IMG/VR virus record: IMGVR_UViG_3300042566_001780
Coordinates: 62,001-126,000 of that record
Length of the DNA: 64,000 nucleotides
Reading direction: 5' to 3' (one strand)
Both the position numbers and the translations under genes were made by a program. Positions 1 through 64,000 of this stretch are shown here, piece after piece. Each line of letters opens with the position of its first letter. Positions within the stretch are counted from its first letter, which is position 1. The notes under the pieces are model-generated. The model made no database searches. It saw nothing but the letters and a program-made list of their open reading frames with translations, and was not told where the DNA came from.

Positions 1-2
1 AT

Positions 3-290
3 GGAAAACGTAAATTCCAAGATTCTTACAAAGAAGTGCAAATTGATCAATTATTTCGTTTAGCATCCCAAACATCAAAAGCTGATATTGAGGGATTTAA
101 AGAATACCTTTTACAAGGTACAATTGAAGCAATTAAATGGAATCAAGATCCGGTTGAAATTATGACAGACGGTACTTCATTCACGCTCAAAAAGGGTGAT
201 TACCTTTTGAGAGAATTAGATGGAAAAGAATTTGTGTTCACTGTAGAAAATCGTGGTACTTTTGAATCATCACCAAGAAAGAAAGTTTAA
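3..290 (+). CDS. hypothetical protein, 5'-truncated by window edge
   Basis: Frame of ORF 36..290 stays open to the left edge of the window. Confidence 0.6.
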   Translation, partial: GKRKFQDSYKEVQIDQLFRLASQTSKADIEGFKEYLLQGTIEAIKWNQDPVEIMTDGTSFTLKKGDYLLRELDGKEFVFTVENRGTFESSPRKKV

Positions 291-292
291 TA

Positions 293-841
293 ATGACTGC
301 TGAAAAAACCGAGAAGCCTAAGAGAAAAAATACTTCTAAGAAAAAAGGAAATGGCTTTGAATTGACAGTAGCAAAACTGTTGTCAAAAGAATTAGCACCA
401 ATGAACTTTATTCGAACCCCTGGATCTGGGGCACGAGTTGGCGGAAAGAACTTTGCTACCATTGGCCAAATGTTCGGTGAAGAGGCATTAAAGATTTTTG
501 TTGGCGATGTTGTCCCAGTTAATGAAAAACAAATAGGCAAGAAGTTTAAAGTATCATGTGAATGTAAGTTCTATGCAACGCAGGATCACTTTACATCAGT
601 TATGATGGGATCGGGCTTAATCTTCAAATGGATGAAAGAATCAGAGGATGACGCTCAAAAGATCGATAAACTTCCAGTCCTAATCTTTAAGTGGAATCAT
701 ACACCTATTTTCATTGCATGTACCGACGACAATATGCCAGTTGACTGCATTAAGATGATTCTACCGAGAGAAAATCTGTCTAGCATCAAAGTTGGTATCC
801 TTGAAGAAGTTCTCAAACATAAAGATTTTTGGATAGAATGA
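293..841 (+). CDS. Holliday junction resolvase, Hjc-like PD-(D/E)XK nuclease
   Basis: KKKGNGFELTVAKLL, RTPGSGA, GDVV and ECKFY motifs typical of phage Hjc-type resolvases. Confidence 0.75.
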   Translation: MTAEKTEKPKRKNTSKKKGNGFELTVAKLLSKELAPMNFIRTPGSGARVGGKNFATIGQMFGEEALKIFVGDVVPVNEKQIGKKFKVSCECKFYATQDHFTSVMMGSGLIFKWMKESEDDAQKIDKLPVLIFKWNHTPIFIACTDDNMPVDCIKMILPRENLSSIKVGILEEVLKHKDFWIE

Positions 842-867
842 AAGCAACGGCGTGTTAGAATAACAGC

Positions 868-2097
868 ATGACACGCCCGTTTGACTTATCTCTTAATCGA
901 GAAATTGAGGAATCTAGTCCTCTACATTGGAGAAAATTTTGGCCAAATCTCCAACGTATACATCCTACTAAAGTAGCATTACGCCAATCTATTATTTTGT
1001 GGGTAGCAAACCTGCATTATTCATGTCAAATGAATCCCCGCGGGTTCAACTATACTGAAATCCGTCTTACTGATTTGCGTCAGCAAGTCCGCGATTATCG
1101 AGTCATTATTGATTATTTCTTTGAAGTTGATCAACGCGGTTTTTGCATAGATGCTGATCATTATGAGGTGTCTCGCTTAATCCCTAAAGAAATTGGGTTT
1201 GAATTATCCCAAGAGATCAAGTTGGAAATCCCAAAGGCAGCATATATACCTCCTTCAAAACCAAAAGATGGTACTGTGTCAACAGTAAACATCTTCAATC
1301 GGGATAGTATAGAACAGCTTTTACTAGAAAATAAGCGCTATGATCTTTGGCCCCAAGTTAAGTGGCTGATAAATCAAGGCGATGCGGTAGAGTTTATTTT
1401 TCAGAAAAGTGGAAAACTTCAACAACGCGATACTAGCATTTGGCCTATTCAAGCAATTGAGACTTGGCCCTCTTGGCTGAGAGAAAAGTTATTTGGACCT
1501 GGGATTGACCTTGATTCTGCATATGTTCAGTTTATGATCAAGTCAGTGCAACCGTGCTATGATTCATTTCATAGTATGAAAACCGCTATACCAGATTTAG
1601 TTGATTTGATTTATGACAAAGAGCAATTTAGAAAATATCTGTGTCAAGATGTAATGAATTTGCCATACACAGAGAATAATATCAAGAGCATAAAACAGAT
1701 CATCATGGCTATTGCCAATGGATCTCGAATATCTGCAGATCTGACAAAATGCAGCAATTATTCTGAATCAGCAAAATTGCTTGTTGAATGTATGCGTGAT
1801 TCAAATGAAGAATATTTGGTCAAAGCTGCTAATAGGTTTCAACAAATTTCCCATCAATTTAGTACAGCTAAAAAGATGGCGTGTTTATATCTTACTAAAA
1901 GACATCCATCACGACTAAATCAAAAAGTAATTTTCAGAAACTATTTTGAGTGGGAAAGAACTGCGCGATATGCTATTTGGGAAGAATGTGGCCGACACGG
2001 TATCATGGTGCACGATGGGATTGACGGTATACCTGAATCGTACATTAAAAACATCGATTCGATAATGGATAAACTTCAACTTAAGTTGTCCACATGA
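868..2097 (+). CDS. divergent family A polymerase-like protein (palm motifs only)
   Basis: GIDLDSAY (motif A-like), IKQIIMAIANG (motif B-like), IMVHDGI (motif C-like); 409 aa. Confidence 0.45.
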   Translation: MTRPFDLSLNREIEESSPLHWRKFWPNLQRIHPTKVALRQSIILWVANLHYSCQMNPRGFNYTEIRLTDLRQQVRDYRVIIDYFFEVDQRGFCIDADHYEVSRLIPKEIGFELSQEIKLEIPKAAYIPPSKPKDGTVSTVNIFNRDSIEQLLLENKRYDLWPQVKWLINQGDAVEFIFQKSGKLQQRDTSIWPIQAIETWPSWLREKLFGPGIDLDSAYVQFMIKSVQPCYDSFHSMKTAIPDLVDLIYDKEQFRKYLCQDVMNLPYTENNIKSIKQIIMAIANGSRISADLTKCSNYSESAKLLVECMRDSNEEYLVKAANRFQQISHQFSTAKKMACLYLTKRHPSRLNQKVIFRNYFEWERTARYAIWEECGRHGIMVHDGIDGIPESYIKNIDSIMDKLQLKLST

Positions 2098-2102
2098 AAT
2101 TG

Positions 2103-2129
2103 AAAAAGGGTAGCATTGCTACCCTTTTT
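2103..2129. terminator. bidirectional intrinsic terminator
   Basis: AAAAAGGGTAGCA-T-TGCTACCCTTTTT between convergent genes. Confidence 0.8.
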
Positions 2130-2349
2130 AGCGTGAGAATGGATTTTTTGCTTCTTCTTTAAGTCGTTTGTTTAAGAATTCTACAGCTAAATCTCTTTCA
2201 ACAGCAGACATATTCAGCACTGTTTCGTAAGGTATAGCGCCTTTTGAAAAGTATGATATTTCAATTGCGGATTGTAGTAAAGATTTAGCTTCAAGCTGCA
2301 ATCGATCTATTGTTGCTATGATCCCGGTGCGATCGCCACTCGAAATCAT
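2128..2349 (-). CDS. baseplate hub assembly catalyst, T4 gp51-like
   Basis: 73 aa, YETVLNMSAVERDL motif, ATGA overlap with the gp26-like gene. Confidence 0.55.
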   Translation of the reverse strand: MISSGDRTGIIATIDRLQLEAKSLLQSAIEISYFSKGAIPYETVLNMSAVERDLAVEFLNKRLKEEAKNPFSR

Positions 2350-3143
2350 TCTGAGAAAAAACTGACAGGGTTCAATGGTAATTCAACCCTCATTTCTTCT
2401 CCACAGTCACGACACTTCAACTTTACAACTTGATCTGGGCCCCAGTCATTAAGCTGGGATGCTGCTTCGGTGATCTTATTGATTGACGGGGTGGTGAGTG
2501 TCTTGAGCCATTCTTCAATGAACTTTGGATCGGACGTGTCATCAACCTTTTCGATCATACTTAAAAGATTGCTCATAGCAATTTTCTTAATGTCATCTTG
2601 AGTTAATTCTTTTTTACCTTCAGATTGGTGGAATAACTTCACTACATCTGAAAAACGCATTGGACGCGTGACAACTTTAAACTGACCATCTACTATCACT
2701 ACCCGCTTTACCTCGATTAGGGTAGGATCCAGCTTTTTCATCGAAGCTGCCAAACTTTCTAAGTCAACCACATAAGAATGCTTTTTTGCATTCTCACAAT
2801 CATGCGTCACTTCAATGCGATACTCCGAACCATAAGTGGTTAGACGCAAGAAGAAAAGCAGCGCATCAATGTCTCTACCATATAGTTCGAGGGGCTTTTT
2901 AATTCCTGGAGCACATTCTGCCACTACTGCTTCTAATGCGGTACCATTAAATAACAGGTCCGGGTTCTTCAAGTTGATTTCTGTTAATGCTGTCATTGGG
3001 TGAATATGCATTTCACCTTCTTTGACAGAAATATCTAATTCACCATTGGAATAAAAAGCTCCTAATGATGGGAGTTGAAATACCCGACCTGGTAACTTTA
3101 CTTTGGATAATAGTGGATTGACTGTTTGCTGTGTGCTGCTCAT
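2346..3143 (-). CDS. baseplate hub subunit, T4 gp26-like
   Basis: LPSLG.FY, HPMT..E, DIDALLFFLRL.TYG and C-terminal CxxC...NPVSFF; next to the tape measure gene. Confidence 0.7.
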   Translation of the reverse strand: MSSTQQTVNPLLSKVKLPGRVFQLPSLGAFYSNGELDISVKEGEMHIHPMTALTEINLKNPDLLFNGTALEAVVAECAPGIKKPLELYGRDIDALLFFLRLTTYGSEYRIEVTHDCENAKKHSYVVDLESLAASMKKLDPTLIEVKRVVIVDGQFKVVTRPMRFSDVVKLFHQSEGKKELTQDDIKKIAMSNLLSMIEKVDDTSDPKFIEEWLKTLTTPSINKITEAASQLNDWGPDQVVKLKCRDCGEEMRVELPLNPVSFFSE

Positions 3144-3183
3144 AATTAAGTTTTAGTGAGAAAAATAGGAATGTTCACATTCT

Positions 3184-3191
3184 CTAAATAG
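3184..3191 (+). promoter_or_regulatory. late promoter CTAAATAG (tape measure)
   Basis: Variant of the T4 late TATAAATA element; recurs upstream of many structural genes. Confidence 0.65.
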
Positions 3192-3217
3192 ACAATGTTG
3201 CGATAGTTTTCTACTAT

Positions 3218-3225
3218 CTATTTAG
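3218..3225 (-). promoter_or_regulatory. late promoter CTAAATAG (baseplate hub genes)
   Basis: CTATTTAG on + strand, upstream of the minus-strand gene starting at 3143. Confidence 0.65.
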
Positions 3226-3260
3226 CTTCACCCGAAAGGGCTGAAACCTAGGATGATCTC

Positions 3261-6200
3261 ATGGATGCCGAAATTCTAAAAACCCTGCAGAACATTGAAA
3301 AGCTGTTAAAAAATACAACTTCGTTGTCTGCAAATAAAACTCTGCCTCCTGCACGTGGGAATGATAGGTCAGAACAAAAAGAAAACAGGTCTATTCAGCG
3401 CGAATTTAAGGCCTCTGCAGCTTCCCTTAAGGGTTTTAAAGATTCCATATATGGCTTGATAACGGGTGTCTCTGGGCTTAAATCTGAGGTATCCAAGGCT
3501 ACTTCTGCATTTGGTGCATTTGGTAGTCAGTTTGCGAAGTTTATGAGTTCTCTTGAATCTGTCGAAGTTAAGAGCGCTCAGCCAGTTACCTTGAATTTAA
3601 CAAGTCTAGATAAAGCAGTGCTCAAATTAATTGACACTAATTTGTCAATTGAAAAGACACTAGCCACTAGCACATCATTGTTGCAGAAAATGTCAGATTG
3701 CGTTTGTGAACGCGTTGATGCTAGACCTGAGCAAAATCAAGATGAATCTACTTGGTCTGCTATTTCCAATAAGGTTTTAGGTAAATTCTTCTCTAAAGAA
3801 ACCCAAAAGCCAGCGGAAAATACTGTCAAAGCTACTAAAGCAGTTAAAGAAGAAAATGAAAAGTTGGCTAAATCCACAAATGGATTTAATACTAATTTGA
3901 CCTTCACTGGTTCAATGCTGCATGGGCTTGGGCAACAATTTGACAAACTAAAGCAAGTTATTGTAACTGTCACTTCAGACTTCTTCAAAATAGCTGGTGT
4001 TGGCATGGGGTCTACAGAGTCGTTAATGACTTTGTATAAAAACGCTCTTCTTGCCGGTATGAGCCTTGAAGAGTATATGTCGATCCTTAAGGATAATACG
4101 GCAGTAACTCGAAGCTCGAGCTTAGCAGATTTCAATAAAACCATTTCATCTGCTGATAAGCAATTAGCGGAATTAGGCGTATTCGGTAATGAAGCCCGTG
4201 CATTACAGGCATCATTAGCTGATAGTAACACTCGAATGGGTGTTAGCCAAAATAAATTGACAAGTGCAGCAGCTGATCAAATCAGCATGTTTGAGAAGCT
4301 GCGTAAAGCTACCAACATGTCAGCAGCAGAATTTGGCACTTTAGTAAGATCAGTTGCAGAAAACGATCAAGCCCAGCGTGAACTTGTTGGCTTACATCCA
4401 GCTGAACGCCAAGCACGTCAACAGCAATTACTGAGTGTCATGTCTCTTGGCAAGCAAATGGGATTGACGACTGCTCAATCTGAGAAACTTGGTGCTGCAA
4501 TGATGGCAGCTAGAGGCGAGGGAGCATCGACCAGATATGAATCTGCCGGTCGATTGCGTCAAATGGGCGCAATAGTTGGTATGGGCGGAGAAGCTCAAAG
4601 ACTGGCTCAATTGACTCTTAAAGGTGCTTCACGATCCACTCAAGAAGAAGCAGAATATCAATCAGTCCTCGCATCATTAGATAAGCGTATCCAAAGTGAA
4701 AGATTAATGGCCCAGCAAACTGGAAATCTGGGTTATGAATATCAACTTGATGAACTAGAAAAAACAATTAAGGGGTCTGGCGCTGGTCAAATTATGGATG
4801 CTTCTCGAGCCGCTACTTTAGCACAAGAAAGTGGAAGGGCCGGGGCAAATGCAGATTTTGGTAAAAGTGTTGGTGTTTTTGAACAAGCTGTTGCACAATT
4901 TGCAACTATTATCAACGGGTTTTTTAAGAGTCCTTTAGCTGGGCTATCAGCAGCAATAGGCGGTGCTGTAGCGTTTGCATTTAAGGGCCCATTAATGCGA
5001 ATGTTGGGTGGTGCTTTTACTGGAGGACCTGGCGGTGGTGCAGTTAGTGGAGCAGCTAAAGTCGCGGCTGATGCAGCTACACAAGCTAAAAATCTATTTT
5101 ACAGTTTTGGCTATCAAGCCGGTCGGGTAACAGCCTTAATTTCTAATTCTGCAAGTAAAACTTTCTCTTTCTTAAAAGGCGGAGCCTTAAGCGCATTTGA
5201 CACAATTAGAAAAACCTATAATGCTCTATCACTATCATCTGCAATTACGAGCCCTCTTGAAGTAGTTAAGAATTTATTTGCTGGCGCAGGTAATTCAATA
5301 TTCAATTTTGTTTCAAAGCCATTTACTGCAATTAAGAATCTAATGAGTTCTATGCAGTTTGGAAATATTGCTTCTTTAATTAAAACACCTATTGAAACTA
5401 TCAAGGGATTATTTGGTAGTATCCCATCTAAATTATCTTCCATCATCCCGTCATTAAAGGGTATGGCAACCTCCATATCTGGATTTGCGCAAGCAATCCC
5501 AGGAATGTCAGCTATTGGGAATGCATTTAGTGGATTATTACCAGCAATCAAAAAGTTACCGCTTATTGGCGGATTAATTACTGCAGGAATGGAAATTTTT
5601 ACTGGTGAAATGACGGCAGCATTAAATCCAAGTGGCGGGATAATGAATACTATTTTTGGTGTAGCAACTGCATTTTTGACTGCTATACCAAATCTTATCA
5701 TAGATTCAATGGCATTTGTTTTTGGTGATGACTTAATACAACCATTAAGAAACATTTTTGACGGGGTAGTAGCTGGTATTAATCAAACATTTAAAGAGCT
5801 ACTTGGTGGAATAGCTGGTGGAATAGCTGGATTATTGAAATACATATTGCCAAAAGATTCTAAGTTAATTAAATTTTTAGAAGGCGCCCAGTCTGCGTTA
5901 AATGAATCTGCTGCAGAAACTGCAGCAACCACTAAAAAACTAGTATCAGACAAAAATGCTACTCTTTCAAAAATTTCAGAAGAGAACAAAGCTAAAGCTG
6001 CAGAAGCTAATAAAGAGGGAAAGAAAGCAGTTGATCAAGCTACTGCTACAGCAAAGCAATTTAACAATGTTATGTATGGATTGCCTGCGGCTAGCACTAT
6101 AGTTAGTGATGCAAAAACTCTTGTCGGTACGCAACAGCAAGCAGCAAAACCTATACAAGCTACTCCAGAGGTTCAAAAGCCAACGCAAGTAGCACCTGAG

Positions 6201-6452
6201 CAAATAAATAAGCAATCATCAGAACAGGGCACAACTAACTCTACCACAAGTAATACAGAAACAACTTCACTTGCATCACCTGATGTTGTTGGCATTCTTC
6301 AATCTATGTTGGCTGTATTACAACAAAATCTAATGACTGATCAAGAGCAGTTAAAGTTGACTGGACAATTGATTGGGCAATCTAGAGTAAAAGCAGATTT
6401 TAGCTCTTCCGCTATGATGGCAGACAGAATTTTAGGACCACGGTCCGTTTGA
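3261..6452 (+). CDS. tail tape measure protein
   Basis: 1063 aa, Ala/Gly/Ser-rich helical, amphipathic central repeats, next to baseplate hub genes. Confidence 0.7.
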   Translation: MDAEILKTLQNIEKLLKNTTSLSANKTLPPARGNDRSEQKENRSIQREFKASAASLKGFKDSIYGLITGVSGLKSEVSKATSAFGAFGSQFAKFMSSLESVEVKSAQPVTLNLTSLDKAVLKLIDTNLSIEKTLATSTSLLQKMSDCVCERVDARPEQNQDESTWSAISNKVLGKFFSKETQKPAENTVKATKAVKEENEKLAKSTNGFNTNLTFTGSMLHGLGQQFDKLKQVIVTVTSDFFKIAGVGMGSTESLMTLYKNALLAGMSLEEYMSILKDNTAVTRSSSLADFNKTISSADKQLAELGVFGNEARALQASLADSNTRMGVSQNKLTSAAADQISMFEKLRKATNMSAAEFGTLVRSVAENDQAQRELVGLHPAERQARQQQLLSVMSLGKQMGLTTAQSEKLGAAMMAARGEGASTRYESAGRLRQMGAIVGMGGEAQRLAQLTLKGASRSTQEEAEYQSVLASLDKRIQSERLMAQQTGNLGYEYQLDELEKTIKGSGAGQIMDASRAATLAQESGRAGANADFGKSVGVFEQAVAQFATIINGFFKSPLAGLSAAIGGAVAFAFKGPLMRMLGGAFTGGPGGGAVSGAAKVAADAATQAKNLFYSFGYQAGRVTALISNSASKTFSFLKGGALSAFDTIRKTYNALSLSSAITSPLEVVKNLFAGAGNSIFNFVSKPFTAIKNLMSSMQFGNIASLIKTPIETIKGLFGSIPSKLSSIIPSLKGMATSISGFAQAIPGMSAIGNAFSGLLPAIKKLPLIGGLITAGMEIFTGEMTAALNPSGGIMNTIFGVATAFLTAIPNLIIDSMAFVFGDDLIQPLRNIFDGVVAGINQTFKELLGGIAGGIAGLLKYILPKDSKLIKFLEGAQSALNESAAETAATTKKLVSDKNATLSKISEENKAKAAEANKEGKKAVDQATATAKQFNNVMYGLPAASTIVSDAKTLVGTQQQAAKPIQATPEVQKPTQVAPEQINKQSSEQGTTNSTTSNTETTSLASPDVVGILQSMLAVLQQNLMTDQEQLKLTGQLIGQSRVKADFSSSAMMADRILGPRSV

Positions 6453-6478
6453 AATAACTATGAGAGGAATCCAGTAAA

Positions 6479-8161
6479 GTGAGTAATTATGCTGGTATGT
6501 GGCGTATTGTAACGCCAAAAACGCGAAAGCAATTTTACACTACATTGTCTACTGACGCATATGATCCGCGAGCTACAGATTTGAGCTCAATGTCGTCGCT
6601 AACATGGTATTCTCAAGTGATGCGCGGGCCTGGTTCGCGGGTTCAATCATACAAGCAATATGACGTAATGGACGCAGACATTGATATTGCTCGTTCACTT
6701 GACATTATTGCTGAAGAAATTGCTACTCGTGATGAGAAGACTAATTTGCCATTTGTGATTGAATGGCAAAAAGAAGACAATCAAGACATTACTGATTCTA
6801 CTATTGTTACTGTTCGCGCTGCGCTGCGACAGTTTTCGCAGCTTCAAGATTTGAAGAAGCGAATGTTCAACATTGCAAGAACTATGGTCAAATATGGCGA
6901 TTGTTTCTTTAGAAAAACCTCTGATACAAAGCGCTGGCAATATATTGATCCATCTTTGGTATATGGTATTGAGATTGACGAAAACGGAGCTGCTATTGCA
7001 TATCATATTCGGCGTCCGGCTTCTGCAAATAATGCGCCTTATGGCTCAATCAAGAATGAATTCTTAGATATTGTGCCTGCATCAGCCATTATTCACTTCA
7101 CCATGTCTGATGACATGGGTGACTCTGCGCCGTTTGGACAAAGCATTTTACGGCCCATATATCGAGTATACCGCCAATTGGCTATGCTTGAAGATGCAAT
7201 GATCATTTATCGAATTGTCCGTGCTCCAGAAAGACGAGTATTCTACATTGACGTTGGTAATATGAACCAGCATCAGGTAAAGAGGTACTTGGAACAAGTT
7301 AAAAATGAAATGCGCCAGAAAAAAGTTCCAGGTACTGGAATTAATGGTGGCCGTGATACTGTTGATGGGCAGTACGATCCGCAGTCTATGCAAGACGATA
7401 TTTTCATGGCGGTTACAGCTAATGGCAGAGGATCTCGTGTTGAAACTCTTCCAGGTGGTACTGAAGATTTTGGCACTAACTTGCTTCGTCAATTCCAAGA
7501 AAAAATCTTCCGTGGTCTTCGTATTCCAACTTCTTATCTAGGCGGTACTGATGCGGCGGGTGCCCAAACCAATGATGGTAAAGTAGGTATTGCCTATATT
7601 GAAGAACTTCGTTTTGCTAATTTCATTTCTCGCTTGCAACAACGAATCAATGATGTTTTTGATGCAGAATTCAAAATCTATTTGAAAGTAACAGGTCTTC
7701 GAGTAGATGATGAAGTATTTGACATTCGCTTACCTGACCCAGCAAACTTTGCACTATATCGCCAGGCAGCGCTTGATGCGGATCTAATTAACTCATTCTC
7801 TAACATTCAAGAAGTCAAATTCTTATCTCGTCGGTTTATCCTTAAGCGTTATTTGGGTCTTTCTGATGACGAAATTCAAATGAATGAAACAATGATTAAG
7901 GAAGAGCGAGCAATTGAAGATACTGATGATACTTCTGCAATGCAGCAAATTTATGATCCAGCAGTATTTGATAATCGCGAGCCAATTTCGATCGTAAAGC
8001 CAGATGAATCTCTAAATTCATCAAACACTGATAGCTTTAACTCGCCAGAAGATGAAATGGGAATGTCTGGCGAAGAACCAGCACCAGAAGAGACTCCTAT
8101 GGCTGGTGAACTAGATGATACTGGTATTGAAGATAAACCGCCTGCTATTCCTATAGCTTAA
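6479..8161 (+). CDS. portal vertex protein, T4 gp20-like
   Basis: LEDAMIIYRIVRAPERRVFYIDVGNM, VETLPGG, EELRF; acidic tail. Confidence 0.95.
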   Translation: MSNYAGMWRIVTPKTRKQFYTTLSTDAYDPRATDLSSMSSLTWYSQVMRGPGSRVQSYKQYDVMDADIDIARSLDIIAEEIATRDEKTNLPFVIEWQKEDNQDITDSTIVTVRAALRQFSQLQDLKKRMFNIARTMVKYGDCFFRKTSDTKRWQYIDPSLVYGIEIDENGAAIAYHIRRPASANNAPYGSIKNEFLDIVPASAIIHFTMSDDMGDSAPFGQSILRPIYRVYRQLAMLEDAMIIYRIVRAPERRVFYIDVGNMNQHQVKRYLEQVKNEMRQKKVPGTGINGGRDTVDGQYDPQSMQDDIFMAVTANGRGSRVETLPGGTEDFGTNLLRQFQEKIFRGLRIPTSYLGGTDAAGAQTNDGKVGIAYIEELRFANFISRLQQRINDVFDAEFKIYLKVTGLRVDDEVFDIRLPDPANFALYRQAALDADLINSFSNIQEVKFLSRRFILKRYLGLSDDEIQMNETMIKEERAIEDTDDTSAMQQIYDPAVFDNREPISIVKPDESLNSSNTDSFNSPEDEMGMSGEEPAPEETPMAGELDDTGIEDKPPAIPIA

Positions 8162-8167
8162 CCTAAT

Positions 8168-8200
8168 AAGGGAAAGAATTGAAGAAATTCTTTCCCTTTT
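8168..8200 (+). terminator. intrinsic terminator after portal
   Basis: AAGGGAAAGAATT-GAAGA-AATTCTTTCCCTT then TT. Confidence 0.8.
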
Positions 8201-8210
8201 CATTTCATTG

Positions 8211-8218
8211 CTAAATAG
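8211..8218 (+). promoter_or_regulatory. late promoter CTAAATAG
   Basis: Upstream of the prohead protease. Confidence 0.65.
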
Positions 8219-8237
8219 AAAATAGTGTCAATGAATA

Positions 8238-8864
8238 ATGTTTTGGAGTGAAAACATGCAATTATTAGTGGAACAGTTAATGCCGTCTGCAGCTCAAATT
8301 ATGGAGCAAAAGATCGGTTCTGATCTTTATCTTTCTGGCATCATGATGCAAGCAGATGTGGTAAATGGAAATCGTAGAAAGTATAAGCTTTCTGAAATAT
8401 CTAAAGTAGTTCAAGAAGCTCAAGCAAAAATTGCTGCAGGCAATTTTATTCTAGGTGAATTAAATCACCCTGATAACCTGTCAATAAATTTAGCTAACGT
8501 GTCGCATGCTATTACTGAAATCCGTATGGATGGCAATAATGCTATTGGCAAAATGAAGCTGCTAAATACCCCGGCTGGCAATATTGCTAAAGCTATTTTA
8601 GAAGGCAATGTCCGTTTGGGTGTTTCTTCACGTGGTACCGGTAATGTAAATGAATCTGGCGATGTATCAGATTTCTCATTAGTTACTGTTGATATTGTGT
8701 CTACTCCATCTGCCCCTGATGCATATCCTTCTTTAGTATCAGAAGCTTTAGAAAATAAGAAAATTTTGACTTTAGCTGAAGCTGTGGTGCATGATCAAAA
8801 AGCACAAGACTTCTTTAAGAAAGAAATGACTAATTTCATTTCCAATTTCTTTGCAAAGAAATAA
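8238..8864 (+). CDS. prohead core protease, T4 gp21-like
   Basis: GELNHP, NVSH, LGVSSRGTG, DIVSTPSAPDAY. Confidence 0.95.
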   Translation: MFWSENMQLLVEQLMPSAAQIMEQKIGSDLYLSGIMMQADVVNGNRRKYKLSEISKVVQEAQAKIAAGNFILGELNHPDNLSINLANVSHAITEIRMDGNNAIGKMKLLNTPAGNIAKAILEGNVRLGVSSRGTGNVNESGDVSDFSLVTVDIVSTPSAPDAYPSLVSEALENKKILTLAEAVVHDQKAQDFFKKEMTNFISNFFAKK

Positions 8865-8890
8865 TAGGTTGAAAAGCTATTTTGATCAGG

Positions 8891-8898
8891 CTAAATAG
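8891..8898 (+). promoter_or_regulatory. late promoter CTAAATAG within hairpin 8872-8903
   Basis: Motif plus inverted repeat AAAAGCTATTT/AAATAGCTTTT. Confidence 0.6.
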
Positions 8899-8926
8899 CT
8901 TTTTGCAAACCAATAAAGAGGATCTT

Positions 8927-9085
8927 ATGGACGAATTGAAACAAGAATTAAAGAGTATGTTGTATGCAGTCATTGATGATAATGACGAAACTGCTCAAGA
9001 GCATTTGCACAATTACCTTGTTGCAAAAACTCGTGAAATGACTAATTTACCTGCATCTTCACAAAATTTTAACGATCAGGAATAA
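8927..9085 (+). CDS. small acidic prohead core protein (gp67-like position)
   Basis: GAGG RBS, ATG at 8927, lies between protease and scaffold. Confidence 0.45.
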   Translation: MDELKQELKSMLYAVIDDNDETAQEHLHNYLVAKTREMTNLPASSQNFNDQE

Positions 9086-9118
9086 TTAACGATTTTTAGT
9101 GAAGTTTTCATTAACTTG

Positions 9119-9126
9119 CTAAATAA
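9119..9126 (+). promoter_or_regulatory. late promoter CTAAATAA
   Basis: Upstream of scaffold and major capsid genes. Confidence 0.55.
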
Positions 9127-9216
9127 GTTCGTAGCATTTTAAAAATGCTAATCATTTTTACACACGCACCAAGTAATTACTAATTATTTGGATTTTTTAA
9201 AAGAATAGGAGAAAGC

Positions 9217-10098
9217 ATGGACGAAATCCTTAATAAGCTGTTGCAATCTGAATTGCTCAGCGAGGACACCAAAGCTGAGCTCTCTGAGCAGTGGACTACT
9301 TCCATTGAAACTTATAAAGCGAATCTTCGCGAAGAAGTGTCAAATGAAGTTAAGTTACAACTGTCTGAGCAGTGGTTAACCGAACGCGAAGAGCTGGTCA
9401 ACAAGGTTGAGCAACTTATCGAATCTGGTTTATCTACTGAAATTGCTGAGCTCAAGTCTGATATTGAACGTTTCCGTGATCTTGAAGCAGAATATGCTGA
9501 AAAGATTGTGGAAGAAAAGCACACTCTTGCTGCTCAAGTATCTGAAGAACTTGACCAACTTGTTGAGAAATTAGATGGTTTCTTTGAAGCTCGTCTTAAG
9601 TCTGAACTTGATGAACTCAAGGAAGATTTGGATATTGCTAAGCAAAACGAATTTGGCCGTAATATTTTTGAAGCTTTTGCTGCTACCTTTGCTAAGTCGC
9701 ATGTCGATGAAAACAAGGTTGCTGCCCAATTAGAAGCTGCTAAAGCACAACTCGAAGAAGTGCAAGCTCAGCTTCAAGAAGCTAAGAAGTCGCAAACTGC
9801 CGCAATTCGTGAATCCAAGATGGAACGCCTTTTGGCTAATCTGTCTGGTAAGAAGCGTGAACAAATGGAAATGCTTCTCAAGAATGTCGACACCGACAAA
9901 CTTGATGAGTCATACAAGTTTTTCATTGGTCGTATCCTGAAGGAAGATGTTGCTGAAAAGCAAACCCTTGCTGAAGGTGTTATTGATGATAAGAAAACCA
10001 CGGTCGTTACAGGTGACAAACTCGTGGAAAGTGCTCAGCCCGAAGTAGTAGTTGATGCAGCTATTGCCCGTGCTAAGCGCCTCGCAGGTATCAAGTAA
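9217..10098 (+). CDS. prohead core scaffold protein, T4 gp22-like
   Basis: Acidic coiled coil directly before the capsid gene; ends AKRLAGIK. Confidence 0.85.
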   Translation: MDEILNKLLQSELLSEDTKAELSEQWTTSIETYKANLREEVSNEVKLQLSEQWLTEREELVNKVEQLIESGLSTEIAELKSDIERFRDLEAEYAEKIVEEKHTLAAQVSEELDQLVEKLDGFFEARLKSELDELKEDLDIAKQNEFGRNIFEAFAATFAKSHVDENKVAAQLEAAKAQLEEVQAQLQEAKKSQTAAIRESKMERLLANLSGKKREQMEMLLKNVDTDKLDESYKFFIGRILKEDVAEKQTLAEGVIDDKKTTVVTGDKLVESAQPEVVVDAAIARAKRLAGIK

Positions 10099-10130
10099 TC
10101 CTGTACCTAAATTATTCAAGGAGAATTTAA

Positions 10131-11405
10131 ATGCAATTAATGGAAAATTGGACCTCTACTAAAGAGGCTCTTTTAGAAGGTTTATCTGGCACCAAGCGCC
10201 AGGTTGTTGAAACCCTTATGGAAAACCAGCGTAAGCACTTGGTGGAAACCGCTGCTGCTACTGCTACTGGTGCCGGTGCTATCGGTGACTTCCAGAAGAT
10301 CGTGATCCCGATGATCCGTCGTATCATTCCTGGTACGATTGCTCAGGATCTGGTTGGTGTTCAGCCTATGTCTGGCCCTGTTGGTTTAGTGTATTCTATG
10401 CGCTTTGCCTTCAGCGAAGCTGCTGATGCCGGCGGCGCCGCTACTACCAATGACATCGCTGCTGGTGATGAAGTGTTTGCTAACAACAGCAAGATGAAGC
10501 GTTTCTACTCGACCGCTAACGTGGGTACGACCGGCTACCCGCCTGCTCTTACTGCTGCTACGACCGCTGGTACCGCTGCTGCTCTTGCTGACTACGAAGC
10601 TTTCGGTGGTAAGGCAATGCGTCTTGCTGTTCTTAAGCAGACCGTTAGCTCTGGTTCGCGTAAGCTCCAGGCTCGTTGGTCTATGGAAGCTGCGCAAGAT
10701 CTGACCTCGCAACACGGTCTTGACCTTGAGTCCGAGATCACCGCTGCTCTGTCGGCTCAGATCGCTCATGAAATCGACAACGAAATCCTGACCGACCTTC
10801 TGTCGCTTGCTGCTACCGTGGGTACGTATGACTTTACCGCTGCTCCTACCGGTTTTGCTCCTAACTACATCGGCGATCGTTTTGCTGAACTTGGCGTGTT
10901 AGTGAACAAGCTTGCTAACGAAATCGGTGCTAAGACCCGTCGTGGCCCTGGCAACTGGTTAGTTGGTTCGCACCTGATCACCTCGATCCTCCAGTCTGCT
11001 TCTAAGTCGGTGTTTGCACCTGCTGTGCAGGGTTCGTTCGACAGCCCAACTGGCAACAAGCTCGTTGGTACCATGAACGGCCAAATGAAGGTTTACTCCT
11101 ACAACTGGGGTCTTAACGATGCTTGGACTATTGCTGATTCTGCCACCAACGCTACTGGCGCTACTGGTGAAGACATCCTCATTGGTTACAAGGGTGGTGC
11201 TTCGGAACTTGATACTGGCTACTTCTACTGCCCGTATATACCGCTTATGTCCACCGGTGTGGTGATGGATGCTCAGACATTCACTCCTGCTGTCAGCTTG
11301 TCGACCCGTTATGGTAAGGCTACCTTTACCAATACCGGCACCTCGCTTGGTAACTCGGCAGATTACTATTCGCGTTTGAGAGTGCTTAACGTGGCATTCA
11401 GCTAA
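10131..11405 (+). CDS. major capsid protein, T4 gp23-like
   Basis: LVGVQPMSGPVG, SRKLQARWSMEAAQDL, GYFYCPYIPL, STRYG; strong codon bias. Confidence 0.97.
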   Translation: MQLMENWTSTKEALLEGLSGTKRQVVETLMENQRKHLVETAAATATGAGAIGDFQKIVIPMIRRIIPGTIAQDLVGVQPMSGPVGLVYSMRFAFSEAADAGGAATTNDIAAGDEVFANNSKMKRFYSTANVGTTGYPPALTAATTAGTAAALADYEAFGGKAMRLAVLKQTVSSGSRKLQARWSMEAAQDLTSQHGLDLESEITAALSAQIAHEIDNEILTDLLSLAATVGTYDFTAAPTGFAPNYIGDRFAELGVLVNKLANEIGAKTRRGPGNWLVGSHLITSILQSASKSVFAPAVQGSFDSPTGNKLVGTMNGQMKVYSYNWGLNDAWTIADSATNATGATGEDILIGYKGGASELDTGYFYCPYIPLMSTGVVMDAQTFTPAVSLSTRYGKATFTNTGTSLGNSADYYSRLRVLNVAFS

Positions 11406-11425
11406 TCTTTAAGATTATGCATTGA

Positions 11426-11452
11426 AAAAGGGGAGCTAATAGCTCCCCTTTT
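11426..11452. terminator. bidirectional terminator after major capsid gene
   Basis: AAAAGGGGAGCTA-A-TAGCTCCCCTTTT. Confidence 0.8.
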
Positions 11453-12983
11453 CTTTTTCTAATTCCTTAGCAAAATCTTTCACATGTTGGGGGCAATTTC
11501 TAATTTGCTTTGCAGCTATTACCCATCCTAATTTTGCTAGTCGTCTTGCTTCTTCTAGTGACACTAATTTCTTAATCCCATCTGGTGATTTCATCCCTAT
11601 TCTTCCAGTCGTGGTACCTCCCACAGGGAGAGTAGCACCTTCTGGAATTTCATCTACAAGTTTCTTTTTTCCATCAATCAAAATGACTTTTTTGCCTTTG
11701 TTCGATTTTTCTAAGTGAAATCCGATTTGATCTGTTTGCAAAATCTCATCAACTAGCATCCGCTTCCCATCTCTAAGTACCCATTTCTTCCCAGAAGTAG
11801 TTGAATCTTTTCTCCCAAGTCTAGACGGATTATTTGGGATTCCTCGCCGTTGCTGATTATTTTCATCAATCCACCATGTTTTGACTGGCATGAATGTCGG
11901 CAACCTGCCTTGTTTCCATCCACGTAATTGATAAAAGTCTAAAGCTTCTCTATCTATTGATAGTTCTTTAGTACCATTATTAATCCAATTATTCCCTTTA
12001 GTTGAATAATTCACATTTGGGGATTGACCTCCAATAGCTAAATTAAGACAATCATCATTTAGTAGTGTCTCTTTGCAAACTAATTCACTTTCATGTTGAA
12101 ATGCCAATTGTCGGCTTTCATGAAATTTAAGAATAGTTTTCACATGAACTTCTCTGCCGTACTTTTGAATTGAATTAATAATTCGATTTCCAGATCCAAG
12201 ATAACCATCATTTAGATCATCGGTGCTATGTACGCCATAGTAGAAACCACTATCAATAGTAGGTCTAGTGATTTTGTAAGTATAGTGAAATTGATAGTGT
12301 TTAATGTCTTTTTGTGAATCACTTATAACTAATTCCCACCTATCATGCCCAAAATCAAAAACTTTTGTCCACCCATGCTCAATCATGATTTGAGATTCAG
12401 TCTTAGCCAAATCAATTGGGCCTAATAATTTTTCTAACCTGTGCTTTTGGCATTGATGACGACTTAGAATTTGATCATCCTTCATCCAAAAATAGCCGGG
12501 TTTTGTAGCACCTAAATGGGTGAATCCGAGTTTTTCATAGACATTACCGTCTCCAATCTTCCGATCAGAATAAGTCAGCAATTTCCCATTAAGATCAGGA
12601 ATTGCAAATTTCAATAATTTGCTCGCACCACCAACAACAGCATGATTTTTTAATGAAGCTAAACGAATAATTTCAAAATTATGTTGCTGAGAAAATCTAC
12701 TTTTCCCAATAGTAAGAACCATGAATAGTTGACCACTTTTATCAACTAATCCATAGTGAAAAGATGCTGTAGCAAAACCATCTAAATGATTGTCATCCAA
12801 GAAGAATCTAGACGTTTTTGCATCGATGACTATTGCAGAAAGTTTTCTAGCGTAGATTCGCATAGATTGACCATTTTCATGATTGATCATAGACTCAATC
12901 AGAGCAGGATTATTATTTTGCTGGTGCGGCCAAATGTTTAGCTTTTCTTGTCTAGAGGGATTTTTGTAGTTTAGGAGGTTCAT
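11436..12983 (-). mobile_element. free-standing homing endonuclease: Hef-like/GNAT-like N-part fused to GIY-YIG and NUMOD-like repeats
   Basis: YARKL..FLDDNHLDG..EIIRLAS..GGASKLL..TYSDR; then YTYKIT..YYGVHS..YLGSG..LNLAIGG; WINNG-type repeats. Confidence 0.75.
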
Positions 12984-12988
12984 TGGAG

Positions 12989-12996
12989 CTAAATAG
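12989..12996 (+). promoter_or_regulatory. late promoter CTAAATAG
   Basis: Upstream of the 13025-19426 cluster. Confidence 0.6.
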
Positions 12997-13024
12997 AAAA
13001 TGCAATTTTCATTATAACATTTTC

Positions 13025-13561
13025 ATGAAACTTCTAAAACAACTACGAGAAAATCAATCACAATTTCTTCAAACTATAGATGAAATTGAGGAATGGTTAC
13101 ACACATATCGAATCAGAAATTACACTATCAATGATGATTTGACTGTAAACGTAGATGGTCCGGTCTATTTGGTCGGTAAATTTTTGTCTTCTTTTCCAAT
13201 CCAATTCGGAGAAGTAAAAGGATTTTTCTATTGTAATGCCAATAGATTAACTTCACTTGCTGGATCACCAAGACATGTTGGCGGTGATTTTTTCTGTGAC
13301 CTTAATCCATTAAAGACTTTAGCCGGATCGCCATTGACAGTTGATGGCAATTTTAGATGTACTGACACCTATTTAGAATCTCTTAAAGGAGCGCCAAGAG
13401 AAGTGAATGGGTATTTTAGATGCAGTCGAGGCCATTTGAAATCTCTAAAGGGTGCTCCAAGAGAAGTTACTGGCGACTTTGATTGTCGTTATAATCCTCA
13501 ATTAAAATCACTAGATGGAATTGGCAATGTTACTGGTCAAATTTATTCGGACATCAAATGA
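13025..13561 (+). CDS. LRR-like 22-aa repeat protein (probable internal head protein)
   Basis: LTSLAGSPRHVGGDFFCDLNPL repeats; leader MKLLKQLRE. Confidence 0.6.
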   Translation: MKLLKQLRENQSQFLQTIDEIEEWLHTYRIRNYTINDDLTVNVDGPVYLVGKFLSSFPIQFGEVKGFFYCNANRLTSLAGSPRHVGGDFFCDLNPLKTLAGSPLTVDGNFRCTDTYLESLKGAPREVNGYFRCSRGHLKSLKGAPREVTGDFDCRYNPQLKSLDGIGNVTGQIYSDIK

Positions 13562-14304
13562 AACTTCTAAAACAATTACTTGAAAATAGCATTTCAATTG
13601 AAGATTTTGAAAAAGAAATGCTAATTAAACAGATTCAATCTCTTGTTGAACAAAACATTATTCGCGGTAAATGGATTCTTAGGAAAGATAATACCTTAGA
13701 TGTTGAAGGTGATGTTATTTTCACATCATCATCTAATTTGACTAACATTCCAGTTAAATTTGGAAAAGTATCTGGCGACTTTTCACTATCTGGTAGTAAT
13801 TGGACATCATTGAAAAATTGCCCTAATGACGTGGGTGGCAGTTTTTCAGCTAGTGCAAGCCAAAAAATAACATCATTAGAAGGTGCTCCCGAATTTGTTA
13901 GTGGTAGCTTTAGCGTGGCATATTGTGCATTAAAAAATCTTGATCATTTTCCAAAGCGTGTAGGCGCCAGTATTCATGTGCAAAATAATATGTTGACTAG
14001 TCTAATAGGATTACCAAACGAGGTTGATGGTGATGTTGATGCATCATTTAACAATCTATCTGATTTAAGTGGAAGCCCACGAATAGTGTCTGGCGATTTT
14101 CATGTGCACTTTAATAGATTAGTGACGCTAAAAGGCGGACCTAAGGACGTTGGCGGAAGATTTTTTGTATCAAACAACAAATTAACTAATTTGAAATACG
14201 CCCCAAAGTTTGTTGGAGGCAATTTTGTAGCACTCCATAATCCTATTGAAGATGATTCACATTCTGGATTAGTTAACGGTGAATTGTTTCATGACAAAAA
14301 TTGA
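13558..14304 (+). CDS. LRR-like 22-aa repeat protein
   Basis: ITSLEGAPEFVSGSFSV repeats; leader MKLLKQLLE. Confidence 0.6.
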   Translation: MKLLKQLLENSISIEDFEKEMLIKQIQSLVEQNIIRGKWILRKDNTLDVEGDVIFTSSSNLTNIPVKFGKVSGDFSLSGSNWTSLKNCPNDVGGSFSASASQKITSLEGAPEFVSGSFSVAYCALKNLDHFPKRVGASIHVQNNMLTSLIGLPNEVDGDVDASFNNLSDLSGSPRIVSGDFHVHFNRLVTLKGGPKDVGGRFFVSNNKLTNLKYAPKFVGGNFVALHNPIEDDSHSGLVNGELFHDKN

Positions 14305-14315
14305 GGAGATTCATT

Positions 14316-14714
14316 ATGAAATTTAAAGAATTAAAAGTACCTGCATCTAAACCAAGAAATCCAACCGTACCTCATATGATGAAGCGCAAAGCTGGTGAAA
14401 TGGAAGACAAAAAGAAACTAGCAAAAGCCGGTTATGAAAAGCACAAAAATCAGGTTGATGAAGGCAAGAAGCCTAAGGGAGCTCCAGATTGGCATGATTC
14501 TGATGCACCTGATGCAGAAGGCCGATTTGTTAAACTTGGCATCAACGACTTGGCAGATTGGCTAATTAAAACCCGCAATAAAGATATGCGTAAGATTACC
14601 GGTGCTCTCAATCAACAAATTGTTTTCAATCGAAAGCAAGATCCTAATTATGCTGAGAAAATGGAAAAAGTCCGTGCAGCCATTAAAAGAAAATTGGGGA
14701 TTGAAGACAAATGA
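14316..14714 (+). CDS. basic hypothetical protein, probable head-packaged
   Basis: GAGGAG RBS; KPRNP..KAG..KHK motif seen in phage virion proteins. Confidence 0.5.
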   Translation: MKFKELKVPASKPRNPTVPHMMKRKAGEMEDKKKLAKAGYEKHKNQVDEGKKPKGAPDWHDSDAPDAEGRFVKLGINDLADWLIKTRNKDMRKITGALNQQIVFNRKQDPNYAEKMEKVRAAIKRKLGIEDK

Positions 14715-14852
14715 AACTAATAGATCTCACAAAGGTCAAGCAGGTTCACAAAGGAACTGTAGCTGCTGACAAGCAACCAGAATTAGACTTAGGAGTTCTT
14801 GGTATCAAAATTGGCCAAGAACAATCAACTGGACTTACATCAAGGGTAGAAC

Positions 14853-15497
14853 ATGCCAGTAGCCGCATTAAAAAGCTTAGCAAAAAAGGCTAAAGTTAGT
14901 CAAGAGAAAGCAGAGAAAGCATGGGACAAGGCATCTGCGATTGTTGACAAAGAATATCCCAAAGGCATTGACTATTATTATGCATTAGTGATGGGCATTA
15001 CAAAGAAAATGCTTGGGTTAAAAGAAGATTTAGAGCTAATTGATTTTCTGATTCTGACTGAAGTCAATAAGTCTTATTTCAAAGGTCTAAATAGAGAAGA
15101 GAAGAAAAAGATGAAGGCTGAAATAGAGCGTTTCAGCAAAATGGATTCTTCAGACCCAAGAGCTTATCCCGATGATTGGACTGCAGATAAATCATATCGT
15201 GATCGAGTAAAGAAGCTTCCTAAATCCCGTCACACAAAGAAGTACCATAAGCAATTTGAAGAACTTGTTGAAAGTGAAAGTAAGATTGACCTTACATTAA
15301 AAAACAAAGCTAAGAAATCAGGAATTAGCTTTTCAATTTTGAAGAATGTGTGGAGACGTGGAATGGCTGCATGGCGAACAGGCCATCGCCCTGGGGTAAG
15401 TCAGCATCAATGGGCCATGGCTAGAGTCAACAGTTTTATAACTGGCGGTCCTGCTAGAAAAGCCGATTCAGATCTTTGGGAAAAACACAAATCATGA
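14853..15497 (+). CDS. multi-module protein with C-terminal DUF5824-like domain
   Basis: LKNVWRRGMAAWRTGHRPGVSQHQWAMARVNSF. Confidence 0.6.
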   Translation: MPVAALKSLAKKAKVSQEKAEKAWDKASAIVDKEYPKGIDYYYALVMGITKKMLGLKEDLELIDFLILTEVNKSYFKGLNREEKKKMKAEIERFSKMDSSDPRAYPDDWTADKSYRDRVKKLPKSRHTKKYHKQFEELVESESKIDLTLKNKAKKSGISFSILKNVWRRGMAAWRTGHRPGVSQHQWAMARVNSFITGGPARKADSDLWEKHKS

Positions 15498-16549
15498 AAC
15501 TAAAACAATTATTTGAAAATAGCAATTCTCAATTTCTTCAAACAAGAGAAGAAATTGAGGAATGGTTAAATCTCTATAACATTAGAAACTACACTATTAG
15601 AGATGATCTTACCGTGGATGTGGATGGTGAAGTTGATATTAGCCGCGAAAAACTAAAATTCTTCCCAGTTAGATTCGGGTATGTTGACGGCTCTTTCATG
15701 TGCGGCATCAATGAATTGACTTCTTTAAAGGGTGCACCAAGAGAAGTAAATGGGCAATTTTGGTGTGGGATGAATCCATTAACATCATTAGTTGGTGGAC
15801 CTAAAGAAGTTAGTGAAAGCTTTGATTGCAGCGGTTGCAACTTAAAAACCCTTGAAGGCGCTCCAAAAAATGTGTACGGAAACTTTGACTGCAGTTCAAA
15901 TCAATTAATTTCTCTTAAGGGTTCACCAAAAGAGATTCACGGTGATTTCTTTTGTTATTCAAATGCTTTGACCAATCTTGAAGGCGGTCCTACTGAAGTT
16001 TCTAATGATTTTGCATGCTTTGCTAATCAATTGACTTCATTAAAGGGCGCACCACAAAAAATAGGTGGTACGTTTGAATGTGCTGGTAATCCTAGATTGA
16101 AATCCCTTGATGGTTTAGGAGAAGTAGGTGGTCGAATCTATTCGGATCTTGATCCAATTAATGAATCAAAAGATGAAGATCGAAAGAAAGAAATCTACTC
16201 ACGTTGGAAAAAGTTGATAAATATGTCAGCAGCTGAAGTTGAGAACTTCAAATCAAAGCAATTAGAGTTAGCCAAAAAATCAGACAAGCTTTATCCTGGG
16301 CTCAAACCCAAAGAAGCTCGGAAAATAGGAATTTCTTCGGGTGTCCAATCTGCTGAATGGATTATCAAAATGAAGAATACTTCTGTTAAGGATTGGACAC
16401 CTGAAATGTGGAAATGGGCAAGTAAGCAAATTTCTTTTGTTTCAAGAATGTCCGGCAATAAAGGCCCACTTTATGATGATAAAGGCAATCCTACTCGAAA
16501 ATTGTTGAGTCTTAAAATTTGGGGTCATAATCCCAGTAAAGGAAAATGA
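15494..16549 (+). CDS. LRR-like repeat protein fused to DUF3140-like domain
   Basis: About seven LTSLxGxP repeats; C-terminal INMS..SLKIWGHNP. Confidence 0.6.
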   Translation: MKLKQLFENSNSQFLQTREEIEEWLNLYNIRNYTIRDDLTVDVDGEVDISREKLKFFPVRFGYVDGSFMCGINELTSLKGAPREVNGQFWCGMNPLTSLVGGPKEVSESFDCSGCNLKTLEGAPKNVYGNFDCSSNQLISLKGSPKEIHGDFFCYSNALTNLEGGPTEVSNDFACFANQLTSLKGAPQKIGGTFECAGNPRLKSLDGLGEVGGRIYSDLDPINESKDEDRKKEIYSRWKKLINMSAAEVENFKSKQLELAKKSDKLYPGLKPKEARKIGISSGVQSAEWIIKMKNTSVKDWTPEMWKWASKQISFVSRMSGNKGPLYDDKGNPTRKLLSLKIWGHNPSKGK

Positions 16550-16920
16550 AAATGAATGAACAAATGATCTTTATGGCAATGCTTGCAAATATGCTTCGTG
16601 CTCGCAATGTAGCACAAGAATTACATTGGAAAACCAAATCGCTGTCAAAGCATTTGGCATTAGGCGATCTTTATGATGGCATTGACGGTTTAGTTGATGG
16701 ATTAGCCGAAATCTATATGGGCACCTATGGTGATCTTGGTGAATTAACTGCAGATGTAGAATTTGACAAAGAAGATACATTAGTATTCATTTCTCAACTG
16801 GCTGATCAATTGGCTGCTTATCATGATACAATCCCGCAAGACGGATTTATTGTGAACAAGTTTGAAGAACTACAGGAATTGATTGCCACTATCAAGTACA
16901 AGCTGGAGAAATTGGCATGA
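16546..16920 (+). CDS. ferritin/Dps-like four-helix protein (DUF5856-like)
   Basis: LHWKT..HLALGDLYD..DGLAEIYMG. Confidence 0.65.
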   Translation: MKMNEQMIFMAMLANMLRARNVAQELHWKTKSLSKHLALGDLYDGIDGLVDGLAEIYMGTYGDLGELTADVEFDKEDTLVFISQLADQLAAYHDTIPQDGFIVNKFEELQELIATIKYKLEKLA

Positions 16921-17567
16921 AAGAAACTGCAGCTTCTTTTTGGGCTAAAGCTGAAATTGATTTTGACAAACTTGATGATATGCCCAAAAAGCCATATACT
17001 CCAGAAGATATTATGGCTGCGTTAAAGATTCTTAATAAGATGGTTCATCTGCAGGCGCATGCTTATGGCGGTAAAGAATCAAAGCTTTTACCGGTTGGTA
17101 TTGCGGAAGGTTCTTTATTGAAGCAGGTTTCTTTAATTTCTGAAGCATTCACTAGCAAGTTTAATCCTATATCATTACGTGCTAATAATAGCACGTATAA
17201 AGCAGTTGCTCATATTGGTGATCGCGATATTATCTTCCGTGGAGCTGAAGAACTTCCTGGAGAATGGGGTGTTGTGTTTTCAGAGAAGCGTCCTAAAACC
17301 GGTGAAACCTTCAGGATTACTGGATCGGGTAACCAAATGCAGGTAATGGCATTTGCAATTTCGTCAATTAAAGATATTGTCGCGCGATATGCCCCATCTA
17401 AAATCAACTTTACTGCGGAAGAAGAGGAAGATTCTGAAAAGAAATCTCGAGCAAAATTGTATACGACTATGGTAAACAAGTTAGAATTGCCAGGTTATAA
17501 AGCTAAAATAACTCAGCATGAGAAATCTGTTGAATTTGATCTAATTAGACAAAATGAACAATCCTGA
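16917..17567 (+). CDS. hypothetical protein
   Basis: Coupled ORF; FRITGSG..SRAKLY motif seen in T4-like virion ORFs. Confidence 0.5.
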   Translation: MKETAASFWAKAEIDFDKLDDMPKKPYTPEDIMAALKILNKMVHLQAHAYGGKESKLLPVGIAEGSLLKQVSLISEAFTSKFNPISLRANNSTYKAVAHIGDRDIIFRGAEELPGEWGVVFSEKRPKTGETFRITGSGNQMQVMAFAISSIKDIVARYAPSKINFTAEEEEDSEKKSRAKLYTTMVNKLELPGYKAKITQHEKSVEFDLIRQNEQS

Positions 17568-18408
17568 TCTTATTGAAGCGGTGAAGTGGTTCAAAAATCA
17601 CTTCATTCATATTGATGCTAATCTTGTTACCATTAAGAATGGTAAGGTTAATGTTGCCCACAGCCTCGAAATTGGTGCACGCGGAATGGTTATGGACACT
17701 GTGAGTAAGCCACCATTCAAATTAGGGAAAGTTGAAGGTTCTTTTGCAATTGCTTCATACGAGTTTGAAGACCTCAAATCACTAATACCAGAAGAAATCA
17801 ATGGTCCGTTTAGCATTATCAGCCCAAGACTATCTCTAGATAATTTAGAAGGTTGTATTCCTAAGGGATGTACGTCTATCATTTTAAGATTTGCTCAGAT
17901 TGGAAATCTAAAAGGATGCCCAGATGAGTTGCGTGATAATTTTTCGATCTTCAAAACAATCATTGGGTCACTTGAAGGGTGTCCGCAATATGTCGACAAT
18001 TTCATCATTGATCATTGCATGTTAGACACTTTAGAAGGTTCTCCTAGAGAAGTTGGTTCTACGCTTCATGTTCAAAGCTCAAGATTGAAATCACTAAAAG
18101 GTTCCCCACGTGAAGTTGGCGGAGACTTTGACGTTAGGAGCAATGAATTAGTTGATCTTCGTGGAATGACGCGAAGAATTGGTGGAAGCATTTTGTGCAC
18201 CACTAACAACTTAAAAACTCTTGAAGGCGCCCCTAAGAAGGTTTATGGCAATTTCAATTGTATGAATAACCAATTGGAAAATTTAATTGGCGCGCCAGAA
18301 TATGTTGAGCGTGATTTCATGGCAATGTCTAATCCATGGATGAAATCTCATGAAGGCGCTCCTAGAGATGTTGGCGGAAGATTGCTTCTCCCAACCATCC
18401 AATTATGA
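17554..18408 (+). CDS. LRR-like 22-aa repeat protein
   Basis: LKSLKGSPREVGGDFDVRSNEL repeats. Confidence 0.6.
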   Translation: MNNPDLIEAVKWFKNHFIHIDANLVTIKNGKVNVAHSLEIGARGMVMDTVSKPPFKLGKVEGSFAIASYEFEDLKSLIPEEINGPFSIISPRLSLDNLEGCIPKGCTSIILRFAQIGNLKGCPDELRDNFSIFKTIIGSLEGCPQYVDNFIIDHCMLDTLEGSPREVGSTLHVQSSRLKSLKGSPREVGGDFDVRSNELVDLRGMTRRIGGSILCTTNNLKTLEGAPKKVYGNFNCMNNQLENLIGAPEYVERDFMAMSNPWMKSHEGAPRDVGGRLLLPTIQL

Positions 18409-18983
18409 ACCCAACCATTGTCTACATTCCAGGATTCAATTCTACCACGGTAGCATTTTCGCACATTCGCGAAATGTTGCCTAGTCACAACATCATCTTG
18501 GCCAATTATGATACGCATCAGTCATTGAGAAAATCAATAGAAGCAGTCTCGGCATTAATTCCCAAAAAGACACCAGTTCATATAGTGTCTCATTCTCTCG
18601 GCGGAATTATTGCCTGTCATGTTGCTGCAGCAAATCAACATCAAATCCATAAGATCGTGTCAATAAGTACGCCTTTTGGCGGTTCAAAGGCTGCTTGGAT
18701 TATGAGGTGGATAATGCGTAGCCCAGTTATGGGTGACATTACTCCTGATTCTATTCATATTAGAACATTGAATCAGTTAGAATTGCCACCAGTGAAAAGC
18801 ATCATTTCCACAAATGGTTCTATCCCGATGGGATTCGAAAAGAATGATTCAGTCGTGACATTGAATTCACAACTTCATTTACAAAATAATGAGCGCTTTC
18901 TAGTGAAGGCAAATCATTTCGAAGTTTTGCAACATCCAAAAACCATCAAAATTATTCACGATCAAATTTGGGGCAAACTATGA
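18405..18983 (+). CDS. alpha/beta hydrolase (lipase/esterase-like)
   Basis: IPGFNS, SHSLGG nucleophile elbow, STPFGGS, ND..V, NH. Confidence 0.8.
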   Translation: MNPTIVYIPGFNSTTVAFSHIREMLPSHNIILANYDTHQSLRKSIEAVSALIPKKTPVHIVSHSLGGIIACHVAAANQHQIHKIVSISTPFGGSKAAWIMRWIMRSPVMGDITPDSIHIRTLNQLELPPVKSIISTNGSIPMGFEKNDSVVTLNSQLHLQNNERFLVKANHFEVLQHPKTIKIIHDQIWGKL

Positions 18984-19426
18984 GACTCTTCTTCATACCA
19001 TTTCCAGTCATTATGATCTTCACTAACAGATTTCTGTCTAATTGGATGGGAGCTCTTAGTTTTGGGCCGTTCATTCTAATGAGACCAAAGTACGAATCAG
19101 ATCGTGGATTGCACGTCCACGAACTTGAACACTCTAAGCACTGGTGGGCAACATTTCTAATAGGATTAGCTGCCTATTTGCTCACAAACCGAATCATCTT
19201 CCTATCACTTGGAATAGGAGCATATGGAATAGCCTACAAACTATCCAAGAAGTTTAGGCTCCTGGTTGAAGCCCACTGCTATCGTGAACAGATAGCACAT
19301 TACCCACCTGAGCGCAATGTCATGTGGGCAGCAAAACATCTAGCATCTAACTATAGCCTCGGAATCACCCAGGATGACGCCAGAGGAATCCTTAACATAG
19401 ATGCTGATGGGTACTACAGGCCTTAG
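18980..19426 (+). CDS. membrane protein with HExxH motif
   Basis: HELEH, hydrophobic segments, downstream EAH. Confidence 0.5.
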   Translation: MRLFFIPFPVIMIFTNRFLSNWMGALSFGPFILMRPKYESDRGLHVHELEHSKHWWATFLIGLAAYLLTNRIIFLSLGIGAYGIAYKLSKKFRLLVEAHCYREQIAHYPPERNVMWAAKHLASNYSLGITQDDARGILNIDADGYYRP

Positions 19427-19746
19427 AATGGGATGTCGTCGTCCCATTCTGGAGGCAATGCCTTAGGCTCTGGTCCAACATAAGACGGATCATAGAAATT
19501 GTTAATGACGTCTTGATAATGCCCACGAAGACGTCGTTGATCATCTAAAAGAATGTTGATCTTTCCAATACACGAAAAATCGCCATCTGGCGGACCATAT
19601 ACAGTAATGCGACCATCACTGTACTTTCCATCCCAACAACCATTCACTACCCAAAAATCAAATTCCAATTTGCCATCATCAGTGAAATGCATTCCTTTGC
19701 ACTCTACCAATAATGATGGCTCATCATACCCCAAAATCAATCTCAT
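19423..19746 (-). CDS. hypothetical protein
   Basis: FWVVNGCWDG motif, DDDIPF C-terminus. Confidence 0.6.
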   Translation of the reverse strand: MRLILGYDEPSLLVECKGMHFTDDGKLEFDFWVVNGCWDGKYSDGRITVYGPPDGDFSCIGKINILLDDQRRLRGHYQDVINNFYDPSYVGPEPKALPPEWDDDIPF

Positions 19747-19997
19747 TGGTCAATCCCAAAATGTTGCTTGATGAGCTCTGCGCTACTCACTGAACCATTG
19801 TTGAAATGATCTGCGCCAGAAAATTGGTTCTTCATACAAATGTCAACACATTTTTGAATTAACAACTTTGAGTAGATCTCAAGTTCACGTGTATAGTCAC
19901 AAGACCAATCAATTGGAGTCCAAGGATCTTCATCTGGTTCAAATCGAACAAATCCTGCTTCTTGAGCAAGATCTTTCAAAACAGTTTTCATTTTCAC
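19743..19997 (-). CDS. three-helix paralog family member (outlier copy)
   Basis: LKDLA..YSKLLIQKC..IKQHFGID. Confidence 0.65.
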   Translation of the reverse strand: MKMKTVLKDLAQEAGFVRFEPDEDPWTPIDWSCDYTRELEIYSKLLIQKCVDICMKNQFSGADHFNNGSVSSAELIKQHFGIDQ

Positions 19998-20225
19998 TCC
20001 TCAATAACAGTGACTGTTTTGCGTGTCTTTCCGGATTGTTGATTGACAGATACGGAACTATTCGGGCATCGAATGACAATTAGACTGGAACCATTTGAAT
20101 CTCGCAGAGTGTAAGCTTTACAATCTTGGAGACCTTCGGGCCAAACTAGGTCAACTTTGGGTTTAGCCGAAGGGGGTGCATGCTACTAGCAAAGTAGCGA
20201 CTGTCAAAATTAAAAGAGTTTTCAT
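19994..20225 (-). pseudogene. lipoprotein gene with +1 frameshift in C5 run
   Basis: MKTLLILTVATLLVAC lipobox; removing one base from 20172-20176 gives a 76-aa ORF (..LQDCKAY..IRCPNS..) coupled to both neighbours. Confidence 0.7.
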
Positions 20226-20419
20226 TCAAGTCTTTCTGCAGAAAATTCACATCCGCATGGTGTGTTCAACATGTCAGCTAAGCTAGATTTTGGAGTAATC
20301 TTGTCTTCTTCTTTGCAAGTTTTGCAAATAAAACTATAGAGAAGACGACCCAGATCTTTTTCGTGTCCTACCACATCCCAACCAGGATCAGACATTTTCG
20401 AGAGTTCAAATTTCGCCAT
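20222..20419 (-). CDS. small Cys-rich hypothetical protein
   Basis: CxxC..CGC; TAGAAT 5 nt before the ATG. Confidence 0.55.
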   Translation of the reverse strand: MAKFELSKMSDPGWDVVGHEKDLGRLLYSFICKTCKEEDKITPKSSLADMLNTPCGCEFSAERLE

Positions 20420-20444
20420 GATGAATTCTACACCTTTCTTGATC

Positions 20445-22013
20445 TTAGAGACGAACTAATTTGTGGTTGCCACAATCGAGCAACTTGATGAACTTGTTCC
20501 TACGCATGTTCTCATCTTCAGTGACATTTGGATCGAATGATTCTCCAAGCAATTCTGGAAGCTTGCTCTTCATCGATTCATAACGTGTCACGATCCCAAA
20601 TCTCGGATGGAACCAAGAATAGCCAGGTTGAGTTTGCTTGACGTGGTTGAATCCAGATGCCAAATAACCAGCACCATTTGAAAACCGAGCATCAGCATAA
20701 GTCAAAATTGGACCATCTACTAAGCTCATCAATTTGCTAACACCACCACGAACACTAACATTTTCTTTGAAGCACATCCTGAGCAGTTCAAGCCCTTCAA
20801 ATTTCTCGAACCTAGGTTTCCCAAAGGTGGCTACTCCAACTAATTCATTTTTGAAGAACAATCCCAACTTCAAACTAGATCGGCATGAACCTTGCAAATG
20901 GTAAGTTTCCAAAAAATCTGAACTAGTTTGAAGATCAATTTCTCTCACTTCACACTGTCTTGCATTCAACTTTCGTTCAGCTTTTCCCAACTTGGACCTA
21001 ATTATAGATTTGATAATGGATTGCTTTTCACTCCATTCATAATCCCAAATGTGAATGACTTGCACTCCTGCTTTTTCTGCCATTAATGATTTCTCAAGCA
21101 AGCCAATTTTGCCAGATTCATCATGATGCCAATAGACACCATTCATCTCTATTGCGATGTTTTTCTCGGGGATGACAATATCAAGTTCTTTTGGTGCTAT
21201 GATTTTTCGGTCATTTCTTAAACATTCAAAACCCAAAGAGCTAACAAAAGAAAATAGCTCTTTTTCAGGTTTAGATTGCCCGCAACATCCAGGGCATCTT
21301 AGCTTTTCAAATAATCCTAAATTGAACTCATGCCCACACTCATGCTTAACTTTAACAAAATCACTTGTTAAGTTGATAATGTCAAATTCTTGTTGAACTC
21401 GATTTATGAATTTTTGCAGTTGAATCTCATGTAATTTTGGCAACAAGATTGATGAGGACCAGGAGCAGGAGCTTTCTGCCCCGTACCGGCTCATCATAGT
21501 AGAACGCATTTTTGCATTTAGCTCAGCAGATTCGGTAGTGAAACCCCCAAACTTTTCTTGCATTGTAGAAGCAATTTGCTTTCTTATTGCTGCAACTTTT
21601 AGCGGGTGATCAACACCATAACGAGATAAGCATGTTTCTTTAGTCTTTGCTCTATGCAGTTCTGTCTTTGCAAAATTGTCTGCACCATACCGTGAAACCA
21701 TAGTAGAAGCTGATTTCTGCCTAACTTCCTCAACTGCCAATGTACTTCTCACCCCATAACGCTCTACACACGTAGATTCAATGGAGTTGAGTCTCTTCTC
21801 TTTCACCCTCTTCGAAGATGAAGCACACTCAGCAGAACAAAAATCCCGATAGCCTTTCATGAAGGAAAGAAAAGCCGTCTTCCTTCCACATTCACAAACT
21901 TTTTCTGAAATGCCGTTCAACGCAACATAAATGAGTTCAGAAACCGTGTCAAACTTTCCATGAACCTTCTCTAGTTCATTAATCAATTCTTTGTTTCTAG
22001 AAGCGGATGCCAT
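20445..22013 (-). mobile_element. Hef-like homing endonuclease (repeats, Vsr-like nuclease, GNAT-like domain)
   Basis: TCxxRYG repeats; ELDIVIP..AIEMNGVYWH; ELLRMCF..GGVSKL..TYADARF. Confidence 0.8.
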
Positions 22014-22095
22014 CTTAGCATTGAAGACTCATCTTTGAATGCTGCATCTATTATGTTCTGTCTGTTCATTTTGATTTTAGCCAGTATTGAAATTG

Positions 22096-22103
22096 TATTT
22101 ATA
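22096..22103 (-). promoter_or_regulatory. T4-type late promoter TATAAATA
   Basis: Exact consensus, upstream of the Hef-like endonuclease. Confidence 0.65.
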
Positions 22104-22108
22104 CCAGC

Positions 22109-22116
22109 TATAAATA
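22109..22116 (+). promoter_or_regulatory. T4-type late promoter TATAAATA
   Basis: Exact consensus 30 nt before the terL start. Confidence 0.75.
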
Positions 22117-22146
22117 GATTATCATATCACCATTTGAAATGTAAAG

Positions 22147-22512
22147 ATGGCTAAAAATCCAGGTTTAAAACGCGCTCATGAAACCGATGAGTATACCCAA
22201 GAAATGATTATGGAATTACAGAAGTGTTCTGTAGATCCAATTTATTTCATGGAGAAATATGTAAAAGTGCAACACCCCGTAAAGGGATCTGTGCCATTTG
22301 TTCTTTATGACTACCAAAAAGAAATGGTAATGGGGATACATGAGAATAGATCTACAATTTTGCTCCTGAGTCGCCAACTGGGAAAGTGTTTTTTTGGGTC
22401 CACAAAACTGCTAAATATTGTTAAGCCAACGGGCTTTAAAAAATATTTACTTAAGTTATTGGACAAGGAAACATATGACAACTTATTTCGCCCAAGCTCT
22501 ACAGAAGAATAA
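22147..22512 (+). CDS. terL: terminase large subunit part 1 (80 aa) plus split intein 1 N-fragment (41 aa, from 22387)
   Basis: DPIYF..LYDYQ..SRQLGK followed by intein block A CFFGST. Confidence 0.9.
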   Translation: MAKNPGLKRAHETDEYTQEMIMELQKCSVDPIYFMEKYVKVQHPVKGSVPFVLYDYQKEMVMGIHENRSTILLLSRQLGKCFFGSTKLLNIVKPTGFKKYLLKLLDKETYDNLFRPSSTEE

Positions 22513-23572
22513 AACCAAAACTCTTTTCACCAATTTGAATAAATGCCCAGTCTGCGAATCTACATTTTCAGATAATGAAGGTCATGGCAAATTTTGCTCT
22601 AAAGCGTGCTCTTCTAAAATAGAAAAGATGTGCATAATTTGCAATAAGAAAATTATTAGCAAAAAGCCTGACAAATTTTGCTCTAAGGCATGTCGTGATG
22701 TACCTGGCAAAATTAAACTAAACGAAAAGAGAAAAGCTGAAGGCGGAGTGCAATGTCTTATTTGCGGGGATTATGGTAAATCATTAGCATTACATCTTAA
22801 GAAACTCCATAACATTAGTGCTGAAGATTATCGAAATCAGTATGGTGGTAAAACAGTATGTGAATCTACTTCCACTAAGCTTTCTGAATTAACATCTGGA
22901 GAAAACAATCCATGGTATAACCACGGTGGTACTATTTCTCCATTCTCCAAGAACAACAAAAAGTTCATTGGTCTTTCTGAAGAAGAAAAACAGCAGAAGG
23001 TTAATGAAGCAGTTGATGCTTATATCAAAACTACCCCAAAAGAAAATCGTCCGATGAATGTTGAGTATTGGATCAAACGCGGTATGACTGAGGAAGAAGC
23101 AAAAGCACAAGTTTCTAAAAGACAAACTACTTTCAGCTTAGAGAAATGTATTGAGCGCTATGGTGAAGAAGCAGGTAAAGCTCGTTGGCAAGAACGGCAA
23201 GAAAAATGGCACAAAAATTATAAAAAGAGCAATTACAGCCAAGTCTCCCAAAGATTATTCTTTAACCTAGTTGAAGAATATCCTGATGCTATGTTTGCTG
23301 AGCACGGTTCTGAATTTGTCTTTAGGACCAAAACGGGATCAGTTTTCAAATTAGATTTTTGGGTACCATCTTCTAAACATTTGATTGAATTTGATGGTGA
23401 CTATTGGCATGGAAAACGAGATGCAATCGCAAACCCTAATAGGTCAGCTAATAGAGATAAACAAATTTTAGAAACAGATAGTGAAATAAAAATCTTACAC
23501 GTCAAAGAGCGCGATTTCTACAAGGATCCAGAAGGAACAATCCAAAAATGCAAAGACTTCTTAAAAACTTAA
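22475..23572 (+). mobile_element. free-standing Vsr-like homing endonuclease inside fractured terL
   Basis: Zn-finger repeats, KRQTTFSLEKCIERYG, LDFW..IEFDGDYWH; AAGGA RBS; CTAAATA at 22411. Confidence 0.8.
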
Positions 23573-24642
23573 AGCAGCGTCTTATTGATTGGTGCTTGCA
23601 GAAACAAGAAATTACCATCAAAGAACTTTTTCAATCATCAAATCCTTACCAAGTTTCCATTGATGATCTTACTGGAAATTTGAAATTTGTCCAAGAAGGC
23701 CATACTGAACGGTTAGTCCAAACTCCAACAGGCTGGGCACCTATCAAACGAGTTCTCCAAACTGTGCCATATCAAGCATGGCAATTGCGTGTTGATAGTT
23801 TAGAACCATTGATTGCAGCAGATGAGCATATCATTATGACTGAATCTGGCGAAAAATGGATGAAGGACTTATCACCCGGAGATTTAGTTCATACTATTAA
23901 TGGACTAAAGCCCGTTGAATCTATTCAAAATTTGGATAGATATGAAACTATGTATGACTTGGAATTAGATGACGATGGTCACGTCTTCTACACCAATGGT
24001 ATTTTGAGCCATAATACGACAGTAGCAGCCATGTATATTCTATGGTTTGCTACATTTCATGCGGCAAAAAGATGTGTCATTGCATCTAAAGCAATGAACC
24101 ATGCTGTGGAAATTATGTCTCGTATTAAATTTGCTTACGAGGAATTGCCGAGCTGGATTAAAAGTGGCTGTACCTTCTATAATAGAACTAGTATCGAATT
24201 TTCAAATAAATCTGTCATCGTTTCTGAGGCAACATCAGAGAAAACAGGTCGAGGTTCTTCGCCATCTATTATTTTCCTTGATGAGATTGCGTTTATTTCG
24301 CGCAGAATTCAAGAAGAAATGTGGAGTTCTTTAACTCCAGCATTAAGTACGGGCGGCAAATTTATTGTAACCTCTACACCTAATGGAGATTCTGATCTAT
24401 TTGCTACATTATGGCGTGGAGCAAATGCTGGTACAAATGGTTTTACGCCAATGCAGTTCTTATGGTGGCGCCATCCTGATCGAGATCAGGCTTATTATGA
24501 CGATATGGTTGGGAAACTCGGGCCGGTAAAATCCGCCCAAGAGTTAAACTGTGCCTCATATGACACTCTATTAGACACTTCTATAGGTAATTTAACTATT
24601 GAAGAGTTGTATACGCGGTTGTGCGGCAATCAGGGAGAGTAA
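23548..24642 (+). CDS. terL: intein 1 C-fragment (156 aa), terminase part 2 (178 aa), intein 2 N-fragment (30 aa)
   Basis: MYDLE..NGILSHN/TTV; Walker B IIFLDE; STPNG; AQELN/CASYDT. Confidence 0.9.
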   Translation: MQRLLKNLKQRLIDWCLQKQEITIKELFQSSNPYQVSIDDLTGNLKFVQEGHTERLVQTPTGWAPIKRVLQTVPYQAWQLRVDSLEPLIAADEHIIMTESGEKWMKDLSPGDLVHTINGLKPVESIQNLDRYETMYDLELDDDGHVFYTNGILSHNTTVAAMYILWFATFHAAKRCVIASKAMNHAVEIMSRIKFAYEELPSWIKSGCTFYNRTSIEFSNKSVIVSEATSEKTGRGSSPSIIFLDEIAFISRRIQEEMWSSLTPALSTGGKFIVTSTPNGDSDLFATLWRGANAGTNGFTPMQFLWWRHPDRDQAYYDDMVGKLGPVKSAQELNCASYDTLLDTSIGNLTIEELYTRLCGNQGE

Positions 24643-24644
24643 GT

Positions 24645-25751
24645 ATGGCATCAAATCAAACAATTGCACTCAATTATGAAGGCGTTAAAGTTCTTACCCC
24701 AACTGGTTATCAGTATTTTACTGGTATAAGCAGATCCTGGCATGAAGAAATTATTGAGATAAAGACGGCAAATAGAAGTATTAAAGCCGGAGTAAAGCAT
24801 AAATTCTTAACTTTAGATGGTTGGGTCCAATCTAGAGATTTAAAAGTTGGCGATGCTTTAGTCAATAATCAATGTGAAGATGAATGCATTACTGAAATAA
24901 ACATCTTAGCTGAACCTCAGTGGATGTATGACTTATTAGATGTTGAGTCCGGTAATACATATGTAGCTAATGGGCTTATTTGTCATAATTGCGAGTTTCT
25001 CTCAAGCGATGCGCTGCTAATTAGCTCGGTAAAGCTGCATCAAATCAAATATGAAAAGCCTATTTTTGAATCAATGGGATTTAAATTTTGGGTACCAGAA
25101 GAAGCGCTTGGTGGTAAAGGCAAAATATATCTAGTAGGTTTAGATCCAGCTACTGGGGGCGGGAATGATTTTTCTGTTATCGAAATATTTGATTTTCCTG
25201 GGTTAAATCAAATTGGAGAATTTCGCTCTAATGAAATCAACATTCCATTATTGTATGCTAAACTGTCGTGGATTTTAAAGAAGCTTACAGCCAATGTCAA
25301 TGGTGGCATTGCTGAAGTATCATGGACATTTGAGCGTAATGGCATTGGCGAAGCGATTGGTGCGTTATACTTTAATGATGAGAAACAAGTTGAAGAAGCA
25401 GATTTGTTTAATGATCATCATACAAAGTTTGGGGTGTATACAACTGGAAAAACGAAGATTTTGAATTGTTTGCAGTTGAAGACACTGGTTGAAAAGATCC
25501 ATAATGGTTTGAACATCAAGAGCGAACTGCTTATACATGAACTGAAGAACTTTGTGGCAAAGGGTGGTGGGTATGAGGCCAAGTCGGGTTCTACGGATGA
25601 CGCGGTGATGGCGACGATCTTGATCATGCGGTTGCTAAAGCGGCTTTCAGAGTATAATGAAGAAGCTTTTTCAACAGTCCATGAGTACGTTGACCCGAAT
25701 GCCGACATACCTGCAGAAGATTCTGATTCACCTCTGCCAATAATTCTATGA
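24645..25751 (+). CDS. terL: intein 2 C-fragment (115 aa) plus terminase nuclease domain (253 aa)
   Basis: GGGAG RBS; MYDLL..NGLICHN/CEFLSS; GLDPATG, FERN, DDAVMA. Confidence 0.9.
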   Translation: MASNQTIALNYEGVKVLTPTGYQYFTGISRSWHEEIIEIKTANRSIKAGVKHKFLTLDGWVQSRDLKVGDALVNNQCEDECITEINILAEPQWMYDLLDVESGNTYVANGLICHNCEFLSSDALLISSVKLHQIKYEKPIFESMGFKFWVPEEALGGKGKIYLVGLDPATGGGNDFSVIEIFDFPGLNQIGEFRSNEINIPLLYAKLSWILKKLTANVNGGIAEVSWTFERNGIGEAIGALYFNDEKQVEEADLFNDHHTKFGVYTTGKTKILNCLQLKTLVEKIHNGLNIKSELLIHELKNFVAKGGGYEAKSGSTDDAVMATILIMRLLKRLSEYNEEAFSTVHEYVDPNADIPAEDSDSPLPIIL

Positions 25752-26071
25752 GCACACTATCCATGTGGGAAATTCTTGTTCCCACTCTTCGTCGAGTCGA
25801 TGGGAAACCGTATCGCACTCGCTACCATCGCATATGGGATGAGAAAGTTCGGTCCATCACTGGTGGGTTGACGATCTTGACCCCAGCAAAAGGTCAGTGG
25901 GTAGCACCATGTGGACAACTCTATTCTGAGCGAATGATTCCAGTTCGGATCATGGCTACTCGTGAGCAGATTGAGCAAATTATTGATCACACGATCGTCT
26001 ACTATGATCAGCTTGCCGTTCTTTGTTATAGAATTAGCGATGAAGTTATTATGCGTTACGCAGAGGAATGA
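25748..26071 (+). CDS. hypothetical protein
   Basis: Coupled ORF; GGLTILTPAKGQW. Confidence 0.6.
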   Translation: MSTLSMWEILVPTLRRVDGKPYRTRYHRIWDEKVRSITGGLTILTPAKGQWVAPCGQLYSERMIPVRIMATREQIEQIIDHTIVYYDQLAVLCYRISDEVIMRYAEE

Positions 26072-26074
26072 AGT

Positions 26075-26269
26075 ATGAGTCAAAATCTGCGCACTGTCAA
26101 AAAGAAGCAAGGTGATGAATGGATCACTGTTCGATTGGAGAACGTCTCAATTGGTGATACCTTTATCATGCTAGATGATGGCGTTCGATTTGGTGATGAA
26201 TGGATTGCTATGTCTGAACCTACTCTTCGAGACGGGATTTGGGGAATCAATGCAAAAGCAAAGGAATAA
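26075..26269 (+). CDS. hypothetical protein
   Basis: Short ORF in operon. Confidence 0.5.
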   Translation: MSQNLRTVKKKQGDEWITVRLENVSIGDTFIMLDDGVRFGDEWIAMSEPTLRDGIWGINAKAKE

Positions 26270-26272
26270 AGA

Positions 26273-26557
26273 ATGAATTTTCCAGATCTAGTGAATGGTG
26301 GATTTGAGGCTTGTGCCTCAATTTTCATTTTGAACCACTGCAGAGTTTTGTGGAAATCAAAACAAGCAAACGGTGTTTCTGTAGTAAGCACCATGTTCTT
26401 TTTGGCATGGGGATTGTGGAATCTTTTCTACTATCCTCATCTTGGTCAAATGTTTAGCTTCTACGCGGGAATTGCAGTAGTGCTAGCAAACTTGATTTGG
26501 ATTGGGTTCATCCTCAAGATTCGCATGATGGAAAAGAAAAATGTACTGGGAAGATGA
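26273..26557 (+). CDS. small three-TM membrane protein, PQ-loop/SemiSWEET-like
   Basis: KQANGVS..WGLWNLFYY, three hydrophobic helices. Confidence 0.5.
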   Translation: MNFPDLVNGGFEACASIFILNHCRVLWKSKQANGVSVVSTMFFLAWGLWNLFYYPHLGQMFSFYAGIAVVLANLIWIGFILKIRMMEKKNVLGR

Positions 26558-26789
26558 AGAGGATGAAGTTCCACAATTCAATCATGAGCTTCGAGCTGCA
26601 GCAGAAGAGGGCATTGAATGGTTGTCTGGTGGAAAAAGAAAAGCGCCAATGATGAAGGGCCGCGCTGATGGTTCTTGTGGTGTTTGTGAAAAGCCAGTTG
26701 AAGCTAGATCAGGTAACAAATTCTATTGTTTGAATTGTCAATCTTATGGTTATGTTCGCATGTGGTATGCTGCAGATCCAGATCTGTAA
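26541..26789 (+). CDS. zinc-ribbon hypothetical protein
   Basis: CGVC..CLNC. Confidence 0.5.
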   Translation: MYWEDEEDEVPQFNHELRAAAEEGIEWLSGGKRKAPMMKGRADGSCGVCEKPVEARSGNKFYCLNCQSYGYVRMWYAADPDL

Positions 26790-26831
26790 CTAAAACTGTT
26801 ACACTTTTCTTGGTGAGGTTGAACGTTTTTA

Positions 26832-26848
26832 GTGTACAATTCATCCAT
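26832..26848 (+). promoter_or_regulatory. early promoter -10/start motif GTGTACAATTCATCCAT
   Basis: Same motif at 30010, 50510, 62791 and 20417-20434 (minus). Confidence 0.6.
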
Positions 26849-26874
26849 CGCAACATCAACTTCACATAAACATC

Positions 26875-27318
26875 ATGTACTTCGAACTGGTCAAAGGTAA
26901 AGTCACTCAGGTATCTGAGAAAGCCCCCACTTACAAAGTTGACTGGACGTATGACACAAAAACTGGCACTGGTTGGACTTCTACTCGTGACATCAAGTCG
27001 TATGAAGAAACCATTCGTATCGCAGAAGAAATTTCTGCCCTGACGGAAAAGTTTCATCTGCCAGTTGATTGTGGTGATTGTGTCTATCCGCGGTATGATG
27101 TCATTCTTCCTCCTGCCATTGGTGACAAAGTCAGCCGCAGTTTCAACGGTGACACAACTCCCTGTGGTGAAATTGTAAAAATTACTCCTAAGTGGAGAAT
27201 TACAACCTCGGATGGTGTAAAATTCAATCGTGTGAAGAACACTGGAAGCTGGAAAGTTATTGGCGGCTATCAATCTTTGGTCAATGGACACTATCATGAA
27301 CGCAACCCTCACTTTTGA
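26875..27318 (+). CDS. early hypothetical protein
   Basis: ORF directly after the early motif. Confidence 0.65.
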   Translation: MYFELVKGKVTQVSEKAPTYKVDWTYDTKTGTGWTSTRDIKSYEETIRIAEEISALTEKFHLPVDCGDCVYPRYDVILPPAIGDKVSRSFNGDTTPCGEIVKITPKWRITTSDGVKFNRVKNTGSWKVIGGYQSLVNGHYHERNPHF

Positions 27319-27319
27319 A

Positions 27320-27547
27320 ATGACTGCAGACGAACTCAAATTCAAGCAACCCCGAAGCTTGATTTCTCGAATGATTGCTGGTTCTCTGACTAGCTATGTC
27401 AATGAACTTCGCGCTGAAGGCAAAGACAAAGAACATGTGCTGAAGCAAGCACTGTTTATGATCGAGTCCCACCGCAAGCATGTCGGTTTCACGACCGAGA
27501 CCCAAAAAGTTTTGAAGGAAAAAATCAATGAGCTCTTCGAAGGTTGA
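27320..27547 (+). CDS. hypothetical protein
   Basis: Likely start ATG 27320 in ORF 27260..27547. Confidence 0.5.
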   Translation: MTADELKFKQPRSLISRMIAGSLTSYVNELRAEGKDKEHVLKQALFMIESHRKHVGFTTETQKVLKEKINELFEG

Positions 27548-27869
27548 TCCTATGGTGAAAGCAATTGCTATTGAAGCTTTTGAAGCTGCAGCAGTCGCAA
27601 CCCAAAAGTACTTGGATGAAAATCCCGGTCAATGGTACCCTTGTGGTTTTGCATGGGTCAAAATCAAGCCAGCACGTGGAAAGTTGGTGTCTTACTTGAA
27701 GGAAGAAAAGCTGGGACGTACTGATGAGTTTGAAGGCGGTTTCAGCGTGTGGAATCCTTCTGGTCATGCTACTCAATGGATGGATGCAAAACGCGCCGGT
27801 GCAGTAGCATTTGCTGAAGTTCTGAAGAAGTATGGTATTAACGCCTTCGCTCAAACTCGGATTGATTGA
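27528..27869 (+). CDS. conserved phage hypothetical protein
   Basis: PCGFAWV..TQWMDAK..A.AFA motif. Confidence 0.65.
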   Translation: MSSSKVDPMVKAIAIEAFEAAAVATQKYLDENPGQWYPCGFAWVKIKPARGKLVSYLKEEKLGRTDEFEGGFSVWNPSGHATQWMDAKRAGAVAFAEVLKKYGINAFAQTRID

Positions 27870-28225
27870 TAATGAAAATCAAAGTCCTTGATCGAAGTGT
27901 GATGCTTGGGAATATGAGTGATCTTCACGGGATGACTCCTGAAGAAGTAGCAAACTATTTCCATTCAATCCACAAGGATTATGAAAAGGAAACGTTCAAT
28001 CAAGGCCATGAAGTGAAGATGCGCTTCATCTATGGTTACGGTGACATTGAATTGGAAATTTTCCGTCTTGAAACTGACAGAGAGTTTGAAAAACGAGTTG
28101 CAAAAATAAAGCGAGAAGCGGAAAAAGAAGCTCGCGAAAAAGAATTGCAAGCAAAGAAAAAAGAGGGTGCAGAGTACAAGACTTTCTTGCGGCTCAAGAA
28201 AAAATTTGAAGGCAGCGAAAAATGA
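27866..28225 (+). CDS. hypothetical protein
   Basis: RLETDREFEKR coiled coil ending LKKKFE. Confidence 0.6.
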   Translation: MIMKIKVLDRSVMLGNMSDLHGMTPEEVANYFHSIHKDYEKETFNQGHEVKMRFIYGYGDIELEIFRLETDREFEKRVAKIKREAEKEAREKELQAKKKEGAEYKTFLRLKKKFEGSEK

Positions 28226-28638
28226 AAAAAGATGTGTTAGAATTTGCAGAAGCTGCGGGAATTCGATACAACCACAAAACTGCGGCAAAGATCACAAAGT
28301 TTGCTCAGCTGATTTTAGCTGAGCTGATCAAAGAGATCAATGCACAACCCAATCCGCAAAATCTCAATTACAAACCTTCTGAGACCTATGCGTATTTGGT
28401 CCAAAATCATTTTGATCTTGAGATCAACGAATTCACTGGTGTAAAATTCTCGAAAGTTTCAAAGAACACTGATGTGATGACTTTGAAGGAATTTGAAGAA
28501 GCTTGCGAAATGATCATGTTCACTCAGGATGACGGTGATGGTTATTTCATGAAATCCGAAACTGAAGAATCAAACATTAGCGTGTGGGGTTATGAAACTC
28601 CATCTTGGGATACCCATGTAGCTTGGTACAACAAGTAA
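28222..28638 (+). CDS. three-helix paralog family domain fused to C-terminal FTxDDGDGY..VAWYNK domain
   Basis: KFAQLILAE..QNHFDLE followed by a second module. Confidence 0.55.
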   Translation: MKKDVLEFAEAAGIRYNHKTAAKITKFAQLILAELIKEINAQPNPQNLNYKPSETYAYLVQNHFDLEINEFTGVKFSKVSKNTDVMTLKEFEEACEMIMFTQDDGDGYFMKSETEESNISVWGYETPSWDTHVAWYNK

Positions 28639-28643
28639 TTATT

Positions 28644-29780
28644 ATGTCAAATTTCCTCTTTGATTTCTTTGCTGAGTTCATCAAAGGTCCTATCTGGAAA
28701 CAGATGGAAGAAACCGTTGAAAACAGCCCGTGGCATCGTGAAGCAAACGTTGCTACTCATACTTTGATGGTGGTTTCGTATTTCAATGACCACTTTGCTC
28801 ACAAGTACACTGCAAAGCAACAAATGATTGCCATGTTGGCTCTCCTGTTTCATGATACTGGGAAGCCTGAAGCAGAAGAAGAGCTGGAAAAAGCTGATGG
28901 TTCTGGAAAATATCGCCGGTATGCTGGTCATGAGCTCGAGTCTGCTCACGTTTTCATGGAACAATATTTGGCCTCTTCATTGAAGGATCACTTGTCTGTC
29001 GAAGAAGCTCGTGCTATTCGTTGGATCATTGAGCATCATTTGCCCTATGGTTACAAAAACAAGCAGAAGCTTCAAGATCTGAAGAAGGCAACTATGTCGG
29101 CTCTTCATGCAGCAGATTGCCCAATGGGATTGTTCTATGATTGTCTGCGTGCTGATGCTCATGGCCGCATTAGCGATAACCATGAAGAGAAGCTGCAGAA
29201 CGTGGAAACTTGGATTTATTCTTTTCATGCTGTCACTTTTGAAGTTGGTGCAAAACGTCAGTATTCTGGAAAGATGTACATTTTGGTGGGCCCGTCGGGA
29301 TCAGGCAAGAGCACTTTTACTCAAGAGCTTTCGAAGAATCATGACGTTAGCGTCATCAATGATGATCAGATGAAGATGGATTTGTTCAGGAGCATCTTCG
29401 CTAATGACGCGCGATCTGATTTTGACATCTATGATGATGCATGGCAATATTGCACGATGGACCACAAACCAGAATATACGTTTTATCGCAACAAACAAAT
29501 CAGTGACATTGCATCAAATACTGCTAAAAACGGATCCGTTGTAGTTTGTGATATGGTCAATTCTTCTAAGAAACGCCGTGCGCAAATGGTAGATGTTGCC
29601 AAATGCCACGATCTGGATGTTGAGGTAGTTGAGTTTTGGGTTCCGCTTGATACCCTGCTTGCTCGACAGCAATCTCGGAGTGACAAGAGAGTCCCGGTTG
29701 ATTCCATCAAGAAACAATATAGCGCCATTCAACTTGCATGGTTGGGTGTCGAGTGCAACTCCGTAAAGGTGATTTCATGA
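28644..29780 (+). CDS. HD phosphohydrolase plus P-loop polynucleotide kinase (HD-Pnk-like)
   Basis: WHRE..HT, LFHDTGK, GHE, EHH; GPSGSGKS; RSDKRVP. Confidence 0.75.
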   Translation: MSNFLFDFFAEFIKGPIWKQMEETVENSPWHREANVATHTLMVVSYFNDHFAHKYTAKQQMIAMLALLFHDTGKPEAEEELEKADGSGKYRRYAGHELESAHVFMEQYLASSLKDHLSVEEARAIRWIIEHHLPYGYKNKQKLQDLKKATMSALHAADCPMGLFYDCLRADAHGRISDNHEEKLQNVETWIYSFHAVTFEVGAKRQYSGKMYILVGPSGSGKSTFTQELSKNHDVSVINDDQMKMDLFRSIFANDARSDFDIYDDAWQYCTMDHKPEYTFYRNKQISDIASNTAKNGSVVVCDMVNSSKKRRAQMVDVAKCHDLDVEVVEFWVPLDTLLARQQSRSDKRVPVDSIKKQYSAIQLAWLGVECNSVKVIS

Positions 29781-30051
29781 GTCAAAAAATGCAGCGAAGC
29801 TTTAGCCCCCGGTCTAAAGTCCTTCAAAAAATTTTGGCAAAGGGGCTTCATGCCCTTTTGTGCCATCATGAAGATGATGTTCTAGTCATTCATCATGTCC
29901 ATGATTCTTACAGTAAGCTTCAAGTTGAGTTTGAAATTCGCCATCACACCGGCAAAATTTCATTTGGCCGCAAAATTTTTGCAGGTTGATGGTTTTCAAC
30001 CTAGAATTGGTGTACAATTCATTCATGTTTAACACCAACTGAGATTCTGAA

Positions 30052-30243
30052 ATGATTGCTCAAACTTCTGGAATTCGCAAAGGCTATTTGGTGAAAGCCG
30101 AAGACATCAAGCATGAAGGTCGACTTTCTACTGAAGATATTCAGGACATTGACCACAAATTGGTGTTTGAATGGGTGAAGACTGGTCAGTGGAAACGCCA
30201 TGACTTTGAAAAGTGGCTGAAGGCAATTCGCGTCATTGAATAA
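30052..30243 (+). CDS. hypothetical protein
   Basis: VFEWVKTGQW motif; follows the early promoter at 30010. Confidence 0.55.
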   Translation: MIAQTSGIRKGYLVKAEDIKHEGRLSTEDIQDIDHKLVFEWVKTGQWKRHDFEKWLKAIRVIE

Positions 30244-30553
30244 GGAAACAAAAATGAGTGCTCTTCCTAAGTGGGATCCTATTTTTCTTCAAGAAGAATT
30301 TGGTGATGATGTTGTATCAAAGTTGGCATTTTTGTCTGGTTGCAATCGTCACTCTCTAGGTAATTCTAGCGTGAATGGTTGGATCATTGATGATGAGACT
30401 CTTCGCCAGTTTGCAGTTGCAATTGTGGATGAATGTCGAGAAGTTTTGAAGAAAGAAATGCAACGGCTTGATGAAATTCCTGGTCGTGAAATCAGCGCAC
30501 AGTCTTTTGAAACCGCGCATCTGTTGATCAAAAAACATTTCAATCAACCATGA
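30236..30553 (+). CDS. three-helix paralog family member
   Basis: QFAVAIVDEC..IKKHFN. Confidence 0.65.
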   Translation: MNKETKMSALPKWDPIFLQEEFGDDVVSKLAFLSGCNRHSLGNSSVNGWIIDDETLRQFAVAIVDECREVLKKEMQRLDEIPGREISAQSFETAHLLIKKHFNQP

Positions 30554-30756
30554 CTCTTGAACTGAATAAAATCAAGCGATCGATGCATGCAGATGTCATC
30601 GCATCTTTTTGGATGATGCTGCGTGAACTTGAAGAAAAAGCTGATTATGGCAGCCAACTTGACAAAGTTCAAGTTGAAGGTTGGTATAGGCAATGGAATC
30701 GAATGACTGGCGATGACAAAGTGCCACGTTGGAAACAGGTGAAAAATGATGAATGA
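30550..30756 (+). CDS. hypothetical protein
   Basis: Coupled ORF. Confidence 0.55.
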   Translation: MTLELNKIKRSMHADVIASFWMMLRELEEKADYGSQLDKVQVEGWYRQWNRMTGDDKVPRWKQVKNDE

Positions 30757-30988
30757 ACGAATCAAAGAGCTTGCTATGCAAGCAGACCCAGAATATACTG
30801 GTGATGAAGATGACAACATGGGTCATGCTTTGGTAGGAAATGCCGCTATTCAAAGATTTGCCGAGTTGATTGTGAAGGAATGTGCTATGCTTATTGGGGG
30901 TTTTGAAATTACCCAAGAAGTTGCCCTTGACGAATATGTTGATTATGAAGCAAGTGCGGTATTGAAAGAGCATTTCGGAGTTGAATGA
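30746..30988 (+). CDS. three-helix paralog family member
   Basis: MNERIKELA..RFAELIVKEC..LKEHFGVE. Confidence 0.75.
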   Translation: MMNERIKELAMQADPEYTGDEDDNMGHALVGNAAIQRFAELIVKECAMLIGGFEITQEVALDEYVDYEASAVLKEHFGVE

Positions 30989-31150
30989 TGAAAGTTAACA
31001 CCGCAGTACGTCGTATTGAAAATGCTATCAATTGCGGGGACTACAAAGAAGCAGATGCTATGCTAAAACGTTATTGCCGTAAATTTGGTAATCGTAAGTT
31101 CACTTATTGGCTTAGAACGTTTATTACAAATGGACTTTGGGAAATGAATT

Positions 31151-31402
31151 ATGAATGAACGAATCAAAGAACTTTTGCCCAACCCATTTGCTGTAGATTA
31201 TCAAGCTAGAGAAACGCCGCTTGATTTGTACACTGAAGTAGAAATGCAAAAATTTGCTTCTCGAATCATTGAAGAATGTGCAGCTATTATGCGAGCGCGT
31301 CTCTTCCCGGATTATGAGGGAAATTCACATAAAGTAGCACACAACAATGCACTGCTATGCGCAATCAGCGACTTGAATGAATTGATGGAGAATGAAGAAT
31401 GA
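31151..31402 (+). CDS. three-helix paralog family member
   Basis: MNERIKELL..KFASRIIEEC. Confidence 0.7.
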   Translation: MNERIKELLPNPFAVDYQARETPLDLYTEVEMQKFASRIIEECAAIMRARLFPDYEGNSHKVAHNNALLCAISDLNELMENEE

Positions 31403-31574
31403 ATACAGTTGTTTGGATTATGCTACTAGCCACTCATGGCTATAAGATGTCTGCAGGACCTGAATTTTCCACAAAAGAAAAGTGCGAGAAGGCTGCAGTC
31501 GTTATGGTTAATGCATTCGATGCAACACGACTCATCGGTAAATCTGAGATGCCACTTTGCGTGAAGATCGAAAA

Positions 31575-31808
31575 ATGAATGAACAACACATCAAGCAACT
31601 TGTCGGTCAAGCTAAATTCATGACTGAGGAAGCGCTCAACTGCAAATTATCATTCAATTCTGATCTGAAGACATTTAGTGAATTTTTTGCTGACTTGATT
31701 ATTCGCGAATGCGCAGATGTAGTTGCAGACATTAACCAAGACTATGATGGTGGGTCCACGACAGTCAATGCTGCAGAAGAAATCAAACAACATTTTGGAA
31801 TTGAATGA
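31575..31808 (+). CDS. three-helix paralog family member
   Basis: MNEQHIKQL..FADLIIREC..IKQHFGIE. Confidence 0.7.
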   Translation: MNEQHIKQLVGQAKFMTEEALNCKLSFNSDLKTFSEFFADLIIRECADVVADINQDYDGGSTTVNAAEEIKQHFGIE

Positions 31809-32029
31809 TGAATATCCGCATTCAGGAAATCAAAAATCGAGCTTCAGTGTGGTGTGATGAGAACATTCCTGAACAGTTTTCTGAAGAAACCAATGGTTAT
31901 GGAGCGGCTTGGGAAAACAAGTTTGCAGAGTTGATTATTAATGTGTGTGCTATATTGGGCGACTTTGCAGAAAATGGCGACGTTTTGAAACCTAGTGTGA
32001 TGATCAAAGATTATTTTGGAGTAGAATGA
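31805..32029 (+). CDS. three-helix paralog family member
   Basis: MNIRIQEI..KFAELIINVC..IKDYFGVE. Confidence 0.7.
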   Translation: MMNIRIQEIKNRASVWCDENIPEQFSEETNGYGAAWENKFAELIINVCAILGDFAENGDVLKPSVMIKDYFGVE

Positions 32030-32072
32030 TGCATGAACGAATTCAAGCGTTGATTAAGGATGCCACTAGAAT
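31997..32072 (+). repeat. 76-bp direct repeat, copy 1 (gene junction)
   Basis: 74/76 identical to 37146-37221 by manual alignment. Confidence 0.85.
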
Positions 32073-32277
32073 AATCCCTGCTGATTGGAATTGCGTAGAA
32101 GATCTTGAAGAATTTGACAAAGAAAAATTTGCTAAGTTAATTATACAGGAATGTCTGAAAATAACAGGTAGTCTTTCTATGCTACATTCTAGAAAAGATG
32201 TGGCATTTGATGTAGGCTACACAATGGGATGCGAGCGAGCAACTAAAGAAATCAAAAAACATTTTGGAGTAGAATGA
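32026..32277 (+). CDS. three-helix paralog family member
   Basis: MHERIQAL..KFAKLIIQEC..IKKHFGVE. Confidence 0.7.
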   Translation: MMHERIQALIKDATRIIPADWNCVEDLEEFDKEKFAKLIIQECLKITGSLSMLHSRKDVAFDVGYTMGCERATKEIKKHFGVE

Positions 32278-32278
32278 A

Positions 32279-32539
32279 ATGCAATACCTTTTGACACAGG
32301 AAGAGTATGATGCTCTGCATACCCACAAAGAGGAACACACTGCTCTTGAGAAAAAGAAACTACAAAAACTCTGCACCAAGATTGCAAATGAAATGCCAGT
32401 AGCATGGGGTTGGGGTGGCCCTGATCCTAAGCCATGGGGATGCTATTTGACAGCCAGAGACAATGATGAAGAATGGTATTGCGATAAGTGCCCTGTTCAG
32501 GAAATTTGTCCGTCTGATGAGAGAGCTTACTCACAATGA
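32279..32539 (+). CDS. Cys-rich hypothetical protein
   Basis: MQYLLTQEEY..WGC..YCDKCPV..CP. Confidence 0.6.
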   Translation: MQYLLTQEEYDALHTHKEEHTALEKKKLQKLCTKIANEMPVAWGWGGPDPKPWGCYLTARDNDEEWYCDKCPVQEICPSDERAYSQ

Positions 32540-32781
32540 ATGAAAAATTGAAAGATCTTGCATTCAGGGCAGGATTTGTTGGTGAAAGCATGTTTCCCAT
32601 TCTTGGCACATGTCAGGAAACTGCTTTGCAAAATTTTGCCAATTTGATTGTTGAAGAATGTTGCCAAGCTGCAAAGACGAAGCTATTGCCTAATTTGAGA
32701 GTTCATGAGACTCATCAAATGTCTTACAATGAAGGCATTCATTCTACTATCTTGGCCATCAATTCAAATTTCAAGAAGTGA
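32536..32781 (+). CDS. three-helix paralog family member
   Basis: MNEKLKDLA..NFANLIVEEC. Confidence 0.7.
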   Translation: MNEKLKDLAFRAGFVGESMFPILGTCQETALQNFANLIVEECCQAAKTKLLPNLRVHETHQMSYNEGIHSTILAINSNFKK

Positions 32782-33011
32782 ATATGCTAAGCCCAAAACT
32801 AAATGAGCTTCATTCTGCAGCATGGCTTGAAATTTCCAAGGGTCTCAATAATTGTGAACTGCAGTCTCATGAATTTGAAAGTGCAGTCAACGCTAAGTTT
32901 GCAAAGCTAATCATTGAAGAGTGCATCAAGTTTTTGCCTGAAGATTGTCAAGACCCGAAAACAAAAATTCATCTAAGCTATGTTCTTTTGAACCATTTTG
33001 AGGTAGAATAA
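32778..33011 (+). CDS. three-helix paralog family member
   Basis: KFAKLIIEEC..LNHFEVE. Confidence 0.7.
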   Translation: MNMLSPKLNELHSAAWLEISKGLNNCELQSHEFESAVNAKFAKLIIEECIKFLPEDCQDPKTKIHLSYVLLNHFEVE

Positions 33012-33249
33012 TGTCATTAGCAGAGAAATGGAAAAGTTTTGTTAAACGTCATCTTGATGCTATGATGGAAGCAGCTCAGGCAGATTCAGAAATTTCTTAT
33101 GCCGAATGGCAAGAGCTCAAAACTGAGTACAAGAAAACACTAGGTGAAGACTATGAACGAGGACAAAAAGTTCCAAAATCGCAGGTACGATGATTTCCAT
33201 AATCATGGTGGTTGGAAGAAGCGATTCAATCGATGGCTGAAAAAGTTCT

Positions 33250-33513
33250 TTGGTGAATGAAATGAAAAGCTACGAGGAAATGATTCAGTGGCACGTTGAT
33301 CAAGCAGACAACGGGAAGATTCGCCACTATGAATGGCCATCGTACTTTGCTATTTCGGAAGTTTTTGGAAAAGATGTCAACTCAGTTGTCGCTGACATTA
33401 ATGGTGAAAAGGCGCGGCGTGAAGAGATCAAAAAGCAGCAACGAAAAGAACAGCATCGTGTTGAAAATGAAAAACGCCGTCTAGCTAATTTACAGAAAGC
33501 TCAAAATGTCTAA
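33250..33513 (+). CDS. hypothetical protein
   Basis: ORF in early operon; start probably ATG near 33262. Confidence 0.5.
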   Translation: MVNEMKSYEEMIQWHVDQADNGKIRHYEWPSYFAISEVFGKDVNSVVADINGEKARREEIKKQQRKEQHRVENEKRRLANLQKAQNV

Positions 33514-33757
33514 AAGAATCTTGGAAATTGCTGAACGCGCTGGCATTCATTTTAGTAATAAGAGGATTCTTAATGGTGGCAATGAAATTGCTCAGTTTGT
33601 TACAAAATCTAGTGTGGAGTATTTTGCTGAGCTAGTTGCCCAAGAATGTGCTAGAGTTATTGAAGAGCACGCAAAACTGTTTCCTGAGGCAGATACAACT
33701 TGGCGTTGTGCTATGATAGAATCTGCCAAAGTCGTAAAAGATAATTTTCGGAGTTGA
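33506..33757 (+). CDS. three-helix paralog family member
   Basis: MSKRILEIA..YFAELVAQEC..VKDNF. Confidence 0.7.
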   Translation: MSKRILEIAERAGIHFSNKRILNGGNEIAQFVTKSSVEYFAELVAQECARVIEEHAKLFPEADTTWRCAMIESAKVVKDNFRS

Positions 33758-33760
33758 AGA

Positions 33761-33988
33761 ATGAATCCAGATGCTATCAAAAGATTTCGGTTCGCTGCTG
33801 CTGATCATGCAAATGAATTGAAACCTCTAGGTATTATGAAGTGGAATGAAGTTCGTGATGAAAAATTTGCTGAGTTGATCATTGAAGAAAATTCATCTAA
33901 AATGGTGGCAGCTTTGATGAGTGATCCTAATTTTGCAAAAGCTATGGATGCTTATTACGAAATCAAATGGGCACATCGTTTCGATTGA
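33761..33988 (+). CDS. three-helix paralog family member (divergent C-terminus)
   Basis: EKFAELIIEE. Confidence 0.6.
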   Translation: MNPDAIKRFRFAAADHANELKPLGIMKWNEVRDEKFAELIIEENSSKMVAALMSDPNFAKAMDAYYEIKWAHRFD

Positions 33989-33995
33989 ATAGATT

Positions 33996-34268
33996 ATGAA
34001 TAGCATCACAAAACGTCTAATGTCAGCGGCAGGTGCAGGATTTTATGACAAATGGCATCAAGGTAAGCACACAATAGAATTTACTACTGAAAAATTTGAT
34101 CCTGAAAAATTTGCCGAACTGATTGTACAAGAATGTATTTGCCTTGTGCTAAATGGGAAGCATGATAATGAAAAGTTTGACATTAATGACAAATTTCATT
34201 GTGGACACAACATTGCCCTGGAAAACGCTTCCGAAGGAATAGCAAAGCATTTCGGAGTTGAAAAATGA
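33996..34268 (+). CDS. three-helix paralog family member
   Basis: FDPEKFAELIVQEC..IAKHFGVE. Confidence 0.7.
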   Translation: MNSITKRLMSAAGAGFYDKWHQGKHTIEFTTEKFDPEKFAELIVQECICLVLNGKHDNEKFDINDKFHCGHNIALENASEGIAKHFGVEK

Positions 34269-34585
34269 TCTCAGCAAAAGAAGCTAAAGAACTCTATGAA
34301 AAGAGCAGCGCCCGCGTCAAAGTGTTTCTAGACAAAGAAGTTGAACCAAAAGTCAAAGAAGCTATTGATCTAGGCAAGAATTCCTGCACAATCTATCTTG
34401 GTGCAGAGCCGGTATTCAAGATTATTGCACCATCGGTTTTTCACCAACATGTGATGGAACAATTGCGCATTCTAGGCTACAAGGTTCAGTTTGGCCGTTA
34501 TGGTGAAACGTATGTGCCTCGAGGTCTGGGTGATGGGGTTTGCAGAGACGAGTACTGCAACTACGGCATTATGATTAGTTGGTGA
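34265..34585 (+). CDS. hypothetical protein
   Basis: MISAKEA..LGYKV..ISW architecture. Confidence 0.6.
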   Translation: MISAKEAKELYEKSSARVKVFLDKEVEPKVKEAIDLGKNSCTIYLGAEPVFKIIAPSVFHQHVMEQLRILGYKVQFGRYGETYVPRGLGDGVCRDEYCNYGIMISW

Positions 34586-34599
34586 TCTAAGGAAATGAA

Positions 34600-34872
34600 A
34601 TGACAATTGGATTCAGGAATCTTGTTCTTGGTGATGAAAGCACTACACCAGTGTCAGTCACAAAGTTGTTGAATGATGATCAGCAACTACAAAATTACGT
34701 GACAGCAATCAGGACAGAACTTGCTCGAGTAGAAGCCCAAAAGAAAATGCTGTCTGAGCTGCTTGAAGAGCAAATGGCAAAATGTCAGCACCTCGTTTTC
34801 AGGGACGTTGATGCTGGCATGTATGCATTTCGAAAATGCGTAATTTGCGGTTTTGACATGGGAAGCGTATGA
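34600..34872 (+). CDS. hypothetical protein with C-terminal CxH/CxxC
   Basis: ORF with AAGGA RBS. Confidence 0.55.
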   Translation: MTIGFRNLVLGDESTTPVSVTKLLNDDQQLQNYVTAIRTELARVEAQKKMLSELLEEQMAKCQHLVFRDVDAGMYAFRKCVICGFDMGSV

Positions 34873-35135
34873 TTGCTAAGATGGATGAGCTGGCCTTGAA
34901 AGCTGGTGCTTCATTCATTGGTGGGCACATTGAATTTCCGCCCGGATCAGGAGATTGGGTTTGGTACGAGTACAAGCACATCGACTATAATGACATGTGC
35001 CACCGCGAATTCATGAAGCTAATTGTTGAAGAATGCTTCAAGGCTGCTATGATTGAATCAAAAGGTCACATAAACCCGGTTGATCTAATGAATAGAATGA
35101 AAGAAATGACGGGGCTCAGTCAAAATGACATCTAA
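34869..35135 (+). CDS. three-helix paralog family member
   Basis: MDELALKAG..EFMKLIVEEC. Confidence 0.6.
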   Translation: MIAKMDELALKAGASFIGGHIEFPPGSGDWVWYEYKHIDYNDMCHREFMKLIVEECFKAAMIESKGHINPVDLMNRMKEMTGLSQNDI

Positions 35136-35928
35136 CAAAGACATTATCAATCAACTCCAAGACTGCATTCGTGATCTACTTGAGTTTGTAGAATCGCACA
35201 GTCATCATTGGAATGGCGTAGTTGCGCAGCATCCGCAAATTTTGGCAGAAGTTGCACATCCGCTATTGGAATTGAATGCAGCTGACATGAAGATGCCGGT
35301 GAAGACTCCAACACCTCCAGCAATGGCGGAAATGAGCGATATCATTTTTGCTGAAGGATGGAATGCATGCGTTGAGGCATTCTTCGATGGTGTTGAATCA
35401 GATCCGCCAACAATTATCACCGTAACTGAGACACTTGGAAAAGAGCCAGTTGGGTGGCAAGTTTGGTCTGGCGTGATGGATATGCGCCCACATTGGCCGC
35501 CCTTTCAAACTAAACCAGAAGCTGAAGCTCTTGCTGAGCGTATCAAAAGTAATACAGAAGTTCGTCCTGTGTATGCTGGTGAAATGAAACAATCACCAAA
35601 GCAGTACTTCTATAAGAATAACGAATGCACTGCACAATCCGCAAAAGATCCTGGCTGCAAATGTTGGTGGGACATTGGCACAGGTCCATTAAAAGATGGG
35701 ACTCCTACTGATTTTCGTGAAAAGCCAAAGGTGTCACAATGTGAACTTCCTCCCGCTGGTTGGATTTGCACTAGACAAGCAGGACATGATGGCCCCTGTG
35801 CAGCCCATAATGCTGAATCTATCATTGAGCTTCAAACTCAACTAGAAAATTTGAAAAAGGTCGTTGATGTCAAAATGAATGAGATTAGAAATGTCATTAT
35901 GTCTACCTTGACTAAGGATTTGAAATGA
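35125..35928 (+). CDS. mosaic hypothetical protein (Ead/Eaa-like modules)
   Basis: GWNAC, EPVGW..RPVY, PPAGWICTR..HDGPCAA modules. Confidence 0.5.
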   Translation: MTSNKDIINQLQDCIRDLLEFVESHSHHWNGVVAQHPQILAEVAHPLLELNAADMKMPVKTPTPPAMAEMSDIIFAEGWNACVEAFFDGVESDPPTIITVTETLGKEPVGWQVWSGVMDMRPHWPPFQTKPEAEALAERIKSNTEVRPVYAGEMKQSPKQYFYKNNECTAQSAKDPGCKCWWDIGTGPLKDGTPTDFREKPKVSQCELPPAGWICTRQAGHDGPCAAHNAESIIELQTQLENLKKVVDVKMNEIRNVIMSTLTKDLK

Positions 35929-36275
35929 TGAAGTGCTTTAGCATCGATGATGAGAACTTCAACTATGATTCTCTCGGTGATTTAATAATGTCAACTAGTC
36001 CTGAAGTGGGCGATTTCTACTATGAAGCAGATTGTGTTGATGTGATTGTTGACAATTATCTGGTGAATCATTTGCTTGAAGATGCCGATGATTTGCTATA
36101 TGACGATCTCGGTGAAATCTATGATAGTGATTTTTCAAAGGTGTCTGATGAAGCCAAGAAAGAATTGCTAATTTTGCTGCAAACCTGGGCAGCAAAGCAC
36201 GTCAACTTGGATCGCTATTGGAAAATTGTTGGGGAAAGCAGGAAGCTGCAATTCACCAAAGAAGATCTTGAATGA
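35925..36275 (+). CDS. acidic hypothetical protein
   Basis: Coupled ORF. Confidence 0.55.
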   Translation: MMKCFSIDDENFNYDSLGDLIMSTSPEVGDFYYEADCVDVIVDNYLVNHLLEDADDLLYDDLGEIYDSDFSKVSDEAKKELLILLQTWAAKHVNLDRYWKIVGESRKLQFTKEDLE

Positions 36276-36285
36276 AGGATTGAAA

Positions 36286-36948
36286 ATGTTTGAAGAAGAA
36301 TGGGACGCGGCTGATTGGGTCAAATTGCTTAAGCTAGCTGCAAATGGAAAAACCACTTTGTCAAAAGACCAGCTCAAAGAAGTAGCTGCGTTTCTTTTTC
36401 AACAAGCTACAGAAATTGTGAAATTGAAAAGTAAGTTGGAAGAGGAGGGTGAGATTGTTATCACTACTAGTTTTGAAACTGGCAAGTGTCTTGCTGTCAC
36501 ACGCCAAGATGAAGAAGGTCGAATCCTAAGAATTGTTTGGGAAGCACCTGATGTTGTTGAACAGGATGAGCCGAGCGTAGAAGAAGCTCTTCGTGTTTTG
36601 CATAGTGTAGAGACCTCAGTGCAAAGTGGAATCAATGTCACCGATGGTTGGAGAATTTTGCGAAATCTCATTAGCAAGTTCAAAATTGTCCCTCACGGTG
36701 TGCAAAAAGCTATTGAGAATGCGGGATTCACTTTGGTGAAAAACCAGTTTGGTTATCATCTCATGAAACTTGGCAAAATTGAGGCACATTCTGTTCAAGA
36801 TGAAGAATCTCAACCAGTAGCTTGGAGACTTCGTGATGAAGAGCCTGGAATGAAACCTCGATGGGTCTACTATGATGAGGACGATTTTGTAAAAGGCGTC
36901 ATTCCACATGAGGTTTTTCCAAAGCTTCAAAAGCTCTACACAAAATGA
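36286..36948 (+). CDS. mosaic hypothetical protein
   Basis: AVTRQDEEGRILRIVW and QPVAW modules; start uncertain. Confidence 0.5.
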   Translation: MFEEEWDAADWVKLLKLAANGKTTLSKDQLKEVAAFLFQQATEIVKLKSKLEEEGEIVITTSFETGKCLAVTRQDEEGRILRIVWEAPDVVEQDEPSVEEALRVLHSVETSVQSGINVTDGWRILRNLISKFKIVPHGVQKAIENAGFTLVKNQFGYHLMKLGKIEAHSVQDEESQPVAWRLRDEEPGMKPRWVYYDEDDFVKGVIPHEVFPKLQKLYTK

Positions 36949-37178
36949 AACTAACTGCACAACAGAAGTTTGACCTACTTCCAAAAATTCAACTCAAGGG
37001 CGAAAAAAAGCCTACTACTCAAGTTTGGTTGACCCAAAAAGATGCACTCAACTATGCAGATCAAATTGAATCTGCTGCTAGTGAACATTTTCAAAAACGT
37101 ATCGATCAATTGGAAGAAATCATTGAAGAGCAACGCAGAGCTCTAGTGATGATCAAAGATTATTTTGGAGTAGAATGA
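36945..37178 (+). CDS. hypothetical protein ending in the family C-terminus MIKDYFGVE
   Basis: Unrelated body with repeat-derived end. Confidence 0.55.
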   Translation: MKLTAQQKFDLLPKIQLKGEKKPTTQVWLTQKDALNYADQIESAASEHFQKRIDQLEEIIEEQRRALVMIKDYFGVE

Positions 37179-37221
37179 TGCATGAACGAATTCAAGCATT
37201 GATTGAGGATGCCACTAGAAT
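37146..37221 (+). repeat. 76-bp direct repeat, copy 2
   Basis: 74/76 identical to 31997-32072. Confidence 0.85.
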
Positions 37222-37375
37222 GAACCGAATTTTGAAAAATGGTCTTATTACGGCCTACATCATTTTTATGTCACTTGCTTTTCTTGGAAAAACTGGTGAC
37301 TATTTTGTAGCTGGTGTTGCTGCACTATCAATGTTTGCAGTTTGGTCATTTGCTGTCAAAATTAAAACAAAATGA
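37175..37375 (+). CDS. two-TM protein with repeat-derived N-terminus
   Basis: MMHERIQALIEDATR followed by a hydrophobic body. Confidence 0.5.
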   Translation: MMHERIQALIEDATRMNRILKNGLITAYIIFMSLAFLGKTGDYFVAGVAALSMFAVWSFAVKIKTK

Positions 37376-37698
37376 AAACAAAAGATTTTCCATCAGTTGT
37401 AGCTGCAAGAAAAGTTGTAGAAAAACAGGCTGCGCGCTATCATCAAATGATGGGCACTAATCATCAAATGAATGAAGCAACCAAGCAGCTCATCATCAAA
37501 TCCGGTCTTTCCCCAACTGAACAATGTTATGATGCGCATGGTTACTGTTTTGAAGCAACTAACCAAAAGCTGAAAGCACTGGTCGAGAATGTAGTTCGAC
37601 AAGCTATTTGGATTGCTTATCATAGTCATGCAATGAATAAGGATGCCAAATTCACCGAGCATCTGGATGAAGTGAAACGTTACTATGGGATTGAATGA
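37372..37698 (+). CDS. three-helix paralog family member (divergent)
   Basis: MNEATKQL..VKRYYGIE. Confidence 0.55.
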   Translation: MKTKDFPSVVAARKVVEKQAARYHQMMGTNHQMNEATKQLIIKSGLSPTEQCYDAHGYCFEATNQKLKALVENVVRQAIWIAYHSHAMNKDAKFTEHLDEVKRYYGIE

Positions 37699-37842
37699 TG
37701 AAGGGTCCTCGAGAATTGAAGAACTATGTAGCTCGATTTCGCAAAGAGCTCAAGGCAATGCATTGGGATGACCTGCTTATCTTCAAACTGCAACGCTGTA
37801 AGAAATGGTTCAAACGGGACAAACGAATCAAGAAAGAAGACT

Positions 37843-38067
37843 ATGAATGAAATAGTGAAGCAACTTTTGGATGAATCAACCCAAACTATTGAAATTATTG
37901 ATCCTGACACCAAGCTTACGCATCACCGGTCTTTCATTGATCAAGAAGAATTTGTGAAGTTGCTTGTTGAAGAAATCCAGCACCGATGCATGCAAGAATG
38001 GTTTGGCGATTCTCTTGAAGATATTATCTATGATAGATTGCCGAAGCACTTTGGACTAACATCCTAA
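37843..38067 (+). CDS. three-helix paralog family member
   Basis: MNEIVKQLL..EFVKLLVEE..PKHFGL. Confidence 0.6.
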   Translation: MNEIVKQLLDESTQTIEIIDPDTKLTHHRSFIDQEEFVKLLVEEIQHRCMQEWFGDSLEDIIYDRLPKHFGLTS

Positions 38068-38088
38068 TATTTGTAGAATTCACCAGAT

Positions 38089-38118
38089 GAGGCCCAGAGA
38101 TGAAAATTTCTGGGCCTC
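38089..38118 (+). terminator. hairpin/terminator ending the early operon
   Basis: GAGGCCCAGAGA..TTTCTGGGCCTC. Confidence 0.6.
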
Positions 38119-38263
38119 AATTAGTTTCACATCCATCAAAACAAAGCGCCCTCAGAGCCCTCGGCAATCCTAAAACTTTGTTACAAATAGGATGTAAAAA
38201 AGTTACAATAGACTCTTATCGAAATTTGTTGATGAAATTGGAAGAAATCATCACCAGATTTTG

Positions 38264-38271
38264 CTAAATAG
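38264..38271 (+). promoter_or_regulatory. late promoter CTAAATAG
   Basis: Upstream of the ssb gene. Confidence 0.55.
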
Positions 38272-38320
38272 ATTTGTCTGCAAAGACATTTTTTAACTTT
38301 TCAAAACTTTAGGAGTTTTT

Positions 38321-39244
38321 ATGACAACCAAACGTTCCCTTGCTGATCTTGCTGCTGCTTTTTCTTCCAAAGCTAATGAAGGCGGATCCAGCCCCACTTG
38401 GAAGCTTTTCTTCAATTTCTGGAAAGCTCCTGTCGATAGCGTATCCACTGTTCGTTTCTTGCCTGATGCTAATCAAGATAACCCTATGGGTTTCCTTGTT
38501 GAAAATCTAGTGCATGAGCTGACGATCAATGGCAAACGCGAAAAAGTGCCTTGCTTGAAGATGTACGGTGAATCTTGTCCAGTTTGTGAGCTTTCTGCTC
38601 AATACTACGATGAGAAGAATCCGCTGCATTCTGAAGAACTTGGTAAGAAGTTCTATCGTAAAAAGTCTTACATTGGCCAAGTGCTTGTGATTGACACTCC
38701 CGTTGAACATGATGGTGACCAACTTGTCAAGCTAATTGAATTCGGTCCTCAGGTCTTTAAGCAAATCCAAGCTGCATTCCAGTCTGGTGATCTTGAAGAA
38801 GCCCCCTATGAGCTTAAGGGTGGTTACAATTTCCGTTTCCGTAAGACTTTGACTGGCGCAGGTCAGAATTCTTACACCACTTCTAACTTTGCTCCTAAGC
38901 AAACTGACGTAGCAGACGATACGCTGAATGCAATTACACTGTATGATCTTTCTCAGTATCGCACTCCGAAAATGGATCGCACTGCTTTGGAAGCTATGCT
39001 CGTAGCTGCTCAGACCGGTGAAAGCTATACTGCAGAATCCGATGCTCCTGCTAAGACTGCAGACACAGTGAACAAGCTTCGCGATCGTCTTGCACAATCG
39101 GCCGATGCTGATGATGCTCCTGCGGCAGAAACTCCTAAGGCATCTGCTCCTGAAGAGTCGTCTGGTGGCAACAAGCAATCTGTGGTGGAAATGCTTCGCG
39201 CACGTGCTGCAGCTGCTAAGGCTGCACAGCAAGCTGCTCAGTAA
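38321..39244 (+). CDS. single-stranded DNA-binding protein, T4 gp32-like
   Basis: VRFLPD, H..C..CPVC zinc site, GYNFRFRK, Y..SNF. Confidence 0.9.
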   Translation: MTTKRSLADLAAAFSSKANEGGSSPTWKLFFNFWKAPVDSVSTVRFLPDANQDNPMGFLVENLVHELTINGKREKVPCLKMYGESCPVCELSAQYYDEKNPLHSEELGKKFYRKKSYIGQVLVIDTPVEHDGDQLVKLIEFGPQVFKQIQAAFQSGDLEEAPYELKGGYNFRFRKTLTGAGQNSYTTSNFAPKQTDVADDTLNAITLYDLSQYRTPKMDRTALEAMLVAAQTGESYTAESDAPAKTADTVNKLRDRLAQSADADDAPAAETPKASAPEESSGGNKQSVVEMLRARAAAAKAAQQAAQ

Positions 39245-39257
39245 TTTTTACTAGCAC

Positions 39258-39295
39258 GAGGCCCATCTTGTTTACTCGAGATGGGCCTTATTTTT
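39258..39295 (+). terminator. intrinsic terminator
   Basis: GAGGCCCATCTTG..CGAGATGGGCCTT then ATTTTT. Confidence 0.75.
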
Positions 39296-39317
39296 CTTTG
39301 ATTTTTGGAGAATAATT

Positions 39318-39593
39318 ATGGGTTTACCATTTTTAGACAAGTTTAAAAAAGAAGTTGCTAAGCTTGAAACGGTTGGCGTCGGCATTAAAGAAACAGAAGT
39401 TTGGTTGAGTACTGGCAATTATGCATTGAATCGCGCATTGTCTGGTGATTTCAAAAAAGGCGTTCCGCTCAGTAAGATCACCCTGTTCGCGGGTCCCAGT
39501 GGGTGTTTGCCGGCTGATGAGAAGGTTGGAATTTATGTTTTTAAATCGCAGCCCTCAATAACAACGCCAATCTTTTTTGAAGAAAAAAAGTAA
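39318..39593 (+). CDS. uvsX: UvsX/RecA part 1 (62 aa) plus split intein N-fragment (29 aa, from 39504)
   Basis: STGNYALNRALSG..FAGPSG then CLPADEKV. Confidence 0.9.
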   Translation: MGLPFLDKFKKEVAKLETVGVGIKETEVWLSTGNYALNRALSGDFKKGVPLSKITLFAGPSGCLPADEKVGIYVFKSQPSITTPIFFEEKK

Positions 39594-39601
39594 AAAGTGT
39601 G

Positions 39602-39634
39602 ACGCTCCTATAAATAGCTTATTTATAGGAGCGT
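39602..39634 (+). promoter_or_regulatory. late promoter TATAAATA in a perfect 15-bp hairpin that covers the endonuclease RBS
   Basis: ACGCTCCTATAAATA-GCT-TATTTATAGGAGCGT; ATG at 39638. Confidence 0.8.
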
Positions 39635-39637
39635 ATT

Positions 39638-40879
39638 ATGACAGCAAAACTTTACGATTTATTTCTTCATGCTAACACTGGCAAAAAACCAGTTAAACCG
39701 AGACCATTAGTATCTTTTGAAACATTTAAAGACATAATTCTCTCAAATATCAGTAATATATTTGAAGATGATGCGTTTTTAAAAAATAAATATGATCAAT
39801 ACTGTGCTTTATATAACAGTACAGTGTTAACAAAAATTAGTGGTGTAGCAGCTATTTTAGGATTTGAATCAAAAAATACATGCTTAAATTATTGGCTTTC
39901 ACGTGGATGGCCCGCAGATATTGCATTAGAAAAACATCGAAATAGGCAAGCTACAGTTAAATTGGCAAATATAGCCAAATCGCACAATGTTTCAATGTCT
40001 GAAGCTAAAAGAATAAAAACTGAGAGACTTAATCGTGGAATAGAAACATTAAAAAATAAAAGCAATTACGATGAAATTTGCTATTCGCGTGGAAATAGTA
40101 TGCGAGTTTCATATTATGAAACTAAAATAAATCCCAAAACTGGAAATTTATATACGTCTAAAGAGGCAGCTGATTTAATTGCGCAAAAATCAGCAAAAAG
40201 AGCAACTAAATTTTGGGATGATGTACGCGCTGGGAGAAAAATTTATGATGCTTCGACATCGCTAAATTATTATCTGAAAAAGGGTATGACAGAAGATGAA
40301 GCGCGGGCAGCTTTAACCAAGAGGCAAACAACTTTTTCTAAGCAAATATGCATAGAAAAACATGGACATGATAAGGGATTAGAAATATTTAATAAAAGAC
40401 AGGAAAAATGGTTGGCTACTTTAAATTCTTTTTCTGATGAAGAGAAACAAAGAATTTTAATAGCAAAAACCAGTAAATCAAAATCATATTCTCAAGAAGC
40501 TACTAAATTTTTAATTAAACTTTTGGATAAACTTGGCATTTCTAGAAACTCAGAATATGTTAAAATGTGTGATAACGAAATGTTTTTATGGTCGCGAGAT
40601 AAAAAGATAGGTTTTTATGATTTAGCAATTGTAAATTTAAAAATAATTGTTGAATACCATGGATCATCATTTCATCCAAATCCAAATTTATCTGAGGATC
40701 AATTAAAATGCTGGATAAACCCAATTACTAAGGTGAGTGCATATGATCAAAGAAAAAGAGATTTTCAAAAACTGATAACTGCAAAAGAGCATGGATATAC
40801 AGTGTTTGAAGTTTGGGACGCAGACGATCATGATTCAAAAATTATTGAAATTTGTAACTTTATAAAGGAAAAACTATGA
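39638..40879 (+). mobile_element. free-standing Vsr-like homing endonuclease inside fractured uvsX
   Basis: KRQTTFSKQICIEKHG..RQEKW; YDL..IVEYHGSSFH..GYTVFEVW; locally very AT-rich. Confidence 0.8.
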
Positions 40880-42312
40880 GTACTTTTACCGCTGAAGTGA
40901 TGTTAGCAGAGTTGTTAGCTAATTTTTCATCGCAAGATTTGATCAAGAAAATTGGTATTTCTAAACCAACACTTAAAAAGCTTTATGATGGTGAAGCTAG
41001 CAATGAAGTGTTGTTTAAACTAGAACAGGCTTTTTTGGCACATGTAAGAGCAAACATTAAACAGATTTCGATGTCAAATTTAAAGTCGATTTTGGAATCT
41101 GGTAATACTGTAATGGTGGATACGCCTGATGGGCCTCAGGCGATTATTAAATTTTTTAATAAAGATGCTAGGTCTATTGTTAAACTCAGCACAGCAAATG
41201 GAAAAACACTAACATGTTCAAATGACCATTTAGTTGAAACTGATTTTGGGTGGGCGTATGCAAATAAAGATGTAGTTGGCAAAAATGTACTAACTGGTGA
41301 AGGCTTTAATCCTGTAATTAAAGTTGAAGACCTAGCACCTGAACCCGTTTTCGACTTTGAAGTAGCACATCCAAACCATCGTTATTGGGGCGGTGATGGT
41401 ATTTCTTCTCACAATTCTGGAAAATCCTTCATAGCTTCCAATCTTGCATTGCAGGCTCAAAAAGATGGATACCATGTTCTGTATCTTGACTCCGAGCATG
41501 CTATTGATGTTGATTATCTGAAGAAGATTGGTGTTGACGTTAGTGAAGATAGTCTTACATATCTCTCAGTCACTACCATTGAAGATGTCAACTCGGTGCT
41601 TTCCGAATTCTTTAGTGGGTATGTTAAGGCGTATGGTAAGGATTCTACGACTGCACCCAAAACCCTGATTGTTCTTGATAGTCTTGCTATGTTGAGTTCT
41701 GCTACTGAGATGGAGAACTATGACAAAGGCGGCATCATTAAAGCGGACCAAGGTATTCTCGCAAAACGTCGTAAAGCAATGCTTCGACTAGCTACTGGTC
41801 ATTTGGGTCGGTTGCCAGTCAACATGGTGATTACCGACCACGTGTACCCCGCTGATATTATGGCAGGTGACGGTGCATGGGCAATTACAAACTCCACTAA
41901 ATTCTCATCTTCAATTATTGGTATTGTCACAAAGCTCAAGCTAAAAGAAGAAGGTGAAATTACTGGTGTTCGCATGCGTTTTGAAACGTATAAGAGCCGA
42001 TTTGCAAAGCTTGGCACTAAGGTTGAGCTTGAAGTTCCTTATAACAAGGGAATGAGCCCTTTTAGTGGATTGCTTCCGCTTCTTGAAAGCATGGGAGTTA
42101 TTGCTAAAGGTACTAAGCCTGGTGAAAAGCTTCTTTGGGTATGCGAATGGACAGATGAAGATGGCGAAATTCATGAAGTCAAGTTCAAGGAAAAAGATTT
42201 GACTGATGACATTGTTCAGGAACTTCTTAAGCATCCTCTTTGCGCTGCAACAATGGCTCGCCCAGCTACTAAAGAAGATGAACCTTCTCTTGAAGATGAC
42301 GATGTAGAGTAA
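40876..42312 (+). CDS. uvsX: HTH-like segment plus split intein C-fragment (180 aa total), then UvsX part 2 (298 aa)
   Basis: TCSNDH, VFDFEV..SSHN/SGKS; YLDSE, IVLDSL. Confidence 0.9.
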   Translation: MSTFTAEVMLAELLANFSSQDLIKKIGISKPTLKKLYDGEASNEVLFKLEQAFLAHVRANIKQISMSNLKSILESGNTVMVDTPDGPQAIIKFFNKDARSIVKLSTANGKTLTCSNDHLVETDFGWAYANKDVVGKNVLTGEGFNPVIKVEDLAPEPVFDFEVAHPNHRYWGGDGISSHNSGKSFIASNLALQAQKDGYHVLYLDSEHAIDVDYLKKIGVDVSEDSLTYLSVTTIEDVNSVLSEFFSGYVKAYGKDSTTAPKTLIVLDSLAMLSSATEMENYDKGGIIKADQGILAKRRKAMLRLATGHLGRLPVNMVITDHVYPADIMAGDGAWAITNSTKFSSSIIGIVTKLKLKEEGEITGVRMRFETYKSRFAKLGTKVELEVPYNKGMSPFSGLLPLLESMGVIAKGTKPGEKLLWVCEWTDEDGEIHEVKFKEKDLTDDIVQELLKHPLCAATMARPATKEDEPSLEDDDVE

Positions 42313-42316
42313 GCAT

Positions 42317-42338
42317 GCACGGGGGAATTCCCCCGTGC
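42317..42338. terminator. GC-rich palindrome/terminator
   Basis: GCACGGGGGAATTCCCCCGTGC. Confidence 0.55.
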
Positions 42339-42352
42339 CTTAACTGATTACC

Positions 42353-42832
42353 ATGGCAAAAAACTCAATTAATCTTTTCGCTTTAGGTCTAACTTTTGAT
42401 CAACTTTCAGGCGAGCTGTTATCTTTCTTCACTCAATGGTCTGAAGAGATTGCACAAGCTGAGCCAATTTTTGACATTAAAGGTGCGCATCTTGAAAAAG
42501 TAACTCGTGATGTACCGCACCACCAATCTTTCTATTCGCAAAGAGCAGCAGAAGCAAAAGCTGTTGTGAAATGGTTGGAGATCTTCAAATCTCAAAAAGA
42601 GTCAAAGTATTTGAAGAATTACAACAATTCGCCTCGGGCTCTCGGTGTTAAAGAGCAAGCAATTTATTTGCAGGGTGAAAAAGAAATTGTTGAAATTAAT
42701 CAATTGTTAGTTGAGGCAAATTTGAGAATGCAACAATTTGAAGAGATTGTCGAAGCAATCAAACAACTGAGTTGGACATGTTCAAACATTGTCAAGCTTC
42801 GAGTAGCAGAACTTACCGACATTGTGATCTAA
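42353..42832 (+). CDS. uvsY: recombination mediator UvsY-like
   Basis: Helical 159 aa between uvsX and uvsW; ends SNIVKLRVAE. Confidence 0.75.
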   Translation: MAKNSINLFALGLTFDQLSGELLSFFTQWSEEIAQAEPIFDIKGAHLEKVTRDVPHHQSFYSQRAAEAKAVVKWLEIFKSQKESKYLKNYNNSPRALGVKEQAIYLQGEKEIVEINQLLVEANLRMQQFEEIVEAIKQLSWTCSNIVKLRVAELTDIVI

Positions 42833-42833
42833 C

Positions 42834-44276
42834 ATGAAAACTGCGCATATTTGGGTAAAAGACGAAGTCTGGATGACAGTCACAGGTCTTGAATCTGCCG
42901 ACTCAACATTCTTATGGAACTATTTTGGAATTGAAGTCGAAGGTTCTTGGTACATGCCAGCTCGCAAGCTTGGCCGGTGGGATGGAAAGATTCGTTTCTT
43001 TGATAAGACTGGCAAAATTTATTTGCGGCTACTTGAGGAAGTGCTTCCATTTCTTGAGAAATGGGGTTACGAGATTGAGCTGCACGATGAGCGTCGCCCA
43101 GTGCCAATCATTACGGCTCGAGCTACTGAGAATATGTTTGATGGCAAATCTCAAGTGCCTATCAAAATCCGCCCTTATCAGCTTGAAGCTGTCAATGCCG
43201 CTCTTGAAAACGGGTCAGGTATTGTTTTAGCGGCTACTTCAAGTGGCAAAACTATTATGTGTGCTGCTTTGTGTGAAGCGCTTGGCAGCCATGATATTCG
43301 TTGTTTGCTGATTGTTCCATCTGCTGATCTTGTTGACCAAACTGTTAATACATTCAAATTAGCAGGTGTTGACGTTGGTACGTATAGTGGAAGCAAAAAA
43401 GATTTAGCGCATCAGCACATTGTGGCTACTTGGCAAGCTCTGCAAAATCAGATGCATATTGTCTCAAATCCTTCCTCTCCAGGTATTGAGCTTGAGCATC
43501 GCGGATTCAATTGCTTGATTGTTGATGAGTGCCACGGTGCTGCAGCTAAAGTTCTTGGAGAGCTGATCAACAATCATGGGCAGCATATTGCATATCGTTT
43601 TGGATTGACTGGTACTTTACCAACTCCAAAAACGGATATGTATACCATTCGTGGATCACTTGGAGAAGTCATTTATGAAATCTCTGCAGCCACGTTAATG
43701 GAACAAGGTTACCTCGCGCAAGTTGAAATTCAGCCTGTTGAGATTCAAGAACTTGCAGATGAAGATTTTCCAGATTACACATCTGAAAAAGCATTCATTT
43801 CCCGCCAGCCAAATCGTCTAGATTTTATTGCTGATTACATTATTGATAGGGCTAATGCTCACGGAAATACCTTGGTGTTGGTGAATAACATCAAACAGGG
43901 TCAACAGCTTCATAAGCTTATTAAAGATTCCGTATTTTTGTATGGGGCTACAGAAAACGAAATTCGAGCTGAATGGTATTCGACTTTTGCTAACCGCGAT
44001 GACTTGATTGTGATTGCTACATTCGGTATTGCAAGTACTGGCATTTCAATTGATCGGATCTTTTGCTTATTCATGATTGATTCTGGAAAGAGCGCCATTA
44101 GAACTATTCAATCTATTGGACGTTCTCTAAGAAAAGGTCATGATAAAAATAGTGCTAAAGTTTATGACGTGTACTCATCTTTGAAATGGGGCAAAAAACA
44201 TGCAAGAGAACGCGTAAAGTATTACAAAAAAGCTCTATACCCAGTGCTAAAGGCCATTAAAGCAAAACTATCCTGA
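42834..44276 (+). CDS. uvsW: SF2 DNA helicase UvsW-like
   Basis: WDGKI, RPYQ, ATSSGKT, DECH, GLTGT, QSIGR. Confidence 0.92.
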   Translation: MKTAHIWVKDEVWMTVTGLESADSTFLWNYFGIEVEGSWYMPARKLGRWDGKIRFFDKTGKIYLRLLEEVLPFLEKWGYEIELHDERRPVPIITARATENMFDGKSQVPIKIRPYQLEAVNAALENGSGIVLAATSSGKTIMCAALCEALGSHDIRCLLIVPSADLVDQTVNTFKLAGVDVGTYSGSKKDLAHQHIVATWQALQNQMHIVSNPSSPGIELEHRGFNCLIVDECHGAAAKVLGELINNHGQHIAYRFGLTGTLPTPKTDMYTIRGSLGEVIYEISAATLMEQGYLAQVEIQPVEIQELADEDFPDYTSEKAFISRQPNRLDFIADYIIDRANAHGNTLVLVNNIKQGQQLHKLIKDSVFLYGATENEIRAEWYSTFANRDDLIVIATFGIASTGISIDRIFCLFMIDSGKSAIRTIQSIGRSLRKGHDKNSAKVYDVYSSLKWGKKHARERVKYYKKALYPVLKAIKAKLS

Positions 44277-44349
44277 ATTCATTGTTACGTAACATTGTAA
44301 ACTTGTTACAATGTTACATGTTGTGGCGCATTCCTGAAAGATCATCCCA

Positions 44350-44862
44350 ATGAGCATTGTTATTAACGAAATCAATAAACCATATCTAATAGATTCATTG
44401 ACTCAGCCACTTCCCCTAAGACATCATTGGATTTTTGATGCACATTTTCTTGATTTCACTTTAGCCGAGATCAATTACTTAGAGGAAACAGTTGGTCCTG
44501 CTATTTCACTGCTTATTGCAGAGTGTGAAATAAAGGTGCCTAGTGGTTGGAACATTTTGATTGTTGACAGGGAAACGTCCACAGTCGACGTAGTTCCAGT
44601 GTCAAAATGCGCAGCAATGGAATATTTGGCATTTGTTTTTTCTCCTGAAGATGGTAAACTGATTACTGAGCCAATTAAAGTTATTGATTGGGCTGAGAAA
44701 GACGCTTGTATTTTTCCAGCAGTGGCTACAGGCACTGCAGTTATTCACTCAATTGCTCCAGGTGTTTTACATGGTAAAACAATCAATCGTGGGATTATCT
44801 TAAGCCCCCATGATCTGTGGAGATGGATCGGTGGTAAAACAATTGGTGATATTTTGGGTTGA
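44350..44862 (+). CDS. conserved hypothetical protein (beta-rich)
   Basis: 170-aa ORF between uvsW and nrdA. Confidence 0.6.
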   Translation: MSIVINEINKPYLIDSLTQPLPLRHHWIFDAHFLDFTLAEINYLEETVGPAISLLIAECEIKVPSGWNILIVDRETSTVDVVPVSKCAAMEYLAFVFSPEDGKLITEPIKVIDWAEKDACIFPAVATGTAVIHSIAPGVLHGKTINRGIILSPHDLWRWIGGKTIGDILG

Positions 44863-44880
44863 TTTTTCGCCCACCACCAA

Positions 44881-44888
44881 ATAAATAG
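44881..44888 (+). promoter_or_regulatory. late-type promoter ATAAATAG
   Basis: 31 nt upstream of nrdA. Confidence 0.5.
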
Positions 44889-44919
44889 ACATTCTTTTCA
44901 ACAATAGGCATCAATAAAA

Positions 44920-47634
44920 ATGATCAAAACAATTATCAAGCGCAATGGATCTCGTGAACAATTTAATGCAGCAAAGCTAAATGGCTGGGGAGAATGGGCA
45001 GCACGCAAACTAGGCCATCTAGTTGATTGGCCTGCAGTAGTATTGCATGCAGTTAGCACTCTACCAGAAGATTGTACTAGTGAACAGCTGCAAAATGCGC
45101 TTATTGATTTTTGTTTGGCTAAGAAAACTTGGGAATACAACCTGATGGCTGGTCGGTTGTATGCTGCACTAATGTCTAAGCAAATTCATGGTCGTAAGAA
45201 GCCATCTATTAAAGATCTGCAAACTGCATTGTTCAATGATGGCTTGATGGCTCAGCTTAATTATTCTGATGAAGAATATGAGCAGATTGAGAAAATGATC
45301 AATCATAATCTTGATCTGAAAAGCTCACATTATGAATTGCAACAGATTCGTTACAAATATGCCCTTCGCAATAAAGTGACTGGTAAAGAATACGAAACTC
45401 CACAGTTCACGTATATGCGCATGGCTATGGCTCTTGCAGAAAATGAGCCAAAAGAAAATCGCATGACTGATGTTGCTAAATGGTACGAGCATCTTTCACA
45501 TAAGCGCATCAATGCTCCGACACCTTACTACACTAACCTTGGCACTACTCATAACGGTTATGCATCGTGCTGCGTGTATACAACGGGTGATACGGCTCCT
45601 TCTCTTGCCGCTGGCGATCATATTGCTTATATGATGACGGTGATGAGCGCCGGTATTGGTTCGCATATCAAAACCCGGTCACTTGGAGATCCAGTGCGTG
45701 GCGGCCTCATTAAGCACCAAGGTAAAATTCCATACTATCGCGCATTGGTCGGTGCTATTGGTGCAAACTTGCAAAATGGCCGGGGCGGCGCAGCTACTGT
45801 CCACTACACCGCGTATGATCCAGAAGTTGAAGTTATTGCAAAGCTCAAGAATGCAATGACACCAGCTGCTAAGCAAGTTCGTGGCTGCGACTACAGTTTT
45901 GGATCTAACAAGTTCTTCGCAAAAATGGCTGCGCAGGATAAAGAAATTGCCACCTTCTCTTATCACGATGCTCCTGAACTCTATGAAGCACAGTATGACG
46001 GCGATTCCACCAAATTCGAAAGACTTTATGAAGAATTTTTAGCTTCAGAAAAAAAGCGCACAGTTTTTTCTGCGCGCAAAATTCTTATAAGCGCTCTTGA
46101 AGAGGCGTATGAAACTGGCCGCCATTACCTGCACTTCACTGATACTATCAATAAGCATACACCTTTCAAGGAAAAGATTTATTCCTCGAACCTGTGTCTT
46201 GCGGGTAATACTTTAGTTAAAGCTAAGATTGATGGCTTTGAACGTGAAGTTACTCTTGAAGTTCTAGATGATGCATTCTGGGCTGGTGCTTCTATTGAAG
46301 TTATGTCGATGAATGATAGCACAAAGATTCGCGAGTACAAAAAAGTGGTGGCATCTAAACTGATGCGTCGCTCTGCAGAAGTTTTGTCTATCAAAGATGA
46401 ACTGTTTAGCAATGAGATTGTTTGCACTGGCGATCACAAAGTGTATACAGTTAATCGCGGCTATGTGGAAGCTAAAGATCTTCTGCCAAGTGATGCCCTT
46501 AATGTCAATGGCGAAATTAGCTTTGGCGTGATTAAAACCGAATTGCAAGATCGCATTGATGTCTATGACATTACTGTTGAAGACAACCACAATTTTTATG
46601 CAAACAATATTCTGGTGCATAACTGCCAAGAAATTGCTTTGGTGACCAAACCATTCAAGTCAGTGCAGCAGCTGTATGAAGATTACACCGAGGACTCTGG
46701 CGAAATCGCTCTTTGCAATATTGCCGCTATCGTAGTCTCAAACATTGAGAATGATGCTCAATATGATGAAGTTGCTTATTACACATTGAAGATGATTGAT
46801 GTAGGTATTCATAAGAGCACCTACGTCTTTAAGGCTCTTGAGCAAACTGCAAAAGCCCGCCTTAATGCTGGTGTTGGAATGATGGGTGTTGCTCATCTAA
46901 TGGCAAAAAATGGTAAGAAGTATTCTTCTCAAGAAGGTAAAAACTTTATGCATGAACTAGCAGAAACTCATGCATGGCATGTCATCAATGCTTCTCTGAA
47001 GCTTGCAAAAGAAAAAGGCAATGCTCCATGGATGCATAAGACCAAGTGGCCTGAAGGGTGGTTGCCAATTGACACGTATGAAAAGAAAGTCGATAGTTTA
47101 GTGACTGTTGAAAATAAGCGTGATTGGGAATCTCTTAGAAAAGAAATCATTGCCAATGGTGGCATTCGTAATTCTGTCTGTATAGCCTTCATGCCGGGTG
47201 AGTCGTCAAGTTTGTCGAGCGGAACCACTAATGGCCTATATCCAATCCGAGATTTTGACCTTGTTAAGACTAGCGATACTATGGCAGTCAATTACGTAGT
47301 ACCTGATGCCACGAAGCTCCGCGATAAATATGAAATAGCCTGGGATGTTCCTACCACTGATCTAATTCATCATTATGCAATTGTCCAAAAATGGACAGAT
47401 CAAGCAATTAGCGCTGATCTTTATCGCAAGATTCAAGGTGATGATACGGTTGGCACTACTGAAATGATGGAAATTTATTTCAATCTGGTACGCTATGGAA
47501 TTAAGACCCGCTATTACCAAAATAGCTTGACTGCAAAGGGTATTGATCTTAATTCATCTGAAACAAATGATGATGCCCAAGTTATAATTAACGACTCTGA
47601 TGATGAAGCTAATTGTGAAGGCTGTTCTCTATGA
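44920..47634 (+). CDS. nrdA: class Ia ribonucleotide reductase alpha subunit with cis mini-intein
   Basis: ATP cone IIKRNG, ASCC, SSNL/C.EI, MPGESSS, C-terminal CEGC. Confidence 0.95.
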   Translation: MIKTIIKRNGSREQFNAAKLNGWGEWAARKLGHLVDWPAVVLHAVSTLPEDCTSEQLQNALIDFCLAKKTWEYNLMAGRLYAALMSKQIHGRKKPSIKDLQTALFNDGLMAQLNYSDEEYEQIEKMINHNLDLKSSHYELQQIRYKYALRNKVTGKEYETPQFTYMRMAMALAENEPKENRMTDVAKWYEHLSHKRINAPTPYYTNLGTTHNGYASCCVYTTGDTAPSLAAGDHIAYMMTVMSAGIGSHIKTRSLGDPVRGGLIKHQGKIPYYRALVGAIGANLQNGRGGAATVHYTAYDPEVEVIAKLKNAMTPAAKQVRGCDYSFGSNKFFAKMAAQDKEIATFSYHDAPELYEAQYDGDSTKFERLYEEFLASEKKRTVFSARKILISALEEAYETGRHYLHFTDTINKHTPFKEKIYSSNLCLAGNTLVKAKIDGFEREVTLEVLDDAFWAGASIEVMSMNDSTKIREYKKVVASKLMRRSAEVLSIKDELFSNEIVCTGDHKVYTVNRGYVEAKDLLPSDALNVNGEISFGVIKTELQDRIDVYDITVEDNHNFYANNILVHNCQEIALVTKPFKSVQQLYEDYTEDSGEIALCNIAAIVVSNIENDAQYDEVAYYTLKMIDVGIHKSTYVFKALEQTAKARLNAGVGMMGVAHLMAKNGKKYSSQEGKNFMHELAETHAWHVINASLKLAKEKGNAPWMHKTKWPEGWLPIDTYEKKVDSLVTVENKRDWESLRKEIIANGGIRNSVCIAFMPGESSSLSSGTTNGLYPIRDFDLVKTSDTMAVNYVVPDATKLRDKYEIAWDVPTTDLIHHYAIVQKWTDQAISADLYRKIQGDDTVGTTEMMEIYFNLVRYGIKTRYYQNSLTAKGIDLNSSETNDDAQVIINDSDDEANCEGCSL
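46195..46623 (+). mobile_element. 143-aa contiguous mini-intein in nrdA
   Basis: CLAGNT..CTGDH..VYDITV..ILVHN/C. Confidence 0.92.
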
Positions 47635-48731
47635 CAACTAGTGTTTTTAATGCGCAAAAAACAATTGAAGAGTATCAAAATGAATCTCTCCTGATGGGCT
47701 CGGATCCGGGCCTTTTTGATACTATTCACAAACGACATCCAAAGATCTGGTCTCTTTATAAGGAGATGAAATCTTTGGATTGGTCTGAGGATGAATTTGA
47801 TTATTCTCAGTGCAACATGGACTTCAAATCTTGCCCGAAATCTGTGGCAGATATGATGATTCGCACCTTGATGTGGCAGTGGGAAGCTGATAGTGTGGCT
47901 TCTCGTTCTATTATCTCTGTGGTAGCACCTTTTATTTCGTCAAGTGAATTATGGGCTGCATGGCAACGGGTGTCTGATAATGAAGTGATTCATGCAGCCA
48001 CCTATTCTGAAATTGTTCGGATGTCTTTTGATGATCCACGACAAGTTCTATCAGAAATCCTTGAGCTAAAAGAAACATTGTTTCGATTGAATGCAGTTAC
48101 CAGTGTCTTTGATGAAGTGTTCAAAGTAAGTCATGAGTATGCTCTAGGCTTACGTGAAAATAATCAAGACACTTACAACTATGCATTTTTGATTGCTGCT
48201 ACGATGTTGATGTTAGAAAGAATCCAGTTTATGGCTTCTTTTGCAGTCACGTTTACTATTTGCGCATCTGGTGTTTTCCAACCAATTGGAAAAGCGGTTC
48301 AGAAAATTGCTCAAGATGAACTTGAGGTACATGCTGAACTCGATAAAGCAATCATTGCTCATGAATTGACTACAGCCCGCGGTCAAATTGCGCGTGATCA
48401 AATGGATGCTCGTATTCATGAAATCTTCAACAACATTGTTGAGTCAGAATTTGCATGGATAGATTATCTCTTCTCTGAGGGTCGCACTCTTGTTGGTGCA
48501 AATGCAGAACTTCTGAAACAATGGGTTCTATTCAATGCTAAGGATGTAGCTCGATTCCTTAATTTGAAGACCAACCACCGTTTCCCAAAACACAATCCAA
48601 TGCCGCTTCTGGAAAACTGGATCAACATTAATAAGCAACAAGCTGCTCCGCAAGAGCAAGATATTGCAGCTTATAAGGTTGGTACTACTGTGTCTGATGA
48701 TGCCGGCGTTAAATTTGATGTCGATTTCTAA
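47631..48731 (+). CDS. nrdB: ribonucleotide reductase beta subunit
   Basis: W...E, NEVIH..TY, LERIQF, DELEVH, APQE. Confidence 0.93.
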   Translation: MTTSVFNAQKTIEEYQNESLLMGSDPGLFDTIHKRHPKIWSLYKEMKSLDWSEDEFDYSQCNMDFKSCPKSVADMMIRTLMWQWEADSVASRSIISVVAPFISSSELWAAWQRVSDNEVIHAATYSEIVRMSFDDPRQVLSEILELKETLFRLNAVTSVFDEVFKVSHEYALGLRENNQDTYNYAFLIAATMLMLERIQFMASFAVTFTICASGVFQPIGKAVQKIAQDELEVHAELDKAIIAHELTTARGQIARDQMDARIHEIFNNIVESEFAWIDYLFSEGRTLVGANAELLKQWVLFNAKDVARFLNLKTNHRFPKHNPMPLLENWININKQQAAPQEQDIAAYKVGTTVSDDAGVKFDVDF

Positions 48732-48734
48732 ACT

Positions 48735-48742
48735 CTAAATAG
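48735..48742 (+). promoter_or_regulatory. late promoter CTAAATAG
   Basis: 8 nt before the glutaredoxin ATG. Confidence 0.5.
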
Positions 48743-48750
48743 AAAGTCTT

Positions 48751-49005
48751 ATGCTCAATAATGTTACTCTTTACAGCAAGCCAAATTGCCAATATTGTGA
48801 AAAAGCTAAATTTCTTCTTGAATCCAAAGGTATTCAGTATGATGCTGTTCATTTGGATGTTGGTCAACCTAAGATTGATGGAGTATCTTACATTTCTCGG
48901 GATAATTTACTTCAACTAATTCCAGGGGCAAAAACGATGCCTCAAATCTTGGTTGATGGAATACCAATTGGCGGATATACTGACTTAGCAGCAATGCTTA
49001 ACTGA
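48751..49005 (+). CDS. nrdC: glutaredoxin
   Basis: CQYC, TMPQI, IGGY. Confidence 0.9.
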   Translation: MLNNVTLYSKPNCQYCEKAKFLLESKGIQYDAVHLDVGQPKIDGVSYISRDNLLQLIPGAKTMPQILVDGIPIGGYTDLAAMLN

Positions 49006-49027
49006 ATTAGATTTTTCTTCTTCGACG

Positions 49028-49058
49028 AAGGACTACATGTCAAAGTGTAGTCCTTTTT
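49028..49058 (+). terminator. intrinsic terminator
   Basis: AAGGACTACAT-GTCAAA-GTGTAGTCCTT then TTT. Confidence 0.75.
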
Positions 49059-49382
49059 GTTTTGCTTGGATGAAGATCAACTCGAGAGAGAAGATCGTTT
49101 GAAGAGAAAACGAAGGCTCAGCCATAAGCAGTGCGCGCAATTTATAGGCATTATGGGGCAAATAAGCTTTAGTGCTGAGCAGTGACAAATAAGAAAGGTG
49201 ATTTTTCATAAGCTATAGCTTAGACATAGCACCATCAATTGAAAAGAAGCACTATTCACCCTAATTACACCAGAGGATCCCAGGGACACCAAAATAAGAA
49301 TAACATATGGTACCTTATCCGAGTAAAGAAACACCTCTGGTGACACCTAATGCATTTTGTTAGCCACTCAACCTGCGTTTGT

Positions 49383-49390
49383 CTAAATAG
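49383..49390 (+). promoter_or_regulatory. late promoter CTAAATAG (lysis genes)
   Basis: Upstream of the endolysin. Confidence 0.65.
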
Positions 49391-49442
49391 ACTATAGAAC
49401 CAAAAAGAAAAAGTAAAACAAAGTTATTACAGGGAGACCATC

Positions 49443-50060
49443 ATGATTTCATTTGACCAGTTTATGGCATGCACTTCATCTTCAAGAGAGAATGCTATGA
49501 AGTACTATCAGCCGACTTTAGATGCTATGAAACGTTTTGACATCAGCACACCAAAAAGAATTGCTGGTTTTTTAGCTCAGATTGCACATGAAAGCGGAAA
49601 TCTAGCCAGACTTGAGGAAAACTTAAACTATTCTGCAGAAGGTCTGATGAGAGTGTGGCCTTCACGTTTCCCGACTTTAGCATCTGCATCTCGCTATCAC
49701 CGGAACCCTAGGCTCATTGCTAATAAAGTTTATTCTAGTCGAATGGGAAATGGTGATGAAGCTTCTGGTGATGGATGGAAATATCGTGGTCGCGGGTTAA
49801 AGCAGCTGACCGGAAAAGACAATTATCGCAGAGCTTCATCTTCTTTAGGTGTTGATCTTGTTGAAAATCCAGATGCTTTATTGACCCCGCAATATGCTGC
49901 GTTATCAGCAGCATGGTTTTGGTCAGTTAATGGGCTTAATGCTATAGCAGACGGTGGAACAATAGAAGCAATGACAAAAAAGATTAATGGCGGTCTCATT
50001 GGCATAGAAGACAGAAGAGCGCGTTACCAAAAAGCGCTTAGAATTTTAGGCGTGTTATGA
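49443..50060 (+). CDS. endolysin, glycoside hydrolase family 19
   Basis: FLAQIAHESG, ENLNYS, YRGRGLKQLTG..NY, INGG. Confidence 0.9.
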   Translation: MISFDQFMACTSSSRENAMKYYQPTLDAMKRFDISTPKRIAGFLAQIAHESGNLARLEENLNYSAEGLMRVWPSRFPTLASASRYHRNPRLIANKVYSSRMGNGDEASGDGWKYRGRGLKQLTGKDNYRRASSSLGVDLVENPDALLTPQYAALSAAWFWSVNGLNAIADGGTIEAMTKKINGGLIGIEDRRARYQKALRILGVL

Positions 50061-50512
50061 ATAACTTTTTGACGATATTTGGGATGCAAATTGAACCTGT
50101 ATCCCTAATCATTTTTATTGCTATCATTGGCATCATTTTTCTTTTCTATCGAATACAGAAAACTGAAAAATTGGATTTTGCCGATATGATAACAAAAAAT
50201 GGTAGATCTGTATCATTGACCAAGGTGCTTCAGTTAGTAGGTGGTGTCACTTCTACTTGGGTCATTATCAAATTGACTTTGAGTGGGACGCTTGCTATGG
50301 AAATGTTCGCCGTGTATTTGACGTACGTAGCATCAATCGAAGGTTTCAGCAAATTTATGGCAGCAAAATATCGCTACGAAGAAAAATCTGTGCGCGATAA
50401 TTCTGAGTACCCACCAAGTCAACCATACTCACCGTACGAAGATACCAATCCACCGACGACGGAAACTGTAACAGAGTGTAAAAAGTGCAAAGAGCACGAA
50501 AATCTAGGTTAG
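50057..50512 (+). CDS. putative holin-like membrane protein
   Basis: Three hydrophobic segments; coupled to the endolysin. Confidence 0.45.
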   Translation: MNNFLTIFGMQIEPVSLIIFIAIIGIIFLFYRIQKTEKLDFADMITKNGRSVSLTKVLQLVGGVTSTWVIIKLTLSGTLAMEMFAVYLTYVASIEGFSKFMAAKYRYEEKSVRDNSEYPPSQPYSPYEDTNPPTTETVTECKKCKEHENLG

Positions 50513-50551
50513 AATTCATCCATGTTCAACAACACTGTTAAGGTGTAAATC

Positions 50552-50812
50552 ATGCCCTCTATCCTGAATCGTGCTCAACTGGTCAATCGTCAGCTGTTTG
50601 ACCCCACCAATGAAGCTCACCTGATCAGTTTGAAAAACTATCTGAGGACCGGAAATTGGGGTGATGTGCAGTTCTTTGCAGAACTGCCGTTTGTTGAAGT
50701 GCCGATCACTGTGCTGACCAAATATGCTCAGCATCTGCTTGATGTTGTTCCCGAAACGGTTCGGGAAAAAGATGCTCGTATGAATGAAAAACGTGTGATT
50801 CGTGTGAAATGA
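50552..50812 (+). CDS. hypothetical protein
   Basis: FDPTNEAH motif; early promoter at 50510. Confidence 0.6.
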   Translation: MPSILNRAQLVNRQLFDPTNEAHLISLKNYLRTGNWGDVQFFAELPFVEVPITVLTKYAQHLLDVVPETVREKDARMNEKRVIRVK

Positions 50813-51090
50813 CAGAAATGGCATTTGCGCTTAGGACTAGTCGGGTGATCTCAAAAAATCCACTAGTCCTAACCAACAAACCTGATGGCATGTTCATCAG
50901 GAAGAAAGATCATCTTTTTACTGATCACAAACCTTCTGCAATGATTTTCACAAAAGCATATGACGCAGAGGACTTTTTGATTGACTGGAAAAAGATTCAT
51001 TATGAGTTCAGAAACTATCCATTCTTCTTGATTCAAGTAGAAGTCGAACCTGTAGTTCAGCGACAAGTAGCAGTTCTTCGGCAGTTGTAA
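50809..51090 (+). CDS. hypothetical protein
   Basis: Coupled ORF. Confidence 0.55.
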   Translation: MTEMAFALRTSRVISKNPLVLTNKPDGMFIRKKDHLFTDHKPSAMIFTKAYDAEDFLIDWKKIHYEFRNYPFFLIQVEVEPVVQRQVAVLRQL

Positions 51091-51141
51091 GATTGGGAAG
51101 CCCAAAAAGCGTGTTAGAATAGCTTTTTGGGCTTTTTCTTT

Positions 51142-51579
51142 ATGAAATCAAATTTAGACTCAACCTACATTAGAATGGCCATCATGATGGCAGAGAACTC
51201 TAAGGCTGTGCGTTCTAAGGTAGGCGCTATCTTGGTGACCAGCCATGGCGTTATTCTACCTGGTTATAATGGTACTGTTCGCGGACTTGACAACATTTGC
51301 GAAAACGAAGTGAATGGCGTTCTTGTTACCAAACCTGAAGTCATTCATGCTGAGCTAAATTGCATTCTTAAAGCTGCAAAAGAAGGCATTTCGATTGTAG
51401 ACTCCACCGTCTACATTACTTTGTCTCCATGCATGCAGTGCTCTGCAATGATTGCACAGAGCGGCATAAAGCGCGTAGTATTTTTGCATAAGTATCGTGA
51501 TTCTGCAGGAATTGATTTCCTTCATAAAGCCGGTGTTTCAGTTGAACATATCAACATAGATGGCAATGCAAGAAGTTGA
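51142..51579 (+). CDS. dCMP deaminase
   Basis: KVGA, GYNG, HAELN, TLSPCMQC. Confidence 0.92.
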   Translation: MKSNLDSTYIRMAIMMAENSKAVRSKVGAILVTSHGVILPGYNGTVRGLDNICENEVNGVLVTKPEVIHAELNCILKAAKEGISIVDSTVYITLSPCMQCSAMIAQSGIKRVVFLHKYRDSAGIDFLHKAGVSVEHINIDGNARS

Positions 51580-52117
51580 AAATTGGGTTGAGCTTGAAGA
51601 TCGCATTCTTCGATTTGATGGCGTGTCCATTATCTCTCCTATAGATGTACCTGCGTTTTTAATGCGTGGTGCACTCCCTAATTCTATTCGCGTCACCGAA
51701 ATCAATAAAGACATTGACTTATTCAATCAAAGCTGTCTTGAGTCAGATTTGATTGGCACTGACATTTTTGACATTCAACTATCACCCATTGAAATTTGTA
51801 TTCCAGAAAAATACAAACATTTGGATGTAGTTGAACTTATTCTCCCAAGATACAAAAAAGTTTGCCAATCATATTCAAAAGAAGAAATAGAAAAATCTGA
51901 AATTCGAATAGCTCAGGAGCTTAATGAATTTGAGCGGCGTAATATTCTTGACCTAATCAAAATCATTGCTTTTATTATTGATGAGTTTAAGCACTCAAAT
52001 CAACTTTGGGGAGTTGGTCGTGGATCTTCATGCGCCTCATATCTTCTGTTTTTGATCGGCCTTCATATGGTAGATCCTGTCAAATATGACATACCACTAT
52101 CCGAATTCTTGAAGTGA
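51560..52117 (+). CDS. DnaE (Pol III alpha)-like fragment A
   Basis: WGVGRGSSCASYLLFLIGLHMVDPVKYDI..EFL. Confidence 0.85.
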   Translation: MAMQEVENWVELEDRILRFDGVSIISPIDVPAFLMRGALPNSIRVTEINKDIDLFNQSCLESDLIGTDIFDIQLSPIEICIPEKYKHLDVVELILPRYKKVCQSYSKEEIEKSEIRIAQELNEFERRNILDLIKIIAFIIDEFKHSNQLWGVGRGSSCASYLLFLIGLHMVDPVKYDIPLSEFLK

Positions 52118-52142
52118 TCAAGAAAACAGCAAAAAATTCTTG

Positions 52143-52150
52143 CTAAATAG
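52143..52150 (+). promoter_or_regulatory. late promoter CTAAATAG
   Basis: Upstream of the GroES operon. Confidence 0.6.
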
Positions 52151-52182
52151 AGAATCCCCTATATTTTATGGAGTAATCATAG

Positions 52183-52383
52183 ATGCTCAAAACAGTTCGA
52201 AGTGCGCGTGGCACAGTTGTAGATTTTCAATTACTTGCAATTAAGTCGCAGTTGGCGGCAAAGCCTGCCCCGAAAGAAGTAATTGATCGTAAAGTGTTCA
52301 TTGAAGAACGAGACGGAGTGAAAGCTAAAAACTCCATTCCTACCACACCAGAAGAAATTATTTCTGCACCTAAGACAAAGTGA
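52183..52383 (+). CDS. conserved hypothetical protein
   Basis: RSARGTVVDF; GGAG RBS. Confidence 0.55.
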   Translation: MLKTVRSARGTVVDFQLLAIKSQLAAKPAPKEVIDRKVFIEERDGVKAKNSIPTTPEEIISAPKTK

Positions 52384-52712
52384 ATCTAATGACAAATTTA
52401 CGTCCCCTCAAAAATACTGTTCTCTTCCAATTTCTTGATGATACTGGTGGAGCAAAAGGTCGCTTCTCTGAAAGATATAACGGGTCTATTGTTATTCCGG
52501 TTCTTAACTCCAATCAAAACAAATCTTCCCGATGGGGTAAAGTTGTTAGCATTGGCCCAGAGGTTCAAGAGGTTAAAGTTGGCGACTTCATTTTGATTGA
52601 ACCTCTCCAATGGACAAACAATGAAGTTTTTGAGGGTGAGAAGATCTGGAAGACAGATGAAGGCAAGATTATGCTTTCAACAGACGACGAATCTCAAACC
52701 TATAATTTCTAA
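52380..52712 (+). CDS. GroES-like co-chaperonin
   Basis: LRPL..VL, GKVVSIGP, VKVGD. Confidence 0.8.
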   Translation: MNLMTNLRPLKNTVLFQFLDDTGGAKGRFSERYNGSIVIPVLNSNQNKSSRWGKVVSIGPEVQEVKVGDFILIEPLQWTNNEVFEGEKIWKTDEGKIMLSTDDESQTYNF

Positions 52713-52714
52713 TC

Positions 52715-53872
52715 ATGTTTTTTATTGCACTAACTTTTGCTGCGGCTTTTTTGATTGAAGGGCTCGGCACACTCGTATCCGTCATTGGATTGAGTAGCCT
52801 GTTTGGCTCAAATTTGATCATTATTGCTTTAGCAATTTCCCTAGATCTTGGGAAAATTGTTGTTGTGAGTTTGCTTTACACTTACTGGAACAAGCTTGGT
52901 GCAATCATGAAAAGCTATGCACTGGTGGCAGCAATAGTCACTATGACTATTACTTCTGCCGGTGCTGCAGGATACTTGACAGGAAAATTCCAAGAAGCTA
53001 TCCTTGGATCTCAAGAATCATCGATTAGACTCAATGCTCTTCTTGATGAGCAAAAACAATTGACTGAAAGAAAGCAGCAGATTGATGCCCAAATTGCTGC
53101 TATTCCTGATCGATATACCGCTGCCCAAAAAATTCGTTTGATGAATCAGTTTAAAGCTGAACAGACTATTGTCAATAAGCGAATTAATGAGATCACTGCA
53201 CAAGTACCAGAGCTGAAAGTTGCCGATATTAGCAAACAAGCTAAAGCTGGTCCAATTATTCTGCTTGCAAAATCATTCAACGTTACGATTGAAGAAGCTA
53301 TCCTATGGGTGGTGATGATGATCATATTCGTGTTTGATCCATTGGCTGTATTCTTGATCGTTGCTGGCAACTTCTTAGTAGCACAAAGAAAGAAAAATGA
53401 AGAAGTGGCTAAAGAAGTGGCTAAAGAAGTGGTAATTGAGCCTACAGATGCTCCATTAATTGAAGATGATGCAGCGGTGATACCACGAGCTGAAGCTATC
53501 ATTCAACCAATGATCATTGAAGAAAAACCTCAAGTTGACCTTGAATTAGTTCCTATCGAAGAAAAAGAAGAACCTATTCAAGAAGAAGTTATTTCTGAAA
53601 TTCAAAAAGTCAAGAAGCCAAGAAAACCTCGTGCTCCTAAGAAATTGAAACTGGTTCCTATTGTTGAAGAACTGCAAATTGAAGAAGAACCAGTAAAAGA
53701 GACTGTATCTAAAAGACCAGAAATTAAGTTAACTGACTTAATTCATAAAGGCCCACGCCCTGCATCAATTTTGGATGATGTTACACCGGATAATTCTGTA
53801 AAGTTTGATGAAACCCCGGATGCCAATCTGGCATCTTTCTATAAGGACCAAAAGCCTACATCCTCAAACTAA
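52715..53872 (+). CDS. membrane protein with coiled coil and acidic tail
   Basis: N-terminal TMs, IIFVFDPLAV motif. Confidence 0.6.
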   Translation: MFFIALTFAAAFLIEGLGTLVSVIGLSSLFGSNLIIIALAISLDLGKIVVVSLLYTYWNKLGAIMKSYALVAAIVTMTITSAGAAGYLTGKFQEAILGSQESSIRLNALLDEQKQLTERKQQIDAQIAAIPDRYTAAQKIRLMNQFKAEQTIVNKRINEITAQVPELKVADISKQAKAGPIILLAKSFNVTIEEAILWVVMMIIFVFDPLAVFLIVAGNFLVAQRKKNEEVAKEVAKEVVIEPTDAPLIEDDAAVIPRAEAIIQPMIIEEKPQVDLELVPIEEKEEPIQEEVISEIQKVKKPRKPRAPKKLKLVPIVEELQIEEEPVKETVSKRPEIKLTDLIHKGPRPASILDDVTPDNSVKFDETPDANLASFYKDQKPTSSN

Positions 53873-53925
53873 GATAGTTTAGCTAATTTTGAAGTTTACA
53901 ATTTTATTTTTTGGAGTTTTACATA

Positions 53926-54852
53926 ATGAGCATTTTGAAAAGTCTTTGGGTTGAAAAGCATAAACCGTCTACACTTGATGATGTCATTTTCAAAAATGAG
54001 CATGAAAAAGACATTTTTGCAAAGTTTGTTAAAAATAAATCAATCCCAAATCTTTTGCTTGTAGGCGTACAGGGCACGGGTAAAACTACGACTTCTGATG
54101 TCTTGGTCAATGAACTTGGCATTGACAAGATGGATGTACTTCGCATCAACTGCTCAGACGAAAAGATTGATGCAATGCGGGATAAGGTGAAGACATTTGC
54201 CTATACTATGCCAGTTGGTGATTTCAAGGTTGTTCAACTTGAAGAGCTTGATTATGCAGGTCCAGACGCACAGGCGCTTCTTCGAGTATTGATTGAAGAT
54301 GTTAGTGAATCTTGTCGTTTTATTGCCACGGCAAACTATGTCAATAAAATCATCCCAGCTATTCAATCTCGATTCCAAAAAGTCACATTCTCTTTGCCAA
54401 ACAAAGACGATGTTCTGATTCGAGCAGCTGATATTCTTGAAAAAGAAAAGGTTGAATTTGACATCGATGTACTTGATGAACTAGTTTGCATCACTTATCC
54501 AGATATTCGATCAACAATTACTGCACTTGAAATTTACTCTTCAGGTGGAAAGCTTGTCCTTAGTAAAGGCTCTCAATCTGGGATTGCTGACTGGAAATTT
54601 GAACTTCTGGACCTACTTGAAGCTGGTAAATTTTCAGATGCTCGAAAGCTTGTTTGCAATTCTGCAAGCAAAGAAGAATTGCAAGATATTTTCTCATTCC
54701 TCTATCAAAATTCTCATAAGCTAAAGTGTCCTCAGGATGAAGCAGTGGTGTTGATTGCAAACTATGCTTACAAACACACTTTTGTAGCTGATGCTGAATT
54801 GAATGTGGCAGCATTGATGATCGAACTGGGAATGTTGAATGGCAGCAAGTAA
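53926..54852 (+). CDS. clamp loader large subunit, T4 gp44/RFC-like
   Basis: LWVEKHKP, GVQGTGKT, IQSRF, YPDIR. Confidence 0.9.
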   Translation: MSILKSLWVEKHKPSTLDDVIFKNEHEKDIFAKFVKNKSIPNLLLVGVQGTGKTTTSDVLVNELGIDKMDVLRINCSDEKIDAMRDKVKTFAYTMPVGDFKVVQLEELDYAGPDAQALLRVLIEDVSESCRFIATANYVNKIIPAIQSRFQKVTFSLPNKDDVLIRAADILEKEKVEFDIDVLDELVCITYPDIRSTITALEIYSSGGKLVLSKGSQSGIADWKFELLDLLEAGKFSDARKLVCNSASKEELQDIFSFLYQNSHKLKCPQDEAVVLIANYAYKHTFVADAELNVAALMIELGMLNGSK

Positions 54853-55333
54853 AGAGTTTGATCTTTTTGGATTTTTGGAAAAGCTCGGTTCTCGTAGCCT
54901 AAATGCATACACTAATTTATCTGATGAAGAGAAAAAACAAGCATCTCCTCTAATTATTGCTCGTTGGCTTACTGGCACTAATGATGCTGCTCAAATCATC
55001 CGCATGAATGAAGCAGTTAATCCCTTTGTTTTTAGTTTAGGTTCGCATAAAGAGCTTCTATTCAAATTGATGGCATCTGCATCAACTGGGAATACTAGAC
55101 GTTATTCCTGGAAGAAAATGCCATCATCAAGTTCTGAAAAGCTAAAGATTGAAGTCATCAAACAGAGCCTTGGAATATCGACACGTGAAGCTAAAATGCA
55201 TGCTGATACATTCAAAGATCCTGTCCATCTGGTTCAGGCTGCTGAGGAACTTGGGTGGTCAAAAGATCAAATAAAGAAACTGCAAGGCGAATTAGGATTA
55301 GAATTACCTTCTAAGAAGGCTTCAAAGAAATGA
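54839..55333 (+). CDS. clamp loader small subunit, gp62-like
   Basis: Follows gp44; PLIIARWL..MNE..STREA. Confidence 0.65.
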   Translation: MAASKEFDLFGFLEKLGSRSLNAYTNLSDEEKKQASPLIIARWLTGTNDAAQIIRMNEAVNPFVFSLGSHKELLFKLMASASTGNTRRYSWKKMPSSSSEKLKIEVIKQSLGISTREAKMHADTFKDPVHLVQAAEELGWSKDQIKKLQGELGLELPSKKASKK

Positions 55334-56085
55334 CTGTTATGGATAGAGATGAGATCCGTCAATCTGCAAAAAGTCGTAGGTCATCTGCTACGATTGAGCA
55401 ATCTGCCTTTAAAAAGGTAGTATGGGAATGTGAATATTGCTCTCGATCATTTGCAACTGAAACAGGATTCATGGATCACCGTTGCGCAGCAAAAGCAAAG
55501 CTAGATCAATTGAAATCTCCAACCGGTCAGGCTGCGTATTCGCACTATTCTGAATGGATGAAACAGAAGGGACGAAGTGTGCCACCACCTGAAACATTTC
55601 TAGAATCACGGCAATATTCTAATTTCATACGATTTGCAGAATGGTCAAATAAACTGTCAATCCCAAATCCAAAGCAATTCATTAAATTAATGATTGAAGC
55701 AGATGTGTCACCGGTTCTATGGTGTCGGCATAATGCTTACACTATGTTCTTGGAATGGTATGATGGCGTCCATTCACCAGAAGAACAATTTATTGAATCT
55801 CTTGAAGAATTGAAACAGCTTGCGGTTGATGCTGGGTGCGGCCTTTCAGAAATTTATAATGTCTTGGGGGCAGCAGAAATTGCCAAATTGGTGCGCAAGC
55901 GAAAATTGTCGGCTTGGTTGCTAGTGACATCAAAAGTATTTTTGATGTGGGCTCAAAAATTACCGCAACATGAAAAAGACATGTTGAATGAAGCTATTGA
56001 CTTTAAAACTTTTGCAAATAAACTGGGTTCTCGCCCAGACATTACACCGCTATTCAAGAAAGCTTGTGAAAGTGAAGGAATTTAG
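55330..56085 (+). CDS. zinc-finger hypothetical replication protein
   Basis: CEYC..HRC; lies between clamp loader and DnaE fragment B. Confidence 0.55.
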   Translation: MTVMDRDEIRQSAKSRRSSATIEQSAFKKVVWECEYCSRSFATETGFMDHRCAAKAKLDQLKSPTGQAAYSHYSEWMKQKGRSVPPPETFLESRQYSNFIRFAEWSNKLSIPNPKQFIKLMIEADVSPVLWCRHNAYTMFLEWYDGVHSPEEQFIESLEELKQLAVDAGCGLSEIYNVLGAAEIAKLVRKRKLSAWLLVTSKVFLMWAQKLPQHEKDMLNEAIDFKTFANKLGSRPDITPLFKKACESEGI

Positions 56086-56677
56086 ATTTTCCTCTGGTGA
56101 TATCGACATTGATACACCTTCCTCTTTTGATCCTTGCGATTTATTCAAAAATTGGGTTAGGGCTTCTTTAGTAAAAGATGGAAAATTAGTACCACACCCA
56201 AGTGGATACTATCCATCTAATATTCCAAAGGATCCTATCACTAGTCTATCTAGTATCCCATATAACGAAGCTGAATTATTGGGATATTCAAAGATTGACT
56301 TCCTTCATCTGTCAATTTACAATTATGTCAAAGATCGAGCTGATCTTGAACAGTTAGCAAATTCACAGCCCGATTGGAATTTGCTATTGCTACCATCTGT
56401 CCAAACCAGATTATTTCAACTTTCAAATCACGGTCAATTGCTAGATGAAATAAGACCTAAAAGTATCCAAGATCTTGCAGATTGTTTGGCACTCATTCGG
56501 CCCGGCAAGAGAGAAATTCTGCCAATTTATAAAAAAGACAAACAAGTTGGAAGAAGAATGTTGTGGGCAAAGTCTGATAATGATGCATATACCTTCAAAA
56601 AATCGCATGCTATCTCATATGCACTGGTGATTGTGGTGCAATTGAATTTGATAGCCAATTCAAGGATGACATTGTGA
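56066..56677 (+). CDS. DnaE (Pol III alpha)-like fragment B, catalytic palm
   Basis: GDIDID, HPSG, KIDFLHL, ALIRPG, YTFKKSHA.SY; start uncertain. Confidence 0.85.
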   Translation: MKVKEFRFSSGDIDIDTPSSFDPCDLFKNWVRASLVKDGKLVPHPSGYYPSNIPKDPITSLSSIPYNEAELLGYSKIDFLHLSIYNYVKDRADLEQLANSQPDWNLLLLPSVQTRLFQLSNHGQLLDEIRPKSIQDLADCLALIRPGKREILPIYKKDKQVGRRMLWAKSDNDAYTFKKSHAISYALVIVVQLNLIANSRMTL

Positions 56678-56868
56678 CCGAGGAAGATTGGGGGCAGCGA
56701 GCTAAAGAGCTGATTGAAATCTTTTCAGACGACAAGATTAGTGATAAGATTGACAAGATTATGTGTCAAGGGTGCCAAAGAATTATTTTTGTTGACGCGC
56801 AAAAATGTGTACAAACCTCAAATGTAGTATTACAATCAACCCATCTCATCAACCAAGCTAAATTGATC

Positions 56869-57048
56869 ATGGCAGCAAAACAGGTAGTCTACAAAGGTCT
56901 GGTTCTCATGAAAGGCAGCACTGCACTTGAACTGTGGGATGCATGGCAGAAAGAAACGAAGGATCGAAATTCTGCCCAAAAGAAACTTGATGTCCACATG
57001 AAAGACGTTGAAACTCGTCACAAAGAACTTCTGGAGCGCTACAAATGA
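56869..57048 (+). CDS. small hypothetical protein
   Basis: Likely ATG 56869, after TACAAT at 56831. Confidence 0.5.
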   Translation: MAAKQVVYKGLVLMKGSTALELWDAWQKETKDRNSAQKKLDVHMKDVETRHKELLERYK

Positions 57049-58073
57049 ATATCCTAGCTAAAGTGTTGTACGGTTCCCACCTTTATGGGACCAACACTCC
57101 AACTTCCGATCAGGACTTCAAAATTGTCTATCTGCCAAGTTTGAAGACTGCTTTGCTTGGTCAAAAATTCAATACTGTTCGTCATCGCTATGATAAGGAT
57201 GGGAATGTTATTGCTGATAACCAAAGTATGCCGGCAGATGGATATGAGGATGAATGCATTCCTATTCAAAAGTTTGTGGCTGACTATATCAGCGGGCAGA
57301 CTTACGCAATTGAACTTGCACATGCAATTGCTAACAATGCATTTACTGGAACTGCAACTACAGAGTTTCAGGAACTTTGTCAAGATCTGGTGTTTCAATA
57401 TGCACATTCTTCTATCATGGGAATGATGGGTTTTGCAATGAAGCAGACATTTGACTATGTGATGCGCGGTGAGCGTTTGAACAAAGCTCAGCAAGTTCAT
57501 GATGTGCTTGAACGTATCATGGCAGAGAATTTCCAAACGTACACAAAGCGTCCACGCCTCGACTCTCTTCTCCCAAATGGGCTGACGGTTCTTGAAGAAG
57601 TTGCAAAAGTATGCGAACTCGAGTCTGGAATTGTTCACAGTCACGATATTCCATTCAAGACTTTGAAATTGAATGGCCGTGAGTATCTCATCACTACTAC
57701 GATCGAGAATATGATTGACGCGGCCAAGCGGCTCGTTGATCAATATGGCAATCGTTCAAATCGAGCTGCAGAAACAGAGGTTGATCCAAAATCTCTCATG
57801 CATGCAGTTCGTGTTTACGAGCAAGTGGTAGAACTTTTGACTACCGGGAAGATTGTATTTCCTCGTCAAAATGCTCAAGAGTTGCTGACAATCAAAAATC
57901 AGCAGATGAAATCCGAAGATTGCAAAAAGCTTTTGATTGCCCTGGACAAAGACGCAAATCGTATGATCGAGGAAGCAACTCTGTTGCCTAAAATGAGCCC
58001 GGAATTTCAGCAACAGATCCTGGATTATTTTTATTCCAATTATTTGCTCCCAATGTACGACTCAAATCCTTAA
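57045..58073 (+). CDS. nucleotidyltransferase (T4 NrdC.11/RlaP-like)
   Basis: YGSHLYGTNTPTSDQD; KSLMHAVR. Confidence 0.8.
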   Translation: MNILAKVLYGSHLYGTNTPTSDQDFKIVYLPSLKTALLGQKFNTVRHRYDKDGNVIADNQSMPADGYEDECIPIQKFVADYISGQTYAIELAHAIANNAFTGTATTEFQELCQDLVFQYAHSSIMGMMGFAMKQTFDYVMRGERLNKAQQVHDVLERIMAENFQTYTKRPRLDSLLPNGLTVLEEVAKVCELESGIVHSHDIPFKTLKLNGREYLITTTIENMIDAAKRLVDQYGNRSNRAAETEVDPKSLMHAVRVYEQVVELLTTGKIVFPRQNAQELLTIKNQQMKSEDCKKLLIALDKDANRMIEEATLLPKMSPEFQQQILDYFYSNYLLPMYDSNP

Positions 58074-58496
58074 CGATTTTGGCCGTATTTCAATAGTTGG
58101 AGAAATTGTAATGACACGACGTCTTTTTACTTTAGGCGTCGTGTCATATTTATTTTCATACACTGTCCCAACGAGTCGAGTAATGAATGGAATTTCAAAC
58201 GTCTTGTAGATGTTTTTGGTGATTGGAGTAACTCCAAGTTTTGATAATTCAAAACTTAATGGATATGCCCCCTTTGAATCAATCAACCATTTTTTGGCAT
58301 ATTCCATAAACATCTGTAGATTCAGCCCCTCCTGAAGTGCATAGTCTAATACGTATGCACCGACTGAATCTGGTGTTACAATATCTACAATGACCAAATA
58401 GGATTCTTGTTTATGCTCTATCATTGAAAGCATATTCAAATTTGTGGAATCGTTAACTGGTTCTATAATTAATTTTGGTAATTTCTTTTTTGCCAT
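58062..58496 (-). CDS. conserved hypothetical protein
   Basis: TTAAATAG late-type motif at 58522-58529 upstream. Confidence 0.6.
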   Translation of the reverse strand: MAKKKLPKLIIEPVNDSTNLNMLSMIEHKQESYLVIVDIVTPDSVGAYVLDYALQEGLNLQMFMEYAKKWLIDSKGAYPLSFELSKLGVTPITKNIYKTFEIPFITRLVGTVYENKYDTTPKVKRRRVITISPTIEIRPKSLRI

Positions 58497-58556
58497 AGTA
58501 TTCTGAATTCATAATCAGAACCTATTTAACCTGATTTTTCGATCAAAAACAACCCC

Positions 58557-58958
58557 ATGATCAACGTGGAAAGTCTTAAGGAAGATCTTGCTCGAGAACT
58601 TCAGAATGTAGCCAATAAGCACGGGCTAACTCCAGGCCAATTGAAAATTGTTTACTCAGATGTAGATGTCAAAATTTCATTAGTGATGGTCGAGACTCAA
58701 GCACCGGACATTCAAGCGGAGTTTGTCAGAAATTTACGTAAAAATGGGCATTTTTACAATTTGACTCTCGATCATCTCAACCGTGATGTTATAATAGGTC
58801 TAAGCACTGCTACTTTTCAGGGTCTTCGTGGAAAGAAAGCCGTGCTTAAGCAATCTAGTGGAAAGCTGGTTTTCCATGATGCATCTATCATTTCTCAATT
58901 GTTGAAAATTTCAAATGAGCCAAAAGACTACTCCTCCGCAACGCCAAATTCTGACTGA
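58557..58958 (+). CDS. hypothetical protein
   Basis: 133-aa ORF. Confidence 0.55.
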   Translation: MINVESLKEDLARELQNVANKHGLTPGQLKIVYSDVDVKISLVMVETQAPDIQAEFVRNLRKNGHFYNLTLDHLNRDVIIGLSTATFQGLRGKKAVLKQSSGKLVFHDASIISQLLKISNEPKDYSSATPNSD

Positions 58959-59524
58959 CGAAATCAAAGAAAAAGTCAATGTTCGGGTGAAAGAACTTTT
59001 GGCCAAGGCAGCTGAGCTTTGGCCTGAGCACAAGGACCAGTTTGATGTTGTGCCAGTTGTTCGGTTTGACATCAAGTCGAAATTGGGTGGATTGGCTTAT
59101 TCTGGCGGCACTCTTGATTGGACCATTCGGCTCAATGTCATTCTTTGCTATGAGAATGAAGATCATTTCATTCAACAAACTGTTGGCCATGAAGTTGCTC
59201 ATTTGATCCAACGAAAAGTCTACGGGTTCACGAAGACTGTCATCATCAATGAAAAGCCCGTGACCAAAAAGGTTATGTCTCATGGTGTGGAATGGAAACA
59301 CGTCATGAGTGAACTTGGGTTGGCAGTTGAAAAAATTTCACTACTATAGTTTGAAATCTATTGAACAACCGAAGCGAAAGCGCCAAAAACGTGGTACAAT
59401 TATCACAGACCCGCTCAAGCTCGAGCAAATGTTGAAATCTATCAAGAATTCCTATCATCGACTTCCTGACGAAGCAAAGAAAGAGTTTGCAAGTTGGGTG
59501 GTTGAAGCCGATCAAATTATCTAA
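58915..59524 (+). pseudogene. SprT-like zinc metalloprotease with +1 frameshift in A6 run
   Basis: HEVAH, HGVEWK; removing one A at 59330-59335 joins it to FHYYSLK.. Confidence 0.65.
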
Positions 59525-59535
59525 GGATTATCAAA

Positions 59536-60891
59536 ATGTCTATTCAAAGTATTCAAAATTTTGTTGATGTCATCAAGGCTTGTGAGTCTGCAGGTGGTGC
59601 AGGTACCAAGGATATGATTAAACAAGCCATTCAAAAAATGGATGATGGTTGTCGTGTTTTGGTGAAATATGCAATGGATCCATTCCTCGTGTTTGGTGTA
59701 AAGAAATTTGATGATCCAGTTTCTTACAGCACAGAAAATACTTTGCACGTGACTGATGTCACTGAACTTCTGGACAAACTTGCATCTCGTCAATTGACCG
59801 GTAATGCAGCCCGTAACGCTGTTACTGAGTTGATGAGCATGTTTACTCAAGACACTGCTCAATACATTGCTCGAATTATTGGCAAAGATCTTCAAGCTGG
59901 TTTTTCTGCAGATACATACAACAAGGTCTGGAAGAAAGATCAAGTTCGCGTTTTTGATGTAATGCTTGCAGATAAATGCGAGACTGAAGAAGACTTTTCC
60001 GCCATCACTTTTCCTTGTATTTCGGACACCAAACTGGACGGAGAGAGAAATATTTGCTTCCAGTTGAAGGAAGAAAGCAACTTTGCCCCTGCTGGTTCTT
60101 CTTACCGTTCGCGAAGCGGCAAAGTTGCAGCCCATATGAATGGACTGTTTGATGAAGAACTTGCACGTATTCGTGAATATCTTGGATATGACTTTGTTCT
60201 GGATGGCGAACGCATGGCGTCTAACTATATTGAAACCATCAATGCTAAGAAGTCTGGTGTTGAAGGTGAAGAAGGCAAAAAGAATATGCGATTTCATGCA
60301 TTCTTCATTATGCCACTCACTGATTGGATGAATCAAAGTTGTCCTATCACCATGGAAGAAAATCGCCAAAATCTGCAAAAGATTCTTATGGAATGTGATT
60401 GCAAAAAGATCATCCTGTCTGATGCTATCATTGTCCGTGATTATGCCCACATGCTCGAGCATCTTGATGTAGTGACTACTCCTGGATATGACGGAATGCC
60501 TAATGGACAAGAGGGCCTTATTCTGAAACGTCCTGATGCTACATATCGTTGGGATCGTTCTCTTGATTGGTGCAAAGTCAAGAAGTTCTTTGATGCCGAT
60601 GCCCGCATTGTTAGTTGGGAATATGGCAAGAAGCGTCTTGCAAATACAATGGGGCGGGTGAATACTGTTGGCTTCCTTGAAGATGGCACCCGTTTTGAAG
60701 TCGCTGTCGGTTCTGGGTGGACTGACGAAATGCGAAAAGATGTGATGGAAAACTGGGATACCAAATGGAAAGATGCCACCATTACTATCAAGTACCAAGA
60801 AGTCTCCAAAAGCAAGAATAAAGAAGTTTGCTCGCTGCGGTTTCCTACTTTCTTCCGTGGTCCTCGCGACGACAAGTTCATTGAAATCTGA
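59536..60891 (+). CDS. ATP-dependent DNA ligase
   Basis: KLDGER, SRSG, LDGE, EGLILK, WCKVK, SLRFP. Confidence 0.93.
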   Translation: MSIQSIQNFVDVIKACESAGGAGTKDMIKQAIQKMDDGCRVLVKYAMDPFLVFGVKKFDDPVSYSTENTLHVTDVTELLDKLASRQLTGNAARNAVTELMSMFTQDTAQYIARIIGKDLQAGFSADTYNKVWKKDQVRVFDVMLADKCETEEDFSAITFPCISDTKLDGERNICFQLKEESNFAPAGSSYRSRSGKVAAHMNGLFDEELARIREYLGYDFVLDGERMASNYIETINAKKSGVEGEEGKKNMRFHAFFIMPLTDWMNQSCPITMEENRQNLQKILMECDCKKIILSDAIIVRDYAHMLEHLDVVTTPGYDGMPNGQEGLILKRPDATYRWDRSLDWCKVKKFFDADARIVSWEYGKKRLANTMGRVNTVGFLEDGTRFEVAVGSGWTDEMRKDVMENWDTKWKDATITIKYQEVSKSKNKEVCSLRFPTFFRGPRDDKFIEI

Positions 60892-60893
60892 TC

Positions 60894-61175
60894 ATGGAAC
60901 CAATCAAAGCTGGCGATCTTTGTGAAGTCATTTCTGGACTAGGTCGACACAAGAGCCCTAATCTTGGTCTTTTTGTGAAAGCCATTTCAACTGTTGGTGA
61001 TCATTCACTATATGGAAGAGTGTGGCGTTGTGAAGGACCACATGTGCAGCAATTGACAGACACTGGTACTTATCAGGTGACTGGTTGGGCAGATTTCCCA
61101 GTCACTTGGCTGCGCAAAATCAAGCCTGATGAAAATGTTGGTGTGAAAGACGAAAAACTTGAGAATTCAGTGTAG
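60894..61175 (+). CDS. hypothetical protein
   Basis: KAGDLC..WLRKI motif. Confidence 0.55.
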   Translation: MEPIKAGDLCEVISGLGRHKSPNLGLFVKAISTVGDHSLYGRVWRCEGPHVQQLTDTGTYQVTGWADFPVTWLRKIKPDENVGVKDEKLENSV

Positions 61176-61184
61176 AATAGATAC

Positions 61185-61376
61185 ATGAACAAAATCATGT
61201 CTTTCATTGAAGAATGGTGGATGATTCCTCCTATTATTTTCGTCATTCTTCAACTCTTCATCACTGTCCCTCAAGCTGTGTTGATGATCGCGGGATTGAT
61301 TGGATTTGCGATTGCACTCGCAATCATTGTAGCTATGATGATTACCATCAAATGGCTACTTAGCAAATGCTTTTAG
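61185..61376 (+). CDS. small two-TM protein
   Basis: Hydrophobic; TAGAAT 6 nt before the ATG. Confidence 0.5.
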   Translation: MNKIMSFIEEWWMIPPIIFVILQLFITVPQAVLMIAGLIGFAIALAIIVAMMITIKWLLSKCF

Positions 61377-61751
61377 CCGCAGATAGAGCAATAATGCAAA
61401 ACATCTTGCATGCTGTTCAGAGAAAAATTCAGGAGTGTGAACTGATTTTTCTCCTACCTTAAAAGCAGAAATCCAACCGGTTTGGTTAACCGATAAACTG
61501 AAGGGAGCATAGTTTATTAGGCTTAATTTGTAGTCTTGCTCAAGCCGACTGATAGCATTTAAATCAGTAGTGTAGTTTTCATTACTAGATCTAAATGCAA
61601 AAGTGCGGAAGAATTCATTTAGCGAATTCTTCCGCATTGCTGTTTCCCATTCGCTAACAAGATAGTCTACAGATTCTATGAGCAAAGAATTCCATTCTTG
61701 CTCAGGATTTCTTCGGCGATCTGATAGATGAATGACATTGCTCATAATCAA
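61356..61751 (-). CDS. hypothetical protein
   Basis: MSNVIHL start, coupled to the phosphoesterase. Confidence 0.55.
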   Translation of the reverse strand: MIMSNVIHLSDRRRNPEQEWNSLLIESVDYLVSEWETAMRKNSLNEFFRTFAFRSSNENYTTDLNAISRLEQDYKLSLINYAPFSLSVNQTGWISAFKVGEKSVHTPEFFSEQHARCFALLLYLRLKAFAK

Positions 61752-62545
61752 ACATTGACAAATTTAGGTGACAAATGGTACTGATTGAAATCAGTATTCC
61801 ATTCAGAACGATATCCACAAGGGTTGCAAATGACTCTAGTACCATGCACTACTTGATCCACAGTATCATGCGTATGTCCAAAAACCCAAAGATCAGGTTT
61901 CATTTCAAGCAAGTGATCACACGGGCTCGCAAACCCTCCATCGATTTCATTACCAAATCGGGGGTGACAAAGACTCACAGATGGCATGTGGTGAGTGATG
62001 ACTATAGTCTTCTTATCCTTTGCTTTTAGATCGTTCCCCAAAAGACCTGACATTCTCTTAAATTCTTCAATCATAAAGTGAATAGAGAATTTTTGATCAT
62101 CAACGCGAATCAACCTGAAATCATTCAGTGCCCGCGACACCATAATTTGCTCAAGTGGAGTACTTCCTCCATATGACCACAGCGTAGTTATCAGAAAGTC
62201 AACATCTTCAAAGGTATATTTCAGATAACCCAAGGCCTCCTCAGAGTAAGGAGTTACGGTGTTTGAAAGGGTATTATCAAAGCTTGCAAAAATACCATTC
62301 AGCTCATGATAATCATGGCGATAGTACTCATGGTTGCCAGGTACAAAAATGACTTTCTTAAACCGACGCTCTGCTTGCTCAAGAAAATCGTGAAGCAAAT
62401 CTACATCTGAGCAAATATCACCTGCTAAAATTAGGACAGACTCTTTGTCTTTTTCTTCAAGCGGCAGAAATCTTTCCACGAGAAGAGGAATTGGCATAGA
62501 AGAAAAACCTTCAAGATGAAGGTCTGATGCTACTCGTAGTTTCAT
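61748..62545 (-). CDS. calcineurin-like metallophosphoesterase
   Basis: SDLH, LAGD, PGNHE, THH, GHTH, NPxGY. Confidence 0.9.
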   Translation of the reverse strand: MKLRVASDLHLEGFSSMPIPLLVERFLPLEEKDKESVLILAGDICSDVDLLHDFLEQAERRFKKVIFVPGNHEYYRHDYHELNGIFASFDNTLSNTVTPYSEEALGYLKYTFEDVDFLITTLWSYGGSTPLEQIMVSRALNDFRLIRVDDQKFSIHFMIEEFKRMSGLLGNDLKAKDKKTIVITHHMPSVSLCHPRFGNEIDGGFASPCDHLLEMKPDLWVFGHTHDTVDQVVHGTRVICNPCGYRSEWNTDFNQYHLSPKFVNV

Positions 62546-62546
62546 T

Positions 62547-62708
62547 TCAATCGTCTCTTTTTGAAAGATCTGTCCAAGATTTGAACTTTTGTTTTAATTC
62601 CAAGAAAACACCTGGCTCATTTAGCCTTGGGAACATAGCAAGAATAGCTAGACCTATACGCCTAGCTAAGATTTTTCTCTTTGAGTCTTCGAAGTCATAG
62701 ATGGCCAT
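62547..62708 (-). CDS. 53-aa hypothetical protein (not in ORF track)
   Basis: MAIYDFEDSKRKILARR..; CTAAATAG at 62733-62740 (minus). Confidence 0.45.
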   Translation of the reverse strand: MAIYDFEDSKRKILARRIGLAILAMFPRLNEPGVFLELKQKFKSWTDLSKRDD

Positions 62709-62870
62709 GAAGTTTGATTCTAACTTATCTGTCTATTTAGGTGTTACATGCTGATACCACTTTGTTTTGGTTCAGACCCTAAGATTGTTATATAATTCAT
62801 TCATACACTAAAACAAACAAGTTATCTAGTGTATGAAACCTCAACTTTTTAACTTTTGGAAATTTTGAAA

Positions 62871-63371
62871 ATGACCACTACCTTTGAAGCCGCGCTGAAG
62901 CAAGCTGGTGTTAGCGTTCCCTCTCAACAAGAACGTGTGTGGCGTGTGATTAAGGATCATCCTGGTATCACGGCAAAGCGCATTTCGTCCATCACCAACA
63001 TTGATCAGGCGCAAGTCAGTTCTTACTGCTCTCTCATGCTGGCACGAAAAATGCTGGAAGTGGCTTATATCCCCATGCACCTGCGGTTGGGTCGTGGTCA
63101 CGGTATCAAAAATGTGTCTACTTTCAAGGTGACTCAGCAACAATACGAAGTTCTGCCCAAAGTTGAAGCAGAAAAGGAAGTGGTCAAGGGTAAGGGCCAA
63201 TGCTCTGAAGTGAAAATCATTCACCCCACGACCCCCGTTGAACAGCAAAAGGCCCCGCAGATTGCAAAGCGCGAATCTGAAGAACATTGGAAAGCTGATG
63301 TTGAATCCATGACGGTGGCAGAAGCTCGTGCTCTCTACAACGTGCTCCACAAAATGTTCGGCGCAAACTAA
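62871..63371 (+). CDS. winged-HTH DNA-binding protein (early)
   Basis: VWRVIKDHPGITAKRIS..QVSSYCSLM; early motif at 62791. Confidence 0.65.
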   Translation: MTTTFEAALKQAGVSVPSQQERVWRVIKDHPGITAKRISSITNIDQAQVSSYCSLMLARKMLEVAYIPMHLRLGRGHGIKNVSTFKVTQQQYEVLPKVEAEKEVVKGKGQCSEVKIIHPTTPVEQQKAPQIAKRESEEHWKADVESMTVAEARALYNVLHKMFGAN

Positions 63372-63477
63372 TTCTTTCTTCTCCTGCTATTTTGCAAAAT
63401 AGCAGGAGAAAGTTGACAAAAATGATTTAAAATTCAACCTAGATCATTTCTCTCAATTCAATTTAGGAAACTACATC

Positions 63478-64000
63478 ATGGACATCGATCGCAAACTTGC
63501 CACTCTTCGCATTATTGACGACATTATTCCAATTGAAAAAGCTGACGCTATTGAATGCGCGGTTATCGGTGGTTGGAAAGTGGTTGTGAAGAAAAACACA
63601 TTCAAACCTGGTGACACCGCGCTTTACATTGAAATTGATGCATTCCTTCCTGAAGGAAATCCCGCTTGGCAGTTTCTTGTTGACAAGCAATCTCGCATTT
63701 TCAATGGTGTTAAGGGACATCAACTCCGCACCATTCGGCTGCGCGGTCAAATTTCTCAAGGCCTCATCCTACCTATTCATGAAATTAAGGAAGTTCAAGC
63801 AACCATTGACTTTGAAACTAATAGTGAAAAGTTGTTTGAAATGGACTTTGGACCAGTACTTGGCATTACCAAGTATGAAGCACCACTTCCGGCTGCATTG
63901 AGCGGTAAAGCTCTGGGCTTGTTCCCATCTTACATTCGTAAGACTGATGAGCCACGGTGCCAAAACATGGTTGGCGATATTTTTGGCTATGACCATCAAG
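63478..64000 (+). CDS. RNA ligase, DRB0094/Rnl5 family, 3'-truncated by window edge
   Basis: MDIDRKLATLRII..ADAIE..GWKVVVKK..YIEIDAFLP..LRGQISQGL..FPSYIRKTDE. Confidence 0.85.
   Translation, partial: MDIDRKLATLRIIDDIIPIEKADAIECAVIGGWKVVVKKNTFKPGDTALYIEIDAFLPEGNPAWQFLVDKQSRIFNGVKGHQLRTIRLRGQISQGLILPIHEIKEVQATIDFETNSEKLFEMDFGPVLGITKYEAPLPAALSGKALGLFPSYIRKTDEPRCQNMVGDIFGYDHQ

Follow-up and report, generated by a model that had tools for sequence, protein, structure and literature searches.

A fractured phage uvsX gene with an XRE-type helix-turn-helix domain on the C-terminal half of its split intein

A large T4-like freshwater phage carries the locus described here, a fractured uvsX gene whose C-terminal intein half (IntC) begins with a 60-residue domain of the predicted Cro/XRE helix-turn-helix (HTH) type. 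The locus lies in a window of 64,000 nucleotides (IMG/VR record IMGVR_UViG_3300042566_001780, positions 62,001 to 126,000), and all coordinates below count from the first letter of that window. We propose that the intein-borne HTH is an accessory domain with two roles, as a platform for the N-terminal intein half (IntN) and as a DNA-binding module in the phase in which the element carries its homing endonuclease gene (HEG), a proposal to which we give an even chance of being right. Helices 1 and 4 would form a helical platform that, jointly with the first part of the Hint core, grips the unusually long tail of the 29-aa IntN and provides a larger docking surface for a very short IntN fragment. 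Helices 2 and 3 would be exposed as a putative DNA-binding HTH serving the homing-endonuclease phase of the element; they could help the nuclease to find or handle its target, comparable to the HTH-like domains of endonuclease-bearing inteins, or could alternatively damp endonuclease expression. After loss of the endonuclease gene, the HTH would decay.

Architecture of the fractured uvsX locus

The anatomy of a fractured uvsX, claimed in an earlier note on this DNA, was borne out, every coordinate and length matching to the residue (Table 1). ORF A (39318-39593, 91 aa) consists of a 62-aa UvsX part and the 29-aa IntN, while ORF C (40876-42312, 478 aa) starts with IntC residues 1-180, ending in GISSHN, and continues with SGKS. 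Both UvsX halves matched the phrog_97 family, and the C half additionally matched Pfam RecA. The spliced UvsX was predicted to comprise 62 + 298 = 360 aa with the Walker A motif restored as GPSG/SGKS. The N- and C-terminal parts of uvsX each bear an intein half with the HEG between them, a layout that recurred in at least 20 related loci. The HEG, an independent ORF that has a start and a stop codon to itself, is lodged within a VidaL-type intein at the UvsX P-loop, directly after block A; UvsX is therefore produced as two polypeptides that would be rejoined by the predicted protein trans-splicing. Cys63 of ORF A directly follows GPSG and represents intein position 1 in block A, and the CLP...V block of IntN was common to all relatives. 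The splicing residues of IntC are H118, D160, H179 and N180, all of them invariant across 15-38 aligned sequences, with Ser181 as the +1 nucleophile.

Alignment of nine homologues of the HEG product revealed the invariant residues D328, E339, G342, H346 and D375 in its C-terminal part. The conserved pattern ...YD...EY(H/N)G..(F/W)H...D, present in the nine homologues, pointed to a putative catalytic region of the Vsr-like/EDxHD type, and neighbours in the ESM Atlas carried DUF559, Vsr and NUMOD3. HMM search gave no match to a Pfam family, and neither phmmer nor the family profile gave any credible relative in the PDB.

Dassa et al. (2009) described fractured genes of phage origin in which a free-standing Vsr-like HEG is enclosed by the two halves of a split intein (PMC2677866). 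Those genes and the window share a hairpin with TATAAATA before the HEG, overlapping reading frames and the existence of HEG-less split alleles. The survey covered eight host enzymes, UvsX not included (PMC2677866). All but one of its inteins are split at the canonical site, whereas the intein in the window is split after block A, and the survey described no DNA-binding domain on an intein half (PMC2677866).

Table 1. Coordinates of the features at the fractured uvsX locus.
Feature	Position	Strand	Basis
UvsX N-extein, 62 aa, ends FAGPSG (first half of Walker A)	39318..39503	+	phrog_97 (UvsX-like recombinase), E = 5.6e-10
IntN, 29 aa (CLPADEKV... to EEKK), and stop codon	39504..39593	+	block A hairpin and 14-16-aa tail
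Perfect hairpin 5′ of the HEG, 15-bp stem, 3-nt loop	39602..39634	+	fold and direct sequence reading
Free-standing homing endonuclease gene (HEG), 413 aa	39638..40879	+	phrog_22677, E = 3e-10; alignment of nine homologues
IntC residues 1-60, predicted four-helix Cro/XRE-type HTH domain at the split point	40876..41055	+	Pfam, AlphaFold2, profile, Foldseek, ESM Atlas
Helix 2, turn and helix 3 (IntC residues 19-37), predicted HTH proper	40930..40986	+	secondary structure, interface list, motif comparison across alleles
Hint core, IntC residues 61-180: N2 helix, block B (H118), block F (D160), block G ...SSHN	41056..41415	+	Foldseek, phmmer, invariant residues
UvsX C-extein, 298 aa, begins SGKS, and stop codon	41416..42312	+	Pfam RecA, E = 1e-11; phrog_97, E = 4e-28
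Exchanged block: IntN tail, hairpin, HEG, HTH and Hint core to block F	39528..41346	.	contigs of runs X4 and X5; locus L182

An HTH-type domain at the split point

The earlier note had further claimed that the N-terminus of IntC resembles an HTH and is not Hint sequence. Pfam, the family profile and AlphaFold2 agreed that this resemblance is genuine and lies outside the Hint fold. IntC residues 1-64 matched Pfam HTH_26 with E = 1.4e-4 and 22.5 bits (cut-off 22), and the score dropped below the cut-off in longer contexts (20.6 bits in the 180-aa IntC, 18.5 bits in the whole ORF). Four relatives passed Pfam HTH_3, and two others came to 22.0 and 22.7 bits with HTH_26. Comparison of a profile built from 20 homologous N-domains with the PDB retrieved HipB (E = 2e-5), a PbsX-family regulator, the 434 repressor and SinR. 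Structure prediction for residues 1-60 yielded a four-helix bundle of the HTH type with helices at 6-16, 19-26, 30-37 and 43-59 (AlphaFold2; pLDDT 95-98 over residues 11-60, about 97). When the N-domain alone was searched with Foldseek and in the ESM Atlas, its neighbours were nearly all XRE/Cro-C1 proteins with TM scores around 0.6 (0.55-0.68 for the top ones), the Foldseek E-values being weak (at least 0.17) for this very small domain; the top structural neighbour in Foldseek was the restriction-modification (R-M) controller protein C.Kpn2I. Sequence profile and predicted fold are thus in agreement with Cro/C1 (XRE) proteins such as HipB, 434 repressor/Cro and R-M controller proteins, from which the IntC domain differs by its fusion to an intein half and by having four helices instead of the usual five. 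Helix 3 was only mildly basic, and the net charge of the HTH segment ranged from -2 to +2 across HEG-bearing alleles.

The contiguous, unsplit inteins P0050 and P0040 carry the N-domain between block A and the N2 helix, and on this sequence evidence the 60-residue domain belongs to the intein. The suggestion that it is a relic of a former intein endonuclease region found no support in the form proposed, as the domain is located at the atypical split point after block A and not at the canonical B/F endonuclease site. Moreover, the HTH of this allele is intact and not decayed, whereas its counterparts in HEG-less relatives do resemble decaying relics. An origin of the HTH from the DNA-binding modules of the neighbouring endonuclease was rejected by hhalign of both family profiles (probability 0.1%). 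No HTH paralogue was found elsewhere in the phage genome at E <= 1. The analysis brought up nothing that ties the domain to splicing control or to localisation, a coupling suggested in the earlier note along with DNA binding by the excised intein or the precursor.

HTH-like accessory domains (ACD) have been reported to modulate DNA cleavage by the TliVMA and PI-TkoII inteins (PMC8966425). As in TliVMA, PI-TkoII and PI-SceI (PMC8966425), a small HTH-like domain is added to Hint in a nuclease-bearing element in the window, and the linear order of nuclease, HTH and rest of Hint is alike. In the ACD inteins, however, an in-frame nuclease occupies the canonical B/F position and shares its polypeptide with the ACD, while in the window the nuclease is encoded as an independent protein from a different family, the insertion follows block A, and the HTH is part of IntC. 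ACD membership is defined by a nested nuclease, which the intein in the window does not have; by our analysis, it resembles the ACD inteins in logic and gene order without belonging to them.

Relation to VidaL and predicted docking of IntN

The AlphaFold2 model of IntC (pLDDT 93.5) exhibited a Hint fold and retrieved 58 intein/Hint structures at E <= 1e-3 in Foldseek. The best match of the Hint core was the VidaL intein 6VGV (E = 2e-11, 42% identity, rmsd 1.5 Å), and phmmer of the Hint core against VidaL gave E = 3e-24. VidaL (PDB 6VGV/6VGW), an intein whose split is atypical and whose IntN is ultra-short, is the closest solved relative of the Hint core in the window and has its split point likewise directly after block A. 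Its solved chain ends in ...SHASGK, corresponding to the P-loop junction of the uvsX gene studied here, and its IntC sequence matches the extension-less alleles L022 and L034 from UvsX-like genes (IntN 16 aa); the placement of VidaL in uvsX is based on its PDB sequence and these matching loci. VidaL-type alleles have no N-terminal extension and an IntN of 15-17 aa, whereas the intein in the window has 60 extra IntC residues, the HTH, and an IntN of 29 aa. The same trend was seen across unique loci, where the median IntN length was 26 aa with the extension (n = 33) versus 15 aa without it (n = 28). A tree built from the Hint cores placed the extension-less inteins (VidaL type) in a separate clade (support 98/90) and the HTH-bearing lineages in three groups among the extension-bearing inteins. 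The tree excludes proteins in which an unrecognised N-extein of more than 100 residues precedes the intein, Hint segments shorter than 90 aa and sequences without a TPDG-like anchor (e.g., P0050).

Prediction of the IntN/IntC complex yielded an ipSAE of 0.89, a value to which memory of the solved, related VidaL complex may contribute; the best control reached 0.00. In calibration, 51 of 78 solved complexes and 2 of 108 mismatched pairs attained this ipSAE value. The runs agreed in at least 85% of contacts, and the partner pLDDT was at least 64. On the IntC side, the predicted interface comprised residues 4, 8, 11-12, 14-16, 57 and 60-67, and on the side of ORF A it extended over IntN residues up to 88, the output giving no list of the IntN residues that contact helix 1. 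IntC residues 19-56, including helices 2 and 3, lay outside this interface. Helices 1 and 4 were present in every relative with the extension, while helices 2 and 3 were deleted in many. The model suggests that helices 1 and 4 would act as a clamp for IntN. This predicted engagement of half of the HTH domain in IntN docking was absent from the earlier note.

The same observations could be read in purely structural terms, the XRE-like bundle stabilising the almost complete, open Hint fold of IntC and capturing the short IntN without any DNA binding, so that the HTH signature would only reflect fold requirements. Such a cap would be well in agreement with the universal retention of helices 1 and 4 within the predicted interface, with an IntN length that tracks the presence of the extension, with an HTH segment that is not strongly basic, and with natural alleles without helices 2 and 3, which are common and retain all splicing residues. 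However, if helices 2 and 3 were mere packing material, their repeated deletion would mark them as dispensable. HEG-bearing lineages that have diverged widely (about 29% IntC identity) nevertheless still reach or approach the Pfam HTH cut-offs, and the signature is lost in HEG-less sister alleles. We regard a purely structural cap as somewhat unlikely.

The hairpin in front of the endonuclease gene

The palindrome 5′ of the HEG, already pointed out in the earlier note, proved to be real and perfect. Its fold has an energy of -21.2 kcal/mol (z = -5.1 versus shuffles); the 5′ arm contains the late-promoter-like TATAAATA (39609-39616), and the 3′ arm contains the Shine-Dalgarno sequence of the HEG, AGGAG (39627-39631), 6 nt 5′ of the ATG. 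TATAAATA is rare in the phage genome (16 sites in 292 kb), and the extended motif CTCCTATAAATAG has only two further genome copies, both before ordinary ORF starts. Hairpins that sequester the ribosome-binding site (RBS) and include a late promoter are known for fractured genes and T4 HEGs (PMC2677866, PMC2988022). For the T4-type HEGs I-TevI, segB and mobE, the hairpin sequesters the RBS on early transcripts, and a late promoter inside the hairpin leads to transcripts unable to fold it (PMC2988022). By its sequence, the window has a like hairpin with an internal promoter-like element, which may act in this manner; a search for late transcripts found the sequence in none of the RNA runs covered. 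An RNA hairpin that hides the RBS of the HEG, with an embedded late-promoter-like element, would be a sufficient explanation of the palindrome, and a role as operator for the HTH is not needed.

A dedicated repressor of the HEG could nevertheless be imagined on the model of R-M controller proteins and of I-TevI, which represses from an operator lying over the late promoter of its own gene. The HTH, as part of the precursor or of the excised intein, would then bind the 33-bp palindrome over TATAAATA and stop transcription. The palindrome, itself free of mismatches, indeed spans the promoter-like element, the nearest structural neighbour is the R-M controller protein C.Kpn2I, the HTH is retained mainly where the HEG is present, and autorepression by I-TevI provides a precedent (PMC2988022). 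However, a hairpin of like design precedes the HEG of phage PA5oct, whose IntC has no HTH. At locus L004, the stem contains four G.U pairs, so selection there would act on RNA and not on a DNA palindrome. From locus to locus the arm sequences vary in a way that shows no apparent correspondence to the changes in helix 3, and the RNA hairpin with its embedded late promoter is already sufficient as well as documented (PMC2677866, PMC2988022). These points render a dedicated repressor improbable.

Association with the endonuclease gene and exchange of the block

Of 14 alleles with an intact HEG, 11 had a best HTH_3/HTH_26 score of 16 bits or more, versus one of seven HEG-less alleles, while two alleles with a HEG remnant only scored 15.0 and 21.2 bits. 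In HEG-less alleles, either the T-[LIV]-x-x-[LIF] pattern of the recognition helix or the whole helix was gone, and the alleles had turned acidic. The contiguous allele P0050, without any HEG, retains a good HTH (20.0 bits), and many relatives with only a two-helix stub still have an intact HEG, so the nuclease can do without the HTH. Two independent HTH-HEG contrasts were available as pairs on well-supported branches and four on all branches, so few that a sign test is unable to reach significance; three further scans added HEG-bearing lineages and no new clean HEG losses. Across these alleles, an intact HTH appears to go almost only with the presence of the HEG, a pattern carried by few independent contrasts.

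In contigs of run X4, whose flanks are about 99% identical, and of run X5, the match to the window breaks off at 39527 and resumes at 41347, and the sequence replacing 39528-41346 is the HEG-less allele of locus L182, without helix 3. Alleles with and without the HEG coexist in near-identical phages and within the same samples. Judging from these contigs, the IntN tail, HEG, HTH and Hint core move between phage genomes as one unit. A mosaic structure inferred from comparison with L009 (77% identical flanks) was discarded as ambiguous, because fast divergence could mimic replacement; the matter was decided only by run X4 and locus L182. Since the HTH adjoins the HEG in one exchanged block, common age could give the same HTH-HEG pattern. 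Both the association and the block exchange were absent from the earlier note.

This physical linkage would also be expected if the HTH were functionless, a neutral passenger beside the HEG, still young in this allele and bound to decay. In relatives the domain has repeatedly decayed or been deleted, and the HTH-HEG association is not significant once relatedness is counted; both points are consistent with such a passenger. Against it, HTH signatures persist across Hint cores diverged to about 30% identity, which is hard to square with neutrality, and the domain scores above a curated Pfam cut-off and has a model of very high confidence. We consider a neutral passenger quite improbable.

Finally, an in-frame ATG at IntC residue 66 would allow an artefact in which the true IntC begins downstream (e.g., at Met66) and the HTH is untranslated leader, but this is ruled out for practical purposes: the 60 residues are conserved as protein in dozens of relatives, among them some whose start lies only a few residues from the IntC start and contiguous inteins in which the segment is internal, residues 57-67 lie within the predicted IntN interface, and both an AAGGA as RBS 7 nt before 40876 and the overlap of the start with the HEG stop (ATGA), typical of coupled genes, favour the annotated start at 40876, the first start codon in frame. 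Met9 is a possible alternative start, with which the HTH would remain.

Conclusions

Beyond the reading that we prefer, an accessory domain serving both IntN docking and the endonuclease phase, a further conjecture is that the excised split intein, instead of being waste, is a working DNA-binding protein whose HTH acts in trans with or upon the HEG product. We hold this to be unlikely as it stands. If true, the HTH of the excised intein would be a targeting or accessory subunit in homing, or a repressor limiting nuclease expression, and intein, HTH and nuclease would constitute a three-part mobile module kept together by selection.

Split inteins with a very short IntN, such as VidaL and AceL-TerL, are valued in protein engineering. 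The intein in the window, a natural relative equipped with a putative helical platform and an extended IntN tail, may point to a route to higher fragment affinity, or may show how the open IntC fold stays soluble. For annotators, uvsX, terL and like genes of large phages may appear as 'hypothetical' pieces, which is the case in Pseudomonas phage PA5oct.

The relatives form a natural series of contiguous inteins with the HTH, split inteins with HEG and HTH, split inteins without HEG and with a decaying HTH, and inteins with a two-helix stub. As both main alleles segregate in near-identical phages, it is testable whether the intein HTH serves the nuclease, the host or nobody.

Anatomy of the fractured uvsX gene

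The window derives from a 291,687-bp IMG/VR virus record from lake water. Its uvsX gene, with gp32 upstream and UvsW downstream, is broken into three reading frames exactly as the earlier note had claimed. Translation of the joined exteins gave 360 residues with the Walker A motif GPSGSGKS; both extein halves matched phrog_97 (UvsX family) and the C half also matched Pfam RecA. The C-terminal region of ORF B exhibited invariant D, E, G, H and D residues in a Vsr-like/EDxHD pattern, and its ESM Atlas neighbours carry DUF559, Vsr and NUMOD3, while HMM searches did not confirm its family. ORF B is a free-standing homing endonuclease gene (HEG). The HEG and IntC frames overlap by 4–35 nt in the window and most HEG-bearing loci. 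In the related locus L008 (3498–3503), HEG and HTH-bearing IntC lie in one reading frame, a TAA stop being followed directly by ATG. The GC-rich inverted repeat immediately 3′ of the uvsX stop codon probably serves to terminate transcription or, as a hairpin, to stabilise the RNA.

Positions of uvsX, other inteins and associated elements (window coordinates unless a locus is named; G000, whole phage genome)
Feature	Positions	Strand	Description
HEG-like ORF	20445–22013	−	522 aa, Vsr-type motif, divergent from terL
TATAAATA elements	22096–22116		back to back, between HEG-like ORF and terL
terL N part + IntN	22147–22512		N part to SRQLGK; IntN from CFFGST
terL HEG	22418–23572		384 aa, Vsr-like, zinc-finger-like repeats
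terL middle piece	23548–24642		IntC to ILSHN, middle part, second IntN from CASYDT
terL C piece	24621–25751		second IntC to LICHN, C part
uvsX ORF A	39318–39593	+	62 residues of UvsX-type recombinase ending FAGPSG; 29-residue IntN from CLPADEKV
Hairpin	39602–39634		perfect 15-bp stem
uvsX ORF B	39638–40879	+	413 residues, HEG
uvsX ORF C	40876–42312	+	180 intein residues to GISSHN; 298 residues from SGKS
Inverted repeat	42316–42340		GCACGGGGGAATTCCCCCGTGC
uvsW	42834–44276		no intein
NrdA gene with contiguous mini-intein	44920–47634		904 aa; intein SSNL|CLAGNT ... ILVHN|CQE
Further intein match	G000 8073–8483	−	outside window; one internal TGA
HEG paralogue	G000 274502–275092		outside window
UvsW helicase gene, related phage L003	6345–8147		intein (Hint/PT-HINT matches)
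UvsW helicase gene, related phage L006	5447–7303		intein (Hint/PT-HINT matches)

The IntC extension is an XRE-type HTH domain

The resemblance of the IntC start to HTH proteins, pointed out in the earlier note, was borne out by several searches. IntC residues 1–64 alone scored 22.5 bits against Pfam HTH_26 (cut-off 22), and several relatives passed the HTH_3 cut-off. A profile of 20 N-domains retrieved HipB (E = 2e-5), a PbsX-family regulator, 434 repressor and SinR from the PDB sequences. Structure prediction, proposed as a check in the same note, returned an HTH fold: the AlphaFold2 model of IntC placed helices at residues 6–16, 19–26, 30–37 and 43–59 (pLDDT 95–98), and the domain modelled in isolation showed identical helices (pLDDT 83.6). 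Foldseek neighbours of the isolated domain were nearly all XRE proteins (C.Kpn2I controller protein, HipB, 434 Cro, P22 c2, DdrO; TM 0.55–0.64, rmsd ~2 Å), with weak E-values, as expected for only 60 residues, and an ESM Atlas structure search agreed. Together these results identify the extension as a genuine HTH domain. It did not resemble the adjacent endonuclease, and no paralogue of it was found in the phage genome. The initial observation is confirmed, and its interpretation proved right in part.

A loop insertion in the VidaL family

The AlphaFold2 model of IntC(1–186), based on 37 relatives, had a mean pLDDT of 93.5. Its Hint part was closest to the VidaL intein crystal structure 6VGV (E = 2e-11, 42% identity, rmsd 1.5 Å; phmmer E = 3e-24). 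The solved VidaL chain terminates in SGK, and its sequence matches alleles recovered from UvsX-like genes with a 16-aa IntN (L022, L034). The window intein was therefore placed in the VidaL family, as a member split directly after block A in the UvsX P-loop. This family has ~240 representatives in a library of 1.8 billion proteins, and viral and metagenome contigs contain hundreds of its loci. Three classes were set by the sequence preceding the N2 helix: no extension (IntN 15–19 aa; VidaL and Pseudomonas phage PA5oct), a two-helix stub (~40 aa), and a full extension (~55–70 aa), as in the window. Since unsplit versions of every class exist (without extension, Salicola phage SCTP-2 and L039; stub, L067; full extension, P0050 and P0040), the extension is an insertion into the loop where the family is split and not a by-product of splitting.

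In the Hint-core tree, inteins without extension formed their own clade (98/90), and the window fell in a clade of 14 with full-length extensions throughout (98/83). Homologous HTHs occurred in two further groups, one nested among stub alleles. An old HTH with repeated decay would fit this tree best. Two contiguous UvsX inteins of the window's clade (L007, protein P0005, and P0022) hold other inserts of 60–130 aa between block A and the N2 helix, with zero HTH signal; such inserts may have been left behind when a HEG was lost through in-frame fusion. A PhoH-like ATPase gene also carries a family member, with an extension and a 430-aa HEG, in its P-loop (...GKAG|C...; L020 and L105, IMGVR_UViG_3300025030_000039, protein P0010), which means that the element has passed from one kind of P-loop host to another.

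The two halves of the extension behave differently

Helix 1 (L-x-E-L-x-x-x-Y) and helix 4 (L-x-x-x-F-x-x-H-V) were kept in every relative with any extension, while helices 2–3, the HTH proper, were intact, shorter by 9 residues (P0008, P0009) or absent (stub class). The median IntN measured 26 aa with extension (33 unique split loci) and 15 aa without (28; Mann–Whitney p = 2e-10), although this is largely a comparison of two clades. Extension-type IntNs share a V-Y-V-F-K-S/T continuation followed by a tail. For ORF A residues 50–91 with IntC 1–190, complex prediction gave an ipSAE of 0.89 (best control 0.00); 51 of the 78 solved complexes attained this value, as did 2 of the 108 mismatched pairs. 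Because the like VidaL complex has been solved, the Hint part of this score may reflect that known structure. Runs agreed in at least 85% of contacts, with partner pLDDT of at least 64. The predicted interface included IntC residues 4, 8, 11–12, 14–16, 57 and 60–67, none of 19–56, and IntN residues up to 88. This model suggests a platform, made of helices 1 and 4, on which the IntN tail sits, with the HTH proper directed elsewhere.

The HTH tends to accompany the endonuclease gene

Full-length-extension alleles were scored for a HEG between the halves and for their best N-domain HTH_3/HTH_26 score. Scores of at least 16 bits were found in 11 of 14 alleles with an intact HEG (window, 22.5; exceptions L020, L210 and L340, the latter two still matching other HTH families), in one of seven without HEG (L014, 17.5, close kin of HEG-bearing alleles), and in one of two with a HEG remnant only (L023, 21.2; L096, 15.0). 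HEG-less alleles have lost helix 3 or its T-[LIV]-x-x-[LIF] pattern and are more acidic. Fisher's test on an earlier subset of alleles gave p = 0.003. With just two (well-supported branches) to four (all branches) independent pairs available, no sign test could become significant; five sister contrasts, judged by eye, all ran in the same direction. Against strict dependence, intact HEGs are frequent in stub-class alleles, and contiguous P0050 has a good HTH without any HEG. Moreover, because the HTH lies directly beside the HEG, an equal age of the two could look like a common function.

The palindrome upstream of the HEG

The palindrome before the HEG folds into a hairpin with a perfect stem (−21.2 kcal/mol, z = −5.1), whose 5′ arm contains TATAAATA and whose 3′ arm contains the AGGAG of the HEG, 6 nt upstream of its ATG. 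This is the arrangement known from fractured genes and from T4 I-TevI, segB and mobE, where translation of the early transcript is blocked and that of the late one freed (PMC2677866, PMC2988022). Hairpins of like logic were found in PA5oct, L004 and L020, the four G·U pairs of the L004 stem indicating selection on the RNA, and a (T/G)ATAAATA element lies 22–33 nt upstream of the HEG start in PA5oct, L004 and L008. PA5oct has the hairpin and lacks the HTH. The palindrome can be explained without an HTH operator, though autorepression by I-TevI shows that such an operator is conceivable.

TATAAATA occurs at 16 sites in the 292-kb genome (~40 expected from base composition), within the window only in the uvsX hairpin and as the back-to-back copies near terL. 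Eight of the 16 sit 19–31 nt upstream of an ORF start; several precede mobile-element-like genes (one GIY-YIG-like N-terminus, two MerR-like HTH N-termini) and one precedes terL. TATAAATA may act as a promoter element, and late genes of the phage itself may rely on a different form of promoter.

Other fractured genes

The terL gene (22147–25751) comes in three parts, which another two split inteins connect, with no HEG between the last two parts. We take the second intein to resemble the atypically split AceL/GOS-TerL type. Together with the uvsX intein and the mini-intein of NrdA, they bring the window to at least four inteins in a 26-kb stretch. In the cultured jumbo phage PA5oct (NC_071039.1, 134722–137728), uvsX is fractured likewise, into an 81-aa N part with a 17-aa IntN, a 477-aa Vsr-like HEG, and IntC with the C part. 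Its annotation lists the first two genes as hypothetical proteins and the last as 'UvsX-like recombinase'; literature searches found no published account of the fracture.

Exchange of the block between phages

Public contigs were aligned to window positions 38300–43300. Two river samples (runs X2 and X3) contained the window allele at ~98% identity. Contigs from freshwater run X4 (flanks ~99% identical) and wastewater run X5 diverge at 39527, enter the sequence of locus L182 (protein P0008) and rejoin at 41347. L182 is a split allele without a HEG; its HTH is missing helix 3, and the HTH region had no Pfam match. The flanks of L182 are 92–95% identical to the window, and between 39536 and 41340 no alignment was obtained (1.8 kb in the window, 0.5 kb in L182). 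As X2 and X3 also hold minor L182-kind contigs, both alleles coexist in the same samples. The exchanged unit therefore extends from residue 9 of IntN to residue 157 of IntC. It takes in the hairpin, HEG and HTH along with the tail of IntN and most of the Hint core, and both junctions fall in conserved sequence, blocks A and F. Such a pattern would be expected after a nuclease cut had been repaired from a diverged donor.

Fractured genes, VidaL-type UvsX inteins and hairpin control were already known, as were HTH-like accessory domains of inteins that contain a nested nuclease (PMC8966425); in the window, by contrast, a predicted XRE HTH sits on IntC and the HEG is free-standing. As far as full-text literature searches show, an XRE-type HTH at an atypical split point, on IntC and beside a free-standing HEG, is new. 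So are the bipartite behaviour of the extension, the pattern by which the HTH tends to survive only where a HEG is present, and the exchange of the entire block at population level.

What the first reader, a model, noticed from the sequence alone, without database searches (positions are those of the whole stretch)
51560..56677. Miniature two-gene DnaE-type polymerase with no intein
Fragment A (185 aa) has the GRGS motif and ends where DnaE reads FERFL. Fragment B (~203 aa, 4 kb away) starts at DIDID and keeps HPSG, KIDFL, RPG and FKKSHA, so all three catalytic Asp positions are present. PHP, most of the thumb and fingers, HhH/OB and clamp-binding regions are absent (~390 aa versus over 1100 aa). 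B is coupled to the clamp loader and a Zn-finger gene. Similar short DnaE pieces are annotated in some jumbo myophages, but to my knowledge the function is unestablished. It may be a primer-synthesising or repair nucleotidyltransferase.
Basis: partly seen in the sequence, partly recalled or inferred. Interest (0 to 1): 0.65.

Follow-up and report, generated by a model that had tools for sequence, protein, structure and literature searches.

The report
Split minimal Pol III polymerase, already described
This freshwater giant phage encodes a stripped-down bacterial-type DNA polymerase core in two separate genes that are predicted to fit together into one active site; the arrangement was already described by computer analysis in 2021, but nobody has yet shown what it does.

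Summary
Gene A (51560-52117, 185 aa) is the first half of the Pol III alpha palm and ends exactly at E. coli residue 393. Gene B (56066-56677, 203 aa, GTG start) begins at residue 394 and carries the DxDxD and K.D catalytic motifs, a minimal finger and the steric-gate His. There is no intein, PHP, thumb, HhH/OB or clamp-binding part. Catalytic residues are invariant in about 120 diverse homologues of each half. A and B co-occur in 95 and 96 phage records. A complex prediction passes strongly (0.87 against 0.01 for the best control).

It is not new. Iyer et al. 2021 (PMC7824862) described this "minimal, split DNA polymerase III alpha" of group 2.2 (Rak2-like) jumbo phages. No experimental follow-up was found.

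The genome has its own split family B polymerase, primase, DnaB-type helicase and two DnaQ-like exonucleases, so the mini-enzyme is an accessory.

Small additions here: the exact break point, a composite active site, and a conserved Zn-finger gene just upstream of B in most relatives checked.

Best reading: a two-subunit accessory DNA polymerase for lagging-strand or gap-filling synthesis.

The parts
51560..52117 (+). Fragment A, 185 aa. Residues 77-185 are the N-terminal half of the Pol III alpha palm, with the invariant WGVGRGSSCAS loop (GS motif). Residues 1-76 are a family-specific alpha/beta domain of unknown origin that contacts B in the complex model.
   Evidence: PF07733 3.2e-9 and phrog_11127 3.9e-33. 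VIA-align Z 12.2 to E. coli Pol III alpha 277-393. R154, G155 and S156 invariant in 120 of 120 homologues. AF2 pLDDT 92.2. No PHP signal in 70 members.
56066..56677 (+). Fragment B, 203 aa from GTG 56066. It is the C-terminal half of the palm with catalytic D12/D14 (= E. coli D401/D403) and K76/D78 (= K553/D555), plus a reduced finger with LFQLS.HG, ALIRPGK and FKKSH (steric-gate His181). The thumb is deleted.
   Evidence: phrog_11778 3.7e-61. PDB profile hit to T. aquaticus Pol III alpha, 3e-6. VIA-align Z 9.5 to 3e0d 456-843. Catalytic residues in 124-125 of 125 homologues. AF2 pLDDT 91.9.
55330..56085 (+). Zn-finger protein, 251 aa, with an invariant W-x-C-x2-C...H-x-C motif and a helical domain. 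It is the conserved immediate upstream neighbour of B, overlaps B's start by 20 nt, and is a candidate accessory or DNA-binding partner. A role with A and B is inferred, not shown.
   Evidence: phrog_11058 1.1e-36. Found within 2.3 kb upstream of B in 73 of 76 related contigs that have enough flank. Found by HMM upstream of B in RsoM2USA, PA5oct, Atu_ph07, RaK2 and SCTP-2. Invariant C34, C37, H50, C52. Only a weak KIN17 Zn-finger hit, E 0.023.
53911..54852 (+). Clamp-loader large subunit (T4 gp44-like AAA+ ATPase); first gene of the overlapping gene string that includes B. Context, not part of the enzyme.
   Evidence: phrog_168 9.4e-78; Pfam AAA and Gp44_lid.
54839..55333 (+). Probable clamp-loader small subunit (gp62-like). 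It overlaps gp44 by 14 nt and ZnF by 4 nt. Context.
   Evidence: phrog_11758 5.4e-18 and phrog_225 8.4e-4. Homologues lie upstream of ZnF-B in RaK2 and Atu_ph07.
51127..51579 (+). dCMP deaminase; overlaps the start of A by 20 nt and is its conserved upstream neighbour in this clade. Context.
   Evidence: PF00383 1.4e-23 and phrog_174 6.6e-52; synteny.

Best explanation
A and B are two subunits of one enzyme: a minimal family C (Pol III alpha type) DNA polymerase core. A supplies the first half of the Pol-beta-like palm, including the GS triphosphate-binding loop. B supplies the strand with the two metal-binding aspartates, the K.D strand with the third aspartate, and a cut-down finger whose FKKSH helix carries the steric-gate histidine. 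The two chains dock non-covalently, without an intein, into a composite active site that adds dNTPs to a primer on a template. The enzyme lacks a thumb, PHP, HhH/OB and clamp-binding parts, and the phage has a complete T4-type replisome of its own. So it most likely works as an accessory, poorly processive polymerase at the fork or in repair. Candidate jobs are extending primers, filling gaps on the lagging strand, or repair synthesis. Missing DNA grip or recruitment may come from neighbours such as the conserved Zn-finger protein or the clamp loader. Shown here: homology, break point, residue conservation, co-occurrence, synteny and a predicted interface. Inferred: catalysis, dNTP preference, the partner roles and the biological job.
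For: Homology and clean break point. Catalytic and substrate residues are almost invariant over about 120 clusters per half at 36-60% identity, namely D12/D14/D16, K76/D78, R145-P146-G147, F177, K178 and H181 in B, and R154-G155-S156 in A. Rough dN/dS medians are 0.36 for A and 0.25 for B. The families are large and uniform in length: at least 413 and at least 929 clusters, medians 183 and 191 aa. Co-occurrence: 95 and 96 phage records, always on the same strand and never fused. Complex prediction: ipSAE 0.87 in three runs, best of three controls 0.01, contacts agree at 91% or more, partner pLDDT at least 87. That mark was reached by 58 of 80 solved complexes and 2 of 110 mismatched pairs. The interface puts A's 149-159 GS loop against B's 15-18 Asp strand, and B's S180 against A159, I178 and E182. 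This fits the report that E. coli S759 sits in a palm pocket (PMC8485763). Accessory status: the genome has a split PolB, a primase, a DnaB-like helicase and two DnaQ-like exonucleases, and PolB is present in all 5 complete relatives tested. Replication context: B lies in an overlapping gene string with the clamp-loader genes. In RaK2, PA5oct, Atu_ph07, Slickus01 and SCTP-2 it lies 1-3 kb upstream of the helicase gene, with the ORF before it annotated as primase in RaK2 and PA5oct. Iyer et al. 2021 reached the same general reading.
Against: No biochemical or genetic data exist for any member. The thumb and the distal fingers, which hold the primer-template in known Pol III alpha structures, are absent, so templated synthesis is unproven. 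No clamp-binding tail is visible on A, B or ZnF, and no T4-type clamp was detected in this 82%-complete record. E. coli R390 is replaced by a conserved Glu (E182 in A); the effect is unknown. The complex score may partly reflect the model's memory of single-chain DnaE folds, so it shows likeness rather than proven binding. No RNA data show expression.
Confidence: 0.6

Rival explanations
1. Primer-making enzyme: the mini-enzyme starts chains de novo or makes RNA or mixed primers for PolB.
For: Loss of the thumb and most DNA-gripping parts would suit short products. In cultured relatives B sits near the primase-helicase genes.
Against: The presumptive steric-gate His that excludes rNTPs is kept in 124 of 125 homologues, and the neighbouring Ser in 113 of 125. 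The genome and its relatives already encode a Toprim primase next to a DnaB-type helicase. To my knowledge, no family C polymerase is known to initiate de novo.
Confidence: 0.07
2. Template-independent nucleotidyltransferase: a tailing enzyme, or a nucleotide-signal synthase or other Pol-beta-fold transferase used in host-phage conflict rather than replication.
For: The retained core is essentially a Pol-beta-like nucleotidyltransferase domain. The thumb and distal fingers are gone. In this window B is followed by an RlaP-type nucleotidyltransferase with RNA ligase and phosphoesterase genes nearby.
Against: The finger motifs specific to templated Pol III alpha (LFQLS.HG, ALIRPGK, FKKSH..YA) are as invariant as the catalytic Asps. 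The RlaP neighbour is variable in position and is absent next to B in the distant cultured relatives, whereas the replication-gene context is the conserved one.
Confidence: 0.1
3. A and B do not form a pair. Each works alone or with another partner (for example B with the Zn-finger protein), or one is a non-catalytic relic.
For: The genes are never adjacent and lie from about 1.25 kb (L060) to 182 kb apart. B's conserved neighbour is ZnF rather than A.
Against: Neither half alone has a complete active site: the GS loop is in A and the Asp residues are in B. Co-occurrence is nearly perfect (95 against 96 records). Both are under constraint. The predicted interface is large, about 200 contacts, and far above the controls.
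Confidence: 0.06
4. Co-replicase: the mini-Pol III is an essential second replicative polymerase dedicated to one strand, not a minor accessory or repair enzyme.
For: It is universally retained across a very diverse clade, always alongside PolB. It is linked to clamp-loader and primase-helicase genes. Iyer et al. raise synthesis of one strand as a possibility.
Against: There is no processivity-related part and no visible clamp-binding motif, and there is no proofreading domain. T4-type PolB replisomes are known to copy both strands.
Confidence: 0.15

Closest known systems
Minimal split DNA polymerase III alpha of group 2.2 (Rak2-like) jumbo phages, Iyer et al. 2021, Viruses 13:63 (PMC7824862); PHROG families 11127 and 11778
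   Same: Same two families and same architecture: an N-terminal NTP-binding piece and a C-terminal Mg- and template-binding piece in separate, non-adjacent genes. Same company: a T4-type family B polymerase, an RFC-like clamp loader and a DnaB-type helicase. No other Pol III domains are present.
   Different: This copy comes from an uncultured freshwater phage and is at most 47% (B) and 38% (A) identical to the cultured-phage versions. Here A and B are only 4 kb apart, within a conserved block (dCMP deaminase, A, three genes, gp44, gp62, ZnF, B).
Bacterial Pol III alpha / DnaE (E. coli 2HNH, T. aquaticus 3E0D, M. tuberculosis DnaE1) and PolC (3F2B)
   Same: Pol-beta-like palm, GS loop, catalytic Asp triad, K553 equivalent, RPG and FNKSH-type finger motifs, and the steric-gate His. 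The fold matches over E. coli residues 277-786.
   Different: 388 aa in two chains against about 1160 aa in one. No PHP, thumb, distal fingers, HhH beta-binding domain, OB or tau-binding tail. An extra 76-aa N-terminal domain on A. R390 is replaced by Glu.
Cyanobacterial split-intein DnaE (DnaE-N and DnaE-C joined by protein trans-splicing)
   Same: A DnaE-type polymerase encoded by two distant genes.
   Different: No intein is present here: A and B are fully accounted for by palm and finger residues that abut at E. coli 393|394. From my own knowledge, untested here, the cyanobacterial split lies just before the FNKSH motif, at a different site, and the product is a full-length DnaE.
Bacillus subtilis DnaE working beside PolC (functional analogy only, from established knowledge)
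   Same: A non-proofreading family C polymerase acts as a second polymerase that extends primers before hand-off to the main replicase. This is a possible model for the mini-Pol III beside PolB.
   Different: B. subtilis DnaE is full length and binds the clamp. The analogy is untested for the phage enzyme.

Membership tests
Family C DNA polymerase catalytic core (Pol III alpha / DnaE / PolC) | Pol-beta-like palm with the GS (RGS) triphosphate-binding loop | tested here: met
   PF07733 37.2 bits against a cut-off of 23.9. All 70 members tested match PF07733. R154-G155-S156 are invariant in 120 of 120. VIA-align Z 12.2, rmsd 2.4 A, to E. coli 277-393.
Family C DNA polymerase catalytic core (Pol III alpha / DnaE / PolC) | Three catalytic aspartates (E. 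coli D401, D403, D555) | tested here: met
   B D12 and D14 in 124 of 125 homologues; the one gap is a mis-started annotation in Atu_ph07. D78 in 125 of 125. Alignment to T. aquaticus PDIDTDF and LKMDFLGL.
Family C DNA polymerase catalytic core (Pol III alpha / DnaE / PolC) | Finger domain with RPG and FNKSH motifs, including the steric-gate His | tested here: met
   Motifs are invariant and aligned to T. aquaticus 608-721 and 809-824. Only about half of the fingers are present. Pfam PF17657 scores 20.6 bits, just under its cut-off of 22.
Family C DNA polymerase catalytic core (Pol III alpha / DnaE / PolC) | N-terminal PHP domain | tested here: not met
   No PF02811 match in A, in the whole genome or in 5 complete relatives.
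Family C DNA polymerase catalytic core (Pol III alpha / DnaE / PolC) | Thumb, HhH beta-binding domain and OB / C-terminal tail | tested here: not met
   B residues 17-43 replace E. coli residues about 406-510, and B ends at E. coli 786. No PF14579 match in this genome or in 4 relatives.
Family C DNA polymerase catalytic core (Pol III alpha / DnaE / PolC) | Template-directed DNA polymerase activity | not testable with these tools
   Needs a primer-extension assay with purified A and B.
Split minimal Pol III alpha of group 2.2 jumbo phages (Iyer et al. 2021) | Two stand-alone proteins, an N-terminal NTP-binding part and a C-terminal Mg- and template-binding part, from non-adjacent genes | tested here: met
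   A-B spacing is 4 kb here, and 1.25-9.5 kb in 46 related contigs (9.5 kb being close to the 10-kb flank limit of that scan). It is 4.7-182 kb in isolates.
Split minimal Pol III alpha of group 2.2 jumbo phages (Iyer et al. 2021) | Accompanied by a T4-type family B polymerase and replisome, with no other Pol III domains | tested here: met
   PolB, primase, helicase and clamp loader are present. PHP and HhH are absent. Caveat: the record is about 82% complete, and no clamp was detected.
Split minimal Pol III alpha of group 2.2 jumbo phages (Iyer et al. 2021) | The two proteins reconstitute one enzyme | tested here: inconclusive
   The prediction passes (0.87 against 0.01 for the best control), and co-occurrence is 95 against 96 records. 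No physical evidence exists.
Split-intein DnaE | Intein halves flanking the break point | tested here: not met
   A ends at E. coli 393 and B starts at 394, with only 3 unaligned residues at the start of B. No extra sequence is available for intein blocks.

The most novel reading that the evidence does not exclude
The A-B heterodimer, possibly with the always-adjacent Zn-finger protein as a DNA-binding third subunit, is the smallest natural templated family C polymerase. It would serve as a dedicated primer-extension or lagging-strand polymerase that hands off to PolB. That would make a hybrid replisome joining a bacterial-type C-family enzyme to an archaeo-eukaryotic-type B-family enzyme, comparable to DnaE/PolC in Bacillus or Pol alpha/Pol delta in eukaryotes.
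Probability: 0.2. Interest if true: 0.75.

Novelty: new member of a known kind. Interest (0 to 1): 0.35.

Why it matters
If active, the pair would define the minimal functional core of the bacterial replicase family: about 390 residues with no thumb. It would also show that a T4-type replisome can use a second, unrelated polymerase. That bears on how family C polymerases arose (Iyer et al. treat this form as a model of the ancestral state), and it would give a compact two-piece polymerase scaffold. The family is very common in environmental phages (at least 900 sequence clusters), yet it has no experimental characterisation. As a discovery it is not new; its value is as a well-defined and easily testable open question.

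Tried and rejected
1. Near-identical DNA in cultured phages: none found (megablast). The nearest protein matches are below 60% identity.
2. A residues 1-76 as a vestige of the PHP barrel: no PF02811 signal in any of 70 members. The atlas search gave only its own family and weak generic beta-alpha-beta matches.
3. Zn-finger protein as a missing DnaE domain: the profile search of PDB gave only a weak KIN17 zinc-finger hit (E 0.023), and the atlas gave only phage hypothetical proteins.
4. Natural fusion as a functional clue: P0110 (278 aa) has an N-terminal extension with no significant family here and comes from a 2.6-kb contig. It is not informative.
5. Fused A-B proteins: none among 80 related contigs or the cultured phages. 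In the closest case, L060, two ORFs (81 and 192 aa) still separate them. The word search cannot see proteins of about 390 aa (length window), and I ran no further search on this, so absence of fusions is not established.
6. Clamp-binding tail on A, B or ZnF: none seen, whereas PolB-C ends in a hydrophobic SVFKF tail.
7. T4 gp45 clamp: not detected with PF09116 or PF02916. It may be too divergent, or it may lie in the missing 18% of the record.
8. Expression: no RNA run holds the sequence, only lake, freshwater and wastewater DNA metagenomes. Read laying was not used, because contigs cannot show expression.
9. Promoter and terminator scan: not clearly above shuffles, so not used.
10. dN/dS: mostly saturated, so only a rough indication. 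The first attempt timed out.

Full report
WHAT IS THERE

The window is bases 62001-126000 of a 291,687-bp IMG/VR virus record, estimated at about 82% complete. Public runs that hold it are lake, freshwater and wastewater DNA metagenomes.

Fragment A (51560-52117, +, 185 aa) matches Pfam PF07733 (DNA_pol3_alpha, 3.2e-9, above the cut-off) over residues 99-184. It also matches the small PHROG family 11127, annotated "DNA polymerase" (171 positions, 3.9e-33).

Fragment B lies in the ORF 55988-56677 and matches PHROG 11778 (197 positions, 3.7e-61) from residue 36 of that ORF. Homologues are 187-208 aa, median 191. The only in-frame starts close to the conserved DIDID motif are GTG 56066 and GTG 56072. 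I therefore take GTG 56066 as the start, giving 203 aa and a 20-nt overlap with the stop of the upstream gene.

MAPPING TO KNOWN POLYMERASES

- Sequence, A: a profile of 70 A homologues aligns positions 106-181 to E. coli Pol III alpha 317-392. The alignment includes GPGRGSGAGS and ends at FERFL.
- Sequence, B: a profile of 65 B homologues aligns to T. aquaticus Pol III alpha at 462 (PDIDTDF), at 608-721 (LKMDFLGL ... FQLES ... YRPG) and at 809-824 (YGFNKSHAAAY).
- Models: the AlphaFold2 models are confident, with pLDDT 92.2 and 91.9. For both, all top Foldseek hits are family C polymerases.
- Structure, A: VIA-align places A 77-185 on E. coli 277-393 (Z 12.2, rmsd 2.4 A, 104 residues aligned).
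- Structure, B: VIA-align places B 4-203 on T. aquaticus 455-843 (Z 9.5, rmsd 4.9 A, 198 residues aligned) and on E. coli 394-786.

The gene break therefore falls between E. coli residues 393 and 394, eight residues before the first catalytic aspartate. Nothing is missing or duplicated, and there is no room for intein halves. About 27 residues of B replace the roughly 105-residue thumb, about 90 finger residues between the RPG and FNKSH motifs are deleted, and everything after E. coli 786 is absent. PHP (PF02811) and the HhH beta-binding domain (PF14579) are found nowhere in this genome. Neither was found in any complete cultured relative tested: five for PHP, four for HhH. So they are not hidden as further fragments. 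A residues 1-76 form a confident small alpha/beta domain with no detectable relative outside the family.

IS IT FUNCTIONAL?

Both families are large. There are at least 413 (A) and at least 929 (B) clusters at 90% identity, nearly all from metagenomes, and their length is strikingly constant.

Across about 120 clusters of each (36-75% identity to the query) the following are kept:

| Fragment | Residue(s) | E. coli equivalent | Kept in |
|---|---|---|---|
| B | D12, D14, D16 | D401, D403, D405 | 124 of 125 |
| B | K76, D78 | K553, D555 | 125 of 125 |
| B | R145, P146 | FRPGP motif | 125 of 125 |
| B | F177, K178 | F756, N757 | 125 of 125 |
| B | H181 | H760 | 124 of 125 |
| B | S180 | S759 | 113 of 125 |
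| A | R154, G155, S156 | R362, G363, S364 | 120 of 120 |

The single gap at D12-D16 is an annotation error in Atu_ph07. Its deposited CDS starts too late, and the upstream in-frame sequence reads MKNIPDIDIDF directly after a stop codon.

[quoted passage not shown] Rough dN/dS medians of 0.36 (A), 0.25 (B) and 0.43 (the Zn-finger gene) fit purifying selection, although most pairs are saturated.

DO A AND B WORK TOGETHER?

- Neither half has a complete active site. The GS loop is in A; all three aspartates and the finger motifs are in B.
- In the cultured-phage collection A is found in 95 records and B in 96, from the same host genera. In every record checked the two are on the same strand.
- They are never adjacent. 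Spacing is 4.7 kb in RsoM2USA, 11 kb in Slickus01 and 15 kb in XacN1. It is 31-34 kb in 121Q, RaK2 and GAP32, 44 kb in PA5oct, 116 kb in SCTP-2 and 182 kb in Atu_ph07.
- The single complex job gave ipSAE 0.87 in each of three runs against 0.01 for the best of three controls. Contacts agreed at 91% or more, and partner pLDDT was at least 87. That mark was reached by 58 of 80 solved complexes and 2 of 110 mismatched pairs, and those counts hold only roughly because my own alignments were used.
- The lowest-error contacts place A's WGVGRGSS loop (149-159) against B's Asp strand (15-18). They place B's S180 against A's A159, I178 and E182. This echoes the published observation that E. coli S759 fits a pocket of the palm.
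- A's N-terminal domain (residues 6-23, 33-42 and 74-81) also contacts B.
- Caveat from the tool: because single-chain DnaE structures exist, a pass shows likeness to that fold, not proven binding.

GENOMIC CONTEXT

In the window, gp44-like (53911-54852), gp62-like (54839-55333), Zn-finger (55330-56085), B (56066-56677), orf124 (56674-57048) and an RlaP-type nucleotidyltransferase (57045-58073) all overlap start-to-stop. A's start overlaps the end of a dCMP deaminase gene.

Among the 80 best IMG/VR relatives of B, one gene order recurs: dCMP deaminase, A, orf66, GroES-like, a 385-aa membrane or coiled-coil protein, gp44, gp62, ZnF, B. A was found 4.2-9.5 kb upstream of B in 45 contigs and 1.25 kb upstream in one. 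The 9.5-kb figure is close to the 10-kb flank limit of that scan. In that one contig, L060, A lies directly after ZnF, but two ORFs still separate it from B.

The Zn-finger gene lies within 2.3 kb upstream of B in 73 of the 76 contigs with enough flank. A profile HMM finds it upstream of B in RsoM2USA, PA5oct, Atu_ph07, RaK2 and SCTP-2, but not in XacN1 or Slickus01. In RaK2, PA5oct, Atu_ph07, Slickus01 and SCTP-2, B is followed within 1-3 kb by the helicase gene. The ORF just before the helicase is annotated as primase in RaK2 and PA5oct. ZnF-B linkage is thus ancient, while A moves about. Iyer et al. do not mention this neighbour.

THE REST OF THE REPLICATION MACHINERY

The genome encodes the following:
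- a T4-type family B polymerase, itself split into 597-aa and 396-aa genes with a 101-aa ORF between them;
- a Toprim primase (345 aa) next to a DnaB-like helicase (448 aa);
- two DnaQ-like exonucleases in the PHROG family called "DNA polymerase exonuclease subunit";
- the clamp loader;
- an ATP-dependent DNA ligase (59536-60891).

PolB is present in all five complete relatives tested, including the 141-kb Alishewanella phage, which is not a jumbo phage. The mini-enzyme is therefore neither the only polymerase nor the primase.

WHAT IS ALREADY KNOWN

Iyer et al. [quoted passage not shown] They suggest it may cooperate with PolB in synthesis of one strand or in repair, and they treat it as a model of the ancestral enzyme. 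The Atu_ph07 paper (PMC6102473) had already annotated a Pol III alpha subunit and an epsilon subunit as conserved in Rak2-like phages. My literature searches found no biochemical or genetic follow-up. The finding is thus a new, uncultured member of a described kind.

MOST LIKELY MECHANISM

A and B dock non-covalently into a two-chain minimal family C polymerase that adds dNTPs to a primer on a template. The conserved steric-gate His and the separate primase argue against RNA priming. The invariant template- and dNTP-contacting finger motifs argue against a template-independent transferase. Lacking a thumb, a clamp-binding part and proofreading, the enzyme should be distributive and dependent on partners. 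The linked Zn-finger protein, the clamp loader and the DnaQ-like exonucleases are candidates, but that is inference only. I put 0.6 on "heterodimeric accessory DNA polymerase acting beside PolB". Within that, the specific job (primer extension and hand-off, gap filling, or repair) is open.

LIMITS

- There are no expression data.
- No clamp was detected.
- The record is about 82% complete.
- Absence of fused forms is not established, because the word search is bounded by length and I did not run the costly exhaustive search.
- Only one complex job was available, so A+B+ZnF was not tested.

Noticed in passing
G000:C1:54504-57896, minus strand (just upstream of the window; loci L002 and L003): The T4-type family B DNA polymerase is also split into two genes: 597 aa matching phrog_262 positions 7-498, and 396 aa matching positions 570-840. 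A 101-aa ORF of unknown function lies between them. PolB also appears split in Atu_ph07, Slickus01 and PA5oct. So this phage carries two different split polymerases.
   Followed up: partly
window 55330-56085 (+): A phage-specific Zn-finger protein (phrog_11058; invariant W32, C34, C37, H50, C52) is the conserved upstream neighbour of B in five of seven cultured relatives checked. Its function is unknown, and the only lead is a weak KIN17 zinc-finger similarity (E 0.023). Iyer et al. 2021 do not mention it.
   Followed up: partly
L086:5983-6558 (Agrobacterium phage Atu_ph07, NC_042013.1, gp074): The deposited CDS for the B homologue (164 aa) starts downstream of the catalytic DxDxD motif. An in-frame ATG just after a stop codon gives MKNIPDIDIDF..., so the annotated start is probably too late.
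   Followed up: yes
L060:8002-10564 (IMGVR_UViG_3300044910_000908): A variant gene order. A has moved to sit directly after ZnF (4-nt overlap) and only 1.25 kb upstream of B, but two unknown ORFs (81 and 192 aa) still separate the halves. This is the closest A-B arrangement seen.
   Followed up: partly
window 57045-58073 (+), 59536-60891 (+), 61748-62545 (-), 63478-63999 (+, runs off the window): Downstream of B lie an RlaP-type (RNA repair pathway) nucleotidyltransferase, an ATP-dependent DNA ligase, a metallophosphoesterase and an RNA ligase. Together they look like a nucleic-acid repair cluster.
   Followed up: no
window 10131-11405 (+) and 11436-12983 (-): The GC-rich stretch with strongly negative AT skew (GC 0.47 against about 0.39 elsewhere) is the major head protein gene (phrog_138, 1.8e-84). 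A 515-aa homing/HNH endonuclease gene sits next to it on the opposite strand.
   Followed up: partly
window 54839-54890 (+), N-terminus of the gp62-like protein; PolB C-fragment C-terminus at G000:C1:54504: The gp62-like protein starts MAASKEFDLFGFLEKL, and the PolB C-fragment ends ...SYINSVFKF. Both are hydrophobic F-rich termini reminiscent of T4/RB69 clamp-interaction tails. A, B and ZnF have nothing similar. Speculative.
   Followed up: no
window 51560-52117 (secondary PHROG hits): A's GS-motif region also matches the C-terminal ends of two phage families of about 460 aa: phrog_7513 at positions 371-439 of 461, and phrog_13169 at 333-408 of 463. This suggests that other phages may carry longer N-terminal DnaE fragments ending near the same break point.
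   Followed up: no
whole genome G000: No T4 gp45-type sliding clamp was detected with PF09116 or PF02916, despite a clear clamp loader. The clamp may be too divergent, or it may lie in the missing 18% of the record or so.
   Followed up: partly
window 52380-52712 (+) and 52715-53872 (+): Between A and the clamp loader lie a GroES-like protein (Cpn10, 4.2e-5) and a 385-aa protein with N-terminal hydrophobic segments and a charged repetitive tail. Both keep this position across the related contigs.
   Followed up: no
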